Shown here: in pieces, positions 1-64,000 of the stretch
How positions within the stretch are numbered: position 1 is the first letter of the stretch
How the letters are laid out: each line of letters opens with the position of its first letter
From: Candidatus Omnitrophota bacterium
Lineage (GTDB): Bacteria > Omnitrophota > Gorgyraeia > B26-G9
Length of the DNA: 64,000 nt
Direction: 5' to 3'
Assembly (NCBI GenBank): GCA_043826565.1
Contig: JBDRPX010000033.1
Coordinates: 21,268 to 85,267 of the forward strand
Translations under genes and position numbers: made by a program
The notes under the pieces: generated by a model
What the model saw: the letters and a program-made list of their open reading frames with translations, nothing else
Database searches by the model: none
What the model was told of the DNA's origin: nothing

Positions 1-459
1 CCCCTTCGGTAATTCTAATAGCTATATCTATCCAGGATAAATCATAATAAACCAACTTAACCTGCTTGATGATTTCCATTTTAACTGCTTCATACTGTTT
101 TTCCATACTTTGAGCCTGTGCGGTTTTCACATTCTTTTTCGATTTAAGCTTTCCGGGAAACGGAACTTTCTGGGAAATACCGAACTTCTGCTCCTGAGGA
201 CCAACTCTGGTCTGGACATTTTTACCGAAATAACCATAGGATAACATCGGATCCGGAAGACTGGACTCTTGCGCCGCTTTATATTCAACAGCTTTCCATT
301 TACTGTAAACTGCCTGTATCCGAGGATTATTCTGAACCGCTTCATCTATTAATGCCGAGAGCTCTGTCGAACCAGCCGGCAAAGATGCCGCATAAGACGC
401 TAATATACTGGTTCCCGAAAGCAAAAACCCGAGAAAAACCGCTATATATTTTACCCCTG
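1..459 (-). CDS. Outer-membrane efflux protein (TolC/CzcC-like), N-terminal part; the CDS runs off the window start
   Basis: I translated the minus strand by hand from the ATG at 459. The reading frame MKTGVKYIAVFLGFLLSGTSILASYAASLPAGSTELSALIDEAVQNNPRIQAVYSKWKAVEYKAAQESSLPDP... stays open to position 1. It has a signal peptide followed by a 'LxxLIDEAVxNNPxIQA' motif typical of the N-terminus of OMP efflux proteins. The ORF track missed it because it is partial. Confidence 0.5.
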
Positions 460-483
460 TCTTCATTTTCTTCCCTTTTTTTA

Positions 484-774
484 CTATATCTTACGCGAAC
501 GCCTCAATAAAACTAAAACCTCTTCAAGTTTTTCCTGCCGAACCTTAAGGGAGTCCCCGCTAATAGCTTTAGTGATACAATTTTCAAAATGCGTTTCCAG
601 GATTTTATCTTCTATTCTCGCTAAAGCCCCCCTAACCGCGTGAACCTGAGTAAGGATATCCACGCAATATTCCTTGTTTTCAATCATCTTCGCAATTCCC
701 CGCACCTGCCCTTCAATCCGGCGTAATGCCGGTAAATTTTTTTCATGAGCTGGATTTATCGCCATATCTCGCAC
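484..774 (-). CDS. CsoR/RcnR/FrmR-family metal-sensing transcriptional repressor
   Basis: The 96-aa size and the helical sequence ...QVRGIAKMIENKEYCVDILTQVHAVRGAL... fit this family, including the conserved Cys/His metal-ligand context. Confidence 0.65.
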   Translation of the reverse strand: MRDMAINPAHEKNLPALRRIEGQVRGIAKMIENKEYCVDILTQVHAVRGALARIEDKILETHFENCITKAISGDSLKVRQEKLEEVLVLLRRSRKI

Positions 775-834
775 CCCCTTCCTACCTCAAGTATACCATA
801 CCCCCCTATGGTATGTCAAGCGGTAAAAAAATTA

Positions 835-1353
835 TTACTTTTTAAAGCGAAAGCTTTGTACACAGTCTTTAACTACCGGCATGCAGTTCGTCAGGGTTTC
901 CTCATCGGCTGAGAAATTAATAATATAGATCCAGCCCTCTTTTTCCAGATAATAATTAAGCGTCTTAACATAGGTTACCTTACCTTCGATCATTTGCTGA
1001 TCCCGCTTAATCTCCCAAAACCCCTTAACCTCATCTATTTCTGCTTTCCCCCGGGCTTCGATGATCCCTTTACCGTATAAATCATCACGTTCTGCCTCTT
1101 GGATATATTCTTTAAGGGTCTTATCCTGGGGAAATCTAAGAACCATTATTTTAATTACAGCTTTTCTGTCGGGATTTTCTAATGTCAGCATCGCGCCCAC
1201 TGTTCTTCGGCCCTGCCAGCCTTGCGGAAGTTTCATCGAAAATAAATTGCCCGGGCTGGAATATCTTCCCGGTTCCGGGGGCTCTGTGCAGCCGTTAAGG
1301 CCGATTAAGACAATCAGCGCAATTACATAAATAACTAGGTGTTTTTTTCGCAT
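835..1353 (-). CDS. Lipoprotein of unknown function
   Basis: Signal peptide with a lipobox (LIGLNGC). I recognise no other domain. Confidence 0.45.
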   Translation of the reverse strand: MRKKHLVIYVIALIVLIGLNGCTEPPEPGRYSSPGNLFSMKLPQGWQGRRTVGAMLTLENPDRKAVIKIMVLRFPQDKTLKEYIQEAERDDLYGKGIIEARGKAEIDEVKGFWEIKRDQQMIEGKVTYVKTLNYYLEKEGWIYIINFSADEETLTNCMPVVKDCVQSFRFKK

Positions 1354-1377
1354 GGTTAATTTTCCTGTCCCGGAAAA

Positions 1378-2394
1378 TCACTTCCCCCGATTAAACGCTA
1401 AATTTACTATTTTTTCGATAAGCTTATTATAAGAAATCCCGGCTTTTTCCGCGGACTGCCCAACCTCGTCATCTTTAGCTAAACACGGATTAGCATTAGC
1501 CTCTAAAATATATACCCGGCCTTGCGCAGTAACTCTTATATCAAACCGGGCATAGCAATCCATATTTAAAGCCCGATAAGCCCGTTTGCAAATATCTTCG
1601 ATTTTTTCCCCAACCCCATTGGGTAATTTTCCGGCAAATACGTTTTTAATTCCCCATTTTTCCCGATATTTCAAATCCCATTTTGCCTTATAGGTAGCGA
1701 TTCGCGGTTCATCATCCGGTATATTTCCAAATTTCACTTCTCGCGGAGGCAGCACCTTAATCCGTTTATTCCCGATCACACCGACATACAACTCTCGGCC
1801 TTCGATATACTCTTCCACTATCGCGTCCTTAGACATGTTCTCATGAATAAACTTTACTCTCTCTAAGAAAGATCCTTCATTATCGACTATCGAAGCTAAA
1901 GATATACCGCGGGAAGCTTCTTCGGATAATGGTTTTACGATCAAGGGAAGTTTTAACCGCTTGGGCAGCCAAACACGGTATTTCCGGTAAAACGTTTGAA
2001 ATCTCGGCCCCCGGATCCTATGAAAACTCATTATCTTCTTACTTAACGCCTTATTATTGCAAATCATCAGAGAATCCGGAGAAGCCCCGGTATAAGGAAC
2101 ATCCAGTAACTCCAGTAATCCGGCAAAATTTTTATCTAAGTGACTTTCCTGTCTAAACACCTCGGTCAGATTAAAAATCAAATCCGGCTTATTTTCTTTA
2201 ATTTCTTCAATAAGCGGATTTATATCATTATGGATACCCAGAAGTTGTACCTTATGACCGTTTTCGCAAAGAGTTTTATACACATGGTCTTCGGTGTTCC
2301 AGCTTTCATCCTTGAATTCCTCGGTAAAATCATGCCCGCGCTGTGTAACATATGGAGTATCAAAAACCTGAAGTATTTTAAGTTTTTTTCCCAT
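1378..2394 (-). CDS. ATP-grasp domain protein (RimK / D-Ala-D-Ala-ligase-like ligase)
   Basis: 338 aa with ATP-grasp-like organisation. It overlaps the upstream zincin gene by 17 nt. Confidence 0.55.
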   Translation of the reverse strand: MGKKLKILQVFDTPYVTQRGHDFTEEFKDESWNTEDHVYKTLCENGHKVQLLGIHNDINPLIEEIKENKPDLIFNLTEVFRQESHLDKNFAGLLELLDVPYTGASPDSLMICNNKALSKKIMSFHRIRGPRFQTFYRKYRVWLPKRLKLPLIVKPLSEEASRGISLASIVDNEGSFLERVKFIHENMSKDAIVEEYIEGRELYVGVIGNKRIKVLPPREVKFGNIPDDEPRIATYKAKWDLKYREKWGIKNVFAGKLPNGVGEKIEDICKRAYRALNMDCYARFDIRVTAQGRVYILEANANPCLAKDDEVGQSAEKAGISYNKLIEKIVNLAFNRGK

Positions 2395-3415
2395 TTTTTC
2401 CGCGCAACCTCCCTGTATACATATAGTTCATGATCAATGTCGCGACATACGTAGAAATTCTTAACACCGCTACAGCTTCCGGATCTGCGAATACCAGTTT
2501 AAGTTCTTTACATCTGGTTATTAATGTCTGCAATAAGTCATCAATAAGATACTTCTTTTCCCCGGTCCAGGTATATACACTAATTATAATATACCTTCTG
2601 AACTTTTTTATCAACTCATAAGCTAAGGCCGGCGATTTTACATCTTCGGCTTTTTCGGTAAAGATCCTCCTTAAATTAACATCATGAAAATCGGGAAAAT
2701 CTTCCGCGTAAAAATGACGCTTCTTTTTGTAGTAGTTGCTAAGACTGGTTTTTAACCGCGAAGCCTGCCAATATTTCCGGCCCTGCTTAATTTTCGGTTG
2801 AGCATCTTTAATTTCAGACATCAACACCTCAACATATTTAAGCTTTTTCAGGGCTTTCCATCCTTTATACCGGAGAGCCCAGTCAGAGTCAGACGTAAGC
2901 CATACCGCAAAAGTTTCCGCGAAATCCTCATCCGGATGATATTGCGCATAATAATCTTCTAAGTGTCGGACAAAATTTCTGCTATACGGCCGGTATTTGT
3001 AAGTATCGTTGTATTCTTTGGTAAATAACCCGAATATCTGATGCCATTTTTTTCGGCGATGTAATTTATAAGCATAATTAATGGCGTGGCCGGCCTCATG
3101 CCGCAGGAGTTTCATGCACCATTGCTTTGTGCCTCCTTCGACATCAAGCATTGTTTTCTTTTCTAATTTAATAAGCGCGGGGTGAGCTAAAAAGAAAGGA
3201 ATCCCGATTACCGGTTCTCCGTCCGGAGCAAGCCATTCATCAGCAAGATAGCAAACAGGCTTAAACTGTATGCCTTTAGCCTGGAGCTCTTCATATAAAT
3301 AATTCACACACTCTTGCAGCCAAGTACCTTCAATAGTTAAAGGTAATTCACAGATCTTTAGCTTCAGTAATTCCTCTTCAGGTATTTGGGCTAAATCTAT
3401 AATTGTTTTTAGCAT
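2378..3415 (-). CDS. Putative zinc-dependent metallopeptidase (HExxH zincin)
   Basis: It carries the motif LLRHEAGHAINYAY (HExxH) and a downstream acidic DEDFAETFAVW segment. It forms an overlapping gene pair with the ATP-grasp gene. Confidence 0.5.
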   Translation of the reverse strand: MLKTIIDLAQIPEEELLKLKICELPLTIEGTWLQECVNYLYEELQAKGIQFKPVCYLADEWLAPDGEPVIGIPFFLAHPALIKLEKKTMLDVEGGTKQWCMKLLRHEAGHAINYAYKLHRRKKWHQIFGLFTKEYNDTYKYRPYSRNFVRHLEDYYAQYHPDEDFAETFAVWLTSDSDWALRYKGWKALKKLKYVEVLMSEIKDAQPKIKQGRKYWQASRLKTSLSNYYKKKRHFYAEDFPDFHDVNLRRIFTEKAEDVKSPALAYELIKKFRRYIIISVYTWTGEKKYLIDDLLQTLITRCKELKLVFADPEAVAVLRISTYVATLIMNYMYTGRLRGKNGKKT

Positions 3416-3457
3416 AATCTTATTATACCCCTAAACAAGATTTAGAAAATATAAAAT

Positions 3458-3484
3458 TGTAGGGGCGCCGCTTGCCTGCGCCCG
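3458..3484 (-). repeat. REP-like GC-rich hairpin element, CCCCTACAGG-tail family, copy 1
   Basis: The minus strand reads CGGGCGCAGGCAAGCGGCGCCCCTACAA, matching the family consensus GGGCGG(A)G-loop-CCGCCCCTACAGG. Confidence 0.6.
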
Positions 3485-3505
3485 TGACAGATGAATTTAA
3501 TATTA

Positions 3506-4441
3506 TTACGGGCGGACACGAGGGCCGCCCCTACATCCCTGCCTTGTTCCTCGTTTCTGGAACTCATCTTCAATATCCTGCCGGACCTTATGCTTTTGGT
3601 TTATCCATTCCGGAGCAATTAAAACATCCTTGTTCGCATCCGATACCAGCCGCATAACTACACATTTAGGTGAAAGCCTTTCTAAAAAATCACAAGCCAG
3701 CTGAACATATTCATCCGATTCTAATAATTGTATCTTCCCCTCTTTATATTGTTCCTGCAGTTTCGTATCCCGCAATACATGCAGTACATGCAGTTTAACA
3801 CCATCTATAGGAAGAGTCGAAAGCACATCCGCGGTTTCCATTATTTCTTCTTTAGATTCTCCGGGAAGCCCCAAAATAACATGCACCCCGATCTTTATCC
3901 GGCGTTTTGCGGTCTGCTCTATTGCCTCCAAAAACTGCATCGTAGAATGCAGGCGGTTAATTGTTTTTAATGTTTTTTCATGAATACTCTGCAATCCATA
4001 TTCAATCCAAACGTCATATGCGCCGGCATATGTATCGATTAAATCCAGCTTAGCTTTATCAATACAATCCGGCCGGGTAGAAATAGTCAGGCCGACTATA
4101 TCCGGGAACTTTTTTATCACATCATATGTCTGGCGCAAGGTATCAACATCAGCATAAGTATTGGAAGCATTTTGAAAATAGGCGATGAACTTTTCCGCTT
4201 TAAACCGCTCACGAATAAAGCCCATTGATGTCGCGATCTGTTCTTCAATTGACGGATACACACCGGTGTAATGGCTAAACCCCTCTTCATTACAAAAAAT
4301 ACATCCCTGGTCACTTAATGTTCCGTCCCGGTTAGGACAGCTAAACCCGGCATTAATACTGATCCGGTGCACCCGCACCCCAAAGCGCTGACGCAGATAT
4401 TCGCTAAACGAATAATAATAGGTTTTATTCTTTTCATCCAT
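3506..4441 (-). CDS. Radical SAM protein, TIGR01212/YhcC family
   Basis: Motif FSCPNRDGTLSDQGCIFCN matches the CxxxxxxxCxxC variant characteristic of YhcC-type radical SAM proteins. The last ~12 codons (..RQGCRGGPRVRP) are encoded by a REP-like GC-rich element. Confidence 0.7.
   Translation of the reverse strand: MDEKNKTYYYSFSEYLRQRFGVRVHRISINAGFSCPNRDGTLSDQGCIFCNEEGFSHYTGVYPSIEEQIATSMGFIRERFKAEKFIAYFQNASNTYADVDTLRQTYDVIKKFPDIVGLTISTRPDCIDKAKLDLIDTYAGAYDVWIEYGLQSIHEKTLKTINRLHSTMQFLEAIEQTAKRRIKIGVHVILGLPGESKEEIMETADVLSTLPIDGVKLHVLHVLRDTKLQEQYKEGKIQLLESDEYVQLACDFLERLSPKCVVMRLVSDANKDVLIAPEWINQKHKVRQDIEDEFQKRGTRQGCRGGPRVRP
3510..3535 (+). repeat. REP-like element, copy 2, inverted relative to copy 1
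   Basis: GGGCGGACACGAGGGCCGCCCCTACA. It supplies the 3' end of the radical-SAM CDS. Confidence 0.6.
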
Positions 4442-4460
4442 TATATTTGATCTTTCCGGC

Positions 4461-5240
4461 TTATAAGGCTGACCAAAATGTTTTCCAGGGGAAATTTTTA
4501 CCGGGACATTCAGTCTGGGCTCCCTCTACCTGCCCGTGACCGAGGATATTTTTGCGGGATATATTATAGTATTGTTTCAATTGTCTGACTAAACTTACAA
4601 GTGAATCCATCTGCTTTTTAGATACACTATCTTTATTGAAATTACCCACCAGACAGATACCGATCGCTTTGCTATTCATTCCTGCGGCTTTACAATGCGC
4701 GCCATCCTGCTGTTTAAGCCAGCGCGGAGAGGTCTCGATCTGCCCGTCACCTTTTCCGCTGGTTCCATTATCAATGACAAAATCGTAGCCCAGGCTCTGC
4801 CATCCTTTTTGCGTATGCCCTTTATGGAATTGTAAAGCTCCGCCGGCATCGGTAGCACTGTGATGAATAATTATATATTTCCATTTATTAGATGGGTATA
4901 GAGTTATTACCGGTTTAACCGGGCAAGCCCTGGGCACAGACAAGCGCTGGCCCATTTCCAGAGAATTTTGATCTTTCAAATTGTTTGCCCGGACAATATC
5001 TTTAATTTCCACATCATACATTTTGCTGATCCGCCATACTGTCTCTCCCGGAGCGACCACATGGACAATATCACAGCGTCCGGCCGGTGCCGAAGGCGGA
5101 AGAATAACATTACGCAGCCCGGGGGTGGTACTGGGTACTGGGGTAGTCATTACCGGACGAACCGGTGCTCGGGCACAAGAACTTAAACTGATGGCAAGAA
5201 AAAATAAAAATACCGCTGTTAAAATTTTTTTCATATGCAA
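4461..5240 (-). CDS. N-acetylmuramoyl-L-alanine amidase (amidase_2/PGRP fold) with a LysM domain and signal peptide
   Basis: LysM segment (APGETVWRISKMYDVEIKDIVRANNL) plus an amidase_2 segment (IIIHHSATDAGGALQFHKGHTQKGWQSLGYDFVIDNG). Confidence 0.75.
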   Translation of the reverse strand: MHMKKILTAVFLFFLAISLSSCARAPVRPVMTTPVPSTTPGLRNVILPPSAPAGRCDIVHVVAPGETVWRISKMYDVEIKDIVRANNLKDQNSLEMGQRLSVPRACPVKPVITLYPSNKWKYIIIHHSATDAGGALQFHKGHTQKGWQSLGYDFVIDNGTSGKGDGQIETSPRWLKQQDGAHCKAAGMNSKAIGICLVGNFNKDSVSKKQMDSLVSLVRQLKQYYNISRKNILGHGQVEGAQTECPGKNFPWKTFWSAL

Positions 5241-5535
5241 TATAATATCAACATATTATCATTTATTCAATACTTAATATTGTTATACATGAAAAATGAA
5301 AGTTGAAAATTGATAATTGTAAAAAATATAAACTTATTTTTTTAAACACATGTATTTTAGAACTATTTACGATTTTAATAAAAAAATGGCGTTAAGAAAA
5401 TCGACGAGCCCGTCAGGCCGGGAGACGATTTTTAGATATTTTTTTATGTTCGCAAGAAAAATCGTACTTGAGTGAAAAAATATATGTGTTAAAATCGCTT
5501 TAATTATATACTTCGGGAAATACGCTATATCGTTA

Positions 5536-7611
5536 CTACTGCAGTCCAAAAAGCCTCCCGCCCTGATAAATAATAAAAGAAGCGATCCAGGCAACCAGTG
5601 TAGTATAAAATACCGCAAAGAGTGCCCACCCCCAGGATTGAGTTTCCTGTTTTACTGCTCCAACAGTCGCCACGCAAGGAATGTATAGCAAAATAAAAAC
5701 CATTAATGAATAGGCAACTAAAGGAGTGAATAATTTACTCCCGTCATCACGGGTAGCTTTCTTCAGCTCCTCACGCAATATATCCGCTTCCCCGCATAAT
5801 TCTCCGACAGAATAAAGCGTACCCAAGGTCCCCACAACTATCTCTTTGCCGACTACTCCGCTAACCAAAGCCACCGCGATCTTCCACTCGCCAAAACCCA
5901 GCGGCTTAAAAACCGGGGCCACTGCCTTACCCATTCTGCCGGCATAACTATTTTCCATTTTCTCATAAGCATTAAGATTTGCTCCGGCTAAGGGAAAGTT
6001 ACTCAAAAACCAGATCAATACACAACCGGCAAAGATAATTGTCCCGGCTTTTTTCAAATACAAAACCGCCCGGTCCCAGGTATGGATAAGCAGCCCCTTT
6101 AAGGCCGGGATCCGGTACGGCGGCAATTCCATAACAAAAGGCGCGGCTTCTCCGCGGAATAAATATTTGCGGAAAATTTTAGCGACAATGATCGCGACGA
6201 CAATCCCGAGGACATACAGCGAAAACAAAATATTCCCGGCGATCTTTTCCGAAAAAAAAGCTCCGATAAATAAAGTATATACCGGAAGCCGCGCGCCGCA
6301 GCTCATAAATGAATTTACCAGAATGGTCACGATCCGGTCTCTTCTGTCCTCAATTGCCCGCGCCGCCATAATTGCCGGGACATTACAGCCAAATCCCAGC
6401 AGCATCGGGATAAAGGACCGTCCGTGCAGCCCGATCTTATGCATAAGATCATCCATAATAAAAGCCGCCCGGGCCATATATCCGGAATATTCTAAAAGTG
6501 ACATGGCAAAATACATTAATAAAATAACCGGCAGAAAGACCAGCACACTGCCTACGCCGCCGATTATCCCGTCGACAAACAAAGAACGGATCGCACTGCC
6601 GGCCGGCAAAAATCCTCCGACAAGACTAGCCAATCCTTCCTGCAGTAATTCAATAACATTCATTAAAGGCCGGCTAAGCGAAAACGTAAATTTAAACACC
6701 AGCCACATCGCCGCTAAAAATATCGGTAAGCCTAAAACTTTATTTATAAGGATCTTATCAATACTATCGGAAACAGTATGCCTGGTTTCAAATGTTTTTC
6801 GGATAGCTTCTGAACAGGCACCGCTAATAAACCCATACCTGCCGTCGGCAATAATAGCCTCGGGATTATCATTAAAAATAGTACGCAAATGCTCCACACT
6901 TTTTTTGATCTGTTCTTTCAGTTGCTCCGCGTAAGATTTTTTGCTGATCTTTTTAATAATCTCTTCATCTTCTTCTAACAACTTAAGTGCCAGCCAACCG
7001 GTGAGATATTTTTTTGTTAATTCTTCATCCTGTATCAGAATACTTTTTATTTTCTCTAACTCTTCCTGAACTTCGGCCCCATATCCTATCGGTATCGGCC
7101 AGGATTCTTCTTTATGCTCTACATAGTCAATAACCGCGTCCAGTAATTCATCCATGCCTTTTTTCTTAGAAGCCACGGTCAAGACGATCCGGCTGCCGAA
7201 AAGTTCTGATAAACGATTCACATCAATTGCCAGGCCCTGCTGCTGCGCCATATCATACATATTAAAAGCTAAGATCAGCGGAGCCCCCAACTCGAGAAAC
7301 TGTGTGGAAAGATATAAATTCCTCTCCAGATTAGAACAATCAATGACATTAACCACAACATCCGGCTTTTCTTCAATAACAAAATTACGGGCGATTACCT
7401 CATCTAAAGACTGAGCAGTCAGACTATATGTTCCGGGAAGGTCGACAATATTAATACTATATCCTTTATATTCAAGAATACCTTCAAATTTTTCTACAGT
7501 AACCCCGGAATAATTTCCGATCTTCTGTCTAAATCCGGTAAGATTATTAAATATCGTTGTCTTCCCGGAATTAGGATTTCCGGCTAAAGCAATTGTAATT
7601 TTTCTGGACAT
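5536..7611 (-). CDS. feoB: Ferrous iron transport protein B
   Basis: N-terminal GTPase (GNPNSGKTT...DLPG) followed by a large polytopic membrane domain, 691 aa. Confidence 0.95.
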   Translation of the reverse strand: MSRKITIALAGNPNSGKTTIFNNLTGFRQKIGNYSGVTVEKFEGILEYKGYSINIVDLPGTYSLTAQSLDEVIARNFVIEEKPDVVVNVIDCSNLERNLYLSTQFLELGAPLILAFNMYDMAQQQGLAIDVNRLSELFGSRIVLTVASKKKGMDELLDAVIDYVEHKEESWPIPIGYGAEVQEELEKIKSILIQDEELTKKYLTGWLALKLLEEDEEIIKKISKKSYAEQLKEQIKKSVEHLRTIFNDNPEAIIADGRYGFISGACSEAIRKTFETRHTVSDSIDKILINKVLGLPIFLAAMWLVFKFTFSLSRPLMNVIELLQEGLASLVGGFLPAGSAIRSLFVDGIIGGVGSVLVFLPVILLMYFAMSLLEYSGYMARAAFIMDDLMHKIGLHGRSFIPMLLGFGCNVPAIMAARAIEDRRDRIVTILVNSFMSCGARLPVYTLFIGAFFSEKIAGNILFSLYVLGIVVAIIVAKIFRKYLFRGEAAPFVMELPPYRIPALKGLLIHTWDRAVLYLKKAGTIIFAGCVLIWFLSNFPLAGANLNAYEKMENSYAGRMGKAVAPVFKPLGFGEWKIAVALVSGVVGKEIVVGTLGTLYSVGELCGEADILREELKKATRDDGSKLFTPLVAYSLMVFILLYIPCVATVGAVKQETQSWGWALFAVFYTTLVAWIASFIIYQGGRLFGLQ

Positions 7612-7612
7612 T

Positions 7613-7849
7613 TTAAACCTCTTTTACCATAATCCTATTGGCCATACCATGCCCCAGCATTAGCCTTGTATTATGCACCCGGATTACACACGCTCCCCGG
7701 CCATGAGAATGCAATACTTTGAATCTTACCCCCTGATTAAGCCCCATATCCGTAAGTCTTTTTCTTACCCCCTGGCCGCCCTCAACACCGGCTAAGGTAA
7801 CCTCCTGGCCTTCCGGGATTTTTAGTAACGGAATTAACTCTTCTTTCAT
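7613..7849 (-). CDS. feoA: Ferrous iron transport protein A (FeoA domain)
   Basis: 78-aa SH3-like FeoA. Its stop abuts the feoB start. Confidence 0.8.
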   Translation of the reverse strand: MKEELIPLLKIPEGQEVTLAGVEGGQGVRKRLTDMGLNQGVRFKVLHSHGRGACVIRVHNTRLMLGHGMANRIMVKEV

Positions 7850-7996
7850 CTATCTGACCTCACCTTAATGTAAAAACCGAAAATTGAATATTGATAATTG
7901 AAAGTTGGAAAACAACTTCCTACTATAAACTTTCAACCCTCATTTGTGCTTTCTGTTTTCTGTCTTCTATCTTTCATTTTAATGATTATTAATTAT

Positions 7997-8467
7997 TTAA
8001 CTTTTTTCCCGCTGCTTGCCTGTTTTTGAATAATAATCAAAATTCTTCAGCCACTGGGGCCTTTCCCCGTCAGAACACCCTTCGACAAATTCAATAAGCT
8101 TAGTTAGTTTTTCATGAGTCTGCTGGCTTATCGCGTGCTCCATGCGGCAAGCATCTTTTGTGGCTATTTTCTTATCGATCCCCAGCACCTCATCCAAAAA
8201 CTTGATCAGCATATCATGGCGTTTCTTAACATCCTGCGCCACAATTTCCCCTTCCGGAGTAAGATCAACATATCCATAACGTTCATGGATCACCAATCCG
8301 CTTTGCGTAAGCATATTCAAAGCGCTGGTCACACTGGGTTTTTTTACTTTCATAAAAAGGCTTATATCCTTAACCCGGGCCACGCCGTTGTTTTTTTTCA
8401 GGAAAACAATCGACTCCAGATAGTCTTCCATATTCGCGCTTAAACGTCTCTCATTTTTTTTCTTCAT
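7997..8467 (-). CDS. DtxR/MntR-family metal-dependent transcriptional regulator
   Basis: N-terminal winged-helix (MEDYLESIVFLKK...ARVKDISLFMKVKKPSVTSALNMLTQSGL) plus a dimerisation/metal domain. It sits directly upstream of feoAB. Confidence 0.8.
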   Translation of the reverse strand: MKKKNERRLSANMEDYLESIVFLKKNNGVARVKDISLFMKVKKPSVTSALNMLTQSGLVIHERYGYVDLTPEGEIVAQDVKKRHDMLIKFLDEVLGIDKKIATKDACRMEHAISQQTHEKLTKLIEFVEGCSDGERPQWLKNFDYYSKTGKQREKS

Positions 8468-8586
8468 TAGCCATCCTGCAATTAAGTTAGCTTTACCTTC
8501 CTCTGTTAGATAAGTCTAACATATTTTGCGCTATTTGTCAAGGCAGAAAATTAAAGCGCCATATTCAAACACTCACATTCTCAAAA

Positions 8587-8616
8587 CCGGTTCATCCCCA
8601 CGCATGTGGGGAACAA
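8587..8616 (-). repeat. Degenerate partial CRISPR repeat at the trailer end of the array
   Basis: ccggttcatccccacgcatgtggggaacaa resembles the repeat (gtttcaatccacgctcccgcatggggagcgac), including the GGGG/CCCC hairpin arms. It abuts repeat 1 with no spacer. Confidence 0.4.
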
Positions 8617-9169
8617 GTTTCAATCCACGCTCCCGCATGGGGAGCGACAAATACGCAGACCGGGACGGATTAAGATTATTTGTTTCAATCCACGCTCCCG
8701 CATGGGGAGCGACCACCCTTCAGCCAGGTTTCAAACACTTCTTTGTGTTTCAATCCACGCTCCCGCATGGGGAGCGACCTTAAAACCATGACTAATACAA
8801 CTGCAACACAGTTTCAATCCACGCTCCCGCATGGGGAGCGACTTCGCTGGTCCAGGCGCTGCCGTTCCAGATCTGTTTCAATCCACGCTCCCGCATGGGG
8901 AGCGACTTATGGTCTCAGTCGACAGTTCAAGGATATGCCTGTTTCAATCCACGCTCCCGCATGGGGAGCGACGCAACGATCGGATTTTGTTCAGTTTGTG
9001 AAACCGTTTCAATCCACGCTCCCGCATGGGGAGCGACGGTTAAGGCTGGCTTTTAAAGTGATTGGATGGAAGTTTCAATCCACGCTCCCGCATGGGGAGC
9101 GACATAATTCTAGGTCTAATTGTCGGGGTGTGGATTAGTTTCAATCCACGCTCCCGCATGGGGAGCGAC
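8617..9169 (-). CRISPR. CRISPR array, type I-C-like. It has 9 identical 32-bp repeats and 8 spacers of 32-34 bp
   Basis: Repeats start at 8617, 8682, 8747, 8811, 8875, 8941, 9006, 9072 and 9138. Read on the minus strand the repeat is GTCGCTCCCCATGCGGGAGCGTGGATTGAAAC, ending in the canonical I-C ATTGAAAC 5'-handle sequence. That places the leader at the cas2-proximal (high-coordinate) end. Confidence 0.95.
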
Positions 9170-9354
9170 GGTTACGTTACAACTTTTTTTATTTCAGACA
9201 CTTAAAAAATCATTTCTGCGAAACATTAACATTCTTGCAAAATATCCACCCTATATATAGCCTCCAACTATTTAACTATTTAATTGTCAAAGAACTACAA
9301 AGATTGCGAATCTTCCTCGTTGCCCATTATATCCTAAGGTTCGCGCTTGAATTT
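9170..9354 (-). promoter_or_regulatory. Putative CRISPR leader, AT-rich, lying between the cas2 stop and the first repeat
   Basis: Its position between cas2 and the leader-proximal repeat, and the repeat orientation, support this call. It has low GC and T-runs. Confidence 0.5.
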
Positions 9355-9648
9355 TTACAAAATAAGCGTATCTTCTTCCAAGTTGGGCACTTTCTTTGTT
9401 CCAACATGCTCAACCCGCCTTTTCCAATTAGCCCCCAAAAAATAAAACCGCAGGCTGTCGGTTTTCTGATTTATTTCTTTTATCAACTGCGCCCGTAACA
9501 TCGTCCAATGGACAGGATCGACTATACACTCAAATACTGAATACTGCACTCTCTGTCCATAATCAACACATGTTTTAGCAACCCTTCGCAAACGGCGCCG
9601 GCCTTCTTTTGTTAAAGTACTTACATCATAACTTACGATTACCAACAT
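9355..9648 (-). CDS. cas2: CRISPR-associated endoribonuclease Cas2
   Basis: 97 aa starting MLVIVSYDVSTLTKEGRRRLRRVAKTCVDYGQRVQYSVFEC. Confidence 0.9.
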   Translation of the reverse strand: MLVIVSYDVSTLTKEGRRRLRRVAKTCVDYGQRVQYSVFECIVDPVHWTMLRAQLIKEINQKTDSLRFYFLGANWKRRVEHVGTKKVPNLEEDTLIL

Positions 9649-9663
9649 ATATCTTTCCTCTTA

Positions 9664-10695
9664 TTATTTTGATACAAATGCCGGATACCCCTCAATATCT
9701 CCCCGCAAATACCGCGCGAACAACAATGCCTGCACATAAAACAAAAGACCTACTTTTATTTCCTCTTTCAAATAAGGGTGTGTTATTGATTCTTGTTTGC
9801 GGCTTTGATAAGCAGTGATTACAGTTTTGCGCGTTTCATCGTTCATAATAACTGCGCCGCTCTCCATCTTTTTAAATCCGCTTTTTTTAACTTGTCCCAG
9901 ATTTATCAGAGAAAGCACCAAACGGTCAGCCAAATATGCTCTAAATTCTTCCTGCATATCAAGAGCAAGTCCCGGACGGCCGGGACGGTCCCGGTGCAAA
10001 AATCCAACATACGGATCAAGGCCTACGGTTTCCAGTGCCGAACGCACATCATGCATTATTAATGTGTATAAAAAAGAAAGCAGACAATTGACATTGTCCC
10101 GCGGCGGACGACGGTTACGTTCATTAAAACTAAAATCCTCTTTTTGCTGTAGTATTAAATGGTCAAAAACACCAAAATAAGCCGCCGCAGACTCCCCTTC
10201 AATCCCGCGCAATTCATCCAAGGAGCCGGCTCTCTGAAGATTCTGCAAAGAATAGCGCAGTCTATTTGCCGCTGTATCAACACTATCTTTTTCCGGCTGA
10301 TCAGGATAATCACGAGTAAATCTTTTCAAGACATTCCTGGAATTAGCCAGCTTACTCATAAGTATCCATTGCGCCACGGCAAGACTAATATTAATATCAT
10401 CCGCATACCGATACTGGGTACGCCGCAATAACACATTACCCTGGGTCTTCCCTTTTACCGAAGCCAGGAACCTGCCGTATTCTGTAAGAAAACTTACTGT
10501 CACTTTATGTTCGGCACAAAAACCCATTAAATACGGGCTCATACTCACTTGTCCGAAACAAACAATACCGCCGATTGTATGCACTGGTAATCGCAGACGC
10601 GTATCATCCCCAACTTTCACAACAATGGTTTCTCCCTCTTTGTGCAAATAAGAACCCTGGGTAGTAACAAATAATATATTTAATAAATGCTTCAT
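9664..10695 (-). CDS. cas1: CRISPR-associated integrase Cas1 (I-C type)
   Basis: 343 aa with Cas1-like acidic/His catalytic region. It sits next to cas2 and cas4. Confidence 0.9.
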   Translation of the reverse strand: MKHLLNILFVTTQGSYLHKEGETIVVKVGDDTRLRLPVHTIGGIVCFGQVSMSPYLMGFCAEHKVTVSFLTEYGRFLASVKGKTQGNVLLRRTQYRYADDINISLAVAQWILMSKLANSRNVLKRFTRDYPDQPEKDSVDTAANRLRYSLQNLQRAGSLDELRGIEGESAAAYFGVFDHLILQQKEDFSFNERNRRPPRDNVNCLLSFLYTLIMHDVRSALETVGLDPYVGFLHRDRPGRPGLALDMQEEFRAYLADRLVLSLINLGQVKKSGFKKMESGAVIMNDETRKTVITAYQSRKQESITHPYLKEEIKVGLLFYVQALLFARYLRGDIEGYPAFVSK

Positions 10696-11318
10696 TACCC
10701 TATCAATACCTTCTCAAAATAATCACTCACTCCGTTATCGACTAAGATTTTCGGCATACACAAATCAAGCAATGAACATTTTTCACAGCGTTTTTCATAT
10801 ACAGCCGGCGGAGTTTTTCCCGCCTGCATAAGTTCATGCACACACCTAATCGCGTCTATGGTTATATCACGCAAATGCCGACTAAATATTACTTCCAGCC
10901 GATGACGCGTTTTCCCGTAAAAAATAGCACCTTTTTCAATCTCTATATCCAGCATCTCTTCCAGACAAAGTGCCTGCGCGCAAAGCTGAACCTTATCCGA
11001 ATCATCACGCTTAGGTTTGCCTCTTTTATACTCAACCGGAAACGGTACCCACACATCACCTTTTTTATGAAATTCAACAACATCTGCTTTGCCGCTTAAT
11101 CCTAAACGCATTGAATAGAGAGACACGCCATGTTCCATTCTAACGCCGGAACGTTTTTGATATTTCTCCTCATGCACATTATCATGCATCACCCGGCCCT
11201 CGGCAGTGAACAAATTTTCAATCCACACCTGTTCAAGATGGATCAACGCGCATTGCCGACGGCAGAAAATAAAATGCTGTAAAGCAGAAAGCTGTATAAA
11301 ATCTTCGTCAGAATACAT
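10695..11318 (-). CDS. cas4: CRISPR-associated exonuclease Cas4 (RecB-like nuclease with a C-terminal Cys cluster)
   Basis: 207 aa with an N-terminal Cys (FIFCRRQCALIHLEQ) and a C-terminal CEKCSLLDLC motif. Its start codon overlaps the stop of the upstream DinD-like gene (TAATG). Confidence 0.85.
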   Translation of the reverse strand: MYSDEDFIQLSALQHFIFCRRQCALIHLEQVWIENLFTAEGRVMHDNVHEEKYQKRSGVRMEHGVSLYSMRLGLSGKADVVEFHKKGDVWVPFPVEYKRGKPKRDDSDKVQLCAQALCLEEMLDIEIEKGAIFYGKTRHRLEVIFSRHLRDITIDAIRCVHELMQAGKTPPAVYEKRCEKCSLLDLCMPKILVDNGVSDYFEKVLIG

Positions 11319-12160
11319 TACTTTATCTTTTTTCTCGACTCATTTTCTTTCAAATAATTATTTTTGGAAACAATCGGCCTTTTAAGTTTTTTCTCTAACG
11401 CTTTTCGGGCATTACCAGCTATACTACCTCCAGAGTGCGCATCTTTTTTAAGTTTCTTTACTCCTATAGAATTTTCGTTCCGATGAATCTCTGTGGTAGA
11501 CCTCTCTCCCAGCATGGTAAAAATCAACTCAAAATCATCCATATGATCCCGCAAATTCTCCCGTTTCAGCCCCTTTAGCTTTTTATATTCATTTGGCGTA
11601 ACACCAAACGCGGCTTTAGAAACTTCCGCCGTTAATATTTCGTAGTCTCTATCTTCTTTTGCCCCCCGCTTTTGCCACTCATCAGTCAACTCATCCCGGA
11701 TAGCAATACCTCTCATACGTTTTTCTATCCAGTCTTCGCTGTACCCCTTTAGCTTATAAAGCATTCTGGTCCTTTTAGTCGCCAGCTCCGGATTTTCTAT
11801 CTCTTGTATCTTTTCATAACCAGCCTTTGCCAGCCAGCGTTTGAACGGCTCGGCTTTAGGCGAAGGAATGGATTGAACAAGTCTAAAAATTCCTTCCGTA
11901 TTCCAACAATACATCTTTTGCTTGCCCCCCGGCGTTTCTACTTCAAGCATAAGGGGTGGTACAAATTGTACCCCCCCTTGATCTATTAATTTCGCAAGCT
12001 CTTCATCTCTCTGTTTTAACCGCTTAAAGTATTGCGCGGGGTCATTAGAATCAGTTAACGATTTAATAACATCATTAACCACAAACCACCATTCTTTTTG
12101 ATGCAGTGTCTTCCTAATTTTTTCGCCTTTAAATATTGCGATTTTAGTGTTAAAGCTCAT
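11318..12160 (-). CDS. Bro-N-domain protein of the DinD (DNA-damage-inducible protein D) type, embedded in the cas operon
   Basis: The N-terminus (IAIFKGEKIRKTLHQKEWWFVVNDVIKSLTDSNDPAQYFKRLKQRDEE) fits the Bro-N pattern F.G..IR.....WF.A.DVA..LG..NP. The C-terminal block (LKGLKRENLRDHMDDFELIFTMLGERSTTEIH...SGGSIAGNARKALEKKL) matches what I recall of the conserved DinD C-terminal region; this is from memory and no HMM was run. There is a 24-nt gap with an SD after cas7 and a 1-nt overlap with cas4. Confidence 0.65.
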   Translation of the reverse strand: MSFNTKIAIFKGEKIRKTLHQKEWWFVVNDVIKSLTDSNDPAQYFKRLKQRDEELAKLIDQGGVQFVPPLMLEVETPGGKQKMYCWNTEGIFRLVQSIPSPKAEPFKRWLAKAGYEKIQEIENPELATKRTRMLYKLKGYSEDWIEKRMRGIAIRDELTDEWQKRGAKEDRDYEILTAEVSKAAFGVTPNEYKKLKGLKRENLRDHMDDFELIFTMLGERSTTEIHRNENSIGVKKLKKDAHSGGSIAGNARKALEKKLKRPIVSKNNYLKENESRKKIK

Positions 12161-12184
12161 TTGACATCTCCTTGCTTGGATAAA

Positions 12185-13021
12185 TTACAACTTTTCTATA
12201 ATCTCGACCCCGGATGGTATTTTATCTTTATTTATTACAACCGAATAATCTTTCCATTCACGCGGTAAACCAGCATTATTTTTTATACTGATACGTTCAA
12301 ATAATTCACCCGAACGCGCATTACCAAGATGACTCGCGTGTTTAAAAATAATTAATTTACGCGGATTCATTTCACCACGAGCAGCTGCGCGGTCATGTTC
12401 AAAAGCGTTTAAAAGAGATTCCCAAAGAAGTTCTAAGTCATTTTCTGAAAATTTAGTTTTTGTGGCATCTACGGCTGATATGAATCCATGCATACGATAA
12501 AGAGCATATGGGACAGTAGCTTTACGGCCAAAAGTGGAAGCGTGTTCTCTTTTTTCCTGGGCCTTTGCTTCGGCTGGTGTTGTTACTGCGCACCGTGTAA
12601 TAGAATGCTCTGCCTGATATATACGGTCTTGTGATCTGGAAAAAGTAAACTGAACAGGTCCCCGAACAGTTCCAGCACCTTTGTCTCCTGTGCTTAATAC
12701 TGCTCCAAAGGTTCTAATATCAAAATAATTCTGACATAAAGAGTTTTGTCTATCTTGTGGCCTTTCACCCGACGCGGAATCAATAATATTATTCAGAATA
12801 TTTTCCTGCCGAATAAAAATATCATAAGGAGCTTTCAATTGATGCTTCAATGTAACATAATTTCTAACTTTTCTCTTAATACACACATCTGTTACCAAGC
12901 CCTCCTGATTTTCAGCGTCAGTGCGCGGTAAATTTGCCTGATCGGGATCACCGTTAGGATTGCCGTCTTTCACATCAAACAGAAATACAAAATCATACCT
13001 ATTTTTTATTGCTTCGTTCAT
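12185..13021 (-). CDS. cas7: Cas7 (Csd2, type I-C backbone protein)
   Basis: Hallmark FLFDVKDGNPNGDPD motif; 278 aa. Confidence 0.9.
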   Translation of the reverse strand: MNEAIKNRYDFVFLFDVKDGNPNGDPDQANLPRTDAENQEGLVTDVCIKRKVRNYVTLKHQLKAPYDIFIRQENILNNIIDSASGERPQDRQNSLCQNYFDIRTFGAVLSTGDKGAGTVRGPVQFTFSRSQDRIYQAEHSITRCAVTTPAEAKAQEKREHASTFGRKATVPYALYRMHGFISAVDATKTKFSENDLELLWESLLNAFEHDRAAARGEMNPRKLIIFKHASHLGNARSGELFERISIKNNAGLPREWKDYSVVINKDKIPSGVEIIEKL

Positions 13022-13022
13022 T

Positions 13023-14783
13023 TTATTCCTCCTCTATCGTTTCTTTTAATTCCGCCCTATTAAATTGCGCTTGTTTTTGGTGATAATAGCCGATTGCAAA
13101 TTGGCCCTGTTCTTCCAGAGTAAATACTGATGGAAAATTTTCAATTTTAATTTCCTTACATAACGACTGTAATTCTTTGTCTAATACAACCGCCAGTCCC
13201 GGTTTTTCTCCTTTTAGTTTTGTGAAATGCTTTGAACTTAAATTGAATAACCTGCCGAAAGCCGGAGATGGTGTAGTCAAAGCAAATGTAAAATACCTTT
13301 CTCTTATTCCCGCGTTAGTTTTACCCTGAGCGGCTCGTTGAATGCTCTCCAATACCGCGAAAATTCTTCCGCAGGTATAAGCCGTGGGTTTGTTTGTTCC
13401 AGTTAATTTTTCCTGAGCCATAAAATCACCTCCTCTATTGTTTCGGTTAAGAATCAGCTTAATTAGTGATGCCCGTTCACGAGTAACACCATTTTGATCT
13501 AATTGCGCGCGTTTCAATACAGCTGATAAAATCCATAAAGGCAGAGTAGTATTTTTCAATGCTGCATCCCATAAATAAACGGCGGTGCGAGATAAAATTG
13601 TATCTTTATTTTCTTTCTCTTTTTGACAACATCTTGCTAATTCATAAAGGCGCGAATAATATGTCTGGCTTCTCTTTAAATCAAAATCATAATAGTCTAT
13701 CGCTATATCTTTAAACCAGCATCCGATTGACTTCCGAAAATCCGCAAGGCTGGTTTCTATCCAGTCACGTACAACAATGCGAGCCGCTGCTCCGGAAAGC
13801 GTACAAGAATAAAATCTATCTGTCTCAAGGTATTGCATATTTTTTGTTTCGCCGGCAGTTATGGAGTCAATCAGACTTGCTACCTCCTGTGGGTCAGGGG
13901 CATCCAGTAAATCAATTTCTTTGATTTTTTCATTTTCCCGTGTCCAAAAAACCATTGCCGTATCTGAACCAAAATTTTTACGATTAGTATAATTTGTATA
14001 CTCTTTTCCTTTCTTGTTTTTTACTCTTGATCCTGTTGATAAAAGCCAATTCAAACCTTCAACATATGTTTTAGCGCAATTTGTGCATATTGCGGAATTA
14101 TTATTGCCCTCTAAGTTATATGATTCAAAAGCATCTTCATTATAAGACACCAAAGCGGAACCGCTACTTTGACCATCAGGAACTCTCTTAATCATGCCAT
14201 GAGGTGTATCACACACAGGGTAATTTGTTTTTCCACAAATTGAACATTTAATATTAGATGTGGCTAGGAATGATTTTTGCTCGTTTTCATAATGTTCAAT
14301 CAAGCTTTGATAAACTGCCGATTCTTCATGAACACGCTTATCTTTATTCAAAATTCGAAAAGCAATATTACCTCTTCTTTCTTTTTCATTGGGAATCGCT
14401 TTCTCAAACTCAATCAGCGCTTTATCCAATCCATTTATTTTATTTTGTCCATAAAAAACTAAAACCGGTGTTAACTCCTTTAAATTCTTGTATTGCTCCA
14501 GTTTTCCCATAAACAACCAATGCTTTTTTATAGACGATTCGCCGCCATAACCCAACACCTCTTCTGCTTTATCAAGGAGCAACCGCGCTTTGCCTTTCTT
14601 AGCTGTAATTGCCTCCGCGGTTGTCATCTTTTTTTCAAACAGCAGAAAAGAATGAAAACTACCATCTTCCTTAATAACGAGATCAATGGAAATCGGATCT
14701 TCTTTTAAAGCATCATGAATCAATTTTTGCCCTGAATTTTGTATGCGGAGTTTTTTACCAAGTTCACTTAATTCCCGAATCAT
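13023..14783 (-). CDS. cas8c: Cas8c (Csd1, type I-C large subunit)
   Basis: 586 aa, between cas5 and cas7 as in I-C operons. It has a Cys-rich segment (CSICGKTNYPVCDTPHG). Confidence 0.8.
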   Translation of the reverse strand: MIRELSELGKKLRIQNSGQKLIHDALKEDPISIDLVIKEDGSFHSFLLFEKKMTTAEAITAKKGKARLLLDKAEEVLGYGGESSIKKHWLFMGKLEQYKNLKELTPVLVFYGQNKINGLDKALIEFEKAIPNEKERRGNIAFRILNKDKRVHEESAVYQSLIEHYENEQKSFLATSNIKCSICGKTNYPVCDTPHGMIKRVPDGQSSGSALVSYNEDAFESYNLEGNNNSAICTNCAKTYVEGLNWLLSTGSRVKNKKGKEYTNYTNRKNFGSDTAMVFWTRENEKIKEIDLLDAPDPQEVASLIDSITAGETKNMQYLETDRFYSCTLSGAAARIVVRDWIETSLADFRKSIGCWFKDIAIDYYDFDLKRSQTYYSRLYELARCCQKEKENKDTILSRTAVYLWDAALKNTTLPLWILSAVLKRAQLDQNGVTRERASLIKLILNRNNRGGDFMAQEKLTGTNKPTAYTCGRIFAVLESIQRAAQGKTNAGIRERYFTFALTTPSPAFGRLFNLSSKHFTKLKGEKPGLAVVLDKELQSLCKEIKIENFPSVFTLEEQGQFAIGYYHQKQAQFNRAELKETIEEE

Positions 14784-15508
14784 AACTCCACCCCCTCATC
14801 CTGATTAAAATTATAAATAACCGCGGATGTTTCGCTATTTATTGGGGGGCGGACATGGGTTGATTGCATCATTTTGTCATTTTCCGGAACTTCACAATTT
14901 AAAACACCGTTACGTATTGCCGCATCATAGAAAAACAACGGTTCAGGCTTTCCATTCGCGTCATAAAATATATCGAACAGCATACTCCCGATAGGAATTG
15001 TTTCCTGTATCGGTTGTTCATTTCCATCCGGCGCCATAAATTCAGCAGAAAACTCACGCGTGCCAAGATACGGCCTGCGCCAGCATTGTCCTTTTTTTAC
15101 TCGGCGGGGGAACATACCTTCTCTTCCGCTATTCATTCCAATGTACTTTTCAGGACGGTTCTTATCAGATTTTTCTTTTTGCCAAATTGACGCTTCAATG
15201 ATATAAGCCGCATCCTTTAACACTACACTGTTACGTTGCGCGCGCTTTTCTTCAATTACAATAGGTCTTCGCCCTTGTTTAGAATTAATCTCATTACGCT
15301 TAACCGTATAAAATTTAATTGGGTTCAAAACTAATATTTTTCTTACATACCACTGAAATTCCGGCTTCCACAAAATTGAATCAAGAACGCCCCTTGCCGC
15401 AGAAGGAGTCATACAAGGATAGGTCATTCGTTCTACTTTCAGGTCTGGTCTTGTAAAACACGCGAAATCTCCCGTCACTTTAACACGTACAATTTGTTTA
15501 TCAATCAT
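14780..15508 (-). CDS. cas5: Cas5c (Cas5d, I-C crRNA-processing Cas5)
   Basis: N-terminus VRVKVTGDFACFTRPDLKVERMTYPCMTPSAARGVLDSILWKPEFQW is typical Cas5d. No cas6 is present, as expected for I-C. Confidence 0.9.
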   Translation of the reverse strand: MIDKQIVRVKVTGDFACFTRPDLKVERMTYPCMTPSAARGVLDSILWKPEFQWYVRKILVLNPIKFYTVKRNEINSKQGRRPIVIEEKRAQRNSVVLKDAAYIIEASIWQKEKSDKNRPEKYIGMNSGREGMFPRRVKKGQCWRRPYLGTREFSAEFMAPDGNEQPIQETIPIGSMLFDIFYDANGKPEPLFFYDAAIRNGVLNCEVPENDKMMQSTHVRPPINSETSAVIYNFNQDEGVEL

Positions 15509-15550
15509 AAAATCACCTCCAATTTTTTTAACTATTATTTGAAGTTGTTT

Positions 15551-17785
15551 TCATACTATTAATTTATCCGCCTCAATCGGCTCTACAGAAATACCGGTAT
15601 TTGAGTCATAATTTCCATACCAAACGAAAAAACCTTGAGGCATTTTTTTACACATATTTTGATTCTTAAATAAAAAATTCTGATAAACCTGCACAGTAAA
15701 TGCCTGCATCTTACGGTAATCATCCCGCGATAAATATTCCTTATGTTCTATAGAGTGAAATATTTTTTTACTTTCTTCGCTATAGCTATAAATGAAAAGC
15801 CCTTCGGTTACGTTAGAAATCAATCTATAGCTATCACCAACTGTTTCAAAATTAAAATCTTCCTGTGCTTTTATAATATTATTCTTATCCGGATCCACAA
15901 ATAAATTCACTACTTGAGAATAATATTCCTGGAAGAAATCATAGTCATATAATTTATTAATATCCGTCTGAATCAAACTTTTTGTATGTTCCGCGCACGC
16001 TTTATAAGTTTTATCCGGCATCCCGCTTTCTTTTAGTTGAAATAAATACACTTTCCCATATTCCGGCAATTTCCCTTCACGATTACACCGTCCCGCTGAC
16101 TGAATAATAGATTCCAGCGGCGCCATTGCGCGAAAAACGCAAGAAAAATCAAAATCTACTCCTGCTTCAATCAGTTGGGTGGAAGAAACTAATATTTTAC
16201 GTTTTTTTTCTAAATCCTCCCGAATATTATCAATAATTTGTCTGCGATGAACAGGACACATCGCCGTTGACAAATGGTATTTTTTTTCCCAAACTTCAAT
16301 GTTTTGAGCACAGTTATAAAAATTCAAAACAGCTTTCTTTGTATTAAATATGACCAAAACAGAAGAATTTGTTTCTTTTACAGTTTCCAGCAATTCATCA
16401 AGCTCGATAGCGTTTAAATCTTGCAAAAGATTATAATCAACCCTCCGGGTTTTTTCGAAAATTTCTGAAGGATTATCAATAAGCGGATATATTGAATCGA
16501 TTCCATTAAATTTATCCCGTTTTTCAAACGCGGGTTGTGTTGCCGTACAAAACAAAAAAGATGCACCCATTACTGCCTGAATATTTTTTAGTATGGAAAG
16601 TGTCGGCAAAATAATTTCTTTGGGCAGGGATTGAACCTCATCGAAAATCACTACGGATTGAGCGATATTATGATTTTTACGGCATTTGGAAGGCTTATTG
16701 CTGAAAAGTGATTCAAAAAATTGAACTGTTGTTGTCACAATAATTGGATAATCCCAATTTTCACAGGCTAAAATTTTTCTTTTTTGAATGGTATCTAAAT
16801 TATTTTCATCATCCTGTATCGCGGAATTATTTTCATTATAGCTGGAGTGATGTTCCAATACCAATTTTTCGCCGAATATTCTTTTTAACTCAGAGGCTGT
16901 TTGGTCAATAATATTAATATAAGGCAATACTATTATAATTCGCTTTAATCCGTTTGCTTTCGCATGACGAAGAGCCCATGCTATGGAGATAAGCGTTTTC
17001 CCAGTGCCTGTCGGAAGATTCAACGAATAAAAACCAGGTGTTTTATTTGCCTTTTCCAAAACAATTTTTCTTGTATAATTACGTAACTGATTGAGTTCCC
17101 CATTCGTAGGCTTATTAGAAAATTCTTTTTCAAGTTTTTCTATCATTTCATCTATCGGTAAAATATATTTACCGCGGCTTTGAGATTTATCAGGTTCATA
17201 AAAGGCCTCGGTATCAAGCCAATCCGCATCTATTAAAGCACTAAACAAATAGCGGATAAAAAGTTCTCTTTGTAATGGATCTGAATATACCGCTGATAAA
17301 GATTTATTATTGTTCTCAGAAAAAGCAGTATCTTTTATAAAAGACTCAATAACCGAATCAAATTCAGCCACATCTTTTCTTTTGAATTTTTCTGTATCTA
17401 TTTTTAAATCAGATTTATTGGGCAAACCTTTATGATGTCCATCAATTGCAAAAGGGATCTCAATCATTCCAAGAATTCTGGCATATCCGGCTCCCCATAC
17501 GGCATGAGGAACACTACCACGCTTGCCACCTTCAACAAGATATTTCTGAAAATCTGGTTGATATTTTCCAAAATCGTGCAACATCCCGGCTATATTGAAT
17601 AAAAATTTCACGGTATCGTTATTACCAAACGATGCTGCTAATTTTGCGACGTTTTTTAAATGCTCGCCAAGCGTCTGCCATTCACTTTTCGGTTTATCTT
17701 TTAAACTATGCGCGTAATATTTCATTTTCCCCCGATAAGATGCATTGACTACCAATCTCACGACCACCGCTTTCTTTACCTCCAA
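15551..17785 (-). CDS. cas3: Cas3 HD-nuclease/helicase. The maximal ORF starts with TTG at 17785; a more likely start is the ATG at 17725 (MKYYAHS...), which has a GGGGG SD
   Basis: HD motif (LHDFGKYQPDFQ) followed by DEAD/DEAH-box helicase motifs (LPTGTGKT, DEVQ). It is the first gene of the operon. Confidence 0.9.
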   Translation of the reverse strand: MEVKKAVVVRLVVNASYRGKMKYYAHSLKDKPKSEWQTLGEHLKNVAKLAASFGNNDTVKFLFNIAGMLHDFGKYQPDFQKYLVEGGKRGSVPHAVWGAGYARILGMIEIPFAIDGHHKGLPNKSDLKIDTEKFKRKDVAEFDSVIESFIKDTAFSENNNKSLSAVYSDPLQRELFIRYLFSALIDADWLDTEAFYEPDKSQSRGKYILPIDEMIEKLEKEFSNKPTNGELNQLRNYTRKIVLEKANKTPGFYSLNLPTGTGKTLISIAWALRHAKANGLKRIIIVLPYINIIDQTASELKRIFGEKLVLEHHSSYNENNSAIQDDENNLDTIQKRKILACENWDYPIIVTTTVQFFESLFSNKPSKCRKNHNIAQSVVIFDEVQSLPKEIILPTLSILKNIQAVMGASFLFCTATQPAFEKRDKFNGIDSIYPLIDNPSEIFEKTRRVDYNLLQDLNAIELDELLETVKETNSSVLVIFNTKKAVLNFYNCAQNIEVWEKKYHLSTAMCPVHRRQIIDNIREDLEKKRKILVSSTQLIEAGVDFDFSCVFRAMAPLESIIQSAGRCNREGKLPEYGKVYLFQLKESGMPDKTYKACAEHTKSLIQTDINKLYDYDFFQEYYSQVVNLFVDPDKNNIIKAQEDFNFETVGDSYRLISNVTEGLFIYSYSEESKKIFHSIEHKEYLSRDDYRKMQAFTVQVYQNFLFKNQNMCKKMPQGFFVWYGNYDSNTGISVEPIEADKLIV

Positions 17786-18005
17786 ACACGGTTAGTTCCT
17801 CCTTCATTTTTCCCTCTCCTCAAATTCGACAGAATTAAACTTTCCTCTAAACCCATTTCAAAACTCTCTTAAAAACAAAAAAACCACCGCTGGGCGTATT
17901 TGCCCAACGAAGGTTTTACTTTTTTAAAGTCCGGGATACCCCCTTCAAACTCGGGACATCTTGAGTTTTTTACTATGAAATCTAGTCTAAAAGAAAAAAC
18001 TACCC

Positions 18006-18034
18006 TTGTCAATATTTTTTTATCACCGTATAAT
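18006..18034 (+). promoter_or_regulatory. Near-consensus sigma70-type promoter for ispH
   Basis: TTGTCA (18006-18011), a 17-nt spacer, then TATAAT (18029-18034), about 70 nt upstream of the ispH ATG. An AGGA SD lies near 18092. Confidence 0.5.
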
Positions 18035-18065
18035 AGGTATGGTTAAGACAAGGGCTAACGCAAAA

Positions 18066-18080
18066 GCCGCCCCTACAAGG
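18066..18080 (+). repeat. Partial REP-like tail (GCCGCCCCTACAAGG) in the ispH 5' UTR
   Basis: It matches the family's 3' half only. Confidence 0.35.
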
Positions 18081-18105
18081 TCAGATAAAATTACAGGATA
18101 ACTAT

Positions 18106-18999
18106 ATGAAGATAAATATCGCTAAATCCGCGGGTTTTTGTTTTGGAGTTAAGAACGCTCTAAAAATAGCTCTTAATGCCGCTTCTTCCGGCAAGCATAT
18201 TGATATGCTCGGAGATATTGTCCACAATGAAGCCGTGGTCAAAGATATCCGGAAAACCGGCATAAAAAAAATAGGCAAACTAGGCACGGGAAAAGGAAAA
18301 ACTCTGCTGATCCGCGCGCACGGCGCTGCGCTTAAAACACATCAAAAAGCTAAAGAACTCGGATATGCGATAATTGACGCGACTTGCCCCATGGTCAAAG
18401 AGATCCATAAGCTTGCCAAAGACGCGGAGAAAAAAGGTTATACGGTCATAATTATCGGGGATCAAAAACACGATGAAGTTAAAGGTATTATCGGCCAGCT
18501 TAAAACCAAGCCGATCCTTATCGACAAAATAGAAACTATCCCGGTGTCTAAAATAAAGCAGATCAAAAAAGCCGCGGTTGTTGTGCAGTCTACAAGAAAT
18601 TTAACTAAAACAATTCTTTTAGTCGAAGAAATAAAACAATACATAAAAACAGTTAAATTTTATAACACCATCTGCAACCCCACCCGGATCAAACAAAAAG
18701 AAATGCAGGCTATGCCGCTGGATAATGACCTGATGATCATTATCGGTTCCAAAACCAGCGCCAATACAAAACGTTTATATGAATTATCCAAAACATTAAA
18801 TGAAAAAAGTTATTGGATCCAGTCCAAAAAAGATCTTAAACCTTCCTGGTTTAAAGGCGTAAAAAAGGTCGGCGTTACTTCCGGCGCCTCCACTCCGGAT
18901 AAAACCACTAATGAAGTGGTTTTAGAAATCCAAAGGATTTCTAAACAGTCTCAAGCCACAAGTCTCAAGTCTCAAGCTAAAGACAGTAAAAAAAGGTAA
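18106..18999 (+). CDS. ispH: 4-hydroxy-3-methylbut-2-enyl diphosphate reductase (IspH/LytB)
   Basis: MKINIAKSAGFCFGVKNAL... with conserved Cys at positions ~12, ~94 and ~191. The C-terminal tail is encoded by a short-repeat tract. Confidence 0.9.
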   Translation: MKINIAKSAGFCFGVKNALKIALNAASSGKHIDMLGDIVHNEAVVKDIRKTGIKKIGKLGTGKGKTLLIRAHGAALKTHQKAKELGYAIIDATCPMVKEIHKLAKDAEKKGYTVIIIGDQKHDEVKGIIGQLKTKPILIDKIETIPVSKIKQIKKAAVVVQSTRNLTKTILLVEEIKQYIKTVKFYNTICNPTRIKQKEMQAMPLDNDLMIIIGSKTSANTKRLYELSKTLNEKSYWIQSKKDLKPSWFKGVKKVGVTSGASTPDKTTNEVVLEIQRISKQSQATSLKSQAKDSKKR

Positions 19000-19218
19000 A
19001 GAAAGTGTCAGCCATTCCAGAACAAGACAAATAATACAATTAAGATTAAATTGCTTGAGTTTTTTGCTTTTTTAATTCTTAATCCTTATCGCTTATTTTT
19101 TACGTCTTTTATGTCAAAACAGCCGCAGGCTGTACGTCGAGGCAAAGACGCACATCATTACGTTCTCCATTACTTCTTTTATTTTGAGTCTTGGGACTTG
19201 AGGCTTGAGACTTGTGAC

Positions 19219-20082
19219 TTATCTTTTGTATCTCGATGCCATATAAGAACTGCGCACATAGGGACTGCTTTCGGTATGCAGAAAACCGATTTGCTCAGCT
19301 TTATCTTTGTAGGTTTTAAAAACTTCCGGCCGGATGAATTCCTTGACCGGAAAATGTTTTGTACTCGGAGTCAAGTATTGCCCGATGCTCAGGAAATCAC
19401 AATTAACTTTTTTTAGATCATCTAATACATCCAGGACTTCCTGTTCTGTCTCCCCTATCCCGACCATCAGACCTGACTTCGTGTAAATATCAGGATTAAT
19501 CTTTTTAGCATTCTCTAAAACACTTAGGGAAAGGTCATAGTCCGCGCCATTACGCACATCCGGATATAACCGCGCTACAGTTTCCAGATTATGCGCGAAT
19601 ACTTCCGGCTCTGCCGAAAGTACTTTTTTGATCGAATCCGCATTTCCCTTAAAATCCGGCACCAGAACTTCTACCGCAATATCCCGGTCAATTAAGTGAA
19701 TAGCTCTAATCGTTTCGCTAAACACACTAGCTCCGCCGTCAGGTAAATCATCGCGGGTTACGCTGGTAATTACCACATGCTTTAATCCGAGTTTCTTGAC
19801 TGCCCGGGCTACTCTCTGCGGTTCCTCCGCGTCCAAACCTTCCGGAGTGCCTTTTTTAACATTACAAAACCTGCAATTACGTGTGCAGATATTACCCAAG
19901 ATCAAAAATGTGGCTATCCCTTCGGAGAAACATTCGGAAATATTCGGGCAGAGCGCTTCCCGGCAGATCGTATTTAAGTTCAATTCCTCAAAAAGTCCGT
20001 GCAGTTTCTGACAATCTTTTAAGTTTATTTTTTTATTAAGCCACTCCGGCTTTTTGCGTGTCTGCATAAAAATTCCAATCAC
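19219..20082 (-). CDS. lipA: Lipoyl synthase
   Basis: Radical SAM CxxxCxxC (CTRNCRFCNV) plus an N-terminal auxiliary Cys cluster (CPNISEC). Confidence 0.9.
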   Translation of the reverse strand: MIGIFMQTRKKPEWLNKKINLKDCQKLHGLFEELNLNTICREALCPNISECFSEGIATFLILGNICTRNCRFCNVKKGTPEGLDAEEPQRVARAVKKLGLKHVVITSVTRDDLPDGGASVFSETIRAIHLIDRDIAVEVLVPDFKGNADSIKKVLSAEPEVFAHNLETVARLYPDVRNGADYDLSLSVLENAKKINPDIYTKSGLMVGIGETEQEVLDVLDDLKKVNCDFLSIGQYLTPSTKHFPVKEFIRPEVFKTYKDKAEQIGFLHTESSPYVRSSYMASRYKR

Positions 20083-20872
20083 CGTTAGCGTATTTATTTT
20101 TCCTTAACTCGGCAGCTTTTTGTTTTTCTTCCGCGGTTAATTCTCCCAATGTAAGTTTCAGCCCGAACGTTTCCTGGAAAGAATCGATTAATACTGCGGA
20201 AAATCCGTCAAAATCAATTATCTTTCCGGCCGCGGAACTTAAAGAAACGATCCTTTCTTCTACACCGTCAAGCTCTTCCCGCAAAAACAGCGATACTCTG
20301 TTTAGATCAAGATGCAGCGGAATAGAACCATGTTGAAAAATTATATCTCTTCTTCTTTTTTGCGCGTTGCCGCCGATCTTTCTGCCGGCGATCGTGATAT
20401 CAAAGTCCTGATTTGTCGCGAAACAAAAATCCGAACGTTTCTTTTGCTTGATATCAAAATAATTTTCCCGCTCTTCATCCTCGACGGAAAAACAGGCGTC
20501 CAGACCATGTTTTTTATAAGCCCCTATCAGAAAAGACGCGATAAGCTTAAAACTCTCCTTAACCGATTCCGGCAGTCCCAGGTCATTTTTAGAGCAAATA
20601 ATGCTGTAAGTAAGATCACTCCCGTGATAGATCGCTTCTCCTCCGGTAATCCGGCGGACAAAAAGAACCCCGTGATTAAGACATTGATCGACTTTTAATA
20701 CTTTGTTTGCTTTTTGGAAATATCCTAAGGAAATGCTTTCCGGGCTCCAGCCGTAAATCCTTAAAGTAGGAGAAGATTGCCCCTGGCTATAGCTTTTCAA
20801 TATTGCTTCATCAATAGCCATATTCGTGTAAGGATCTTTACTGCGGGATAATAGTAAACGCCATTTAGTCAT
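20036..20872 (-). CDS. lipM: Octanoyltransferase / lipoate-protein ligase family (LipM-like)
   Basis: 278 aa with a BPL/LPL catalytic domain. It overlaps lipA and lies next to the gcv genes. Confidence 0.65.
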   Translation of the reverse strand: MTKWRLLLSRSKDPYTNMAIDEAILKSYSQGQSSPTLRIYGWSPESISLGYFQKANKVLKVDQCLNHGVLFVRRITGGEAIYHGSDLTYSIICSKNDLGLPESVKESFKLIASFLIGAYKKHGLDACFSVEDEERENYFDIKQKKRSDFCFATNQDFDITIAGRKIGGNAQKRRRDIIFQHGSIPLHLDLNRVSLFLREELDGVEERIVSLSSAAGKIIDFDGFSAVLIDSFQETFGLKLTLGELTAEEKQKAAELRKNKYANGDWNFYADTQKAGVA

Positions 20873-20938
20873 AATTTAATATAATTGCAAATTGCAGATT
20901 CCAGATTGCATATTAAAAATAAAATTTGTAATATGCGA

Positions 20939-22387
20939 TTATTTTTTCCACCTGAGATTGAGTTCCCGGGCGGCTTTGGTCTCGTCGAGCCTTTTTACCG
21001 GAGTGTTTATCGGAGCATCCCTCAGCTGCTGCGGATCTTCTTTAGCCAGCGTAGCTATTTCGATCATTATTTCAATGAAATTATCCAGGGTCTCCTTTGA
21101 TTCTGTTTCTGTCGGTTCGATCATCAGCGCTTCCTTGACGATCAGCGGAAAATAAACTGTCGGCGGATGAATTCCCTTATCAATTAATTTTTTGGCAATA
21201 TCCAGAGCGCTGACCCCATTTTCTTTTTGGTCAGAAGCGGAAAGCACAAATTCGTGCATACATATCTTATCATAAGGCAGTTTAAAATATTTCTTCAGTA
21301 AAACCCGGCAGTAATTCGCGCTTAAGACCGCGTTCTCGGAAACTTCGATTAATCCGGTTTTACCTAAAAGCATTATATAAGCAAAACTTTTAAGGATAAC
21401 GCTGAAATTTCCGTTAAAAGCCGCCATAAAACCTATTGATTTAGGCCGCTTATAATGTAATGCGTATGTCCCGTCAGCCCGCTTAACCACCCGCGGGATC
21501 GGCAAAAGATCTTTTAATTTATCACATACTCCCACCGGGCCCGCACCAGGCCCTCCGCCGCCATGCGGAGTAGCAAAGGTCTTATGAAGATTGACATGTA
21601 CAATATCAAAACCAATATCCCCGGGCCGGGCTTTGCCCATAATCGCATTAAGATTAGCTCCGTCATAATAGACTAATGCTCCCACTTTATGCGCCGCGTC
21701 ACAAATCTCTTTTATATGCGGATTAAAAAGTCCCAATGTATTCGGACAGGTCAGCATTACCGCGGCGATATTCTCATCCAGTTTTTCCTTAAATAAAGTC
21801 AGATCCATATATCCTTCTTTATCCGTAGGGATAACAATAACCTCAAATCCGGCGATGGCCGCGCTGGCCGGATTAGTTCCGTGTGAAGAATCAGGAACAA
21901 TAACAAATTTACGTTTTTCTCCCTTATGGCGGTGATAGGCGGCAATAATCATTGCTCCGGTAAGCTCGCCGTGCGCTCCGGCCAAAGGCTGCATCGTGAA
22001 AGCATCCATTCCGGTGATCTCACAAAGCAGGAGTTCTGTTTTATACACAACTTCCAAGGAACCTTGTGCCAGCATCCCTCCCCCGATCAACTGGGGAAGC
22101 AAGGGATGCATATTTAAAAATCCCTCCAGCTTGGCGATCTTTTCCGTAAACTTAGGATTATATTTCATGGTACAGGAACCCAGCGGATAAAAATTTGTAT
22201 CCACGGAAAAATTCAGCTTAGAAAGGTTGGAATAATGACGGACCACATCCAATTCCGAAACTTCCGGAAGTTCCGCATCATATTTTCGGGCATAGTCCTT
22301 GGGAAATTTTGCATAATCCTGGGGACACCCTTTAGGCATTTTAACACCTTTACGCCCTTTAACACTTTTCTCAAATATTAATCGCAT
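20939..22387 (-). CDS. gcvPB: Glycine dehydrogenase (decarboxylating) subunit 2
   Basis: PLP-dependent P-protein C-terminal half, 482 aa. It is overlap-coupled to gcvPA. Confidence 0.9.
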   Translation of the reverse strand: MRLIFEKSVKGRKGVKMPKGCPQDYAKFPKDYARKYDAELPEVSELDVVRHYSNLSKLNFSVDTNFYPLGSCTMKYNPKFTEKIAKLEGFLNMHPLLPQLIGGGMLAQGSLEVVYKTELLLCEITGMDAFTMQPLAGAHGELTGAMIIAAYHRHKGEKRKFVIVPDSSHGTNPASAAIAGFEVIVIPTDKEGYMDLTLFKEKLDENIAAVMLTCPNTLGLFNPHIKEICDAAHKVGALVYYDGANLNAIMGKARPGDIGFDIVHVNLHKTFATPHGGGGPGAGPVGVCDKLKDLLPIPRVVKRADGTYALHYKRPKSIGFMAAFNGNFSVILKSFAYIMLLGKTGLIEVSENAVLSANYCRVLLKKYFKLPYDKICMHEFVLSASDQKENGVSALDIAKKLIDKGIHPPTVYFPLIVKEALMIEPTETESKETLDNFIEIMIEIATLAKEDPQQLRDAPINTPVKRLDETKAARELNLRWKK

Positions 22388-23715
22388 AGAACCGCCTCTA
22401 AGCTTTGCGCGAATTTCATTATTTCTTCTTTTGTTCGCTTTTCCGTAACCGTAACCAAAAGGTAATTATCCATTCCCTTATAAAATCTCCCCAAAGGAAA
22501 GCCGCAGGCAAAACCTTTATCAACCATCCGGCTGACCACTTCATTAGCATCTTTTGTCAAAAGAACCGTAAATTCATTAAAAGTAGGAGAACTTCTTTTA
22601 ACCGTAACTCCGGGGATCTTATCCAAAACTTCTTTGGTAAACTCACTGGTCTGATAAATCGTCGTGGCCAATTTTTTAAGCCCTTGCTTACCCAAAAGAG
22701 ATATATAAATCACCGCGCGCAAGGCGCACAAAGCTTCATTAGAACAAATATTTGAAGTCGCCTTCTCTCTCCGGATATGCTGCTCCCGGGTTTGCAAAGT
22801 AAGCACAAATCCGCTTTTTCCGTCTTTATCTTCAGTTTTGCCGACAATCCTTCCCGGTATCTTTCGCACATATTTCTGATTAGCAGCCATGAATCCCAGA
22901 TAAGGCCCTCCGGAAGAAAGCGGCAGCCCCAGGCTTTGTCCTTCTCCGGTAGCAATATCAATCCCCATTTCTCCGGGAGTTTTTAATAATCCCAAGGCAA
23001 TCGGATAAACTGATTGCACAACCAAAGCTCCGCACTCATGCGCTTTTTTTACAATATCAGTAAAGTCATCGATAACTCCGAAAAAATTCGGATTTTGCAC
23101 AACGATTGCCGCTGTCTTATCATCCAGATATTTATAAATCTCTTCCCGGGAACTCTGTCCATGCTCAACCGGAGTTTCCACAAATTCAACATCAAGATTC
23201 TTCGTATAAGAATAAAGCATGCTTCGATATAAAAGATTTACTCCGCTGTCTACAATTATCTTGCGTCTGCCGGTTGCCCGTACCGCGATCATTGCCGCCT
23301 CATAAAGCGCTGTCCCGCCGTCATACATGGAAGCATTGGCAACATCTAAGCCCGTAAGTTCACATAAAACACTCTGATATTCATAGACTGATTGCAGCCA
23401 GCCCTGAGAACATTCCGGCTGATAGGGAGTATACGCGGTATAGAACTCGGCCCGGTCCACTAATGCATCAACCGCTGCCGGAATATAATGATCGTAAAAA
23501 CCGCCGCCCAGAAAACAACTAAGTTCTGTAGCATTCTTAGAAGCAATTTTCTTAAACTGCTCAATTACTTCAAACTCGGATTTTCCTTCCGGGATATTAA
23601 AAGATTTCGCTCTTAACTCCGGGGTGATATCTTTGAAAAGCCCTTCTATATCGGAAACACCGATAGTCTTGAGCATTACGCTTAATTGTTCCTGCGTATG
23701 AGGGACATAGCTCAT
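22378..23715 (-). CDS. gcvPA: Glycine dehydrogenase (decarboxylating) subunit 1
   Basis: 445 aa P-protein N-terminal half. Confidence 0.9.
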   Translation of the reverse strand: MSYVPHTQEQLSVMLKTIGVSDIEGLFKDITPELRAKSFNIPEGKSEFEVIEQFKKIASKNATELSCFLGGGFYDHYIPAAVDALVDRAEFYTAYTPYQPECSQGWLQSVYEYQSVLCELTGLDVANASMYDGGTALYEAAMIAVRATGRRKIIVDSGVNLLYRSMLYSYTKNLDVEFVETPVEHGQSSREEIYKYLDDKTAAIVVQNPNFFGVIDDFTDIVKKAHECGALVVQSVYPIALGLLKTPGEMGIDIATGEGQSLGLPLSSGGPYLGFMAANQKYVRKIPGRIVGKTEDKDGKSGFVLTLQTREQHIRREKATSNICSNEALCALRAVIYISLLGKQGLKKLATTIYQTSEFTKEVLDKIPGVTVKRSSPTFNEFTVLLTKDANEVVSRMVDKGFACGFPLGRFYKGMDNYLLVTVTEKRTKEEIMKFAQSLEAVLCD

Positions 23716-24116
23716 GCCGCGCTCTCCTTTAAATATTCCTGATACTTCGTCAGATTCATGAGATTATCTTTTTCACCTTCATCAGAGAGTTCAATTACGA
23801 CAAACCATCCTTTTTCATAGGGGTCCTGGTTAATCATTTCCGGAGAGTTTTGGACATCATCATTTACCTTAACTATTTTTCCGGACATCGGCGCATAAAC
23901 ATCAGAGGCCGCTTTAACCGATTCAACTGTGGCAAACTGCTCAAACTGTTTACAAATATCTCCGACTTTAGGCAGTTCGATAAATGTAATATCTCCGAGT
24001 GAAGATTGAGCATAATCATCAATACCCATGGTCGCGCGTTTACCTTCGATCTTTACCCATTCATGTTCTTTTGTATACAATAAATTTTCCGGTATGTTCA
24101 TTATTTCTTCCTCCAA
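23712..24116 (-). CDS. gcvH: Glycine cleavage system H protein (lipoyl carrier)
   Basis: 134 aa with the lipoyl-lysine motif (ESVKAASD). Confidence 0.9.
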   Translation of the reverse strand: MEEEIMNIPENLLYTKEHEWVKIEGKRATMGIDDYAQSSLGDITFIELPKVGDICKQFEQFATVESVKAASDVYAPMSGKIVKVNDDVQNSPEMINQDPYEKGWFVVIELSDEGEKDNLMNLTKYQEYLKESAA

Positions 24117-24167
24117 TATTCAATTTTCCTATTATTTGCAATATGCAATTTGTAATCTGCAATATTT

Positions 24168-25256
24168 TTATGCGCGCGCCGTTCCTTGTTTATAAAAAGG
24201 CCGGTCAACTATCTTGGCGTTAAGTGTTATCGGGCCTTCTTTTAAAATAATCTCATTCCCGATCCGGCTATATTCTTTTTGCACATATCCCATGCCGATG
24301 CCGCAGGAAAGGCTCGGAGAAAACGACCCGCTGGTTACAATTCCTATTTTTTCCTCACCCTTATATATATTATAATCATGCCGGGGAGCACGGCGTGATT
24401 CCGTAATAAAACAGCATAATTTTTTTTCGCTATCCGGATCAATCTTTTCCATAAGCCGGCCTTTTCCGATAAAATCCTTACTAAGATCAATGAATTTCTC
24501 AAGTCCCGCATCCAGAGGATTAGTTTGCTTATTAATATCCTGTCCATATAAAGGATAGCTCATCTCCAGACGAAGCGTATCCCGCGCTCCTAATCCGGCG
24601 GGTTTAACTCTCCCGTCCTGTAAAAGCATTTCCCATAATTGAACTACTTTTTCATTGGAAATATACAATTCATATCCGAGTTCTCCGGTATATCCGGTCC
24701 GGCTGATAATTATTTCCTCTCCCAGTACAGAAAATTTCCCAAACGAATAGTATTTTAGAGAAGCGATCCCATCCCCGGCAATAGCCGATAATACATCCCG
24801 GGAACACGGCCCCTGCAGATCAAGCTTTGCCAACTTAGGGGAAAGGTTCTCAATTTCAAACTTCTCCGGGATATTCATCCTCAAATGTAAAAGGTCAGTA
24901 TCTGTTGTTGCCGCATTCACAACCAGCATATATTTGTCCGGCTCAATCTTATAAATAATCACATCATCCATAATCCCGCCATTTTCATCAAGAATAAACC
25001 CGTAACGGCAGCTGCTGCATTCGATTTTCTTGATATTAAGCGTAATTATTTTTTCCAGATTATTTTCATCGGGATTCCCATGGATAATAAATTCACCCAT
25101 ATGGCAAATGTCAAACAGTGAACAGGAACTGCGCGTCCAATTATGCTCGGCGATTATTCCGGTGTATTGGATCGGCATAAGCCACCCCCCAAAAGGCGCA
25201 AGTTTTGCGCCTAACTCTTTATGCTCTTCAATTAAAGGGGTATTTTTCCAACTCAT
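24168..25256 (-). CDS. gcvT: Aminomethyltransferase (glycine cleavage T protein)
   Basis: 362 aa GcvT fold. It is the first gene of the gcvTH-PA-PB-lipM-lipA operon. Confidence 0.9.
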   Translation of the reverse strand: MSWKNTPLIEEHKELGAKLAPFGGWLMPIQYTGIIAEHNWTRSSCSLFDICHMGEFIIHGNPDENNLEKIITLNIKKIECSSCRYGFILDENGGIMDDVIIYKIEPDKYMLVVNAATTDTDLLHLRMNIPEKFEIENLSPKLAKLDLQGPCSRDVLSAIAGDGIASLKYYSFGKFSVLGEEIIISRTGYTGELGYELYISNEKVVQLWEMLLQDGRVKPAGLGARDTLRLEMSYPLYGQDINKQTNPLDAGLEKFIDLSKDFIGKGRLMEKIDPDSEKKLCCFITESRRAPRHDYNIYKGEEKIGIVTSGSFSPSLSCGIGMGYVQKEYSRIGNEIILKEGPITLNAKIVDRPFYKQGTARA

Positions 25257-25401
25257 TTAAAAAAGTTTTCCTAATTTCCTGGTTTTATCAGACGGATGTT
25301 TAGTTTATCATAATCAGCTGTCTATTTCAAGCGTTTTCCGCAGTCTCACGAATCATCATATTTGTTTATAACTTACTATAAATACATTAGTTAGGCTTAT
25401 T

Positions 25402-27030
25402 TTATTCCTGATTTTTAAGCATCTTTTTTGCCTTTATAATATTTATTTCAGCCGGAACATAATCCGGGTCATATTCTATTATTTTCTTCCACACTTCAAT
25501 AGCCTGGACCAATTCTCCCTTTTTTGCATAAGTAATCCCCAGGTTATTATAGGCCTTTACATATCCGGGTAAAACCTCGATTGCTTTTTTTAAAGCTTCA
25601 ATTGATTTGTCATACTCTTTATTGGTCCCATAAAGAACACCGATAAGACATAAAGCTTCCGGATAATCCGGATTAATCTTCAGCGTTTCTTTAGCCTGCT
25701 CCATAGCCTTATCATATTGACCATCCCGGTAATACGCCAGGGCCAGATTACAATTTGTTCTGTCGATATTCCACTGGCCGGAATATTCTATGGTTTTCTT
25801 GTAAAATTCTATCTCATTACTCCAATCGGAATTTCTCCGTATTGTAGCAATAGAAAGGGATAAAAGAAACGCGGTCAGCAAAAGAACAGCCCCGCCTCTA
25901 AAAACATACCTTTTGGATTTAATCGACTTATCTATAAAAAAAGCAATAATAACAAAAAAGCCGACCGAAGGCAGATACAGCCAGTGCTCGGCCTGGGCAG
26001 CGTTTACCGGAATAATATTTAATGTCGGGAATAATAAAAGAAAAAACCACAATGTGAAGAAAAACAAAAGTTTTGAATATTGTCTAAGAGCCGCTACGGC
26101 CGCACCAATAACACAAAGTATTAGTCCCGGGATAATAACTTCAACGCAGAGGAATGATTCTACCCAAGGCACATAGCGGTCTATATGTAACTTCACCGGA
26201 AAAATAAGTAACCATATATATGATATAATTATCTTAGGAACAGTAAGCAGTCTCAAAGATAAACCCTCACCATGTGTTGATGCATCCGGACCGGTGAACC
26301 ACAAAAAAGACAATCTTAAATATAAATACCCCCCCAAAAACAGGAAAAACAAAAAATACCCGGGGAATCTTCTTGTTTCTTTTTTTTCCTGCGGAAAACA
26401 GTATTCATATAACATTAACAAAAACGGAAAGATCAGTGATATTTCTTTCGACAACAAGGCACACACAAAACAGACAATCGAGATAACATTAAAAAATGTC
26501 TTTTCTTTACTCCTCTCACGTATATCCCGGGACCGGATATACGCGATCAACCCGGTAAGCATAAAAAACGCCGCCATCGGATCAGCCCGGCCGGAGATAT
26601 AAGTCACGGCCTGAGTATGGATAGGATGCACAGCAAATAATAGTCCGGTCATAAAAGACAGTTTTTTGTTTTTTGACATCATCCATATCAACATATAAAC
26701 CAATATCGAGTTAAAAAGATGTAATAACATATTGGTTAAATGATAGCCAAAAGCATTATATTGCCAAAAAGAATAATCAAGCATATAGGAAAGAACCTGC
26801 AGCGGGCGATAAAAATTAGTTATCTGCGGAGAAAAATGAAATAAATCCGTAGTGAAAACATGTAAAATGGAATTCCACTGGGTGATAAAGACGTTTTCAA
26901 TTATATGGGGGTAATCATCCAGGATAAATCCATTCCCCAGGGAATTAGAATAAACAAGCATGACCGCAGCAACTATCAATAAGATAAATTTCAAATGCTG
27001 CCGGGTTATTTCTGCAGAGTGAAAAGACAT
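25402..27030 (-). CDS. Polytopic membrane protein with C-terminal TPR repeats (PMT-like glycosyltransferase-type N-domain)
   Basis: About 11 predicted TM segments, then TPR repeats (AYYRDGQYDKAMEQAKETLKINPDYPEAL...). Confidence 0.45.
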   Translation of the reverse strand: MSFHSAEITRQHLKFILLIVAAVMLVYSNSLGNGFILDDYPHIIENVFITQWNSILHVFTTDLFHFSPQITNFYRPLQVLSYMLDYSFWQYNAFGYHLTNMLLHLFNSILVYMLIWMMSKNKKLSFMTGLLFAVHPIHTQAVTYISGRADPMAAFFMLTGLIAYIRSRDIRERSKEKTFFNVISIVCFVCALLSKEISLIFPFLLMLYEYCFPQEKKETRRFPGYFLFFLFLGGYLYLRLSFLWFTGPDASTHGEGLSLRLLTVPKIIISYIWLLIFPVKLHIDRYVPWVESFLCVEVIIPGLILCVIGAAVAALRQYSKLLFFFTLWFFLLLFPTLNIIPVNAAQAEHWLYLPSVGFFVIIAFFIDKSIKSKRYVFRGGAVLLLTAFLLSLSIATIRRNSDWSNEIEFYKKTIEYSGQWNIDRTNCNLALAYYRDGQYDKAMEQAKETLKINPDYPEALCLIGVLYGTNKEYDKSIEALKKAIEVLPGYVKAYNNLGITYAKKGELVQAIEVWKKIIEYDPDYVPAEINIIKAKKMLKNQE

Positions 27031-27046
27031 TATTCAAATCCGGGGG

Positions 27047-27514
27047 TTAAGAAGATAATTTATTTTTAACCAATTCACTTGTTTTCTTAGCATCAGCTCT
27101 TACTCCCACTTTTGCCAAGACCTCTTTCATTACTTTTCCCATATCCTTTATAGATACGGCCCCAACATCAGTAACCGCCTGATTTATAACCGCCAGCAGT
27201 TCATCATCGGCTAAAGGCTGTGGAAGATATTCATCAAGCATCGTTATTTCTTTTTTCGCCTGAGCAGAAAGCTCCGGCTTGCCTCCGGCAGTACTTTCTA
27301 CTGTCTCTTGCAGCTGTTTCTTTTGCTTTTTAAGCGCGGACAAGACATCTTCATCGGCAAGCTTTTCTTTTTTATTATTAATCGCTATATTTTTCAGATC
27401 AGCCCGGACAAAACTCAAAAATCCGGACTTTTCCTTATCCCGGCTTTTAAGCGCTTTCACATAGTCATTATAAATTTTTTCTTCCAGCATAGTTTTTGTA
27501 TTATAACACATCAT
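27047..27514 (-). CDS. GatB/YqeY domain protein
   Basis: 155 aa typical of the YqeY family (MLEEKIYNDYVKALKSRDKEKSGFLSFVRADLKN). Confidence 0.7.
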   Translation of the reverse strand: MMCYNTKTMLEEKIYNDYVKALKSRDKEKSGFLSFVRADLKNIAINNKKEKLADEDVLSALKKQKKQLQETVESTAGGKPELSAQAKKEITMLDEYLPQPLADDELLAVINQAVTDVGAVSIKDMGKVMKEVLAKVGVRADAKKTSELVKNKLSS

Positions 27515-27542
27515 TTAAACAGACTCAATAAATCTTACATAC

Positions 27543-28328
27543 CTATACAGAATCTTTTTTACTCTTTATCTCCAGGATTTTCTTTTCCTTTGCGCTAAGA
27601 CTATCCATTCCCTCTCGGGATATCTTATCCAGAATATTGTCCACCTGGTGATCAAGATCAGCAATTTCCCGCTGCTTTTTTATCCCGAAAGGACTAAATG
27701 CCGCCATTTTAAATTTCAAAGCTTCGCTTTTTAAATACAAATATCCCAATACCCCTCCCCCAAGATGCGCGATATAGGCAATTCCACTGCCCGAAGAGGA
27801 TAATGCTCCCAAGAGATTAATCACCGCTAATACTATTGCAGCATGCTTCATCTTCATCGGGAAAATAAAAAACAGCAGAATAATATTATCCGGAAACATT
27901 AATGCATAGGCCACAAGCAATCCGAAAATTGCTCCGGAAGCACCAACTATCGGATACGGAGACCCAAACGAAAATAATACACTGCATAAACCTGCTCCGA
28001 TACCGGTAAAGAAATAATATTGTAAAAAACGCTTACTGCCCCAAATATTTTCGATTACCGAACCGAACATCCATAACATGAGCATATTCAGCACAAGATG
28101 CCATAATCCCGCATGAATAAACAAATAGGTTACCAGCTGCCAGATCCTAAATTTAAAAAAAACAGCGGAAGGAATTAATCCAAACAAAGCAATCCAATTA
28201 GTACTATTAAAAAGACTAAGCAATACAAAAATTACAACATTCACAACCACCAGAACTTTAACCGTCCCGTAAAAACCCGGCACGATATTAAAGCCGGAAT
28301 ATGAACTTCTCTGCCCAAAGATATTCAT
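27543..28328 (-). CDS. Rhomboid-family intramembrane serine protease
   Basis: Catalytic GASGAIFGL (GxSG) and a downstream AHLGG His in TM helices. Confidence 0.75.
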   Translation of the reverse strand: MNIFGQRSSYSGFNIVPGFYGTVKVLVVVNVVIFVLLSLFNSTNWIALFGLIPSAVFFKFRIWQLVTYLFIHAGLWHLVLNMLMLWMFGSVIENIWGSKRFLQYYFFTGIGAGLCSVLFSFGSPYPIVGASGAIFGLLVAYALMFPDNIILLFFIFPMKMKHAAIVLAVINLLGALSSSGSGIAYIAHLGGGVLGYLYLKSEALKFKMAAFSPFGIKKQREIADLDHQVDNILDKISREGMDSLSAKEKKILEIKSKKDSV

Positions 28329-28331
28329 CGT

Positions 28332-28727
28332 TTATGCCCCTGAGATTAACTTCCTGATAGAATCCGGCGCTGCCTTTGGTTTAAATTCCTTATTTATACA
28401 AGCCCAGGTAACTTTTGCCTGCACGAGTAATTGTTCATTCCGCTTAATTGTTTGCACAAAAATAACTGAGGACCGGCCGACTTTTTCCAGCTTTGTATGT
28501 ACGCGGATAGTGTCCTGATAACGCGCCGGAGACTTATAACTGACCTCAATATTAACAATCGCGAATAAAGTCCCTTCGTCCATGAGCTTTTTCATGTCCA
28601 CGCCGTGATGTTTGCAAAATTCCGTGCGGGATTCTTCCATATATTTCAGATAATTAGCATAATACACTACTCCGCCGCAATCTGTATCATGATAGTAAAT
28701 GTTTTTTTCTATATAAAATTCTGCCAT
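28332..28727 (-). CDS. Acyl-CoA thioesterase, YbgC/4HBT (hotdog) family
   Basis: YHDTDCGGVVYYANYLKYME motif; 131 aa. Confidence 0.7.
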   Translation of the reverse strand: MAEFYIEKNIYYHDTDCGGVVYYANYLKYMEESRTEFCKHHGVDMKKLMDEGTLFAIVNIEVSYKSPARYQDTIRVHTKLEKVGRSSVIFVQTIKRNEQLLVQAKVTWACINKEFKPKAAPDSIRKLISGA

Positions 28728-28793
28728 TAAATTCTCCTTGCTAATCTTTTTCCCCTCACCCGTTCACCCTGCACCCTTTTTTGCCCCTTGACC

Positions 28794-29153
28794 TTATATT
28801 AACTTTTCCAACTTCTTATGATACCGCTGATAGCATTTTTCCATAATTTCATCCGCGGACATTCCCGCTTCCCGCAGTAATTCCAAACACAAAATCAAAA
28901 GATCACCGGTTTCGGTCAGATAATGCGGATTCTTTTCTTTATACAGCTCAGTGATTTCTTTGGCATGCTCCCGCACCAGCTCCAGCAATACTTCATTATG
29001 AACTTTCCCCCGCAGCTCATTCAATTTGACCGACTTAGCATGTATAATATTTATCTGCTCTTTTGCATAATCAGTCAATGATGTTTCTAATTTTTTTTGT
29101 TTTTGTCTATGGTCTATGGTCTGTGGTCTATAGTCTTTCAGATTATTCCCCAA
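28794..29153 (-). CDS. MazG-like nucleotide pyrophosphohydrolase domain protein. The annotated N-terminus is encoded by a tandem-repeat tract, so the start is uncertain
   Basis: A small all-alpha EExxE-type MazG-like core. The first ~15 codons derive from a (TGGTCTA)-like repeat. Confidence 0.45.
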   Translation of the reverse strand: MGNNLKDYRPQTIDHRQKQKKLETSLTDYAKEQINIIHAKSVKLNELRGKVHNEVLLELVREHAKEITELYKEKNPHYLTETGDLLILCLELLREAGMSADEIMEKCYQRYHKKLEKLI

Positions 29154-30237
29154 AATATGTCCCCACCGAACGCGCCGATTGGATTAGCGGATGGTTTTCT
29201 GGAACAACTCTCGGCCCGTGTTCGGCAATTTTTTTCATAAAAACCGTTGTAAGAGAATCCCCTTTTATCGCCGCTGTGTAACCAAATTCTTTCCTGATTA
29301 CCATTTCCGCGGCTTTAGTTCCTAATCGCGTTGCCAATATCCGGTCAAACGGCGTAGGCGATCCGCCACGCTGTAAATGCCCAAGCACTACAGCCCGGCT
29401 TTCTAAGCCGGTTACTTTTTCGATCTGCTCAACCAACACAAACCCTACTCCGCCCAGACGAGCCTGGATAGTACTCTCTTCGACCATGCGCTGAATAACA
29501 ACTTTCCCGCCTTTGGGCTTGGCGCCTTCGGAAATTATAATAATCGTAAACTTTTTACCCTTGCGGTGCCGTTCCCGAACAACTTCGGCAATACCGTTAA
29601 TATTATAAGGCATTTCCGGAAGTAAAATTATATCTCCTCCGCCGGCAATCCCGGCATATAACGCGATCCATCCGGCAGTCCGGCCCATGACTTCGATAAT
29701 CATCACCCGGTGATGCGACTGGGCTGTGGTATGGATACGGTCAATCGCTTCCGTAGCAATAGTCACGGCACTATTAAAACCAAAAGTAACATCCGTCCCA
29801 TAAATATCATTGTCTATGGTTTTCGGCACTCCGACAACATTGATCCCGTCCTCCATAAGTTTAGAAGCAATTGTTAATGTTCCGTCACCGCCAATGCATA
29901 CCAGAGAATCCAGCTTCATCTTTTTTACGTTCTGTTTTACTTTCGCGACAACATTATTAAATTTCACTTTACCTTTTTCTTTTACTGCGTATTTATAAGG
30001 ATTAGCAATATTAGACGTACCCAAGATCGTCCCGCCTAAGGTAAGTATTCCGGAAACATCTTTATAATCAAGTTTCACATATTGATTATGGATAAGCCCT
30101 TCATACCCGTCTTTTATCCCGATGATCTCCGCGTCCTGTTCAATCATCAGTTTTTTAGCTACCGAACGGATTACCGCGTTTAATCCCGGACAATCACCGC
30201 CGGCCGTAAGAATACCCACTCTTAATTTTTTTGTCAT
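29143..30237 (-). CDS. pfkA: 6-phosphofructokinase
   Basis: GILTAGGDCPGLNAVIRSV...GGDGT motifs. I did not determine ATP versus PPi dependence. Confidence 0.85.
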   Translation of the reverse strand: MTKKLRVGILTAGGDCPGLNAVIRSVAKKLMIEQDAEIIGIKDGYEGLIHNQYVKLDYKDVSGILTLGGTILGTSNIANPYKYAVKEKGKVKFNNVVAKVKQNVKKMKLDSLVCIGGDGTLTIASKLMEDGINVVGVPKTIDNDIYGTDVTFGFNSAVTIATEAIDRIHTTAQSHHRVMIIEVMGRTAGWIALYAGIAGGGDIILLPEMPYNINGIAEVVRERHRKGKKFTIIIISEGAKPKGGKVVIQRMVEESTIQARLGGVGFVLVEQIEKVTGLESRAVVLGHLQRGGSPTPFDRILATRLGTKAAEMVIRKEFGYTAAIKGDSLTTVFMKKIAEHGPRVVPENHPLIQSARSVGTYFGE

Positions 30238-30256
30238 GATATAACCTCCATTTATT

Positions 30257-30285
30257 GCGGACAGGGCACGCCCTGTCCCTACAGG
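30257..30285 (+). repeat. REP-like element, copy 3
   Basis: GCGGACAGGGCACGCCCTGTCCCTACAGG: an 8-bp stem and 4-nt loop followed by the CTACAGG tail, in the pfkA/M48 intergenic region. Confidence 0.6.
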
Positions 30286-30328
30286 ATTATTTTAATTACA
30301 AATATATCTTTTGTTTTCTCATCTTTTT

Positions 30329-31576
30329 CTATGGACTATTGACCATTGACTTTTTAATCGCCTCAATTCTTTTTAGCACCGGCGGATGGCTATAATATAA
30401 AAACACTTTTAACGGATGCGGCGTCAGATTAGACAGATTATCCACACTTAACTTTTTTAGAGCTTGAACGAAAGCTCCCGGTTTCTTAAACGTAGTCACC
30501 GCGAAACGATCGGCTTCATACTCATGCTTACGGGAAATACAGCTTTCCAGAATTGAAATCAGCATATTTATCGGAGTATACAGAAATCCAAAAAATATCA
30601 AACTGGCATAAATTGATAGGTGCTCCATTTTAAATGCCGCGAATAATCCCTTATTATTTAAGAAAAATGATAAGATGAAAAACATCAGGCCGGTAGTAAA
30701 AAATGACATTATCAACCCTTTGATTATATGTTTCTTTTTATAATGGCCTATTTCATGGGCTAATACTGATACTAATTCCTCAACTGTGTGTTTAGCAATT
30801 AAGGTATCAAAAAGAGCAATCCTTCTAAATTTCCCAAACCCGGTAAAAAACGCATTTGATTTTGTCGACCGGCGGGAACCGTCCATTTTAAACACACCCT
30901 GCATTTTAAAATTCTGCTCTTTCGCGTAATCTTCCAAAGTCTGCTTTAATTGGCCGTCTTCTAAGGGAATAAATTTGTTAAATAAAGGCATGATCACTAC
31001 CGGCGCAATAAAGATCAAAGATATCTGAAAAAGCATCAAGGAGATCCAGCAATGTACCCAGGCCATATCTCCGGCTTTGGCGAAAAACCATAATATTCCG
31101 GCAAAAACAATACTTCCGATAATTGCCCCCAGAACCAGGCTTTTGATCAGATCCAAAATAAATGTCCGGGCCGTAGTTTTATTAAATCCGTATCTTTCTT
31201 CGATCACAAATGTATGGTATAGAGAAAAAGGGATATTCAATACCTGAGACAGCAGCATTAATATCCCGGCAAAGATCAAGCCGGTAACAATCGGCCCAAG
31301 ATCAAATCCGCGCGCTAAATTATCCACAAAATTAAATCCGCCGAACAAAATAAAGATCACGGTGACAATAGTAAAAAAAGTATCTTCAACAATCCCGAAT
31401 CCGGTATTATCTTTTAAATATTTTTGCGATTTACTGTACTTTTCCGCATCATAACATTCTTTAAATTCATCCGGAAGCTCAGTAGTCACATGCCGGACAT
31501 TCAAAGTCTCCACAATAACATTAAGAACATACTTAAATAAAAGTATCGTAATAATCGCCGCTAAATATCCGTTCAT
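30329..31576 (-). CDS. M48-family zinc metallopeptidase (Ste24/HtpX-like CAAX-protease homolog)
   Basis: Multi-TM protein with HEIGHYKKKH (HExxH) and a downstream Glu. Confidence 0.75.
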   Translation of the reverse strand: MNGYLAAIITILLFKYVLNVIVETLNVRHVTTELPDEFKECYDAEKYSKSQKYLKDNTGFGIVEDTFFTIVTVIFILFGGFNFVDNLARGFDLGPIVTGLIFAGILMLLSQVLNIPFSLYHTFVIEERYGFNKTTARTFILDLIKSLVLGAIIGSIVFAGILWFFAKAGDMAWVHCWISLMLFQISLIFIAPVVIMPLFNKFIPLEDGQLKQTLEDYAKEQNFKMQGVFKMDGSRRSTKSNAFFTGFGKFRRIALFDTLIAKHTVEELVSVLAHEIGHYKKKHIIKGLIMSFFTTGLMFFILSFFLNNKGLFAAFKMEHLSIYASLIFFGFLYTPINMLISILESCISRKHEYEADRFAVTTFKKPGAFVQALKKLSVDNLSNLTPHPLKVFLYYSHPPVLKRIEAIKKSMVNSP

Positions 31577-31612
31577 CTGGCAATCTCTTTCTCTGGTTAC
31601 TGGTTACTTTTT

Positions 31613-32377
31613 TTAAAAAACGAGCGTAATCCCTACCGGACAATGGTCCGAACCTAATACATCTTTCATTATAAACGCATCGCTTAATTTATCAATAGAC
31701 TGCTTATTAATAAAAAAATAATCTATTCTCCAGCCGATATCCCTTTCCCGGGCCTTGGTCTTATAATCCCACCAACTGTAATGCCCCCCGTCTTTGGCAA
31801 ATTCACGAAAGGTATCCACATATCCCATATCAATAAATTCATCTATTAAAACACGCTCTTGCGGCAAAAACCCGGAATTATTGCTATTCTCTTTCGGCCG
31901 GGACAGATCAAGCTCTCTATGCGCAGTATTAAAGTCACCGCAAACCAGAATCGGCTTTTGTGTTTTCATCCTGGTTAGATATTTAAAAAATTCCCGGTAA
32001 AAATCAAGTTTAAAAGCAAGACGCTGTTCATTCATTCCGCCATTAGGGAAATATATATTAAGCAGAATAAATTTTTCAAACTCCAGCTGTAATACCCGGC
32101 CTTCAGAATCAAACAACTTATTTCCAAATCCATACCGCACATCGAGCGGTTTTTCCCGGGAAAATATAGCTACCCCGCTGTATCCTTTTTTTTCCGCCTG
32201 GTTCCAGCAGGCATAATATCCCTGGGGATTTTTTAAAACCTCACTAAGCTGGTCGGGGTGCGCTTTGGTTTCCTGCACCGCCAAAAGAAAAGGTTTTTCT
32301 TTTAAGAACCATTCCCGAAAACCTTTTTTTTCAACCGCTCTAATCCCGTTAACATTCCAAGATAATAACTTATACAT
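31613..32377 (-). CDS. xth: Exodeoxyribonuclease III
   Basis: MYKLLSWNVNGIRA... EEP nuclease; 254 aa. Confidence 0.85.
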   Translation of the reverse strand: MYKLLSWNVNGIRAVEKKGFREWFLKEKPFLLAVQETKAHPDQLSEVLKNPQGYYACWNQAEKKGYSGVAIFSREKPLDVRYGFGNKLFDSEGRVLQLEFEKFILLNIYFPNGGMNEQRLAFKLDFYREFFKYLTRMKTQKPILVCGDFNTAHRELDLSRPKENSNNSGFLPQERVLIDEFIDMGYVDTFREFAKDGGHYSWWDYKTKARERDIGWRIDYFFINKQSIDKLSDAFIMKDVLGSDHCPVGITLVF

Positions 32378-32388
32378 ATTTATTTTCT

Positions 32389-32425
32389 CGTCCCGGGCCG
32401 GGACAAGCCGCGGCCCCTACCGGAC
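32389..32425 (+). repeat. REP-like element, copy 4
   Basis: CGTCCCGGGCCGGGACAAGCCGCGGCCCCTACCGGAC, followed by a second small hairpin (CCGCCGCAGGCGGG). Confidence 0.55.
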
Positions 32426-32436
32426 ATTTTATCCCA

Positions 32437-33216
32437 CTACTCCGCCGCAGGCGGGCTGTATTCCTTCATTAATAACTTATAACCAATTCCTCCGGTACCT
32501 TCAATGCGCAAAGGCACACGATACTTATCCGCACTTATCCAAATTTTTATCTGCTTTGGCTGGCTTTCAAAATAGTAAGCTTTAAATTCTCCTCCCGGAA
32601 CTTTTATGGCCTGGAAATCAACAAAGAAAATCTCAAAATCACGCTGCGGAAGATTAGCCTTAAAAGACCACCCAGGTTCAATCTCCCCGTAATTTCTGGC
32701 GTAATAAGGCAAAAGAATCGCGTTATTGATCGGCTTATCTTTTTTAATAATTTCCGTACTTTTCCCGAATCTTTTTTTAGTAATCTTTAGGATGAACTTT
32801 TCCTGATCATATTCTTCATCTATATATTCCTGCTTCAATAAACGTGATATTTTACGCTCTACTAAATACGGCAGGAATGTTTCCGGATCACAATATATTG
32901 TTTCCCGGTCACGAAAACGCACAAGTTCGGTAAGAAAACTGATCACATTTACTTTTTTCCCGTTAAGCTCAGTTACTTCAAGATGCTGATAAGTCGCTTG
33001 TCCTAAGCGGAGCTTTCCCATCATCACATCAAATACTATCTTCTCACCGACACGGGAAAGCTCTTTTTTCTCTTTCACGGCCACCGGCTTTTCTTCCTCG
33101 ATATTAGGTACCTGCCAATGCGGTGAATAATAAAGATATGCAAACACCCACAAGGTGACAAATAATAGAAACCACAGTTTAGCTCTTCTTCTAGACAGAT
33201 GAATGCGATACCCCAT
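32437..33216 (-). CDS. Hypothetical protein with an N-terminal TM/signal anchor, overlap-coupled to the upstream CPBP-domain gene
   Basis: ORF only. I recognise no motif. Confidence 0.35.
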   Translation of the reverse strand: MGYRIHLSRRRAKLWFLLFVTLWVFAYLYYSPHWQVPNIEEEKPVAVKEKKELSRVGEKIVFDVMMGKLRLGQATYQHLEVTELNGKKVNVISFLTELVRFRDRETIYCDPETFLPYLVERKISRLLKQEYIDEEYDQEKFILKITKKRFGKSTEIIKKDKPINNAILLPYYARNYGEIEPGWSFKANLPQRDFEIFFVDFQAIKVPGGEFKAYYFESQPKQIKIWISADKYRVPLRIEGTGGIGYKLLMKEYSPPAAE

Positions 33217-34864
33217 TACTAATATCTCCCTTTGTTTTCTTTGCCATAAAAAATAAAATAATAACCGGAATGAATACAGCCAACATTACAATTGCCCCGG
33301 AAGCAGTAAAATATAGATTATGTGATCTAAGCAGCGGCAATCCGCCCAATACCGCGTCAATAACAAAATGAGTGATTAAAACAGTTTCCAGCCCATATTT
33401 CACATATACAATACCAAATACAATACCGGCAATAGTAAGCTCTATCCCTCTTACATATGCCGGAAATACCGGATAATTAGAATGGGCAAACGCCCAGATA
33501 ACTGCCGGCAGTAAAATCCCCAGCCAAGTAAGCTTAAAACACTTTTTGAAAAAAGAAATTGAGAACATCCGGAACATAAATTCTTCACTCACTGCCGCAG
33601 TCACCGCGAGAGTAAGCGGAAATAAAAACGGCAATGCCGTGCCTAAAATATTTGAGTACTCAACTTCCGGCGGCATCCAGATATGAAAAAATTTCCTGCC
33701 GACCAAATAGAAAATAGTAATATATCCCAAGAATAGAAAAGCCAGGCAATAGCCGGTAATAATCGGGCTAAAAACCTCCGCGCTTTTAAACTCTTTCTTT
33801 TTTAGCGCCTCAAGTAAAGGGAACCTGCGGCTCCAGACCTCCCGGGATAAGGCTTCTCCGGAAGCCCAAAAAAGAAAAATCACCAAACCGGAAACCAATG
33901 ATCCGATTAACGCGGCGGCCGCGGAGATCACAACAAAAATATTCTTGCTCATTGTATCCGGATATGAAGTCCATAACAGCGGGATACTATTGACAAAAGC
34001 AATTATTGCCAATAACGCTACCCCTGCCCCCCAAGCCAGACCGGGCTTCCAGCTTACATTATCTTTTTTAAATTGGATTATCATCACAACCAGAGCGCTA
34101 ATCCCCAGCACAAACATAAAAATAACCGTGAGTATGGACAATACCTGTCCGTAGGACAGATCTTTCTGCAAATCCCGGATAAAGTCTTCGGGTATTTTTA
34201 GATACCGGCCGAAATATCCCAGTTTATCCCCATATATATTAGCACTCACGATAAGTGTGGCATCGCCGATTGTGTAATCTTTCTTTTCCCAGGAAAAAGA
34301 ATAATCAGTTCTGTTCTTTTGCTCTTTATTTATATTTTCTTTTACTTTATAAACTTCAAGATCAATACCCTGAGAAAGGACTTTCTGCTCGGCGATCTTT
34401 TTTGCCTGCTCAAGCGTTAGATTAGCTCCCTGGGCATCATCTAAAACAGCATATTGAAAATGGACTATTTCCCCGGTTGCCGGATCAATATAAACGGAAA
34501 ACCCGTCTTTTTGGAGTTCTTTAAACCAGCGCACCTGCCAGAACCACATGGGAACGCCCTGCCGGATAAGTTGATTCGCTTTGGCAATCCCCTGCGTCTT
34601 TTGCAGATAAATCGAAGCATAATAATCTGAGTCAAATACAATTGTCCGGTCAAAACCTTCCAACTGAAAACCTTGTTCGGTAACAAATTCCGTTGCTTTT
34701 TCAATTACCTCTTCCTTACTCAATCTTAAATCAATTGAAGCAGTCGGAAAGGCCTGATTGAAAAACATAATAAATACAACCAAACCGGTAATTCCCGCCA
34801 ATATCCAGGCAATAAGAGATTTTTTACTATTTTTGTTCATAATAATATTACTATTCTCCTTCAT
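33191..34864 (-). CDS. Membrane protein with a C-terminal CPBP (CAAX protease / Abi) domain
   Basis: C-terminal EEFMFRMF (motif 1) and FAHSNY, consistent with the CPBP intramembrane metalloprotease family. A large N-terminal extracytoplasmic region comes first. Confidence 0.55.
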   Translation of the reverse strand: MKENSNIIMNKNSKKSLIAWILAGITGLVVFIMFFNQAFPTASIDLRLSKEEVIEKATEFVTEQGFQLEGFDRTIVFDSDYYASIYLQKTQGIAKANQLIRQGVPMWFWQVRWFKELQKDGFSVYIDPATGEIVHFQYAVLDDAQGANLTLEQAKKIAEQKVLSQGIDLEVYKVKENINKEQKNRTDYSFSWEKKDYTIGDATLIVSANIYGDKLGYFGRYLKIPEDFIRDLQKDLSYGQVLSILTVIFMFVLGISALVVMIIQFKKDNVSWKPGLAWGAGVALLAIIAFVNSIPLLWTSYPDTMSKNIFVVISAAAALIGSLVSGLVIFLFWASGEALSREVWSRRFPLLEALKKKEFKSAEVFSPIITGYCLAFLFLGYITIFYLVGRKFFHIWMPPEVEYSNILGTALPFLFPLTLAVTAAVSEEFMFRMFSISFFKKCFKLTWLGILLPAVIWAFAHSNYPVFPAYVRGIELTIAGIVFGIVYVKYGLETVLITHFVIDAVLGGLPLLRSHNLYFTASGAIVMLAVFIPVIILFFMAKKTKGDISNGVSHSSV

Positions 34865-34868
34865 TTCT

Positions 34869-35774
34869 TTAATTCAAGTCAACCGAATGCGCAAGTCTAT
34901 ACTTTCCGCCTTTGCCATCATCACGATAAATATCAACAATAATTCTAGAAGAAAAAATCCTCACTTTAAGAAAAGTACTTCTGACTCCCGGATCGCCCAG
35001 ACCGCGGGAATGCCCCGCATCTATTTGCCACAATCCATTAATTTTAGCATACGAGGTGTTATGAGTATGGCCACAGATATAAGCCGTGACATTATATTTA
35101 CGCAAAAGCTCTTGAAAGCGCTGGTTATTATCGGGATGCGCATCAAGTGAATCCCCAATATGTTTGCTTCTGCCATTATCGACATCCGGTATTGACACAA
35201 ACGGTTCATGCCCGAAAACAAAAATTAACGGCTTGCGATTTTCACTTAAGTCATTTTTAAGCCACTCATATAACACATCAACAATGTCCCCATCTGTTCC
35301 GGTATCAGAATTTCCATCGTAATATTGATTAAGCATTATAAAATGCGCATTACGAAAATCAAAAGAATACGTTGTTTCTTCTCCGTTAATCGGCCCCCTG
35401 CGCACAAGATTAGGGATATCCCCGCTACCCCAGTTTCGTAACCAGGCCATATCTTCCAGCTTCGCTGCCTCATGATTACCTACACCCGGGTACCATACAT
35501 AGTCATTACCCAGAACTTTATCAATAATTTTATCAACATCACAAGGGGGATCTTCATCTCCCGTGATCACCATGAAGCTACCCTTTCCCACTTTGAGAAT
35601 TGCCTGAGATACCCCTCTAAAGTATTCCGTCGTCTGGTAAGCAGGGCCGGCATATTTCCTCATATCAGCAGTAACGATAAAGGAAAAAGGTTCCTTATCA
35701 AAACCCTCATGAGAACTACAGCTTGAAATTAAAACTAAAAAAATCAATAATCCTAGTTTTAAATAAATTTTCAT
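34869..35774 (-). CDS. Metallophosphoesterase (calcineurin-like) lipoprotein
   Basis: Lipobox (LISSCSS) with GD..D, GNHE and GHTH motifs. Confidence 0.7.
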   Translation of the reverse strand: MKIYLKLGLLIFLVLISSCSSHEGFDKEPFSFIVTADMRKYAGPAYQTTEYFRGVSQAILKVGKGSFMVITGDEDPPCDVDKIIDKVLGNDYVWYPGVGNHEAAKLEDMAWLRNWGSGDIPNLVRRGPINGEETTYSFDFRNAHFIMLNQYYDGNSDTGTDGDIVDVLYEWLKNDLSENRKPLIFVFGHEPFVSIPDVDNGRSKHIGDSLDAHPDNNQRFQELLRKYNVTAYICGHTHNTSYAKINGLWQIDAGHSRGLGDPGVRSTFLKVRIFSSRIIVDIYRDDGKGGKYRLAHSVDLN

Positions 35775-35836
35775 ATCTTAGTATCCAACCATATCGTTAC
35801 CGGACCGTCATTAATAAGCTCTACCCGCATATAATT

Positions 35837-37282
35837 CTATACCCTGCTCTGCGCCGCCCCGGAAGAACATTCTTTAGAGCAAGCACAACTGCCGCCGATC
35901 CAGCAATATAGACAAAGCTTTTCCCTAGGCAATCCCACCGCAGCCACTAAGTCTTCTACTGTCTGGTAACGTAATGTCGTAACCTTCAGATCTTTCGCGA
36001 TCCAATCCATCATCTTTTCGTATTTTTCAGTTGTATGATCAATATACTCAGACACATCTTCAATGTCTTTGCCTTCGATATCGCGAATTGCTCTGCGCGC
36101 GACAAGCTCGGTTAAAGTACGCGTAGAAAGATTATATTTGCAGGGAAACATTAATGGCGGACATGCCGGGCGCACATGAATTTCTTTTGCTCCGGCGTCC
36201 CAAAGTTTTTTAACCGTAAAATTCTTGAGCTGGGTGCCGCGAACTATGGAATCCTCACAAACAACTATCCGGTTGGTATTAATAATATCCTTTATCGGAA
36301 TAAGTTTCATTGTCGCAATCAGATCTCTGGTCTCTTGAGACGGAGGGGTGTAGCTTCGGCCGTAACCGGGAGTATATTTAATAAGCGGCCGGCGATACGG
36401 TTTTCCTGACTCCATAGCATACCCGATAGCATGAGCACTGCCGGAATCCGGCACTCCGGAAACCACATCAATTTCTATATCTTTGTCCCGCTTTGCCAAA
36501 AATGCGCCGCTGCGCTCTCTGACAACCTCGACATTAATGCCTTCATAGCTTGATGCCGGAAATCCCGTATAAATCCACAAAAAAGTGCAAATCTGCTGAT
36601 CCTGCCTTCCGGAGTTTTTAGTATCCATTCCGTTTTCTTTAATTAGCACAACCTCTCCGGGATTAAGATATTTAACTATTTCAAAACCCGTATTCGGGAA
36701 AGCGCAGGTCTCCGTAGTTACTGCCCAAGCGTCATTTTTCTTTCCGACAATAAGCGGCATATATCCAACCCGGTCCCGGGCAGCGTAAACACCGTCTTTA
36801 TTTAGTAAAAGCAGGGAGCAGGATCCTTCTATAGAGGAAAACATCTTATCAATACCATCAACAATATCTTTACCTTGATTAATCAGCTTTGATACTAATT
36901 CCGTGGCATTTACTCTGCCTTTACTTACTTCACTAAAAGAAATCCCCTGAGCTAATAAATCATCTACCAATTTATCAATATTATCAATAAATCCGGTAGT
37001 AACTATAAAGAAAGGCCCAAATTTGGAATTTAAATAGATCGGCTGCTCATCAAGATCACTGATTGCCCCGATCCCCTTATTGCCCGGCATATGTTTGGAA
37101 TCTTCGTAAAATTTAGATTTAAACTGGCTTTTACTTATATTATGTATCTGGCGATTAAATCCATCCTCACCATAAATTGCCATTCCTCCATATTCTGTTC
37201 CCAAATGAGAATGGTAATCTGTTCCATACAATAAGTCTCCAGCACAATCTTTCTTTGACACTATCCCAAAAATTCCACTCAT
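35837..37282 (-). CDS. purF: Amidophosphoribosyltransferase-like protein (class II Ntn glutamine amidotransferase + PRTase). Ser replaces the usual N-terminal Cys nucleophile
   Basis: MSGIFGIV aligns with PurF MCGIVGI. The PRTase motif VVCEDSIVRGTQ and C-terminal Cys residues indicate an Fe-S-type PurF. Confidence 0.7.
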   Translation of the reverse strand: MSGIFGIVSKKDCAGDLLYGTDYHSHLGTEYGGMAIYGEDGFNRQIHNISKSQFKSKFYEDSKHMPGNKGIGAISDLDEQPIYLNSKFGPFFIVTTGFIDNIDKLVDDLLAQGISFSEVSKGRVNATELVSKLINQGKDIVDGIDKMFSSIEGSCSLLLLNKDGVYAARDRVGYMPLIVGKKNDAWAVTTETCAFPNTGFEIVKYLNPGEVVLIKENGMDTKNSGRQDQQICTFLWIYTGFPASSYEGINVEVVRERSGAFLAKRDKDIEIDVVSGVPDSGSAHAIGYAMESGKPYRRPLIKYTPGYGRSYTPPSQETRDLIATMKLIPIKDIINTNRIVVCEDSIVRGTQLKNFTVKKLWDAGAKEIHVRPACPPLMFPCKYNLSTRTLTELVARRAIRDIEGKDIEDVSEYIDHTTEKYEKMMDWIAKDLKVTTLRYQTVEDLVAAVGLPREKLCLYCWIGGSCACSKECSSGAAQSRV

Positions 37283-37425
37283 AAATACCTCCTTTAGATA
37301 AAAACAGACAGGAAAAACAGTATTGTATTAGGTTTATAATTATAACTCTAATCGTAAGGAAAAACCAGAAAAAATCTATTTAAATTATTGTGAAATTTTA
37401 ATATGTATGCTATAGTAAAAAAACT

Positions 37426-38253
37426 ATGAGTAAAAAAAACAAACCGCTGATCAAAGCTTATAATAACCAGGACTTCCTGAACAGCCCGGCAGCACGCAAT
37501 ATCCGGATCCTTTCGGAAATGATCGAACCGGAAAGCCGTTTTCGTAAACACAAGATCCGGGACACTGTGGTTTTCTTTGGATCAGCCCGCACTCTGCCTA
37601 AATCCGAGGCCACAAGGATTGTTAAACAAATAGAACAGGAAATTAGGGCTAAACCTACCCTGCCCCCAGCTTTAAAACAGCGTTATGAACAGGCTAAGCG
37701 GGACTTGATTATGTCCCGTTATTATGAAGAAGCCTCCCTGCTTTCGGAAAAACTAACGCTTTGGTTTAAAAAAATCAGTAATGACAAAAAACAATTTATG
37801 ATATGTTCCGGCGGCGGACCCGGGATAATGCAGGCAGCCAATCAGGGAGCAAAAAAAGCAAAAGGTAAATCCATCGGTTTAAATATCAGTCTGCCCATGG
37901 AACAGTATCCCAATACTTTTCAGACTGAAGAATTATCGTTTGAATTTCATTACTTTTTTATCCGTAAATTCTGGTTCTTTTACCTGGCTAAAGCCCTGGT
38001 AGTTTTCCCCGGCGGGTTCGGGACCATGGATGAATTTTTTGAACTGCTTACACTTATCCAGACCCATAAATCAAAAAAGTTTATGCCGGTGATCCTTTAT
38101 GGTAAAGATTACTGGGACAAAGTTGTTAATTTTGATGAAATGGTAAATTGGGGTATGATCTCTCCGGAGGATCTAAACCTTTTTAAAACATTCGATGATC
38201 CGGATAGCGCTTTTAAACACCTGCAGAAAGAACTCACCCGGCACCATCTATAA
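37426..38253 (+). CDS. LOG-family protein (lysine-decarboxylase-like / cytokinin riboside 5'-monophosphate phosphoribohydrolase family)
   Basis: GGGPGIMQAANQGA and PGGFGTMDEFFE motifs. Confidence 0.8.
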   Translation: MSKKNKPLIKAYNNQDFLNSPAARNIRILSEMIEPESRFRKHKIRDTVVFFGSARTLPKSEATRIVKQIEQEIRAKPTLPPALKQRYEQAKRDLIMSRYYEEASLLSEKLTLWFKKISNDKKQFMICSGGGPGIMQAANQGAKKAKGKSIGLNISLPMEQYPNTFQTEELSFEFHYFFIRKFWFFYLAKALVVFPGGFGTMDEFFELLTLIQTHKSKKFMPVILYGKDYWDKVVNFDEMVNWGMISPEDLNLFKTFDDPDSAFKHLQKELTRHHL

Positions 38254-38455
38254 TAATACGGCGTCAATACCTGCTTATTTTTCTTAATTCTTATCACTGT
38301 TAATCCAAATTTTGATCTATATTTTGTGTCCTGAGTCTTGGGTCTTGGGTCTCTTTTTTTGAATACTTGCCCGTCAATAAAAACATGGTATAATAGTTTT
38401 AAGCTTAAAGCTATAAGCTATAAATACTAAAAGTTTTTAAATTCAGGGATGAATA

Positions 38456-40393
38456 ATGTATAACACTAAGCAGCTATATGGTTTTTTTATAATTTTTTTT
38501 GTAATTCTATTTTCTTTTGCTTCATTCCAACCATGCTTAGCAAATGACTTATTACCGGATGATTATCCCGCGCAGCTGCGTTTATGCTCCCGAAACGCTC
38601 TGGACGCTAAAACTCAGTGGTATTATACCGATCTTTTTCTTCCCCTATATACTTGCAGCGGTTCCCGCTTATTCGGAACCCGCGAACTATTATTTTTTCT
38701 AAACCCGAAATTTACGGCTTCCGACCTTTCTACCGATGAGGAAAACTTAGGCCTGGGACTGCGATACCTTTCCAGTGATACAGAATTCGGGAATGGATTT
38801 ATCCTCGGCGTTAATGTTTTTTATGATTCTAAATACAGTTCCAACGGAGTCCGGCACTATCAGACCGGTTACGGCGCGGAACTCCTTACTAAATGGATTG
38901 ACCTTAGAGCCAATTATTATAATCCGGCAACTGATGTGAAAACGGCAATCAGCGATTACCAATTCGCCGGTCAGAGCTTACGGCAGTATTTGAGATTTGA
39001 GGAAGCTGTGCCCGGATATGATATTGAAGCCGGAGTAATGATCCCGTACATTTCTAATTTCCTGGAAACCCGGATATCTATCGCTTCTTATAAGTACACT
39101 TCGACTATTTCCGCGGATGTAAAGGGATCAAAGATACGGCTGGAAATAACCCCTTCTCAATACCTGGCTTTTCAGATTGAAAGCAAAGATGACAAATCGC
39201 GCGGCAGTGATGTATTTATTGAAGGCCGCATAACCATTCCTTTCGGACTGGGCAATGAATCTTATAAAAAACCCCGGCATAAAAGCTGGAAAAACTTTTT
39301 TTTGAATGATGATCGCCCGAGAAAATTAATCGACCGGATGACTGACCCGGTTGTAAGAGACCTGGATATTATTACCGCGGAAAAAGATGAATACCGAAAA
39401 ATCCACGATATTATTTTTGTAAATAACTCTAATGACGCGGATGGATTAGAAGACGGAACATTTGAACATCCGCATAATAATTTATCTGAAGCCTTTACCA
39501 ACCCTAACTACGGTAACGGGATATGGATCTATGTACAAAAAGGAGACGGCACCAGCACCGGATATACCGGCACTTACACCCTTAATGACCAGTCTGTGCT
39601 TTGGGGAGAAGGCTATCGATATCTTGACCTTGGCGGCGGCGGATACCCGATAATCGACGGAGGCGCCGGAGCAAATGTTATTACTCTGGGCAAAGATAAT
39701 AAAGTAATGGGTTTACAGATACAAAACGGCAATAGAGGAATTTACGGAGCAAATTGCGGGACAGTTGAAATTAGAAACAATGTTATAACGACAAACGGCC
39801 TTCCGTTTGGTACGGGGCTGGATTTAGTTTGTAATGCGGGATCAACTGTATCGGCAACTATTGCTAATAACACAATTAACTCTAATACCGGGAATGGCCT
39901 GACCTTAAAAAGTGAAAATTTTAGTTCCTTTACAGCCGTTATAACCAATAACACTTTTAATAATAATACCGCCAGCGGAATATTTTTAACCAGCGGCGGA
40001 GGCGCGGGAACTCCCGGAGACACCAGCACATTAACCTGTACTTTTTTAAATAATTCAATTTCCACTAACAATGCTTCCGGATTAAATATCCAGGGTAATT
40101 GGAGCAGTACTCTTTCCGCTTCATTTTCCCGGAACATATTTTATGATAATAATCTTGATGGCCTGCAAATTGACAGCGGAGTAAACTTCAATCTGGTTAT
40201 GGATTTAGGTAATGGAAGTTTGGGCAGTGCCGGCTATAATTCAATTTATGATAATGGAATCCTGCACATAGATAATAATACCACTTGGGCAATTAGCGCG
40301 GAAAATAACTGGTGGGGACAATTTTCTCCCACAGATACTTATTTTGACGGAACAGTTGATTACACGCCTTATCTAAGCAGTAATCCCAATTAA
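38456..40393 (+). CDS. Secreted protein with an N-terminal beta-barrel-like domain (inverse-autotransporter-like) and a C-terminal right-handed parallel beta-helix repeat region
   Basis: Signal peptide, then ~250 aa of alternating amphipathic strands including LGLGLRYL...GVNVFYD. The C-terminal half is rich in NNT/NN(S/T) PbH1-like repeats. Confidence 0.4.
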   Translation: MYNTKQLYGFFIIFFVILFSFASFQPCLANDLLPDDYPAQLRLCSRNALDAKTQWYYTDLFLPLYTCSGSRLFGTRELLFFLNPKFTASDLSTDEENLGLGLRYLSSDTEFGNGFILGVNVFYDSKYSSNGVRHYQTGYGAELLTKWIDLRANYYNPATDVKTAISDYQFAGQSLRQYLRFEEAVPGYDIEAGVMIPYISNFLETRISIASYKYTSTISADVKGSKIRLEITPSQYLAFQIESKDDKSRGSDVFIEGRITIPFGLGNESYKKPRHKSWKNFFLNDDRPRKLIDRMTDPVVRDLDIITAEKDEYRKIHDIIFVNNSNDADGLEDGTFEHPHNNLSEAFTNPNYGNGIWIYVQKGDGTSTGYTGTYTLNDQSVLWGEGYRYLDLGGGGYPIIDGGAGANVITLGKDNKVMGLQIQNGNRGIYGANCGTVEIRNNVITTNGLPFGTGLDLVCNAGSTVSATIANNTINSNTGNGLTLKSENFSSFTAVITNNTFNNNTASGIFLTSGGGAGTPGDTSTLTCTFLNNSISTNNASGLNIQGNWSSTLSASFSRNIFYDNNLDGLQIDSGVNFNLVMDLGNGSLGSAGYNSIYDNGILHIDNNTTWAISAENNWWGQFSPTDTYFDGTVDYTPYLSSNPN

Positions 40394-41640
40394 TCTTTAA
40401 CTCTCACACTTTCCGGCAAAGGTAATGGGTTTTCCTGAACAATTGTCGGCAGACCGATCTTATCAAGTATAGTTATAAACGGATCCGGATCAAGCTCTTC
40501 GACATTAGCCATGTGCTTAACATCCCAATCACCCCGGGCAATAAGCATTGCTGCGGCAACCGGCGGAACACCCGCGGTATAACAGATCGCCTGAGATTCC
40601 ACTTCTTTATAACATTCGGCATGGTCACAGGTATTATAAATAAAAATCTCTTTGTGCTTACCGTCTTTATTCCCCTTAACATAATTACCGATACAGGTTT
40701 TGCCGGTATAATTCGGCGCTAAAGATAAAGGATCCGGTAATATTGCCTTAATGACTTTTAAAGGCACAACCTCTACTCCTTCAGCAGTCTTAATCGGTTT
40801 TTCCGATGTTAATCCCAGATTAGTTAGTACGGAAAAAACATTGATATAATGATCGCCAAACCCCATCCAGAAACGGATACTATTAGCATCAATATTTTTC
40901 GATAAAGAATGCAGTTCATCGTGTCCGTTTAAATAAACCGGCTGTTTTCCGGCTACGGGAAAATCATAAACCATTTTTATCGCGTGTACCTTTTCCATAA
41001 CCCATTTACGGTCGATCCAGGTCCAGACTTTTTTAAATTCACGAAAATTGATTTCCGGGTCAAAATTAGTCGCAAAATATTTGCCGTGATTACCGGCATT
41101 AACATCCATAATATCGATCGTATCGATATTATCAAAATGATGTTTTACGGCTAAAGCACAATAAGCATTTACTACCCCGGGGTCAAATCCCGCGCCGAGA
41201 ATCGCGGTAATTCCTTTTTCTTTGCATAGATCTAATCTTTTCCATTCATAATTAGCATACCATGGCGGATCTTCGCAAACCTTATCCGGATCTTCATGGA
41301 TAGCTGTATCTATATAAGCAACACCTGTCTCTATACAAGCTTGCAGCAAATTCATATTTACATACGACTGCGCAAGATTAATCACGATTTGAGAATTTGT
41401 TTCCCGGATAAGTTTCTTGGCCGCTTCTAAGTCCAAAGCATTAAGCTGTTTGGAATACAGTTTTTTGGATGTGTCTTTAATGTGATTTTTTCTTTTTACA
41501 CTTTCAATGATCGCGTCACATTTACTTTGGGTTCGGGAAGCAATACAGATATCACCCAAAACATCATTATTTTGCGCGCATTTATGTGCCGCCACGTGGG
41601 CCACCCCTCCGGCTCCGGCAATTAATACATTTTTTTTCAT
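40390..41640 (-). CDS. Saccharopine-dehydrogenase-family enzyme, likely carboxynorspermidine/carboxyspermidine dehydrogenase
   Basis: N-terminal Rossmann (VLIAGAGGVAHVAAHK); 416 aa. It lies next to nspC. Confidence 0.7.
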   Translation of the reverse strand: MKKNVLIAGAGGVAHVAAHKCAQNNDVLGDICIASRTQSKCDAIIESVKRKNHIKDTSKKLYSKQLNALDLEAAKKLIRETNSQIVINLAQSYVNMNLLQACIETGVAYIDTAIHEDPDKVCEDPPWYANYEWKRLDLCKEKGITAILGAGFDPGVVNAYCALAVKHHFDNIDTIDIMDVNAGNHGKYFATNFDPEINFREFKKVWTWIDRKWVMEKVHAIKMVYDFPVAGKQPVYLNGHDELHSLSKNIDANSIRFWMGFGDHYINVFSVLTNLGLTSEKPIKTAEGVEVVPLKVIKAILPDPLSLAPNYTGKTCIGNYVKGNKDGKHKEIFIYNTCDHAECYKEVESQAICYTAGVPPVAAAMLIARGDWDVKHMANVEELDPDPFITILDKIGLPTIVQENPLPLPESVRVKD

Positions 41641-41683
41641 AATCTTAACCCTCTCATTAACATTATCACATTTATTTCTATTT

Positions 41684-41712
41684 CGGGCGGAGGCAAGCCC
41701 CGCCCCTACAGG
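41684..41712 (+). repeat. REP-like element, copy 5
   Basis: CGGGCGGAGGCAAGCCCCGCCCCTACAGG between the CANSDH and nspC genes. Confidence 0.6.
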
Positions 41713-42800
41713 TTGTTAATAAAATCCTTATATGCAAACTGACGAATCAGATCGATTCTTCCGTTAAGCCGTTTTACGGCAATTGCCGGCATTTTCAATC
41801 CGTTAAACCAATTTTTTTTAACCATGGTATATCCGGCCGCATCCGGGAATTTAATTATACTGCCTACTTTTAAGCGTGACGAAAATTTAAAGGTACCAAA
41901 CACATCACCCGCCAGGCATGACCGCCCGGCAACTATATATTCATAACGGCCGGTGTTTTTTATTTTAGCATTTTCCCGGTAAACCAGCAAATCCAGCATA
42001 TGCGCTTCATTAGAAGCATCAACTATCGCGATATCCGCTTTATTCCGCACAATGTCCAGGACACTAGTAAACAACTCCGCTGATTGGGTAATCGCGCTTT
42101 CTCCGGGTTCTAAATAAACCTGAACTTTAAAATGATCACTGAATTCTTTCAGCTTTTTACAAAATTTAGCTATCGGATATCCCGGTTTTGTAAAAGAAAG
42201 GCCTCCGCCCAAACTAACCCACTCTAAGGCTTTTAAAATTTTCGCGTACTTATTGCTTATATGGTCAAGATTTGCACAAAAATTATTAAAATCATCATTT
42301 TCACAATTAAAATGAAACATACCACCAGTAATCAAAGGAAGCACTTTTAATAATGATTTTTTATCTACCACTCCCAACCGGGAATATTTGCGTGCCGGGT
42401 CTGCCAGATCAAAATGAGAATAGCTGATCCCGGGATTTATCCTTAAGCCTATGTTTGCGCCTTTAACAAGCAGCGCGAACATCTTAAGCTGAGAAACAGA
42501 ATTGAAAATGATCTTATCGCTAAACCGCCGGACTTCTTTTATATCTTCCTTAGAATAGGCTACAGAGTAGGCATGCACTTCTTTTCCGAATTTTTCATAT
42601 CCCAGACGCGCTTCATAAGGAGAACTGGAGGTTGTTCCGTCTAAGTACTGCCTCATCAGGGCAAAGACGCTCCAGGCGGAAAAACATTTAAGCGCTAAAA
42701 CAGATTTTGCCCCGGACTTATCCCTGACGCGTTTAATGATTTTCAGGTTTCTTAATAATTTCCGTTCATCAATTAAATAATACGGCGTTTTTAATTTCAA
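41706..42800 (-). CDS. nspC: Carboxynorspermidine/carboxyspermidine decarboxylase
   Basis: PLP fold-III decarboxylase (MKLKTPYYLIDERKLLRNLKII...), 364 aa. Confidence 0.8.
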   Translation of the reverse strand: MKLKTPYYLIDERKLLRNLKIIKRVRDKSGAKSVLALKCFSAWSVFALMRQYLDGTTSSSPYEARLGYEKFGKEVHAYSVAYSKEDIKEVRRFSDKIIFNSVSQLKMFALLVKGANIGLRINPGISYSHFDLADPARKYSRLGVVDKKSLLKVLPLITGGMFHFNCENDDFNNFCANLDHISNKYAKILKALEWVSLGGGLSFTKPGYPIAKFCKKLKEFSDHFKVQVYLEPGESAITQSAELFTSVLDIVRNKADIAIVDASNEAHMLDLLVYRENAKIKNTGRYEYIVAGRSCLAGDVFGTFKFSSRLKVGSIIKFPDAAGYTMVKKNWFNGLKMPAIAVKRLNGRIDLIRQFAYKDFINNL

Positions 42801-42909
42801 TGTTTTATACCCTTAATTAAAATCGGAGTGATCTTATCGAAAAAACATAACAAAACAGCAGAATACATCCTGCTGTTTTGTTATTATTCAAGTTTAAACT
42901 TGTCTGTTT

Positions 42910-43278
42910 TTAACGAACAAGGAAGCGGGTTTTTACTCTTTTGGCCTTAAAAAATTCTTTGGTAAATTTTTTGGCCAGTTCCTGATCATATTCCTTGCAC
43001 GAAAAAATGTTGAGATATGCAGTTCCCCAGTAGTCGGAAAAATGCCCGGTGATAGAGCTTGTTTCGATCAGCTGTACCAGAGAATAACCTTTTGTGAATT
43101 CTTCCTTTTCGCCGAAATAAGGAAGTAAAGTTTTGCCGTACTGCTTCATCTCGATCAGTTTGCAAAGCTTATCAACATATTCCTTAAGTTTCTTTTTGGA
43201 AGTAATCACATCCGCATCACACTCGAACAAGTCCATTACAAGCTCATATCCAAAAATCTTTTTTCCTTTTTTCTTCAT
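42910..43278 (-). CDS. Small pyruvoyl-dependent decarboxylase, S-adenosylmethionine-decarboxylase (SpeH/class 1b)-like
   Basis: GYELVMDLFECD and IETSSITGHF resemble the SpeH G.H..ELYGCD and the AE-SH self-cleavage site. Confidence 0.5.
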   Translation of the reverse strand: MKKKGKKIFGYELVMDLFECDADVITSKKKLKEYVDKLCKLIEMKQYGKTLLPYFGEKEEFTKGYSLVQLIETSSITGHFSDYWGTAYLNIFSCKEYDQELAKKFTKEFFKAKRVKTRFLVR

Positions 43279-43288
43279 TCCTTTATCC

Positions 43289-43630
43289 TTACCTAGTTAA
43301 AGATGGACGCATCATCGAAGCAAATCCTGGGTTAATGTAATGTGTTTTCAACTTTACCGCTTCACACTTTAAATTCAGTGTTTTAAACGATATATCAAAC
43401 AGGGTCAATCCTCTGGCCCCGGTTAATAAGGTAAAAAATTCCCCGACATAAACGGGTGTAACCGCTCTCTGCGGAATTACTTTCGAAACGATATTTTTAA
43501 AAGGATTGGATATTAAGAAGCTTCTTATCGGAAAGAAAAAAAAGTTGTCCAGAAAACCCCGAAGGCGGGATTTCCTTATATGCGTAAGTCCTTTACTAAA
43601 CCAAAATTCTTTTTCCTGATTCTTGTTCAT
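43289..43630 (-). CDS. Hypothetical protein
   Basis: ORF only, upstream of and co-oriented with the SpeH-like gene. Confidence 0.3.
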   Translation of the reverse strand: MNKNQEKEFWFSKGLTHIRKSRLRGFLDNFFFFPIRSFLISNPFKNIVSKVIPQRAVTPVYVGEFFTLLTGARGLTLFDISFKTLNLKCEAVKLKTHYINPGFASMMRPSLTR

Positions 43631-43880
43631 TTCTTGTTTTCGAATATCCCTTCTTTCAGCAATTGTTAAAAAAATTAGTTGCTGACTATATTAAAGCAAA
43701 AATAGAAAAAAATGCAAGAAAAAAAATAACTTTTTTTTCCGGCGGGTAAACCCCTTTAAAAAATTAGTTCAAGGAGCAAATTATACATTAGGTGTTTTTA
43801 AAAATCAATGCTTTTTTTCAAATTATTTTTTAGGTTGAATATCTCAATGTTTTGGATATAATAATATGGGAATTGAAATT

Positions 43881-43912
43881 CTGTAGGGGCGGATCTCTGT
43901 ATCCGCCCGATG
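43881..43912 (-). repeat. REP-like element, copy 6
   Basis: The minus strand reads CATCGGGCGGATACAGAGATCCGCCCCTACAG, with an 8-bp perfect stem. It lies upstream of gpmA, next to an (ATAATA)n tract. Confidence 0.6.
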
Positions 43913-43972
43913 ATATAACAATATAATAATATAATAATATAATAATAAAACAACATTTACCGGAGGAAAATA

Positions 43973-44728
43973 ATGTCAAATATCAAAGTCGTTTTATTAC
44001 GCCACGGCGAAAGTGTTTGGAATAAGGAAAATAAATTTACCGGCTGGACTGACGTGGATCTTTCAGAAAAAGGATTAGAAGAAGCTAAAACCGCCGGAGT
44101 TGTCTTAAAAAAAGAAGGATATACTTTTGATATTGCCTTCACATCCGTACTTAAACGAGCCATTAGAACACTCTGGATAACCTTAGACGGTCTTGATTTA
44201 ATGTGGATACCGGTATATCGCAACTGGAGACTTAATGAAAGACACTACGGAGCATTACAAGGTCTTAATAAAGCAGAAACCGCGGCAAAATACGGCGATG
44301 AGCAAGTTTTGGTCTGGAGAAGAAGCTATGATATTCCGCCGAAAGCTTTGGGAAAATCCGATGAACGTTACCCGGGAAATGATCCGCGCTATCAAGATAT
44401 GGATGAGAAAGATATCCCTTTAACTGAATGCTTAAAAGATACTGTCGCCAGGTTTCTTCCCTATTGGCACCAAACTATTGCTCCGGCAATCAAATCCGGG
44501 AAAAAAGTCCTGATTGCCGCGCATGGGAACAGCTTAAGAGCTTTGGTAAAATATCTGGATAATATTTCTGATGATGAAATTGTTAGCTTGAACATCCCGA
44601 CCGGAGTACCGTTGGTATATGAACTTGACGAAGATCTCAAACCGATCAAGCATTATTACCTCGGAGATCAGGAAGCGATTCAGAAAGCCATGGCCGCAGT
44701 CGCGAATCAGGGAAAAGCAAAAGGTTAA
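43973..44728 (+). CDS. gpmA: 2,3-bisphosphoglycerate-dependent phosphoglycerate mutase
   Basis: [27 protein letters not shown] motif. Confidence 0.9.
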
Positions 44729-45780
44729 CAAATACGCGGAAGCTGCTCTCCGGAGAGCATATCTACAAATCGGCTGGTGCCGATTGAGGTTTTTATGGTT
44801 ACCTGTCCGGGATTTTGTTTATTAACCCGTCCGATAATAGCAGCTTGGTTACCAATCTCATGAGCTTTAATGGTTTTAACTGCAGCTTGAGCATATTTTT
44901 CCGGGACAATGCAAATGAATCTTCCCTCATTAGCTACATATAACGGATCAAGGCCCAGTAACTCGCAAGCTCCTCTTACATCTTCATGCACCGGGATATT
45001 TTCTTCTTCTAAATTAATCTGAACATTTGCTGCCTGAGCAATCTCCACAACCGCACTGGCTAAGCCGCCGCGCGTAAGATCCCGCATACAATGCACCAAA
45101 ACCCCTGAATCTATTAAATCAGCAACCAGTTTATTCACCGGTGCTGAATCACTGGTGATCGTTGATTCAAACTGCAGTCCTTCCCGTACCGCCATAATCG
45201 CCATACCGTGTCTGGCAATATCTCCGCTTAAAACAATCACATCTTGATCTTCGACCGATGACGGAGCAATTGTCAAATTATGCTCAATAATACCAATCCC
45301 GGCGGTATTAATAAAAATCCCGTCACCTTTACCTCGATTAACCACTTTTGTATCTCCGGTAACAATCTGTACTCCGCACTCCTGCGCCGCTTTCGTCATA
45401 GAAGAGACAATCTTCCAAAGCATATCCATGGACAAGCCTTCTTCTAAAATAAACCCGGCGGTTAAATAAAGCGGCTTTGCCCCGCACATGCAAAGATCAT
45501 TAACCGTACCATGCACAGCCAAAGAACCGATATCGCCGCCGGGGAAAAACAAAGGATGCACAACATAAGAATCCGTAGACACAGCCATTCGTCTATTTCC
45601 AAACTGCAAAACCGCTCCGTCATGTCTTTGATCAAGCGCCGGATTATTAAAAGCCGTAACAAACATTTTTTCGATCAGCTGGTTCATGAGAATTCCGCCG
45701 GAACCATGCGCCAGCAAAATATTGGGATAATCGGATTTTGGGGTCGGGCACGTGAATATGTTGTCTTTTTTGTTGTTCAT
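44725..45780 (-). CDS. hypE: [NiFe] hydrogenase maturation protein HypE
   Basis: AIR-synthase-like fold ending in the conserved C-terminal ...PRIC. Confidence 0.9.
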
Positions 45781-45872
45781 AGAAATCTCTTTTTATAAAA
45801 ATTCAGTTTCAAGTTGCATGTCACAAGTATCATGTCTAAAAAAACTTTCAACCTGATACCTGAAACATGTGA

Positions 45873-46967
45873 CTACTTATTATTATGTTTTCTATATCTA
45901 TAATATGCCGCGCAAGCGCCTTCGGTCGAGACCATGGGCGCGCCTAAGGGATGTTCCGGGGTACATTTTTTCCTGAATTCAGAACATTCCTCCGGAGATT
46001 TAACTCCTTGTAATACCAGCCCGGCAATACACTCCGCGGGCTCTGTTACAGAAAGGCCTTCAAGATTAAATATTTTCTCAGCATCATAATCTGTGTATTC
46101 ATCCGCTAAAGCTAATCCGCTTTGTGGAATTTCACCGATGCCTCTCCATTTATTATCCACAACCTTAAATACTTTTTTCATAATTTCCTGCGCCGGGATA
46201 TTGCCTTCTCTTTTTACTACCCGGGCATATTCATTTACGATTTTACATTTGCCTTCTTCAAGCTGTTTAACACATAAATATATTCCTTCCAAGATATCCA
46301 GCGGTTCAAAACCGGTAACAACTATAGGAATCTTATATTTTTCCGCGATAGCTTCATATTGTTTATATCCCATAACCGTGCAAACATGTCCGGCCGCGAG
46401 AAATCCCTGAACTTTATTCGTTGCCGAAGAAAGAATTACTTCCATTGCCGGCGGCACAAGTACGTGAGAAACAAGCATCGAAAAATTATTCACACCCTGC
46501 TTTTTAGCCTGATATACCGCCATGGCATTTGCCGGAGCAGTGGTTTCAAAACCTATGGCAAAGAAAACAACTTTTTTATCCGGATTTTTTCTGGCAATTT
46601 CCAAAGCATCCATGGGGGAATAGACAATGCGCACATCCCCGCCTTGGGATTTGACAGTTAAAAGGTCTTTTTCCGACCCGGGAACTCTGACCATATCCCC
46701 AAACGAACAAAAGATAACATCATCCCGGCCGGCAATAATAACCGCGCGGTCTATGGCCTCAAGCGGAGTAACACATACCGGACATCCCGGCCCATGCACA
46801 AGGCTTATCTTATTCGGTAAAAGCTCATCCAGCCCGAATTTCACGATCGCATGCGTCTGCCCGCCGCAAATCTCCATTATTGTCCAAGACTTAGTTGTAA
46901 TCTTAGCAATTGCCGCAGTTATTTTTTTTACTTCTTCGGCATGACGATATTCATCTATGTACTTCAT
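45873..46967 (-). CDS. hypD: [NiFe] hydrogenase maturation protein HypD
   Basis: MKYIDEYR... with a GPGCPVCV motif. Confidence 0.9.
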
Positions 46968-47003
46968 ACTTATCCCGCCTCAAGCATCTAGTATCTTCTA
47001 TTT

Positions 47004-47096
47004 AGTTACCAGTTACCAGTTACCAGTTACCAGTTACCAGTTACCAGTTACCAGTTACCAGTTACCAGTTACCAGTTACCAGTTACCAGTTACCAG
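47004..47096. repeat. Perfect heptanucleotide microsatellite (AGTTACC)x13
   Basis: Read directly in the hypC-hypD intergenic region. On the coding (minus) strand the unit is GGTAACT. Confidence 0.95.
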
Positions 47097-47224
47097 AAAA
47101 AAACCCAAAACCCCTCGCTTTTCTGCCTACTACATACTTCTTACTACTTGCTTTTTTGGGTCTTTTATCATTTTGATATTTTATATTTTACTTGCGACTT
47201 GTGACTTGAAACTTGGAACTATTA

Positions 47225-47485
47225 TTACCTCATCGCCTCTAGATCCAGGTCCTGGCCCTCTTCTGTATTTTTAAGAAGCTCAAATATTTTATTCGCTTCT
47301 TCTTCATCTAAAGTATTTAAAGCAAACCCCACATGCACAATTACATAATCGCCTACTTTTGCCTCCGGAACATACGCCAGGCTTACCTCCTGTACTACCC
47401 CGCTAAAACTGACCTTTCCGGTCTTAAGCAGCGGATCATTATTTTCATTTATACTGATAATCTTTCCCGGCACGGCTAAACACAT
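47225..47485 (-). CDS. hypC: [NiFe] hydrogenase maturation chaperone HypC. I moved the start to the internal MCLAVPGK codon
   Basis: HypC proteins begin MC(L/I)A(I/V)P. The ORF-track start 11 codons upstream would displace the essential Cys2. Confidence 0.8.
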   Translation of the reverse strand: MCLAVPGKIISINENNDPLLKTGKVSFSGVVQEVSLAYVPEAKVGDYVIVHVGFALNTLDEEEANKIFELLKNTEEGQDLDLEAMR

Positions 47486-47660
47486 ATTAAACCTCATCTT
47501 TTTTAAATCAAAACTCAAAAATCAAAATGCAAAAATTTAATTCAAAAATAAAAAGTTTATAAACAAATAGTATTTTTTTAAAAATAATTATTAACCTTTG
47601 AATTTTTACTTGTATTTTTGACTTTTGCCCTTTGATTTTTGAATTATATTACGCATTATA

Positions 47661-48668
47661 TCATATTAAATCTGTTTTTTGCTTCTTTTTGTAGGCCAGG
47701 GTATCTTTTTCATCATAAATCTCCCCGAATAATTCTTCTAAAACATCCTCCATGGAAATTACCCCGATATTTTCATCTTTGCTATTGCGGACAATAAACA
47801 AATGCTGATGATATGCCTGAAATTTTTCCAGTAATGTATCGGCCCGTTCATGTTCTTTAATAAATATCGGAGTAACCATAAAATCACGCACCAGCGCGTT
47901 TTCATTATCATTCGCCAGTTCCTTTAAAAGTATTCTTTGCTGGCAAATTCCGACAATTTTGGTTTTCTCATCCCCATAGACAACAAGCCGGCTGTATCTT
48001 GAGTTTATAATTTCATCTTTAATCTCAATCAGCTTCTTTTCTGAAGGCAAACCATAGACATTCTCAATCGGCTTCATCATTTGCACTGCTTTTAAATCAT
48101 TGAGCTTAAATATTCTATTGCACAAAACTTCCTCATCCACTTCCACTGTGCCTTCCATTTTGCCCAGCCTCAGCATCATCTTTATTTCTTCTTCGGTAAC
48201 TTTGGGAAGAGTTTTTGACCCTCTAAGTTTCCGGGTAAAAAACTCAATAGCCGAGACAAATGGTTTTAATAAAAGCATAAAAAAACGTACCAGTATCGCG
48301 CTGGCAAGGGAAATCGGAACCTTGTGGTGTTCCCCGATTGTTTTGGGAATAACTTCGGAAACAACAATGATAAATAAGGTCAAGACCGCGGAAGCTATAC
48401 CCAGCCATTCACTGCCGAAAATGCTGGTTACCATTTGTCCGACAAAGATCGAACCGATAATATTTATCGCATTATTAATAATAACAATTGTTGCTATGGC
48501 CGAATGAATATTTTCCTTAACGATCATTAAATCATCGGCACCTTTACGCTTTGCCTCCCGAAGAAGCCGGGCCTTCATCAACGGCAAACTTAATATTGCC
48601 GCCTCAATCATCGAACAAATTCCCGACGTAAATAAAACAGTAACTATAAGAACTACAAGCACAATCAT
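47661..48668 (-). CDS. HlyC/CorC-family transporter (CNNM TM domain, CBS pair and CorC_HlyC domain)
   Basis: N-terminal DUF21-type TM helices, then a CBS pair and a C-terminal transporter-associated domain. Confidence 0.7.
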   Translation of the reverse strand: MIVLVVLIVTVLFTSGICSMIEAAILSLPLMKARLLREAKRKGADDLMIVKENIHSAIATIVIINNAINIIGSIFVGQMVTSIFGSEWLGIASAVLTLFIIVVSEVIPKTIGEHHKVPISLASAILVRFFMLLLKPFVSAIEFFTRKLRGSKTLPKVTEEEIKMMLRLGKMEGTVEVDEEVLCNRIFKLNDLKAVQMMKPIENVYGLPSEKKLIEIKDEIINSRYSRLVVYGDEKTKIVGICQQRILLKELANDNENALVRDFMVTPIFIKEHERADTLLEKFQAYHQHLFIVRNSKDENIGVISMEDVLEELFGEIYDEKDTLAYKKKQKTDLI

Positions 48669-48694
48669 TAATATTCCCCTTCACACAATCTTCC

Positions 48695-50410
48695 TTAAAA
48701 ATTTTTTTTAACCTTAAGCAAAACTTTGTCTTCCGCCTTTGAAGCGGTCGGCTCATCCTCTCTCCCGGATTTTAATGTACGCTGCCCTTCTACTGCCACA
48801 GTATCGGTAAATTTATAGTCACCGCCGATCTTTTGCACGGCAGCCCCGGCTTCTTTTTTCCCCGCCGGCTGAATAACTCCATATCGCAAAGTAGCCTTGT
48901 TCGTAATATCTTTGGTAATATCCAGCTCATTTTTTTTGCCGTCAGTTTGAAATAATACTTCATCTACCCCCATTTTCCGGGCTAATGAGTTCTGACCGGA
49001 ACCAAAAATAAAATAATCGACAAAATCACCGGCTAAATCCGGAGATATTTTTCCCGCTGATATTGATTTTTCCGCCATTTTCCAGCTTTGTCCGGTCGCA
49101 ATCATAACAAGCAATTTCCCTTCCGCTAAGACAGGAAAAGATGTCAGCCTTAACTCCGGATGATTCACGGTTCCCTCAACCGATATATTAATTTTTACTT
49201 TATTAACTTCAGCCTTCCCCTGGCAATGTAATTCCGGATTTTTTATATCCCCGCGAAATTTAAACCGGCTGGGTTGAATTTTAATTAATGCCGACTTTGT
49301 CTGTTTAATCTCTCCGTTTTTAATCCTTACCTCTCCGGTCATTCCAAGCTTATTCGGCAGGCCCCGAAATAAAAGATCAAAAATAATCGAGGACTTAGAC
49401 ATGACAAATCCGCTTCGCTTCAGAGAGTCAACGGTAACACTGCCGGAAATTTTCGGTTCCCTGATTTTGCCGCTAATTAAAATATCGAGATTGCTCAAAA
49501 ATCCTTTTAAATTTTTCACCGTTTCCGCTGATCCGGACAATTCTATAACTTTACTAACGCTTACATAATTAGAATATATTTTAGCATTAATATCTGAACC
49601 TGTTAGCATCCCGGAAAACAAAATGTGCCCGGAATCAGAAACTACTATTTTTCCTTCAGACACAGACACACTTATGTCTTCTATTCCGTTTCCCGGAAAA
49701 ACTATGGTAATTTCACCAATTTTTATAATGCTATCCGGCAGCTTTTCCGCCAGCATAATCGTATTATTAAAAGCTAATTCCCCATTAATATCAGAATGAG
49801 TAGATAAATTTAAAACTCTGCCCTGAATCCGGCACCTGGATTCCCGGACAGTAATCCCGCGGGAATAAGTATCTTTGATAAAAAAATTCCCTTTAACTTC
49901 AAAGTCGTTTAAAACCCCTTTAAGATCAAGTGTAATATCCGCTAAATCTCCGGATACGGCGATCCCCTGGAAACGCTCCGGCAGCAAAGTATTTAGCGTA
50001 TTAACATTGAGATGCTCTGCCTTAGCCCGAAACTCGACATTACCGTTCTTATACCTACCCTCAATAAAAATAATCTCACCTGATGGAGCGATCATTTGTG
50101 CTTTATCTATTTTAACACTTACATCTCTTATAAAACAGGGGAACTTTTCGACTAAAATACTTTCTGCTTTTAAAATATAGTTCGAAGGCATCCCCGTAAT
50201 TCCGGAAAGTTCTATGTTTTTTATTATTAAAGGGTCAAAAAAACCTCTTCTTTCCGGACTGAAACTAACTTTTTTACATTCAACAGTCCGGGACAAGACA
50301 AGAGATAGTATCATTCTTAACCCATTAGTTGTGCAAGATAAATAATAAACAACCAGGAAAGATATGCTGATGACCGCAAAGAAAATCACTACTTTTTTAT
50401 ATAATTTCAT
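48695..50410 (-). CDS. AsmA/TamB-like protein (N-terminal TM anchor, long beta-rich periplasmic region)
   Basis: 571 aa with repetitive beta-strand-rich composition. The family call rests on architecture only. Confidence 0.4.
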   Translation of the reverse strand: MKLYKKVVIFFAVISISFLVVYYLSCTTNGLRMILSLVLSRTVECKKVSFSPERRGFFDPLIIKNIELSGITGMPSNYILKAESILVEKFPCFIRDVSVKIDKAQMIAPSGEIIFIEGRYKNGNVEFRAKAEHLNVNTLNTLLPERFQGIAVSGDLADITLDLKGVLNDFEVKGNFFIKDTYSRGITVRESRCRIQGRVLNLSTHSDINGELAFNNTIMLAEKLPDSIIKIGEITIVFPGNGIEDISVSVSEGKIVVSDSGHILFSGMLTGSDINAKIYSNYVSVSKVIELSGSAETVKNLKGFLSNLDILISGKIREPKISGSVTVDSLKRSGFVMSKSSIIFDLLFRGLPNKLGMTGEVRIKNGEIKQTKSALIKIQPSRFKFRGDIKNPELHCQGKAEVNKVKINISVEGTVNHPELRLTSFPVLAEGKLLVMIATGQSWKMAEKSISAGKISPDLAGDFVDYFIFGSGQNSLARKMGVDEVLFQTDGKKNELDITKDITNKATLRYGVIQPAGKKEAGAAVQKIGGDYKFTDTVAVEGQRTLKSGREDEPTASKAEDKVLLKVKKNF

Positions 50411-50462
50411 ACATATTGTTTTTCTTATTAATTCTCAAAACTGCCGGCATCTTTTGTAATAT

Positions 50463-51314
50463 TTACGCAACAATAGAGATAATTTTGTTCTTCCCGGATT
50501 TTTTTGCTTTATACATCATATCATCAGCCGCGCTGATCATCTGTTCGACTGTATCCGGAACTGCTGTATAAGAAACCGCGCCGATACTGAATGTTACCGG
50601 AACCTTCTGCTCTTTCATCGCCTCGAGTAAATTCTGTCTCATTCGTTTTAAGACAATTTCACATTGCTCATGGTTTGTTTCCGGCATAAGTATAACAAAT
50701 TCATCCCCGCCCAAACGGGACGGGATATCAATGATCCGAATAGACCGTTTTATGTTATCGGCAACAATACGCAAAAGCTCATTACCCCGCTTATGCCCGA
50801 ATTTGTCATTAACAGTTTTAAAATTATCCAAATCAATATACGCGACCGATACACCGCGATTATAGCGCTTCGAACGGCTTATTTCTCCTTCGGCCAGCTC
50901 GGAAAAAAAACGAAAGTTCGCCAGTCCGGTCAAATAATCAATCCGCGAATAAGCCTTTTCCCTCTCCATGGTTTCTTTTAAAGCCGAAAGAAAAAACGCG
51001 ATGATCAGAAAAAAACTAAGCCGGATGACGGTATTCCAGATAAGGATAAAATAAGACTGAACGTTTCCCCGGGCCGCGACATCCGCGGTATACCAGACAA
51101 TCGCGCTGAAAACAGCTAAAACAATCCCCGGATCACGATGGCAAAACCAGATAAGCATGGTAATCGGTAATACATAAAAAATCGAAAACCCCAGGCGGTA
51201 TCCGGTATAATAGTCTAATACTCCCAGCAGAAGAACCATTATATACCCCAGTAATATAATAAACCCTTTGGGAATTTTTCTTATCTTTTCTTCTTGTTTT
51301 GCGAAATTTATCAT
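50463..51314 (-). CDS. Diguanylate cyclase (GGDEF) with an N-terminal membrane sensor domain
   Basis: RLGGDEFVIL active site with TM helices. Confidence 0.8.
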   Translation of the reverse strand: MINFAKQEEKIRKIPKGFIILLGYIMVLLLGVLDYYTGYRLGFSIFYVLPITMLIWFCHRDPGIVLAVFSAIVWYTADVAARGNVQSYFILIWNTVIRLSFFLIIAFFLSALKETMEREKAYSRIDYLTGLANFRFFSELAEGEISRSKRYNRGVSVAYIDLDNFKTVNDKFGHKRGNELLRIVADNIKRSIRIIDIPSRLGGDEFVILMPETNHEQCEIVLKRMRQNLLEAMKEQKVPVTFSIGAVSYTAVPDTVEQMISAADDMMYKAKKSGKNKIISIVA

Positions 51315-51321
51315 TTACGCC

Positions 51322-52446
51322 TTATAACCATTTTTTCCGTTTAAAATATACGATCATTACCCCGGCACTGCTAATCATTAACCCCCAGGCCATCAAATAC
51401 CCGTAACGCCAGCTGAGTTCCGGCATGTTCCACGGAGAAGATTCCGGGTTAAAATTCATCCCGAAAACACCGGCAATAAAAGTGATCGGAATAAATATTG
51501 TGGCGATAATCGTAAGTACTTTCATTACTTCATTCATTTTATTGCTGACGCTGGAAAGATATATATCGATCATCCCGGAAATCATATCCCGAAAAGTCTC
51601 AATACCATCAATAACCTGGATAGTATGATCATAGACATCCCGCAGATATATCTCCGTTGATTTTTTAATCAGTTTTGATTCCCCGCGGGCAAGACTGCTG
51701 ATCACTTCCCGCAAAGGCCAAACCGACTTCCTTAAAAACAAGGCTTCCTGCTTTAAATTATAGATCATTTGAAGTATTTTAGGTTCCGGATTCTGCATGA
51801 GTTCTTCTTCTATGCCTTCAACCCGATCACCCATATTTTCGATGATCATAAAATAATTATCCACAATCGCGTCGATCAATGTATACGCAAGATAATCCGC
51901 GCCCATTTTCCTTAGCCGGCCTTTATTGCTCCGGATGCGCTCACGTACTTTATAAAAAACATCACCTTCCCTCTCCTGAAAGGATAAAACATAATTTTTC
52001 CCCAAAACGAGGCTAACCTGTTCCGACTTAATCTCTTTGGAATCATTTTCAATATAAAGCATTTTAAGCACAATAAAAATATACTCCTCGGTCTCATCGA
52101 TCTTAGGGCGCTGGGAAGTATTCGGAATATCTTCGAGCACCAGAGGATGAATATTAAACCCCTGCCCCAAAGTTTCAATAACCGATAAATCATGAATACC
52201 ATTAATATTTATCCAGGTAACTGCAGAGGTATCTTTAAATACGGCACATTCTTTGGCTAAAACCGCGTCTCTTTCCTCCAAGGAATTTTCCGTATAGTCA
52301 ATAATAGAAATATTTACAGATTCACTTCGTTTATTGCCGATATGAACCAGCTCTCCCGGGAGCAACCCTGCTGATTTTGATGTTTTATTTCGAAATCTTG
52401 CCATAACCTTCTCCTTTATACAATTACTCTTTACATGCTGCCGCAA
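51322..52446 (-). CDS. corA: Magnesium/cobalt transporter CorA
   Basis: C-terminal TM segment with GVFGMNF (the GMN motif). Confidence 0.85.
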   Translation of the reverse strand: MRQHVKSNCIKEKVMARFRNKTSKSAGLLPGELVHIGNKRSESVNISIIDYTENSLEERDAVLAKECAVFKDTSAVTWININGIHDLSVIETLGQGFNIHPLVLEDIPNTSQRPKIDETEEYIFIVLKMLYIENDSKEIKSEQVSLVLGKNYVLSFQEREGDVFYKVRERIRSNKGRLRKMGADYLAYTLIDAIVDNYFMIIENMGDRVEGIEEELMQNPEPKILQMIYNLKQEALFLRKSVWPLREVISSLARGESKLIKKSTEIYLRDVYDHTIQVIDGIETFRDMISGMIDIYLSSVSNKMNEVMKVLTIIATIFIPITFIAGVFGMNFNPESSPWNMPELSWRYGYLMAWGLMISSAGVMIVYFKRKKWL

Positions 52447-54709
52447 TTTGACCTAAAGAGATACCTCCGTCATTAGGCGGCACCCGCTGATGCCAATACA
52501 CCAGAAATTTCTCCTGCCTTAATCTTTTCACCGTATGTTCCGTAAGATATTTATTCTGAAAACATCCGCCGCTTAAAACCACCTTTTCCATCCCGGCCCC
52601 CTTAGCAACAGTAATGATTATTTCCGTTAAGGTATTATGGAACTTTGCGGCGATTATTTCTTTAGGGATTTTTTTCTCCAGATCAATCAATATTTCCTTT
52701 ATGATCACGCTGTGATCGACACAAAACGCAGACGCCGGATAATCCGGATCTATTCTTTTTACAACAAGAGAATATCTTTGATCAATATCTTTATCAATGG
52801 TCAGAAATTCCAGAGCCATTGCCGCCTGGCCTTCAAACTGAGCAATCTGACGAACCCCGATTATCGAAGCAACAGCATCAAACAAACGGCCGGCACTTGA
52901 AGTTAAAGGAGAGTTTATTTTTTTCTCAAGAACTACCTGCATATTTTTTAACTCTGCGTCAGTAAATGCCTTAACTGTGTTTAGTTCCCTCATTTCAAAA
53001 AGATCTTCTCCGAATATTTCATATAATAACCCCAGCGCAGTCCGCCGCGGCTCTCTTACCGCCTTGTTTGCGCCGGGGAGGTAAAACGGTTTAAAATAAG
53101 CAACCCGTTCAAAAGACTTATCATTAATTTTTAAAAATTCCCCCCCCCAAACAGTTCGATCCGTTCCATAACCTGTCCCATCCCAGCAAACACCTAAGAC
53201 CGGAGGAGTTAATTCGTTTTCCGCCATGCAGGAAAGCACGTGCGCATAATGATGCTGTACCTCCAGTACCGGCAAGCCGCTATGCAAAGCAAATTGTGTC
53301 GATCGATAGCGCGGATGCAGATCACAAACTACTTTTTTAAAATCAAGCTCATACATATTACGAAAATCATCAATAATCGTATTAAAAGTATTAAATGTTT
53401 TTTCCGTATCCAAGTCTCCGATATGCTGACTAATAAAAACATTTTTCCCGGAACTCACCGCAATCGTATTTTTTAAATGCCCGCCCACCGCCAGCATAGT
53501 ATCTTTTACCGGACTTTTTAACATCACCGGAAGCGGCGCATACCCACGCGCCCGGCGCATCATGATTTCCCTTCCGGAAAAAATCCGGACAATGGAATCA
53601 TCAACATGCCGGGCAATCGGCCGGTTATGAACTAGAAATATATCGGCAATAGAACTCAGATATTTCAAAGCCTCGTTTTCTTGAAAGCAAATAGTTTCAT
53701 CACTCATATTTCCGCTTGTGGCCACAACCGGAAAATTAAGCATCCGCATAAGTATGTGATGTAACGGAGTATACGGTATCATTACTCCCAAATAAGGATT
53801 ATCCGGAGCAATAGATTCCGGCAAAGAACAAGTAACTCTTTTGCGGACAAGTACAATCGGTGCTTCTGATGAACTAAGCAGCCTTTCTTCATAATCAGAC
53901 AGAGCACAATCACTTTGAATAGCTTCTAAGGAAGGATACATCAGCGCTAATGGTTTTGCTTCACGATTTTTACGATACCGCAGGTTTTTTACAGCTTCTT
54001 CATTGCGGGCATCAGCCATCAGGTGAAAACCCCCTAATCCTTTTACCGCGACAATAAGCCCGTCACGTAATCCTTGAGCTGTCTTTGCCATGGCCTCCTG
54101 GTGAGTAGCTGCTACAGCTCCTGCCTTATCCCACAGGCTCACATAAGGACCGCATTCCGGACACGCATTAGGCTGCGCGTGAAAACGCCGGTCCTGGGGA
54201 TTATTATATTCTTGCGCACAATGCGGGCACATGGAAAACCCTTTCATTGTAGTATTAGGCCGGTCATAAGGAAGTGATTCAATAATACTATAGCGTGGGC
54301 CGCAATTAGTACAATTTGTAAAGGGATACAGATACCTGCGGGAAGATGAATTAAAAACATCTTTAAGGCAATCTGGGCACGTCGCAATATCCGGAAGAAT
54401 AATCGCTGTTTTCTCTCCGGAACTGCTTTCTAAGATCTCAAAGGACGCATAGCCGGTTTTATCAAAAAATGCCGGTTCTAAGCTTTGAATAAACGCATGC
54501 TGCGGTTTTTCTTTTCCAATCCGCAGTAAAAAATTGTCCAGCTGTTCTTTTCTGCCTTCAGCCTCAATAACAACACCCTGGCTGGAATTCAAAACCCATC
54601 CGGTAAGTTCTAATTCTTTGGCCAGCCGATAGATAAACGGCCGGAATCCCACCCCCTGCACAGCTCCTTGAATGGATATACGTAACCTAGTAATAGTAAT
54701 ATCGTCCAT
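52424..54709 (-). CDS. hypF: [NiFe] hydrogenase maturation carbamoyltransferase HypF
   Basis: 761 aa with acylphosphatase, two CxxC Zn-finger pairs, YrdC and Kae1-like domains. Confidence 0.9.
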   Translation of the reverse strand: MDDITITRLRISIQGAVQGVGFRPFIYRLAKELELTGWVLNSSQGVVIEAEGRKEQLDNFLLRIGKEKPQHAFIQSLEPAFFDKTGYASFEILESSSGEKTAIILPDIATCPDCLKDVFNSSSRRYLYPFTNCTNCGPRYSIIESLPYDRPNTTMKGFSMCPHCAQEYNNPQDRRFHAQPNACPECGPYVSLWDKAGAVAATHQEAMAKTAQGLRDGLIVAVKGLGGFHLMADARNEEAVKNLRYRKNREAKPLALMYPSLEAIQSDCALSDYEERLLSSSEAPIVLVRKRVTCSLPESIAPDNPYLGVMIPYTPLHHILMRMLNFPVVATSGNMSDETICFQENEALKYLSSIADIFLVHNRPIARHVDDSIVRIFSGREIMMRRARGYAPLPVMLKSPVKDTMLAVGGHLKNTIAVSSGKNVFISQHIGDLDTEKTFNTFNTIIDDFRNMYELDFKKVVCDLHPRYRSTQFALHSGLPVLEVQHHYAHVLSCMAENELTPPVLGVCWDGTGYGTDRTVWGGEFLKINDKSFERVAYFKPFYLPGANKAVREPRRTALGLLYEIFGEDLFEMRELNTVKAFTDAELKNMQVVLEKKINSPLTSSAGRLFDAVASIIGVRQIAQFEGQAAMALEFLTIDKDIDQRYSLVVKRIDPDYPASAFCVDHSVIIKEILIDLEKKIPKEIIAAKFHNTLTEIIITVAKGAGMEKVVLSGGCFQNKYLTEHTVKRLRQEKFLVYWHQRVPPNDGGISLGQIAAACKE

Positions 54710-54767
54710 AGTAACTACAATACACGAATCAGGCAGGGATAGTCAATAATTAGATATAATCCGCAGG

Positions 54768-55238
54768 TTATTTAATTTCTACAAATTTTTTATTAAGCAA
54801 AGCGGTTTTAATAAATTCTTTGGCTTTTTTTAGGTTTTCCGCTGCTGCCGGAGAAAGCCCCTGACCGAATTCATTGAATTCATAACCGCGTATTCCCAAG
54901 GCATACCCTTGTGTTTTAGCGCTGAATAACTCCTGCGCTAAACCCAGAACTGCTTCCGGCTCCACACTATGACTGGTAAAACTCATTCCCGCTTTAGGTT
55001 CTATTCTGGTAAAAAAGAACGGCTCTCTTCCGTTTACCGAAGCATCAGCAAATATGACTACATCATGTTTAGCCGCATCCGCGGCATCTTCAACCGTTAA
55101 TTGATAGTCAGCGTCTACAGTTACCTCCGGGATATTCTCCGCTTCGATCTCCTCGGCCAATGCCGGCCCAAGTCCGTCATCCAGCCTTCCCGGGTTACCA
55201 TAACCGATTAACAAGACTTTTTTCGGTTCTGCGGCCAT
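54768..55238 (-). CDS. hoxW: Hydrogenase maturation endopeptidase (HoxW/HybD family)
   Basis: LLIGYGNPGRLDDGLG motif. Confidence 0.75.
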   Translation of the reverse strand: MAAEPKKVLLIGYGNPGRLDDGLGPALAEEIEAENIPEVTVDADYQLTVEDAADAAKHDVVIFADASVNGREPFFFTRIEPKAGMSFTSHSVEPEAVLGLAQELFSAKTQGYALGIRGYEFNEFGQGLSPAAAENLKKAKEFIKTALLNKKFVEIK

Positions 55239-55239
55239 A

Positions 55240-56682
55240 TTATTTTGCCTTTTGATCGATCAATTGCCCTTTACTATCATAAAGACTAACAATCAGCGGC
55301 ATTTTTCCCATAGCATGTGTCGCGCAGGAAAGACAAGGATCATAAGCACGGATAGCCACTTCCACACGATTCAATAATCCTTCGGTAATTTTCTTCTTTC
55401 CGCTCAAATGATCTTTAGCCACTTTCTCAACCGCACGGTTCATCGGTTCGTTATTACTGGTTGTGGAAACAATAAGATTAGCCATGGTTACCTGATCGTT
55501 CTTATCAACTTTATAATGATGGAAAAGTGTTCCGCGCGGAGCTTCAATAATTGCTACTGCTTCTTCTCTGCGCTTACCCTTAACTACCAGATCTTTTCCC
55601 TGCAGATCTTTATCATTAAGCAATTCCTTGATCTTCTCGATCGAATGCAAAGTTTCGATCATGCGGGTCCAATGGTAGGCCATCGTAATATTATTCGGCT
55701 TACCTTTGGTGAGAACCATAAATTCTTTACGCTCGGCTTCCGCTTCCGGAGTATCAATAAAATCACAAATATTAACTCTGGCCAAAGGCCCGACACGATA
55801 CCATCCTTTTTCCGGCCCGATAGATTTAATGAACGGAAACTTCATGTATGACCAGGAACGAACTTCTTCAGCGATATACTTCAGATAATCCTGCGGATTG
55901 ACCTGATCAAATATCTTTTTTCCTTCTGAGTCAACCGCACGTAAATTTCCATCATAAAGATCCATACACCCGTCTTTACGGACTAACCCTAAATGACTGG
56001 AATCAAAAGATCCAAAAGGCGCGATATCTTCGAGATTTTCCATGGTGTAATCTTTCGCGATTTTCAATCCGGCTCTGGCCCATTTAATCATCTGGTCAAT
56101 ATCTTTTAAAAACACATCCCGTTCGGCAATCGAAAGATTCTTGTTTATCCCTCCGGGAATTGCTCCGGTTCCATGAATCTTTTTTCCGGCAGTCGCTTTA
56201 ATGATCTCCTGACCATATTTTCTCATCATTACCGCCTGTACAGCCAGATCCGGAAACTTCTGCGCCACCCCGATAACATTACGAATCGCCGGATCAGCAT
56301 CAAACCCAAATAAAAGATCCGGAGAAACCAGGTGAAAGAAATGCAGCACATGAGACTGGAAGGTCTGTCCATAATGCATCAGCCGGCGCATCTTTTCCGC
56401 AGTAGGAGTAAGCTTCTCTCCGCCGACAATACGATCCATAGCTTTTGCCGCGGCCAAATGATGGCTTACCGGACAAATACCGCACAATCTTTGCACCAAT
56501 ACCGGGATTTCCCAGTAAGGACGGCCTTGGACAAAACGTTCAAAACCGCGGAATTCAACAATATGCAATCGTGCCTGCTTAACCTGATTTTTCTCGTCAA
56601 GCAAAATGGATACTTTCCCATGTCCTTCGACACGGGTTACCGGTTCAATAACTATTCTTTTTAATTTAGTACTCACGTTCAT
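55240..56682 (-). CDS. hoxH: [NiFe] hydrogenase large subunit, group 3 (NAD-linked bidirectional type)
   Basis: N-terminal RVEGHG and C-terminal DPCLSCATH Ni-Fe ligand motifs. Confidence 0.85.
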   Translation of the reverse strand: MNVSTKLKRIVIEPVTRVEGHGKVSILLDEKNQVKQARLHIVEFRGFERFVQGRPYWEIPVLVQRLCGICPVSHHLAAAKAMDRIVGGEKLTPTAEKMRRLMHYGQTFQSHVLHFFHLVSPDLLFGFDADPAIRNVIGVAQKFPDLAVQAVMMRKYGQEIIKATAGKKIHGTGAIPGGINKNLSIAERDVFLKDIDQMIKWARAGLKIAKDYTMENLEDIAPFGSFDSSHLGLVRKDGCMDLYDGNLRAVDSEGKKIFDQVNPQDYLKYIAEEVRSWSYMKFPFIKSIGPEKGWYRVGPLARVNICDFIDTPEAEAERKEFMVLTKGKPNNITMAYHWTRMIETLHSIEKIKELLNDKDLQGKDLVVKGKRREEAVAIIEAPRGTLFHHYKVDKNDQVTMANLIVSTTSNNEPMNRAVEKVAKDHLSGKKKITEGLLNRVEVAIRAYDPCLSCATHAMGKMPLIVSLYDSKGQLIDQKAK

Positions 56683-56696
56683 TACTCCATTCTTTA

Positions 56697-57242
56697 TTAA
56701 TCGTATTTTATCAACTCATACGGCAGTTCCAGCGGCTTATTAGTTAATAAGGCCACCAACGCTGCCCACAATGTATCCGCGCTCGGCGGACAGCCGGGCA
56801 GGTGATAATCCATCTTTACAACATGATGACAAGGATACACATTATTAAGAATAAGCGGGATTTCCTTGTCATTCGGAATTATCTTTTTCGGATTATATAC
56901 TGTCGGCCCGTTAAGATATGCCTCATCAAAACATTCTTTGAGCGCAATACCGTTACGCATGGCCGGAATTCCTCCGTTAATCGCGCAATCGCCCACCGAA
57001 ATCATAATATCGCAATTTTCACGAAAGTATTGAAGAACATGCACGTTTTCTTCATTACAACATCCACCTTCAATAAGTCCGACCAAACATCTGCCGGTAA
57101 ACTTTTTTATATCATTGATCGGTGATTTGTCAAATTGGATCAGTTCAACAAGTTTCAGGATACGCTCATCTATATCCAGTAAGGACATGTGGCATCCGAA
57201 ACATCCGGCAAGTGACGCAGTAGCAACTTTAGGTTTTCCCAT
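56697..57242 (-). CDS. hoxY: [NiFe] hydrogenase small subunit (group 3, HoxY-like)
   Basis: ASLAGCFGCHMSLLD proximal-cluster motif; 181 aa. Confidence 0.8.
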   Translation of the reverse strand: MGKPKVATASLAGCFGCHMSLLDIDERILKLVELIQFDKSPINDIKKFTGRCLVGLIEGGCCNEENVHVLQYFRENCDIMISVGDCAINGGIPAMRNGIALKECFDEAYLNGPTVYNPKKIIPNDKEIPLILNNVYPCHHVVKMDYHLPGCPPSADTLWAALVALLTNKPLELPYELIKYD

Positions 57243-57269
57243 TTTAATCTACCTTTTTCCTGTGTTATG

Positions 57270-57995
57270 TTAAATTATACCAAATATCTTTTTTTTCTTT
57301 TTTTCAATATCTGAACCGATCGGCTCTTTATCGTAAAGACGCTCGCCTATCGGAACCGCAAATCCGATACGTTTTTTAATAATCGCTCCGACCGGACAAA
57401 CTTCCATAGCCTTATCCGTAACTTTAGCATTAGTATCCGCCAGTTTTGCTTCGGAGTTAACGGCAATTTTCTTTTCATTTCCGCGCCCGATGAACTCAAA
57501 CACTCCTTTACCGTCAATATCCCGGGATGCTTCCACGCAACGGCCGCATAAAATACAACGGTTACGATCAATAAAAATATCCGGATGCGATCCGTCAAGA
57601 TCCCGAACCGGGAATTGGTACGGATATTTTGGAGCGCATATACCTAAACGATAAGCCATGGCCTGCAATTCACAATTACCGCTTTTTTCACATATCATGC
57701 AATAGTGATTGCCTTCGACAAAAAGCATATCCACAATATCACGGCGATAACTCTGTATTTTTTCAGTTTCATTTTCAACAATAATTCCTTCAGCTATCGG
57801 CTGAGTACAGGCTGACTGCGGCCGTCCGTTTACCATAACCGTACATACCCGGCAGCTGCCGTGCGGTATGAGATCTTTCATGTAACACAAACGCGGTATA
57901 TAGACACCCGCCTCATCCGCTGCCTGCATAATGGTCTGTCCGGCAGTTCCCGTTACCTTAACACCATCAATTGTAAATGGGATTTTTTTTGTCAT
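57270..57995 (-). CDS. hoxU: Diaphorase Fe-S subunit HoxU-like (2Fe-2S plus 4Fe-4S, NuoG N-terminal-like)
   Basis: CYMKDLIPHGSCRVC plus CILCGRCVEAS. Confidence 0.75.
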   Translation of the reverse strand: MTKKIPFTIDGVKVTGTAGQTIMQAADEAGVYIPRLCYMKDLIPHGSCRVCTVMVNGRPQSACTQPIAEGIIVENETEKIQSYRRDIVDMLFVEGNHYCMICEKSGNCELQAMAYRLGICAPKYPYQFPVRDLDGSHPDIFIDRNRCILCGRCVEASRDIDGKGVFEFIGRGNEKKIAVNSEAKLADTNAKVTDKAMEVCPVGAIIKKRIGFAVPIGERLYDKEPIGSDIEKKKKKIFGII

Positions 57996-58066
57996 AACCT
58001 TCCTATCTTTCCTAACTTTTATTATATTTTTGTCTCGCTACTTGCTACTCTCTACTCGCTACTCTA

Positions 58067-59884
58067 TTAATATATTACTGACTTACGTTCGGCAATACCT
58101 TCGGCATCTTTAATCGCCGCCTTAATATCAAATGTCGGCTCCATCTTATCCGCTTTTTTATTAATTATTTTTTCGTACATCAGCCGGAAATTTTTTATCG
58201 TCGTCAGAATTGGATTCGGCGATGTCTGCCCCAGGCCGCAGCGGCTGGTTTTCATAACTGTCTCGGCGAGTTCCTGAAGATAATCCAGATCTCCTTTTTC
58301 ACCTTTTCCGGACATAATCTTCTCCAAACGCTGTTTCAGAAGAACATTTCCCACCCGGCAAGGGGTACAATATCCGCAGCTTTCCTCAATAAAGAATTCC
58401 ATATACTGATGAACTATTTCCAAAAGATCGCGGTCTTTATTAAAAACAACCACGGCGCCGCCGGTCGCACAATCGTTATAACAGATCGCCCGGTCAAAAT
58501 CTTTAGGCCCGATGATCTGTCCGGAAGGCCCCCCGATCAGAACTGCTTGTACTTTTGCCGCTTTGACTTCTTTAAGTAAATCTTTAATCGTAATTCCAAA
58601 AGGTACTTCATAAACACCGGGAGCGTCACAATCTCCGGAAACACTTAATAATTTTGTCCCGGCGCTGTCTTTAGAACCAAGTCCGGAAAACCAGCCGGCA
58701 CCATTTTCCATGATCCGGGCAACACAGCAAAACGTTTCCACATTATTTACGCTGGTCGGAAGCCCCAAATAACCTTTTTGTGCCGGGAACGGCGGACGAT
58801 TTTTCGGATCTCCACGCATTCCTTCGCAAGAACTTATAAGTGCTGTTTCCTCACCGCAGATATATGCTCCTGCTCCCATCTGAATGCGTATATCAAAATT
58901 TAATTTTTCTTTTCCTAAAATATTTTTTCCTAAAAGACCTTTATCCCGGCGATCTTTAAGCTTCTTTTCCAGAAAAGCACGCAAATACGCGTATTCGCCT
59001 CTTAAATAAATTATCCCGGTATCAGCACCAATAGCATATCCGGCAATTGTCATCCCTTCAAATAGTAAATCACAACGCTCGGTCAGGATCACCCGGTCTT
59101 TAAATGTCCCCGGTTCTCCCTCATCAGCATTACAAATAATACATTTATTTTCACCTTCCGCATTACGGGTAAACTCCCACTTAAGCCCGGTAGGAAAGCC
59201 CGCACCGCCGCGGCCTCTTAACCCGGTAGTTTTAACTTCCTTAATAACTTCTTCCGGAGTCATGGATAATGCTTTTCCCAGGCCAGCATCCGGGGTGTTT
59301 TCCGCAAAAATAACCGCGCCTTTTGTATATAGAGAATTGGTGACCATAGACTGAATAAGTTTATCCGAATTATTCCCATCGCCAAGTTTACGTTTGATTT
59401 TCTTAGGATCCTGGTGCTCTTTTAATTCACTGATAAGTTTTTTAACTTTGCCGCCGGTTAGATTGGTAATGATTTCATCATTAACCATTGCCGACGGAGC
59501 CTGGTCACACATACCGATACAAGGAGTATATTCTAAAGTAAATTTTCCATCCGCGGTCGTTTGCCCGAACTCTATTCCTAACTCTTTTTTAAATGCCTTA
59601 GCAACCGCATCAACACCCTTCATCCGGTCAACGACATCATTACACAAACGAATAACAACTTTACCTTTAGGTTTTTTGGAAAGAAAAGCGTAAAAAGAAA
59701 CAACTCCTTCTACTTCCACACGATGAGCTTTCACACACTTAGCAATTAAATCCATTGCCGGGCTGCTTACACACCCCTGGCTCTTTTGCAGTTCCCTAAC
59801 AATATCCATCATTCTTGTACGGTCATTACCGTATAATTCACAAATCTTTTTTACTTTATCTTCTAAATTTTTACTCATGCTCAT
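58067..59884 (-). CDS. hoxF: NAD(P)-binding diaphorase subunit HoxF (NuoF-like, with a fused NuoE-like N-terminal domain)
   Basis: GRGGAGFPTGLKW FMN/NADH motif and a C-terminal 4Fe-4S CxxCxxC. The N-terminal thioredoxin-like domain has only 3 of the 4 usual Cys. Confidence 0.85.
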   Translation of the reverse strand: MSMSKNLEDKVKKICELYGNDRTRMMDIVRELQKSQGCVSSPAMDLIAKCVKAHRVEVEGVVSFYAFLSKKPKGKVVIRLCNDVVDRMKGVDAVAKAFKKELGIEFGQTTADGKFTLEYTPCIGMCDQAPSAMVNDEIITNLTGGKVKKLISELKEHQDPKKIKRKLGDGNNSDKLIQSMVTNSLYTKGAVIFAENTPDAGLGKALSMTPEEVIKEVKTTGLRGRGGAGFPTGLKWEFTRNAEGENKCIICNADEGEPGTFKDRVILTERCDLLFEGMTIAGYAIGADTGIIYLRGEYAYLRAFLEKKLKDRRDKGLLGKNILGKEKLNFDIRIQMGAGAYICGEETALISSCEGMRGDPKNRPPFPAQKGYLGLPTSVNNVETFCCVARIMENGAGWFSGLGSKDSAGTKLLSVSGDCDAPGVYEVPFGITIKDLLKEVKAAKVQAVLIGGPSGQIIGPKDFDRAICYNDCATGGAVVVFNKDRDLLEIVHQYMEFFIEESCGYCTPCRVGNVLLKQRLEKIMSGKGEKGDLDYLQELAETVMKTSRCGLGQTSPNPILTTIKNFRLMYEKIINKKADKMEPTFDIKAAIKDAEGIAERKSVIY

Positions 59885-60084
59885 ACCTTCTTTTTTTAAT
59901 TTGTTTTACAGTGGTAACTGCAAACCCCGGATTAGTAATTCGTGCATTCAATCGTGAAATCTTTAACAATTCAACGCCCAACTTCAAGTTTATCATCAAT
60001 TAATAACTTTGCAAGCTTTTTTTTTGAAATTTTTTTAATGGTGATAAACTATTTTATTTTATAAGGATTTTGCGGAAAAATTCG

Positions 60085-60765
60085 TTATTCTTCGAAAAAT
60101 TTAGCCTTATTCCCGATAGATTTAATCCTCTGATCCTTTAGCCAGGACAGCCACTCGTCCATTCCTTCCCCCGATACAGCAGAAAATTTAATTACCGGAA
60201 CTGTAGCATTAAGTTTTCGGATATCTTCCATGGCCCGGTCCAAATCAAAAGAAAGAACTCCCAGTAAATCTATTTTTGTCAATAACACAAGATCTGCCGC
60301 GCGAAAAATCGTCGGATACTTAGCAACCTTATCATCCCCCTCCGGGATACTATAAAGAATAATTTTCACATTTTCTCCCAGATCAAACTCGCCGGGACAC
60401 ACCATATTGCCGACATTTTCAATGAACAGATAATCCGCTTTATCCAAAGGTAACCCCGGCAAAGATTCGGCGATCTGGTTCGCGTAAAGATGACAGCTCA
60501 TTCCGGTATTAATCTGCGTTACCTCTTCGGCATACGGAGCAAGCCTATCGGCATCGCGGGTAGTTTGAAGGTCTCCCACCAAAACAAGCGATTTTTGTTC
60601 CGGTAATAATGCCGGAATTGTTTTTTCCAGTAATGTTGTTTTTCCGCTGCCCGGAGAACTGATAATATTAATCCCCAATAATTGAGCTTCCTTAAAAACC
60701 TGGCGGTTTTTTCCCGCGATAATATCATTGGCATTAAGTACACTTTTTACTACATTAACCTTCAT
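60085..60765 (-). CDS. hypB: Hydrogenase nickel-incorporation GTPase HypB
   Basis: GSPGSGKTTLLEKT P-loop. It is overlap-coupled to hypA. Confidence 0.9.
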   Translation of the reverse strand: MKVNVVKSVLNANDIIAGKNRQVFKEAQLLGINIISSPGSGKTTLLEKTIPALLPEQKSLVLVGDLQTTRDADRLAPYAEEVTQINTGMSCHLYANQIAESLPGLPLDKADYLFIENVGNMVCPGEFDLGENVKIILYSIPEGDDKVAKYPTIFRAADLVLLTKIDLLGVLSFDLDRAMEDIRKLNATVPVIKFSAVSGEGMDEWLSWLKDQRIKSIGNKAKFFEE

Positions 60766-61142
60766 TGGTCCTTTTTCCTTTCTATATCATCCTGCGTTTG
60801 TCCGGAAATTGTTTTTAGAATAATCCCATCCCCCTGAAGAATTTCTATCTCAGCCATCCGGCATTCCGGACATAAAAAATCATCTATTTTAGGCTCAAAA
60901 GAATTATCACAGATCTTGCAGCGTACCAGCGCGGGTATCTCGATGATCTTTAGCTGCGCTTTTTCGGCAATAGTTTCTTTCTTTACGGCTTCAAACGCCG
61001 TCTGCATAATTTCCGGGACTATCTGTTTAAGTACTCCGGTTTCAATTTCTACTGAATCAACGCTGACCATGTTATTTTCCCGCGCAACTTCTAATATTTG
61101 ATCCATTAATTCTGAAGCTATGGACATTTCATGCATATTCAA
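60762..61142 (-). CDS. hypA: Hydrogenase nickel-insertion protein HypA
   Basis: MHEMSIASELMDQI... with a CxxC...CxxC zinc site. Confidence 0.85.
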   Translation of the reverse strand: MNMHEMSIASELMDQILEVARENNMVSVDSVEIETGVLKQIVPEIMQTAFEAVKKETIAEKAQLKIIEIPALVRCKICDNSFEPKIDDFLCPECRMAEIEILQGDGIILKTISGQTQDDIERKKDQ

Positions 61143-61335
61143 TTATTCCTGTTTTGTAATTCAAAAGTCAGAAATCAAAGCTCAAAAATTCAACTTAAAA
61201 TTCAAAATTACTAATAATATAATTACCCCACTAACTCTAAAAATATTTTTAACTTTTTACTTTTGAATTGCCCGCCTAGCTGAGCTGGCGAGGCTGGCAC
61301 TTTTGACTTTTGCCTTTTAAGTTTTGACTTTTCTT

Positions 61336-61950
61336 TTAAAGCTGCATTTCACAGAAAAGCGAAAGAAATTCTATAGTCAAATCAATATTTTTCACGTAAA
61401 CATCACTGGGGACACTTATGGACACCGGAGAAAAATTCACAATACCGCGAATCCCGGAAGCAACAATAATATCCGCTACCGGCTGGGCATTGTGTTCGGG
61501 AACAGCGATAATCCCAATTTCCGTATGCGTCTTAGGAATTATTTTCGGAGCATCATTAACACTGAATATATCTACATCATTAATTTTTTTGCCGATTTTT
61601 CTGCGGTCTTTTTCAAAAGCAGCAACAATCTGAACTTTATCCTGCTTAAATCCGGAATATTTTAAAATTGCCACCCCGAGATTACCAACGCCAAATAGCG
61701 CGATATGCACGATATTCTGCAAAACAAAATCTTCCAGGATCTTTTTTAATTCAATTGTCTTATATCCGACTCTCGGCTTGCCGACTTTTCCGAAATTTGA
61801 GATATCCTGGCGTATCTGTACATCAGTAAGACCGGTAATTTTCGCCAATTGTTTAGAAGAAACATAATTCTCCCCGGAATTTATCAGTTTCTCTAAAGTT
61901 CTTATATAGAGAAATGACCGGGAAATTGTTTTTTGCGGAAATTTTTTCAT
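61336..61950 (-). CDS. rex: Redox-sensing transcriptional repressor Rex
   Basis: N-terminal wHTH (ISRSFLYIRTLEKLI) plus a Rossmann GxGxxG (LFGVGNLG). Confidence 0.8.
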   Translation of the reverse strand: MKKFPQKTISRSFLYIRTLEKLINSGENYVSSKQLAKITGLTDVQIRQDISNFGKVGKPRVGYKTIELKKILEDFVLQNIVHIALFGVGNLGVAILKYSGFKQDKVQIVAAFEKDRRKIGKKINDVDIFSVNDAPKIIPKTHTEIGIIAVPEHNAQPVADIIVASGIRGIVNFSPVSISVPSDVYVKNIDLTIEFLSLFCEMQL

Positions 61951-61964
61951 TGCTTACCCATCGG

Positions 61965-62930
61965 TTATAAGTTTTCGCCTTCCTTAAGATAATTAGTGAT
62001 ATAATCTTTTACCGATTCTTCCAAAGTCCGAAAGTTAACCGGAGCTCCGGCAGTTTTGGCCTTATCCATTACGCCTTGAGTAAAATACTGATATTTAGGA
62101 CGTAAATACTCCGGCATGTCTATATATTCAATTTTCGGTTTTTTATCCAAGGCCTTAAACATCGCTGCGCTGAGGTCATTCCAGGATTGTGCTTTGCCAG
62201 TGCCCAGATTAAATATCCCGGCCTTATCCGGATTAGTGAAGAAATAATACATCACTTCTACCGCGTCTTTAACATAAATAAAATCTCTTTTTTGTTCGCC
62301 ATGCTTGTAATCATCATTATACGACTTAAATAAACGAATACAGCCTTGCTCGGCAACCTCATGGAATTTTTTACAAACAATACTCATCATTTCACCCTTA
62401 TGATATTCATTTGGGCCGAATACATTAAAAAACTTAAGCCCGGTTGCTTTATTTTCATATCCATTATTAAGCAGCCATAAGTCAAATAACTGCTTGGAAT
62501 ATCCATACATATTTAAAGGAATAAGCCTTTGCGTATTTTCATTAGCATCATCATAGCCAAATTCTCCGTCACCATATGTAGCCGCCGAGGAAGCATATAA
62601 AAATGGAATCTTTTTACTAAATGCCCAAAGTGCTAAAATCTTAGAATACTCGTAATTATTCCTGATATAATAATCCGCGTCATTTAGGGTAGTCGAACTG
62701 CAAGCTCCCATATGAATAATTTGATCTATCCGGGGGAGTTTATCTTCCTGGACTAATTTCAGGAAATCATCTTTCTGGATATAATCACGAAAACGTTTTC
62801 CCATAAGATTTTTCCATTTATCCGTAGTATCCAAATGGTCTACCACCAGGATATCATCTATCCCCTGCTGATTCAGCTTCCACAAGAAACAACTTCCGAT
62901 AAATCCCGCTCCGCCGGTTACAACAATCAT
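61965..62930 (-). CDS. hldD: ADP-L-glycero-D-manno-heptose 6-epimerase
   Basis: MIVVTGGAGFIGS...GACSSTT...YASSAATYG closely matches HldD/RfaD. Confidence 0.85.
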   Translation of the reverse strand: MIVVTGGAGFIGSCFLWKLNQQGIDDILVVDHLDTTDKWKNLMGKRFRDYIQKDDFLKLVQEDKLPRIDQIIHMGACSSTTLNDADYYIRNNYEYSKILALWAFSKKIPFLYASSAATYGDGEFGYDDANENTQRLIPLNMYGYSKQLFDLWLLNNGYENKATGLKFFNVFGPNEYHKGEMMSIVCKKFHEVAEQGCIRLFKSYNDDYKHGEQKRDFIYVKDAVEVMYYFFTNPDKAGIFNLGTGKAQSWNDLSAAMFKALDKKPKIEYIDMPEYLRPKYQYFTQGVMDKAKTAGAPVNFRTLEESVKDYITNYLKEGENL

Positions 62931-63069
62931 ATCCTCTCCTTAAATAGCGAATTTAATCTCGCCAATCTCTGTGGCGGACAAATACATACACTTTTTAACT
63001 TTTAACTTTTAACCTTTGACTTTTAACTTAAATCAGTATATCACAACCTCACCGGAATAAGAAATACTT

Positions 63070-63486
63070 CTACTTAATCCCTTTACCTGTTCCGGACATA
63101 CTCAGCGTCGCATGTTTTACCCCTTTAACCGACATTAGAATATTAGCTAATTCCTGAGCTTTCTCGGCATTACCTCTTATCGCCAGGATCTCCAAACAAT
63201 TATGGTGATCGAGATGCAGATGTTGGGTGGAAATGATTAAATTTAAAAAACCGTGCTGGAGGTCGGTAAGCCGATTAACCAGATCTCTTTTATGGTGGTC
63301 GTATACTAAGGTGATCGCCCCGGCAATATCACCTTGGGTCTTCCATTCCTGCTGGATAAGCTCCTGCCGGATAAGGTCACGAATAGCTTCCGAACGGTTG
63401 GTATATCGCCGGTCTTTGATCAACCGGTCAAATTTTTTCAATAAATCTTCTTCTAGAGACACCCCGAATCTAACTAGTTTTTTCAT
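63070..63486 (-). CDS. nikR: Nickel-responsive regulator NikR
   Basis: N-terminal RHH (RFGVSLEEDLLKKFD...RSEAIRDLIR) and C-terminal HLHLDHHNCLE nickel site. Confidence 0.8.
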   Translation of the reverse strand: MKKLVRFGVSLEEDLLKKFDRLIKDRRYTNRSEAIRDLIRQELIQQEWKTQGDIAGAITLVYDHHKRDLVNRLTDLQHGFLNLIISTQHLHLDHHNCLEILAIRGNAEKAQELANILMSVKGVKHATLSMSGTGKGIK

Positions 63487-63555
63487 AGTACTCTCTTGCC
63501 TTTGAGCTAAAAAAAAACCCGGCTCTTTTAGAAGCCGGGTTTTTTATTTTTTGGG

Positions 63556-63756
63556 TTATAACTTCACTACATTTTTGGCTTGTTCGCCTTTAGGACCCTG
63601 TTCGATCTCGAACTCAACATCCTGGCCTTCATCCAACGTCTTGAATCCGTCGCCCTGAATTGTGCTGTGATGCACAAATACATCGCTGCCAGACTCAGCA
63701 GTTATAAAACCATACCCTTTTTTGTTACTGAACCACTTTACTTTCCCTTTCGGCAT
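63556..63756 (-). CDS. cspA: Cold-shock protein (CspA family)
   Basis: [18 protein letters not shown]1 motif; 66 aa. Confidence 0.85.
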
Positions 63757-63872
63757 ACTTTACCTCTCTGTTTCTAGGGTTAACTCAACAAAAACCGACT
63801 AAATTCAGTATACATATTTTTAAAAATTTGTCAATAAAATTAGCATTCGGACAAAAATTTAATTTTAAGGCT

Positions 63873-64000
63873 CTAGGCTTCAATCCCCCAGATCTCCTTA
63901 GCATATTCTTTGATCGTACGATCACTGGAGAACTTTCCGGACTTGGCCACATTGATAATTGAACGCTTTGTCCACTCCTCTTTGTCGGCATAAACCGAAG
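63873..64000 (-). CDS. glgP: Alpha-glucan (glycogen) phosphorylase, C-terminal end; partial CDS entering from beyond the window
   Basis: The minus-strand frame translates to ...[41 protein letters not shown], the conserved phosphorylase C-terminus. The ORF-track frame (63785..63991) is spurious. Confidence 0.55.

Follow-up and report, generated by a model that had tools for sequence, protein, structure and literature searches.

Why should a type I-C cas operon carry an additional gene between cas7 and cas4? This question is raised by a 64,000-nucleotide stretch of DNA from a Candidatus Omnitrophota bacterium (contig JBDRPX010000033.1, hereafter the window), which contains an intact I-C operon in the order cas3-cas5c-cas8c-cas7c-X-cas4-cas1c-cas2 together with a CRISPR array. 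We use the label X for the 280-aa ORF between cas7 and cas4. Every gene flanking X was identified as a cas gene by Pfam and NCBIfam models, and X shares their strand, as the initial annotation had described; this is the minus strand (Table 1). The array is located downstream of cas2. Its repeat, read on the minus strand, is GTCGCTCCCCATGCGGGAGCGTGGATTGAAAC, and the minus-strand 3' end of the repeat is ...ATTGAAAC.

Table 1. Positions of the I-C genes, of X with its domains and junctions, and of the CRISPR array in the window
Feature	Position	Strand	Evidence or remark
cas3 (HD nuclease and helicase)	15551-17785	minus	TIGR01587 and TIGR01596
cas5c	14780-15508	minus	TIGR01876, E=8.9e-41
cas8c (csd1)	13023-14783	minus	TIGR01863, E=3.6e-82
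cas7c (csd2)	12185-13021	minus	TIGR02589, E=6.6e-90
cas7-X spacer, 24 nt, TTTATCCAAGCAAGGAGATGTCAA	12161-12184	minus	AAGGAG 7 nt upstream of X ATG
X, 280-aa Bro-N / DdrC-DinD-like protein, PADLOC PDC-S13 family	11318-12160	minus	ORF, ATG start
Bro-N domain of X, aa 15-112	11825-12118	minus	PF02498, E=4.5e-13, 50.1 bits vs cut-off 25.6
C-terminal helical domain of X, aa ~139-259	11384-11746	minus	remotely homologous to DinD and probably DdrC C-terminal domains
TAATG, X stop / cas4 start overlap	11316-11320	minus	X TAA 11320-11318, cas4 ATG 11318-11316, 1 base common
cas4	10695-11318	minus	TIGR00372, E=9.3e-42
cas1c	9664-10695	minus	TIGR03640, E=8.2e-153
cas2	9355-9648	minus	TIGR01573, E=5.1e-20
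CRISPR array, at least 9 copies of a 32-nt repeat	8608-9174	minus	copies 64-66 nt apart

The short gap with a Shine-Dalgarno sequence upstream of X and the overlap of its stop codon with the cas4 start were both found as initially described. The spacer separates the cas7 stop codon (12185-12187) from the X start codon (ATG, 12160-12158). With only these 24 nt upstream, X lacks a promoter region of its own in the window. A sequence scan found no terminator-like site between cas7, X and cas4, and promoter-like matches across the operon occurred at chance level (32, compared to 28.3 +/- 6.5 in shuffled sequences). The assignment of X to the operon, which is judged from the junction sequences, was retained: as far as these junctions indicate, X is placed for co-transcription with the I-C genes and for translational coupling to cas4.

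A spurious reading frame could be dismissed. The G+C content of X (0.401) is close to that of its surroundings (0.404 for the window), and at least 8000 homologues were found. Among the 120 best of those listed, identity to X ranges over 78-100%; a 'Bro-N domain-containing protein' of a Candidatus Omnitrophota MAG is 100% identical. Within the X family, 68-86% of the amino acids are identical across more than ten phyla. For pairs of X loci, dS is saturated and dN amounts to 0.11-0.24, compared to 0.30-0.42 for cas1 of the same pairs. X is thus a functional and strongly constrained gene. Such constraint argues for a ligand or partner that is the same in all these phyla, for example a structural feature of DNA or a protein as universal as RecA, and against a sequence-specific operator as the target.

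X consists of two domains. The Bro-N domain proposed for its N-terminus was confirmed well above the model cut-off, and both peptides quoted in the initial annotation are present in the X translation. This region is predicted to fold as a beta-hairpin followed by a winged helix of the KilA-N / APSES / Dachshund type. A first AF2 model, based on 40 near-identical sequences, had a poor N-terminus, which improved in a second model based on a two-subfamily alignment. In the latter, pLDDT values were mostly around 80 in the Bro-N region (53-59 around residues 51-70) and reached 88-98 over most of the C-terminal helical domain. An effector domain (nuclease, NADase or membrane) was detected neither by Pfam, NCBIfam and PADLOC scans nor by structure searches. 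Pfam revealed no ANT/KilAC C-terminal domain and no match to the RhuM model PF13310 at E<=0.01. Among the phage protein families, phrog_15286 matches X over its full length (E=1.3e-80), and the PHROG Ant ('anti-repressor') families match residues 5-150, that is, the Bro-N part. Phage BRO and Ant antirepressors share this N-terminal domain with X, but the C-terminal domain of X differs.

The relationship of the C-terminal domain emerged from profile and structure comparisons; a PDB search with the single X sequence gave noise only. DdrC of Deinococcus radiodurans was the only PDB family found by the X sequence profile, weakly and over the C-terminal domain only (7udi_A, E=0.001, ~21 bits; profile positions 139-254 against DdrC 114-222). 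Foldseek searches with the X model retrieved six DdrC chains (E=8e-6 to 1e-3, best probability 1.00), followed at a distance by the next match with E=0.66. DdrC (PDB 7qvb, 7udi, 8u0g, 8u1j) is therefore the best and only clear structural match of X. Both proteins have the same two-domain build, in which helical linkers connect a Bro-N / Dachshund-like N-terminal domain (beta-hairpin and winged helix) to a C-terminal helical bundle, at a sequence identity of only ~12-13%. DdrC is induced by DNA damage and binds DNA nicks and breaks. According to PMC11347143, its homodimer is asymmetric and engages nicks or double-strand breaks in pairs, and homologues of the protein are lacking outside Deinococcus. 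In our own reading of the profile alignment, three of the four DNA-contacting residues that were mutated in DdrC have counterparts in the X family. R142 and R164 of DdrC are opposite the basic residues R171 and K193 of X. DdrC K170 is opposite E201, beside K199 and R200, and DdrC R128 is opposite D156, which adjoins the conserved R155. X is a two-domain predicted DNA-binding protein, composed of Bro-N and a DdrC/DinD-type helical domain. By extrapolation from DdrC, it would form dimers and probably binds DNA lesions. Unlike X, DdrC has no link to immunity genes.

The C-terminal part of X had also been compared to E. coli DinD (b3645). This resemblance holds as remote homology, not as orthology. 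The X family profile matches DinD residues 137-254 (E=1e-7), hhalign aligns X with the DinD C-terminal domain at a probability of 79% (E=1.6e-5), and the motif KGLK...L.DHM..EL is common to both C-terminal domains. DinD itself carries an N-terminal Bro-N domain and is of similar length (274 aa compared to 280 aa). However, a pairwise BLASTP comparison was insignificant (E=0.063) and an NCBIfam scan of X returned no model even at E<=10, which rules out X as a DinD orthologue. DinD is thus a distant relative; its gene is an SOS gene that stands alone between yicC and yicG, outside defence operons. Taken together, X can be grouped with E. coli DinD and, at weak sequence similarity, with Deinococcus DdrC in one superfamily. 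No paper among the literature matches listed appears to mention these two proteins together.

X is already catalogued in PADLOC as a member of the candidate defence family PDC-S13, for which anti-phage activity is predicted only. Model PDLC04920 matches X over the full length (E=2.6e-102; X 1-278, model positions 1-275 of 286). The PDC families are predictions chosen by their embedding in BREX, DISARM and type I R-M systems ('guilt-by-embedding'), and the term 'CRISPR-Cas' is absent from the main text of the paper that describes them (bioRxiv 10.1101/2024.01.29.577857, Payne et al.). X is likewise embedded in a multi-gene defence system, the same criterion that defined these families. We found no papers on PDC-S13 by name, and among the matches listed there was no relevant paper on DinD, Bro-N or PDC-S13 in connection with CRISPR. 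We found no paper describing its CRISPR link.

To what extent is the arrangement in the window a peculiarity of this genome? We surveyed the context of 80 species-level loci of its X subfamily. Eight of them are type I cas operons (seven I-C-like, one I-G), which corresponds to a rough binomial probability of 6.5e-12 if our own estimate of a 0.2% background for a position inside a cas operon is applied to loci that are not independent. The order cas7-X-cas4 recurs in six other species-level genomes (L004, L024, L031, L065, L074, L078). In L004, L024, L031, L065 and L078, the X-cas4 junction measures -4 to +2 nt and is as tight as in the window. In the remaining I-C-like locus (L048), the order differs and X directly follows cas4. 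X of the I-G locus (L073) is located directly after cas3g and before cas8g, far from cas4 and cas1. A Campylobacterota branch of X is found in I-B loci in 4/4 sampled members, adjoining cas3 or cas4 (L089, L101, L103, L104-106). Here, X is directly 3' of cas3 in three members, the fourth (Arcobacter cloacae) has the order cas4, X, cas1, and the X-cas4 junction of L101 and L103 is a 4-nt overlap. In Sulfurimonas, X follows cas3 and is itself directly followed by the array, with no cas4, cas1 or cas2 within 7 kb. A further six of the 80 loci have the arrangement HKD-SNF2 helicase - X - type IIG enzyme, again with X directly after the helicase; in I-C operons, X follows the last effector gene, cas7. 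X is therefore present recurrently and at conserved positions in cas operons of diverse genomes, and the same family recurs in operons whose effector is an SF2 helicase-nuclease. In the X-bearing cas loci, the cas genes are intact and the arrays are long. In a neighbour-joining tree of low resolution, the CRISPR-linked copies fall in at least three places, which may speak against vertical descent from a single capture.

CRISPR association is neither exclusive nor predominant. Most X copies are located outside defence operons, and cas operons make up only ~10% of the 80 loci. In candidate phyla, for example, X is found as TsaD-X-MraZ and X-Der-GroES; other copies neighbour tRNA synthetase genes or, on plasmids, form the arrangement ParA-ParB-X. 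The hsd genes of type I R-M systems, which the initial annotation had named as hosts of related Bro-N proteins, are absent from the frequent neighbours of the subfamily. The arrangement in the window is not a one-off, and X is not restricted to I-C. It is a real, recurrent, operon-embedded accessory gene and not a core cas gene.

The junction occupied by X also accommodates other genes. In related I-C loci, 23S-rRNA-IVS four-helix-bundle proteins and a MazF pair are encoded between cas7 and cas4. Since these small genes are unrelated, the junction may simply be a permissive insertion site. Like X, the genes for 23S-rRNA-IVS proteins, MazEF, AAA_14-DUF4143 ATPases and PrrC (in hsd loci) are small same-strand genes nested in defence operons, and some share the very cas7-cas4 or cas3-cas4 junction with X, but their folds are unrelated. 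X is far more conserved than these other nested genes, and its position is biased towards helicase-nucleases and cas4. The copy at the cas7-cas4 junction of L094 is frameshifted. In a reverse survey from Cas4 in metagenomes, which yielded eight loci and thus too few for a frequency, a relic of X was found in only two, and the junction of L099 is empty (57 nt). Moreover, X is found beside cas fragments, namely remnants of cas3 in L005 and L082 and of cas4 in L054; in L048, cas4 is duplicated and accompanied by a fragment of cas1.

A phage origin of X was considered and rejected, because relatives are essentially absent from phage and viral collections. None was found among the 2.9 million contigs of IMG/VR, and a phage collection held only four small contigs with relatives of 37-47% identity. 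Neither a transposase nor an integrase nor terminal repeats accompany X.

What, then, could be the function of X? We tentatively favour a constrained DdrC/DinD-like accessory protein that binds nuclease-made lesions and reinforces interference, a reading that we place slightly below an even chance. In the manner of DdrC, a dimer of X would recognise DNA by structural features such as nicks, ends, or junctions between single and double strands, and not by sequence. Its target would be the lesions that Cas3 or a restriction-type nuclease introduces into invader DNA. As the most likely consequence, X would hold the broken target DNA or shield it from recombination and repair that depend on RecA. 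RecA filaments are inhibited by DinD, so that such shielding by X would reinforce interference. X may be linked to RecA in this way, with DinD, a distant relative, as the sole source of the link. At CRISPR loci, X-bound fragments could in addition pass to Cas4-Cas1-Cas2.

Alternatively, X could be an autonomous single-gene anti-phage system that is nested for co-regulation and co-transfer, does not cooperate with Cas proteins and, for example, senses phage DNA ends or replication intermediates and arrests the cell. The PDC-S13 match and the way in which this family was derived are in line with such a role. The same protein also occurs in several unrelated operons and alone, and its insertion places likewise harbour other self-contained modules such as the MazF toxin pair and the AAA_14-DUF4143 ATPase. 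But the scans and structure searches detected no effector domain in X, and both of its domains resemble a DNA-binding, non-enzymatic protein. The bias in its position, either right behind a helicase-nuclease or, with codon overlap, right in front of cas4, and the CRISPR embedding of all four sampled members of the Campylobacterota branch also argue against autonomy, which we consider rather unlikely. A dedicated adaptation accessory that brings DNA ends or Cas3 products to Cas4-Cas1-Cas2 for primed or naive acquisition, as initially suggested, would suit the I-C and most of the I-B positions. X lies directly 5' of cas4 with tight or overlapping junctions in the six I-C loci with the order of the window and in two I-B loci, and the positions in Arcobacter cloacae and L048 also adjoin cas4. 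Subtypes I-B, I-C and I-G all use Cas4, and a DdrC-like binder of ends and nicks would be a plausible prespacer handler. This role does not fit the I-G locus, the Sulfurimonas locus or the six helicase/type IIG operons, the last of which lack adaptation altogether. Furthermore, most I-C systems do without X, as also seen from the few relics and the empty junction in the Cas4-related loci. We therefore regard it as quite unlikely.

It is more doubtful still that X is a selfish or neutral hitchhiker that spreads by recombination into permissive intergenic sites of often-transferred operons and has no part in CRISPR function, or an operon regulator or antirepressor. The gathering of unrelated small genes at the cas7-cas4 junction, the X copies beside cas fragments and the 'anti-repressor' matches of the Bro-N part would be compatible with this view. 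However, purifying selection is stronger on X than on cas1, mobile element features do not accompany it, and it is absent from viral collections. With regard to regulation, X does not have the C-terminal domain of ANT/KilAC antirepressors, and a sequence-specific regulator would not keep 70-86% identity between operons and phyla whose promoters differ. In view of the viral searches, the domesticated phage antirepressor of the initial annotation is unlikely, and so is its anti-CRISPR variant. An anti-CRISPR or autoimmunity brake, inhibiting Cas3 or Cascade or limiting damage to the host chromosome, could explain why X adjoins cas3 in I-B and I-G, and the decayed cas3 genes beside X might be what such inhibition left behind. 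Nevertheless, X is part of a host operon, on the same strand and with coupled translation, it was not found on phages, and the cas genes and arrays next to it are preserved, which makes this explanation highly improbable.

The preferred reading of X as a lesion-binding accessory would have consequences beyond the window. Type I interference involves long-range degradation by Cas3, and its coupling to primed adaptation and to the recombination and repair of the host is understood only in part. As a conserved protein that is predicted to bind lesions and is encoded within operons of three subtypes with Cas4, X would add a concrete player to this coupling, and it is a testable candidate for connecting immunity by DNA cleavage with the handling of DNA breaks. 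Its presence in HKD-SNF2/type IIG operons suggests a more general accessory role 'after the cut' in DNA-degrading immunity. In its broadest form, X would represent a widespread CRISPR-linked family, not described before as such, of DdrC/DinD-type lesion sensors that work with Cas3 and restriction helicase-nucleases and link interference damage to recombination and to spacer capture by Cas4-Cas1-Cas2; we regard this as unlikely. If it were true, DdrC, reported as specific to Deinococcus, would belong as a branch to a superfamily that is near-universal in bacteria and includes DinD. Even if X only hitchhikes, the site where the interference module of type I loci meets the adaptation module still stands out as a hotspot for nested genes. 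Independent of these readings, the X family links two DNA-damage proteins, E. coli DinD and Deinococcus DdrC, and the PADLOC candidate PDC-S13 gains a structural and evolutionary context. Cultured hosts of X include Sulfurospirillum multivorans and Arcobacter cloacae.

The minus strand of the window carries a complete type I-C locus, in which each cas gene is supported by Pfam and NCBIfam models. The initial annotation had described an otherwise canonical operon (cas3-cas5-cas8c-cas7-cas4-cas1-cas2) with a 280-aa ORF exactly between cas7 and cas4, and both points were borne out. This ORF, referred to as X, starts 24 nt behind the cas7 stop codon, with AAGGAG located 7 nt ahead of its start codon, and its stop codon shares a base with the start codon of cas4 (TAATG), as read from the sequence. 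No terminator-like structures were found among cas7, X, and cas4, and promoter-like matches across the operon were at chance level. Given this and the tight junctions, we predict that X is co-transcribed with cas7 and cas4 and that its translation is coupled to cas4. The locus is flanked by ordinary housekeeping genes and not by a defence island. On the array side, translation revealed ORFs for a putative DtxR-type regulator (7997-8467) and a putative FeoB (5536-7611), and a LytB/IspH gene (18106-18999; Pfam E=8.8e-83) lies in divergent orientation beyond cas3.

Coordinates of the type I-C locus in the window and of selected genes in loci with X relatives or related Cas4 (L-numbers)
Locus	Feature	Position	Strand	Evidence
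Window	cas3	15551-17785	-	Pfam/NCBIfam
Window	cas5c	14780-15508	-	Pfam/NCBIfam
Window	cas8c	13023-14783	-	Pfam/NCBIfam
Window	cas7c	12185-13021	-	Pfam/NCBIfam
Window	X, 280-codon ORF	11318-12160	-	ORF/translation
Window	cas4	10695-11318	-	Pfam/NCBIfam
Window	cas1c	9664-10695	-	Pfam/NCBIfam
Window	cas2	9355-9648	-	Pfam/NCBIfam
Window	CRISPR array, at least 9 repeats of 32 nt	8608-9174		
L093	23S-rRNA-IVS gene	1791-2393		
L094	23S-rRNA-IVS gene	918-1499		
L098	23S-rRNA-IVS genes	308-805, 859-1455		
L048	23S-rRNA-IVS gene	7326-7841		
L005	X beside cas remnant	10875-11075		
L054	X beside cas remnant	1363-1497		
L082	X beside cas remnant	1189-2006		

Residues 15-112 of X were assigned to the Bro-N domain (PF02498, E=4.5e-13), as had been expected. 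RhuM, also named for comparison in the initial annotation, gave no match in the Pfam scan, and none of the NCBIfam models matched X. The PHROG 'Ant' families align with the Bro-N part only; phrog_15286 (function unknown) and the PADLOC phage defence candidate family PDC-S13 (E=2.6e-102) match the full length. E. coli DinD, a DNA-damage-inducible protein, likewise contains a Bro-N domain, but pairwise comparison with X gave no significant similarity. The DinD C-terminus was matched by a family member that shares 41% identity with X (E=7e-8), DinD 137-254 was matched by a profile built from X and 66 diverse members (E=1e-7), and hhalign gave 79% probability. The proposed kinship with DinD thus holds at the superfamily level, but not closer.

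The sole significant PDB family found by sequence with the family profile was the Deinococcus DNA damage response protein DdrC (E=0.001), with profile positions 139-254 aligned to DdrC 114-222. In Foldseek, six chains of DdrC scored between E=8e-6 and 1e-3, and everything else had E>=0.66. Structure comparison matches both domains of DdrC (PDB 7qvb/7udi/8u0g/8u1j) to X, and for the C-terminal domain the sequence profile does so too. Because of these domain, profile, and structure matches, we consider the two-domain architecture common to X, DinD, and DdrC, and DdrC, E. coli DinD, and the very large Bro-N family to which X belongs appear to form one superfamily. This adds a structural and evolutionary link for the X/PDC-S13 family. 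DdrC forms a homodimer and is induced by DNA damage; it binds pairs of nicks or double-strand breaks, compacts DNA or circularises it, and was reported to lack homologues outside Deinococcus (PMC9303277, PMC11347143). We mapped its residues, as given in PMC11347143, approximately onto X using the family-profile alignment. The DNA-contact residues R142 and R164 would correspond to R171 and K193 of X, K170 would fall on E201 (beside K199/R200), and R128 on D156 (beside the conserved R155). DdrC R120 and R173-D174 probably align with the invariant or near-invariant R148 and R204-D205.

X is a real and strongly constrained gene. At least 8000 homologues were found in about 5.8 billion proteins, the best 120 of which are 78-100% identical to X and belong to Omnitrophota, Patescibacteria, Planctomycetota, Lentisphaerota, Bipolaricaulota, and others; X of the window is a 100% match to a protein of an Omnitrophota MAG. 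One-genome-per-species contigs contained at least 525 relatives, and the best 80 are 68-86% identical and stem from more than ten phyla. Among 50%-identity cluster representatives, 6365 clusters showed similarity to X at E<=1e-3, of which 541 reached E<=1e-30. The pattern is not one of recent transfer: when the window is compared with five other I-C loci, dS is saturated and third-codon-position identity is 35-49%. X and the window have the same G+C content. In the same locus pairs, dN was lower for X (0.11-0.24) than for cas1 (0.30-0.42) and cas4 (0.30-0.49). This low dN against saturated dS, together with the number of homologues, speaks against a spurious frame, a possibility raised initially.

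Nor is X a unique insertion. Among the loci of the best 80 relatives, tblastn with the Cas proteins of the window revealed the order cas7-X-cas4-cas1-cas2 in six (L004, L024, L031, L065, L074, L078) from Thermodesulfovibrionia, Verrucomicrobia, Omnitrophota, and Kiritimatiellia. The spacing between X and cas4 is tight throughout (-4 to +2 nt), and the cas7-X distance ranges from an overlap to 1.7 kb. In the type I-G locus L073, X lies between cas3g and cas8g with overlapping codons. A second branch, from Campylobacterota, is about 42-44% identical to X and 72-100% conserved within itself; each of the four members examined resides in a type I-B locus. The order is cas3 - AAA_14/DUF4143 ATPase - cas4 - X - cas1b - cas2 on the Arcobacter cloacae plasmid pACLO, and cas3 - X - cas4 - cas1 - cas2, with a 4-nt X/cas4 overlap, on the Sulfurospirillum multivorans chromosome and in an Aliarcobacter genome. 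Overall, CRISPR-embedded X occurs in three subtypes, at three positions, and in at least three places of the X tree. Eight of the best 80 relatives (the six I-C loci above, L048, and L073) lie inside cas operons (P ~6.5e-12, a rough value assuming a 0.2% background for a gene inside a cas operon, with loci that are not independent). This CRISPR-linked context is new for PDC-S13. The literature searched described neither an X gene in cas operons nor a DinD-DdrC relationship, but many subscription papers were outside its coverage, so this is no proof of absence.

An ATPase of the AAA_14 + DUF4143 kind is found between cas3 and cas4 in A. cloacae (L089 4230-5489) and immediately precedes X in two other genomes (L036 4916-6079; L061 8658-9830), which suggests a second nested gene travelling with X.

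In six loci from six phyla (L022, L040, L041, L060, L071, L077), X is located at about 10000-10830 or 2530-3630 between an HKD-SNF2 helicase and a type IIG restriction/methylase. X is separated by 1-12 nt from the gene upstream and by 2 nt from the gene downstream, except for 88 nt downstream in L040. Compared with the helicase of L077, the HKD(PLD)-SNF2 helicases of five of these loci show 62-75% identity, and L022 encodes a 32%-identical variant. Here, X looks like an integral part of a DISARM-like system.

These data show X as a conserved two-domain DdrC/DinD-like protein encoded within helicase-nuclease effector operons, and the statements on identity and embedding, taken alone, are very probably correct. 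The sequence further predicts its co-expression with these operons. Since 70-86% conservation is maintained across phyla and host operons, the ligand is expected to be invariant (either a DNA structure or a protein found universally, such as RecA), and a specific operator or Cas partner is disfavoured. By analogy to DdrC and DinD, X may bind nicks, ends, or single-strand/double-strand junctions as a dimer. Its targets would be lesions from Cas3 or a restriction-type nuclease, and it would stabilise broken invader DNA or shield it from RecA-dependent rescue; in CRISPR loci it might also hand fragments to Cas4-Cas1-Cas2. We hold this complete reading tentatively, at somewhat under an even chance. 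The initial observation stood, and its interpretation was supported in part.

The majority of X copies lie outside defence operons, with tRNA synthetases, gyrase, TsaD/MraZ, or Der/GroES as neighbours, and on two Candidatus Chlorohelix allophototropha plasmids a relative (38-45% identical) follows ParA-ParB (L090 3999-6828; L092 3734-6852); the second of these plasmids (L092) also carries a type I-D cas3 some 4 kb downstream. Short cas3 or cas4 remnants directly adjoin X in three otherwise cas-free neighbourhoods (L005, L054, L082), as if X had outlived a decayed CRISPR locus. An autonomous single-gene defence is rather unlikely, yet the leading alternative. The Sulfurimonas I-B locus (L104 8340-14663) ends with cas3 - X, directly followed by a CRISPR array of more than 6 kb, and no cas4, cas1, or cas2 was found within 7 kb of sequence. 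Weighing this and the type IIG cassettes together with the tight X-cas4 junctions, we regard a dedicated adaptation factor as unlikely, and slightly more so a hitchhiker or regulator, for which nesting at a shared site has to be set beside the strong constraint and the disfavoured operator. An anti-CRISPR or autoimmunity brake is highly improbable.

We place X among the nested genes of defence operons or the CRISPR ancillary genes. Nested genes at landing sites have been described for other defence systems, and the PDC families were derived from embedding in BREX, DISARM, and type I R-M; the term 'CRISPR-Cas' is absent from the main text of that study (Payne et al., bioRxiv 10.1101/2024.01.29.577857). 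We compared the cas7-cas4 junctions of eight metagenomic loci with related Cas4. Four (L093, L094, L095, L098) carry 23S-rRNA-IVS four-helix-bundle proteins, sometimes next to X in I-C loci. The X relative upstream of cas4 in L094 (69-902) is split into two ORFs of 205 and 67 aa, either a frameshifted pseudogene or an assembly error; in L098, what is present of an X relative is its C-terminal end, at the edge of the contig, and the junction of L099 is empty (57-nt gap). In the Verrucomicrobia I-C locus L024, a DUF2281 antitoxin-like gene and a MazF/PemK toxin gene (6614-7194) lie between cas7 and X. Since 23S-rRNA-IVS genes, X relatives, the MazF pair, or no gene occupy it, this junction is a general landing site for nested genes.

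In L048, the order cas3-cas4-X leads into a fragment of cas1 and then a second cas4, which is truncated. Its region 5702-9773 reads cas4 - X - 28-aa cas1 fragment - four-helix-bundle gene - truncated second cas4 - cas1 - cas2, which looks as if the adaptation module had recombined or been partially duplicated around X. A second 23S-rRNA-IVS domain is fused to the truncated cas4.
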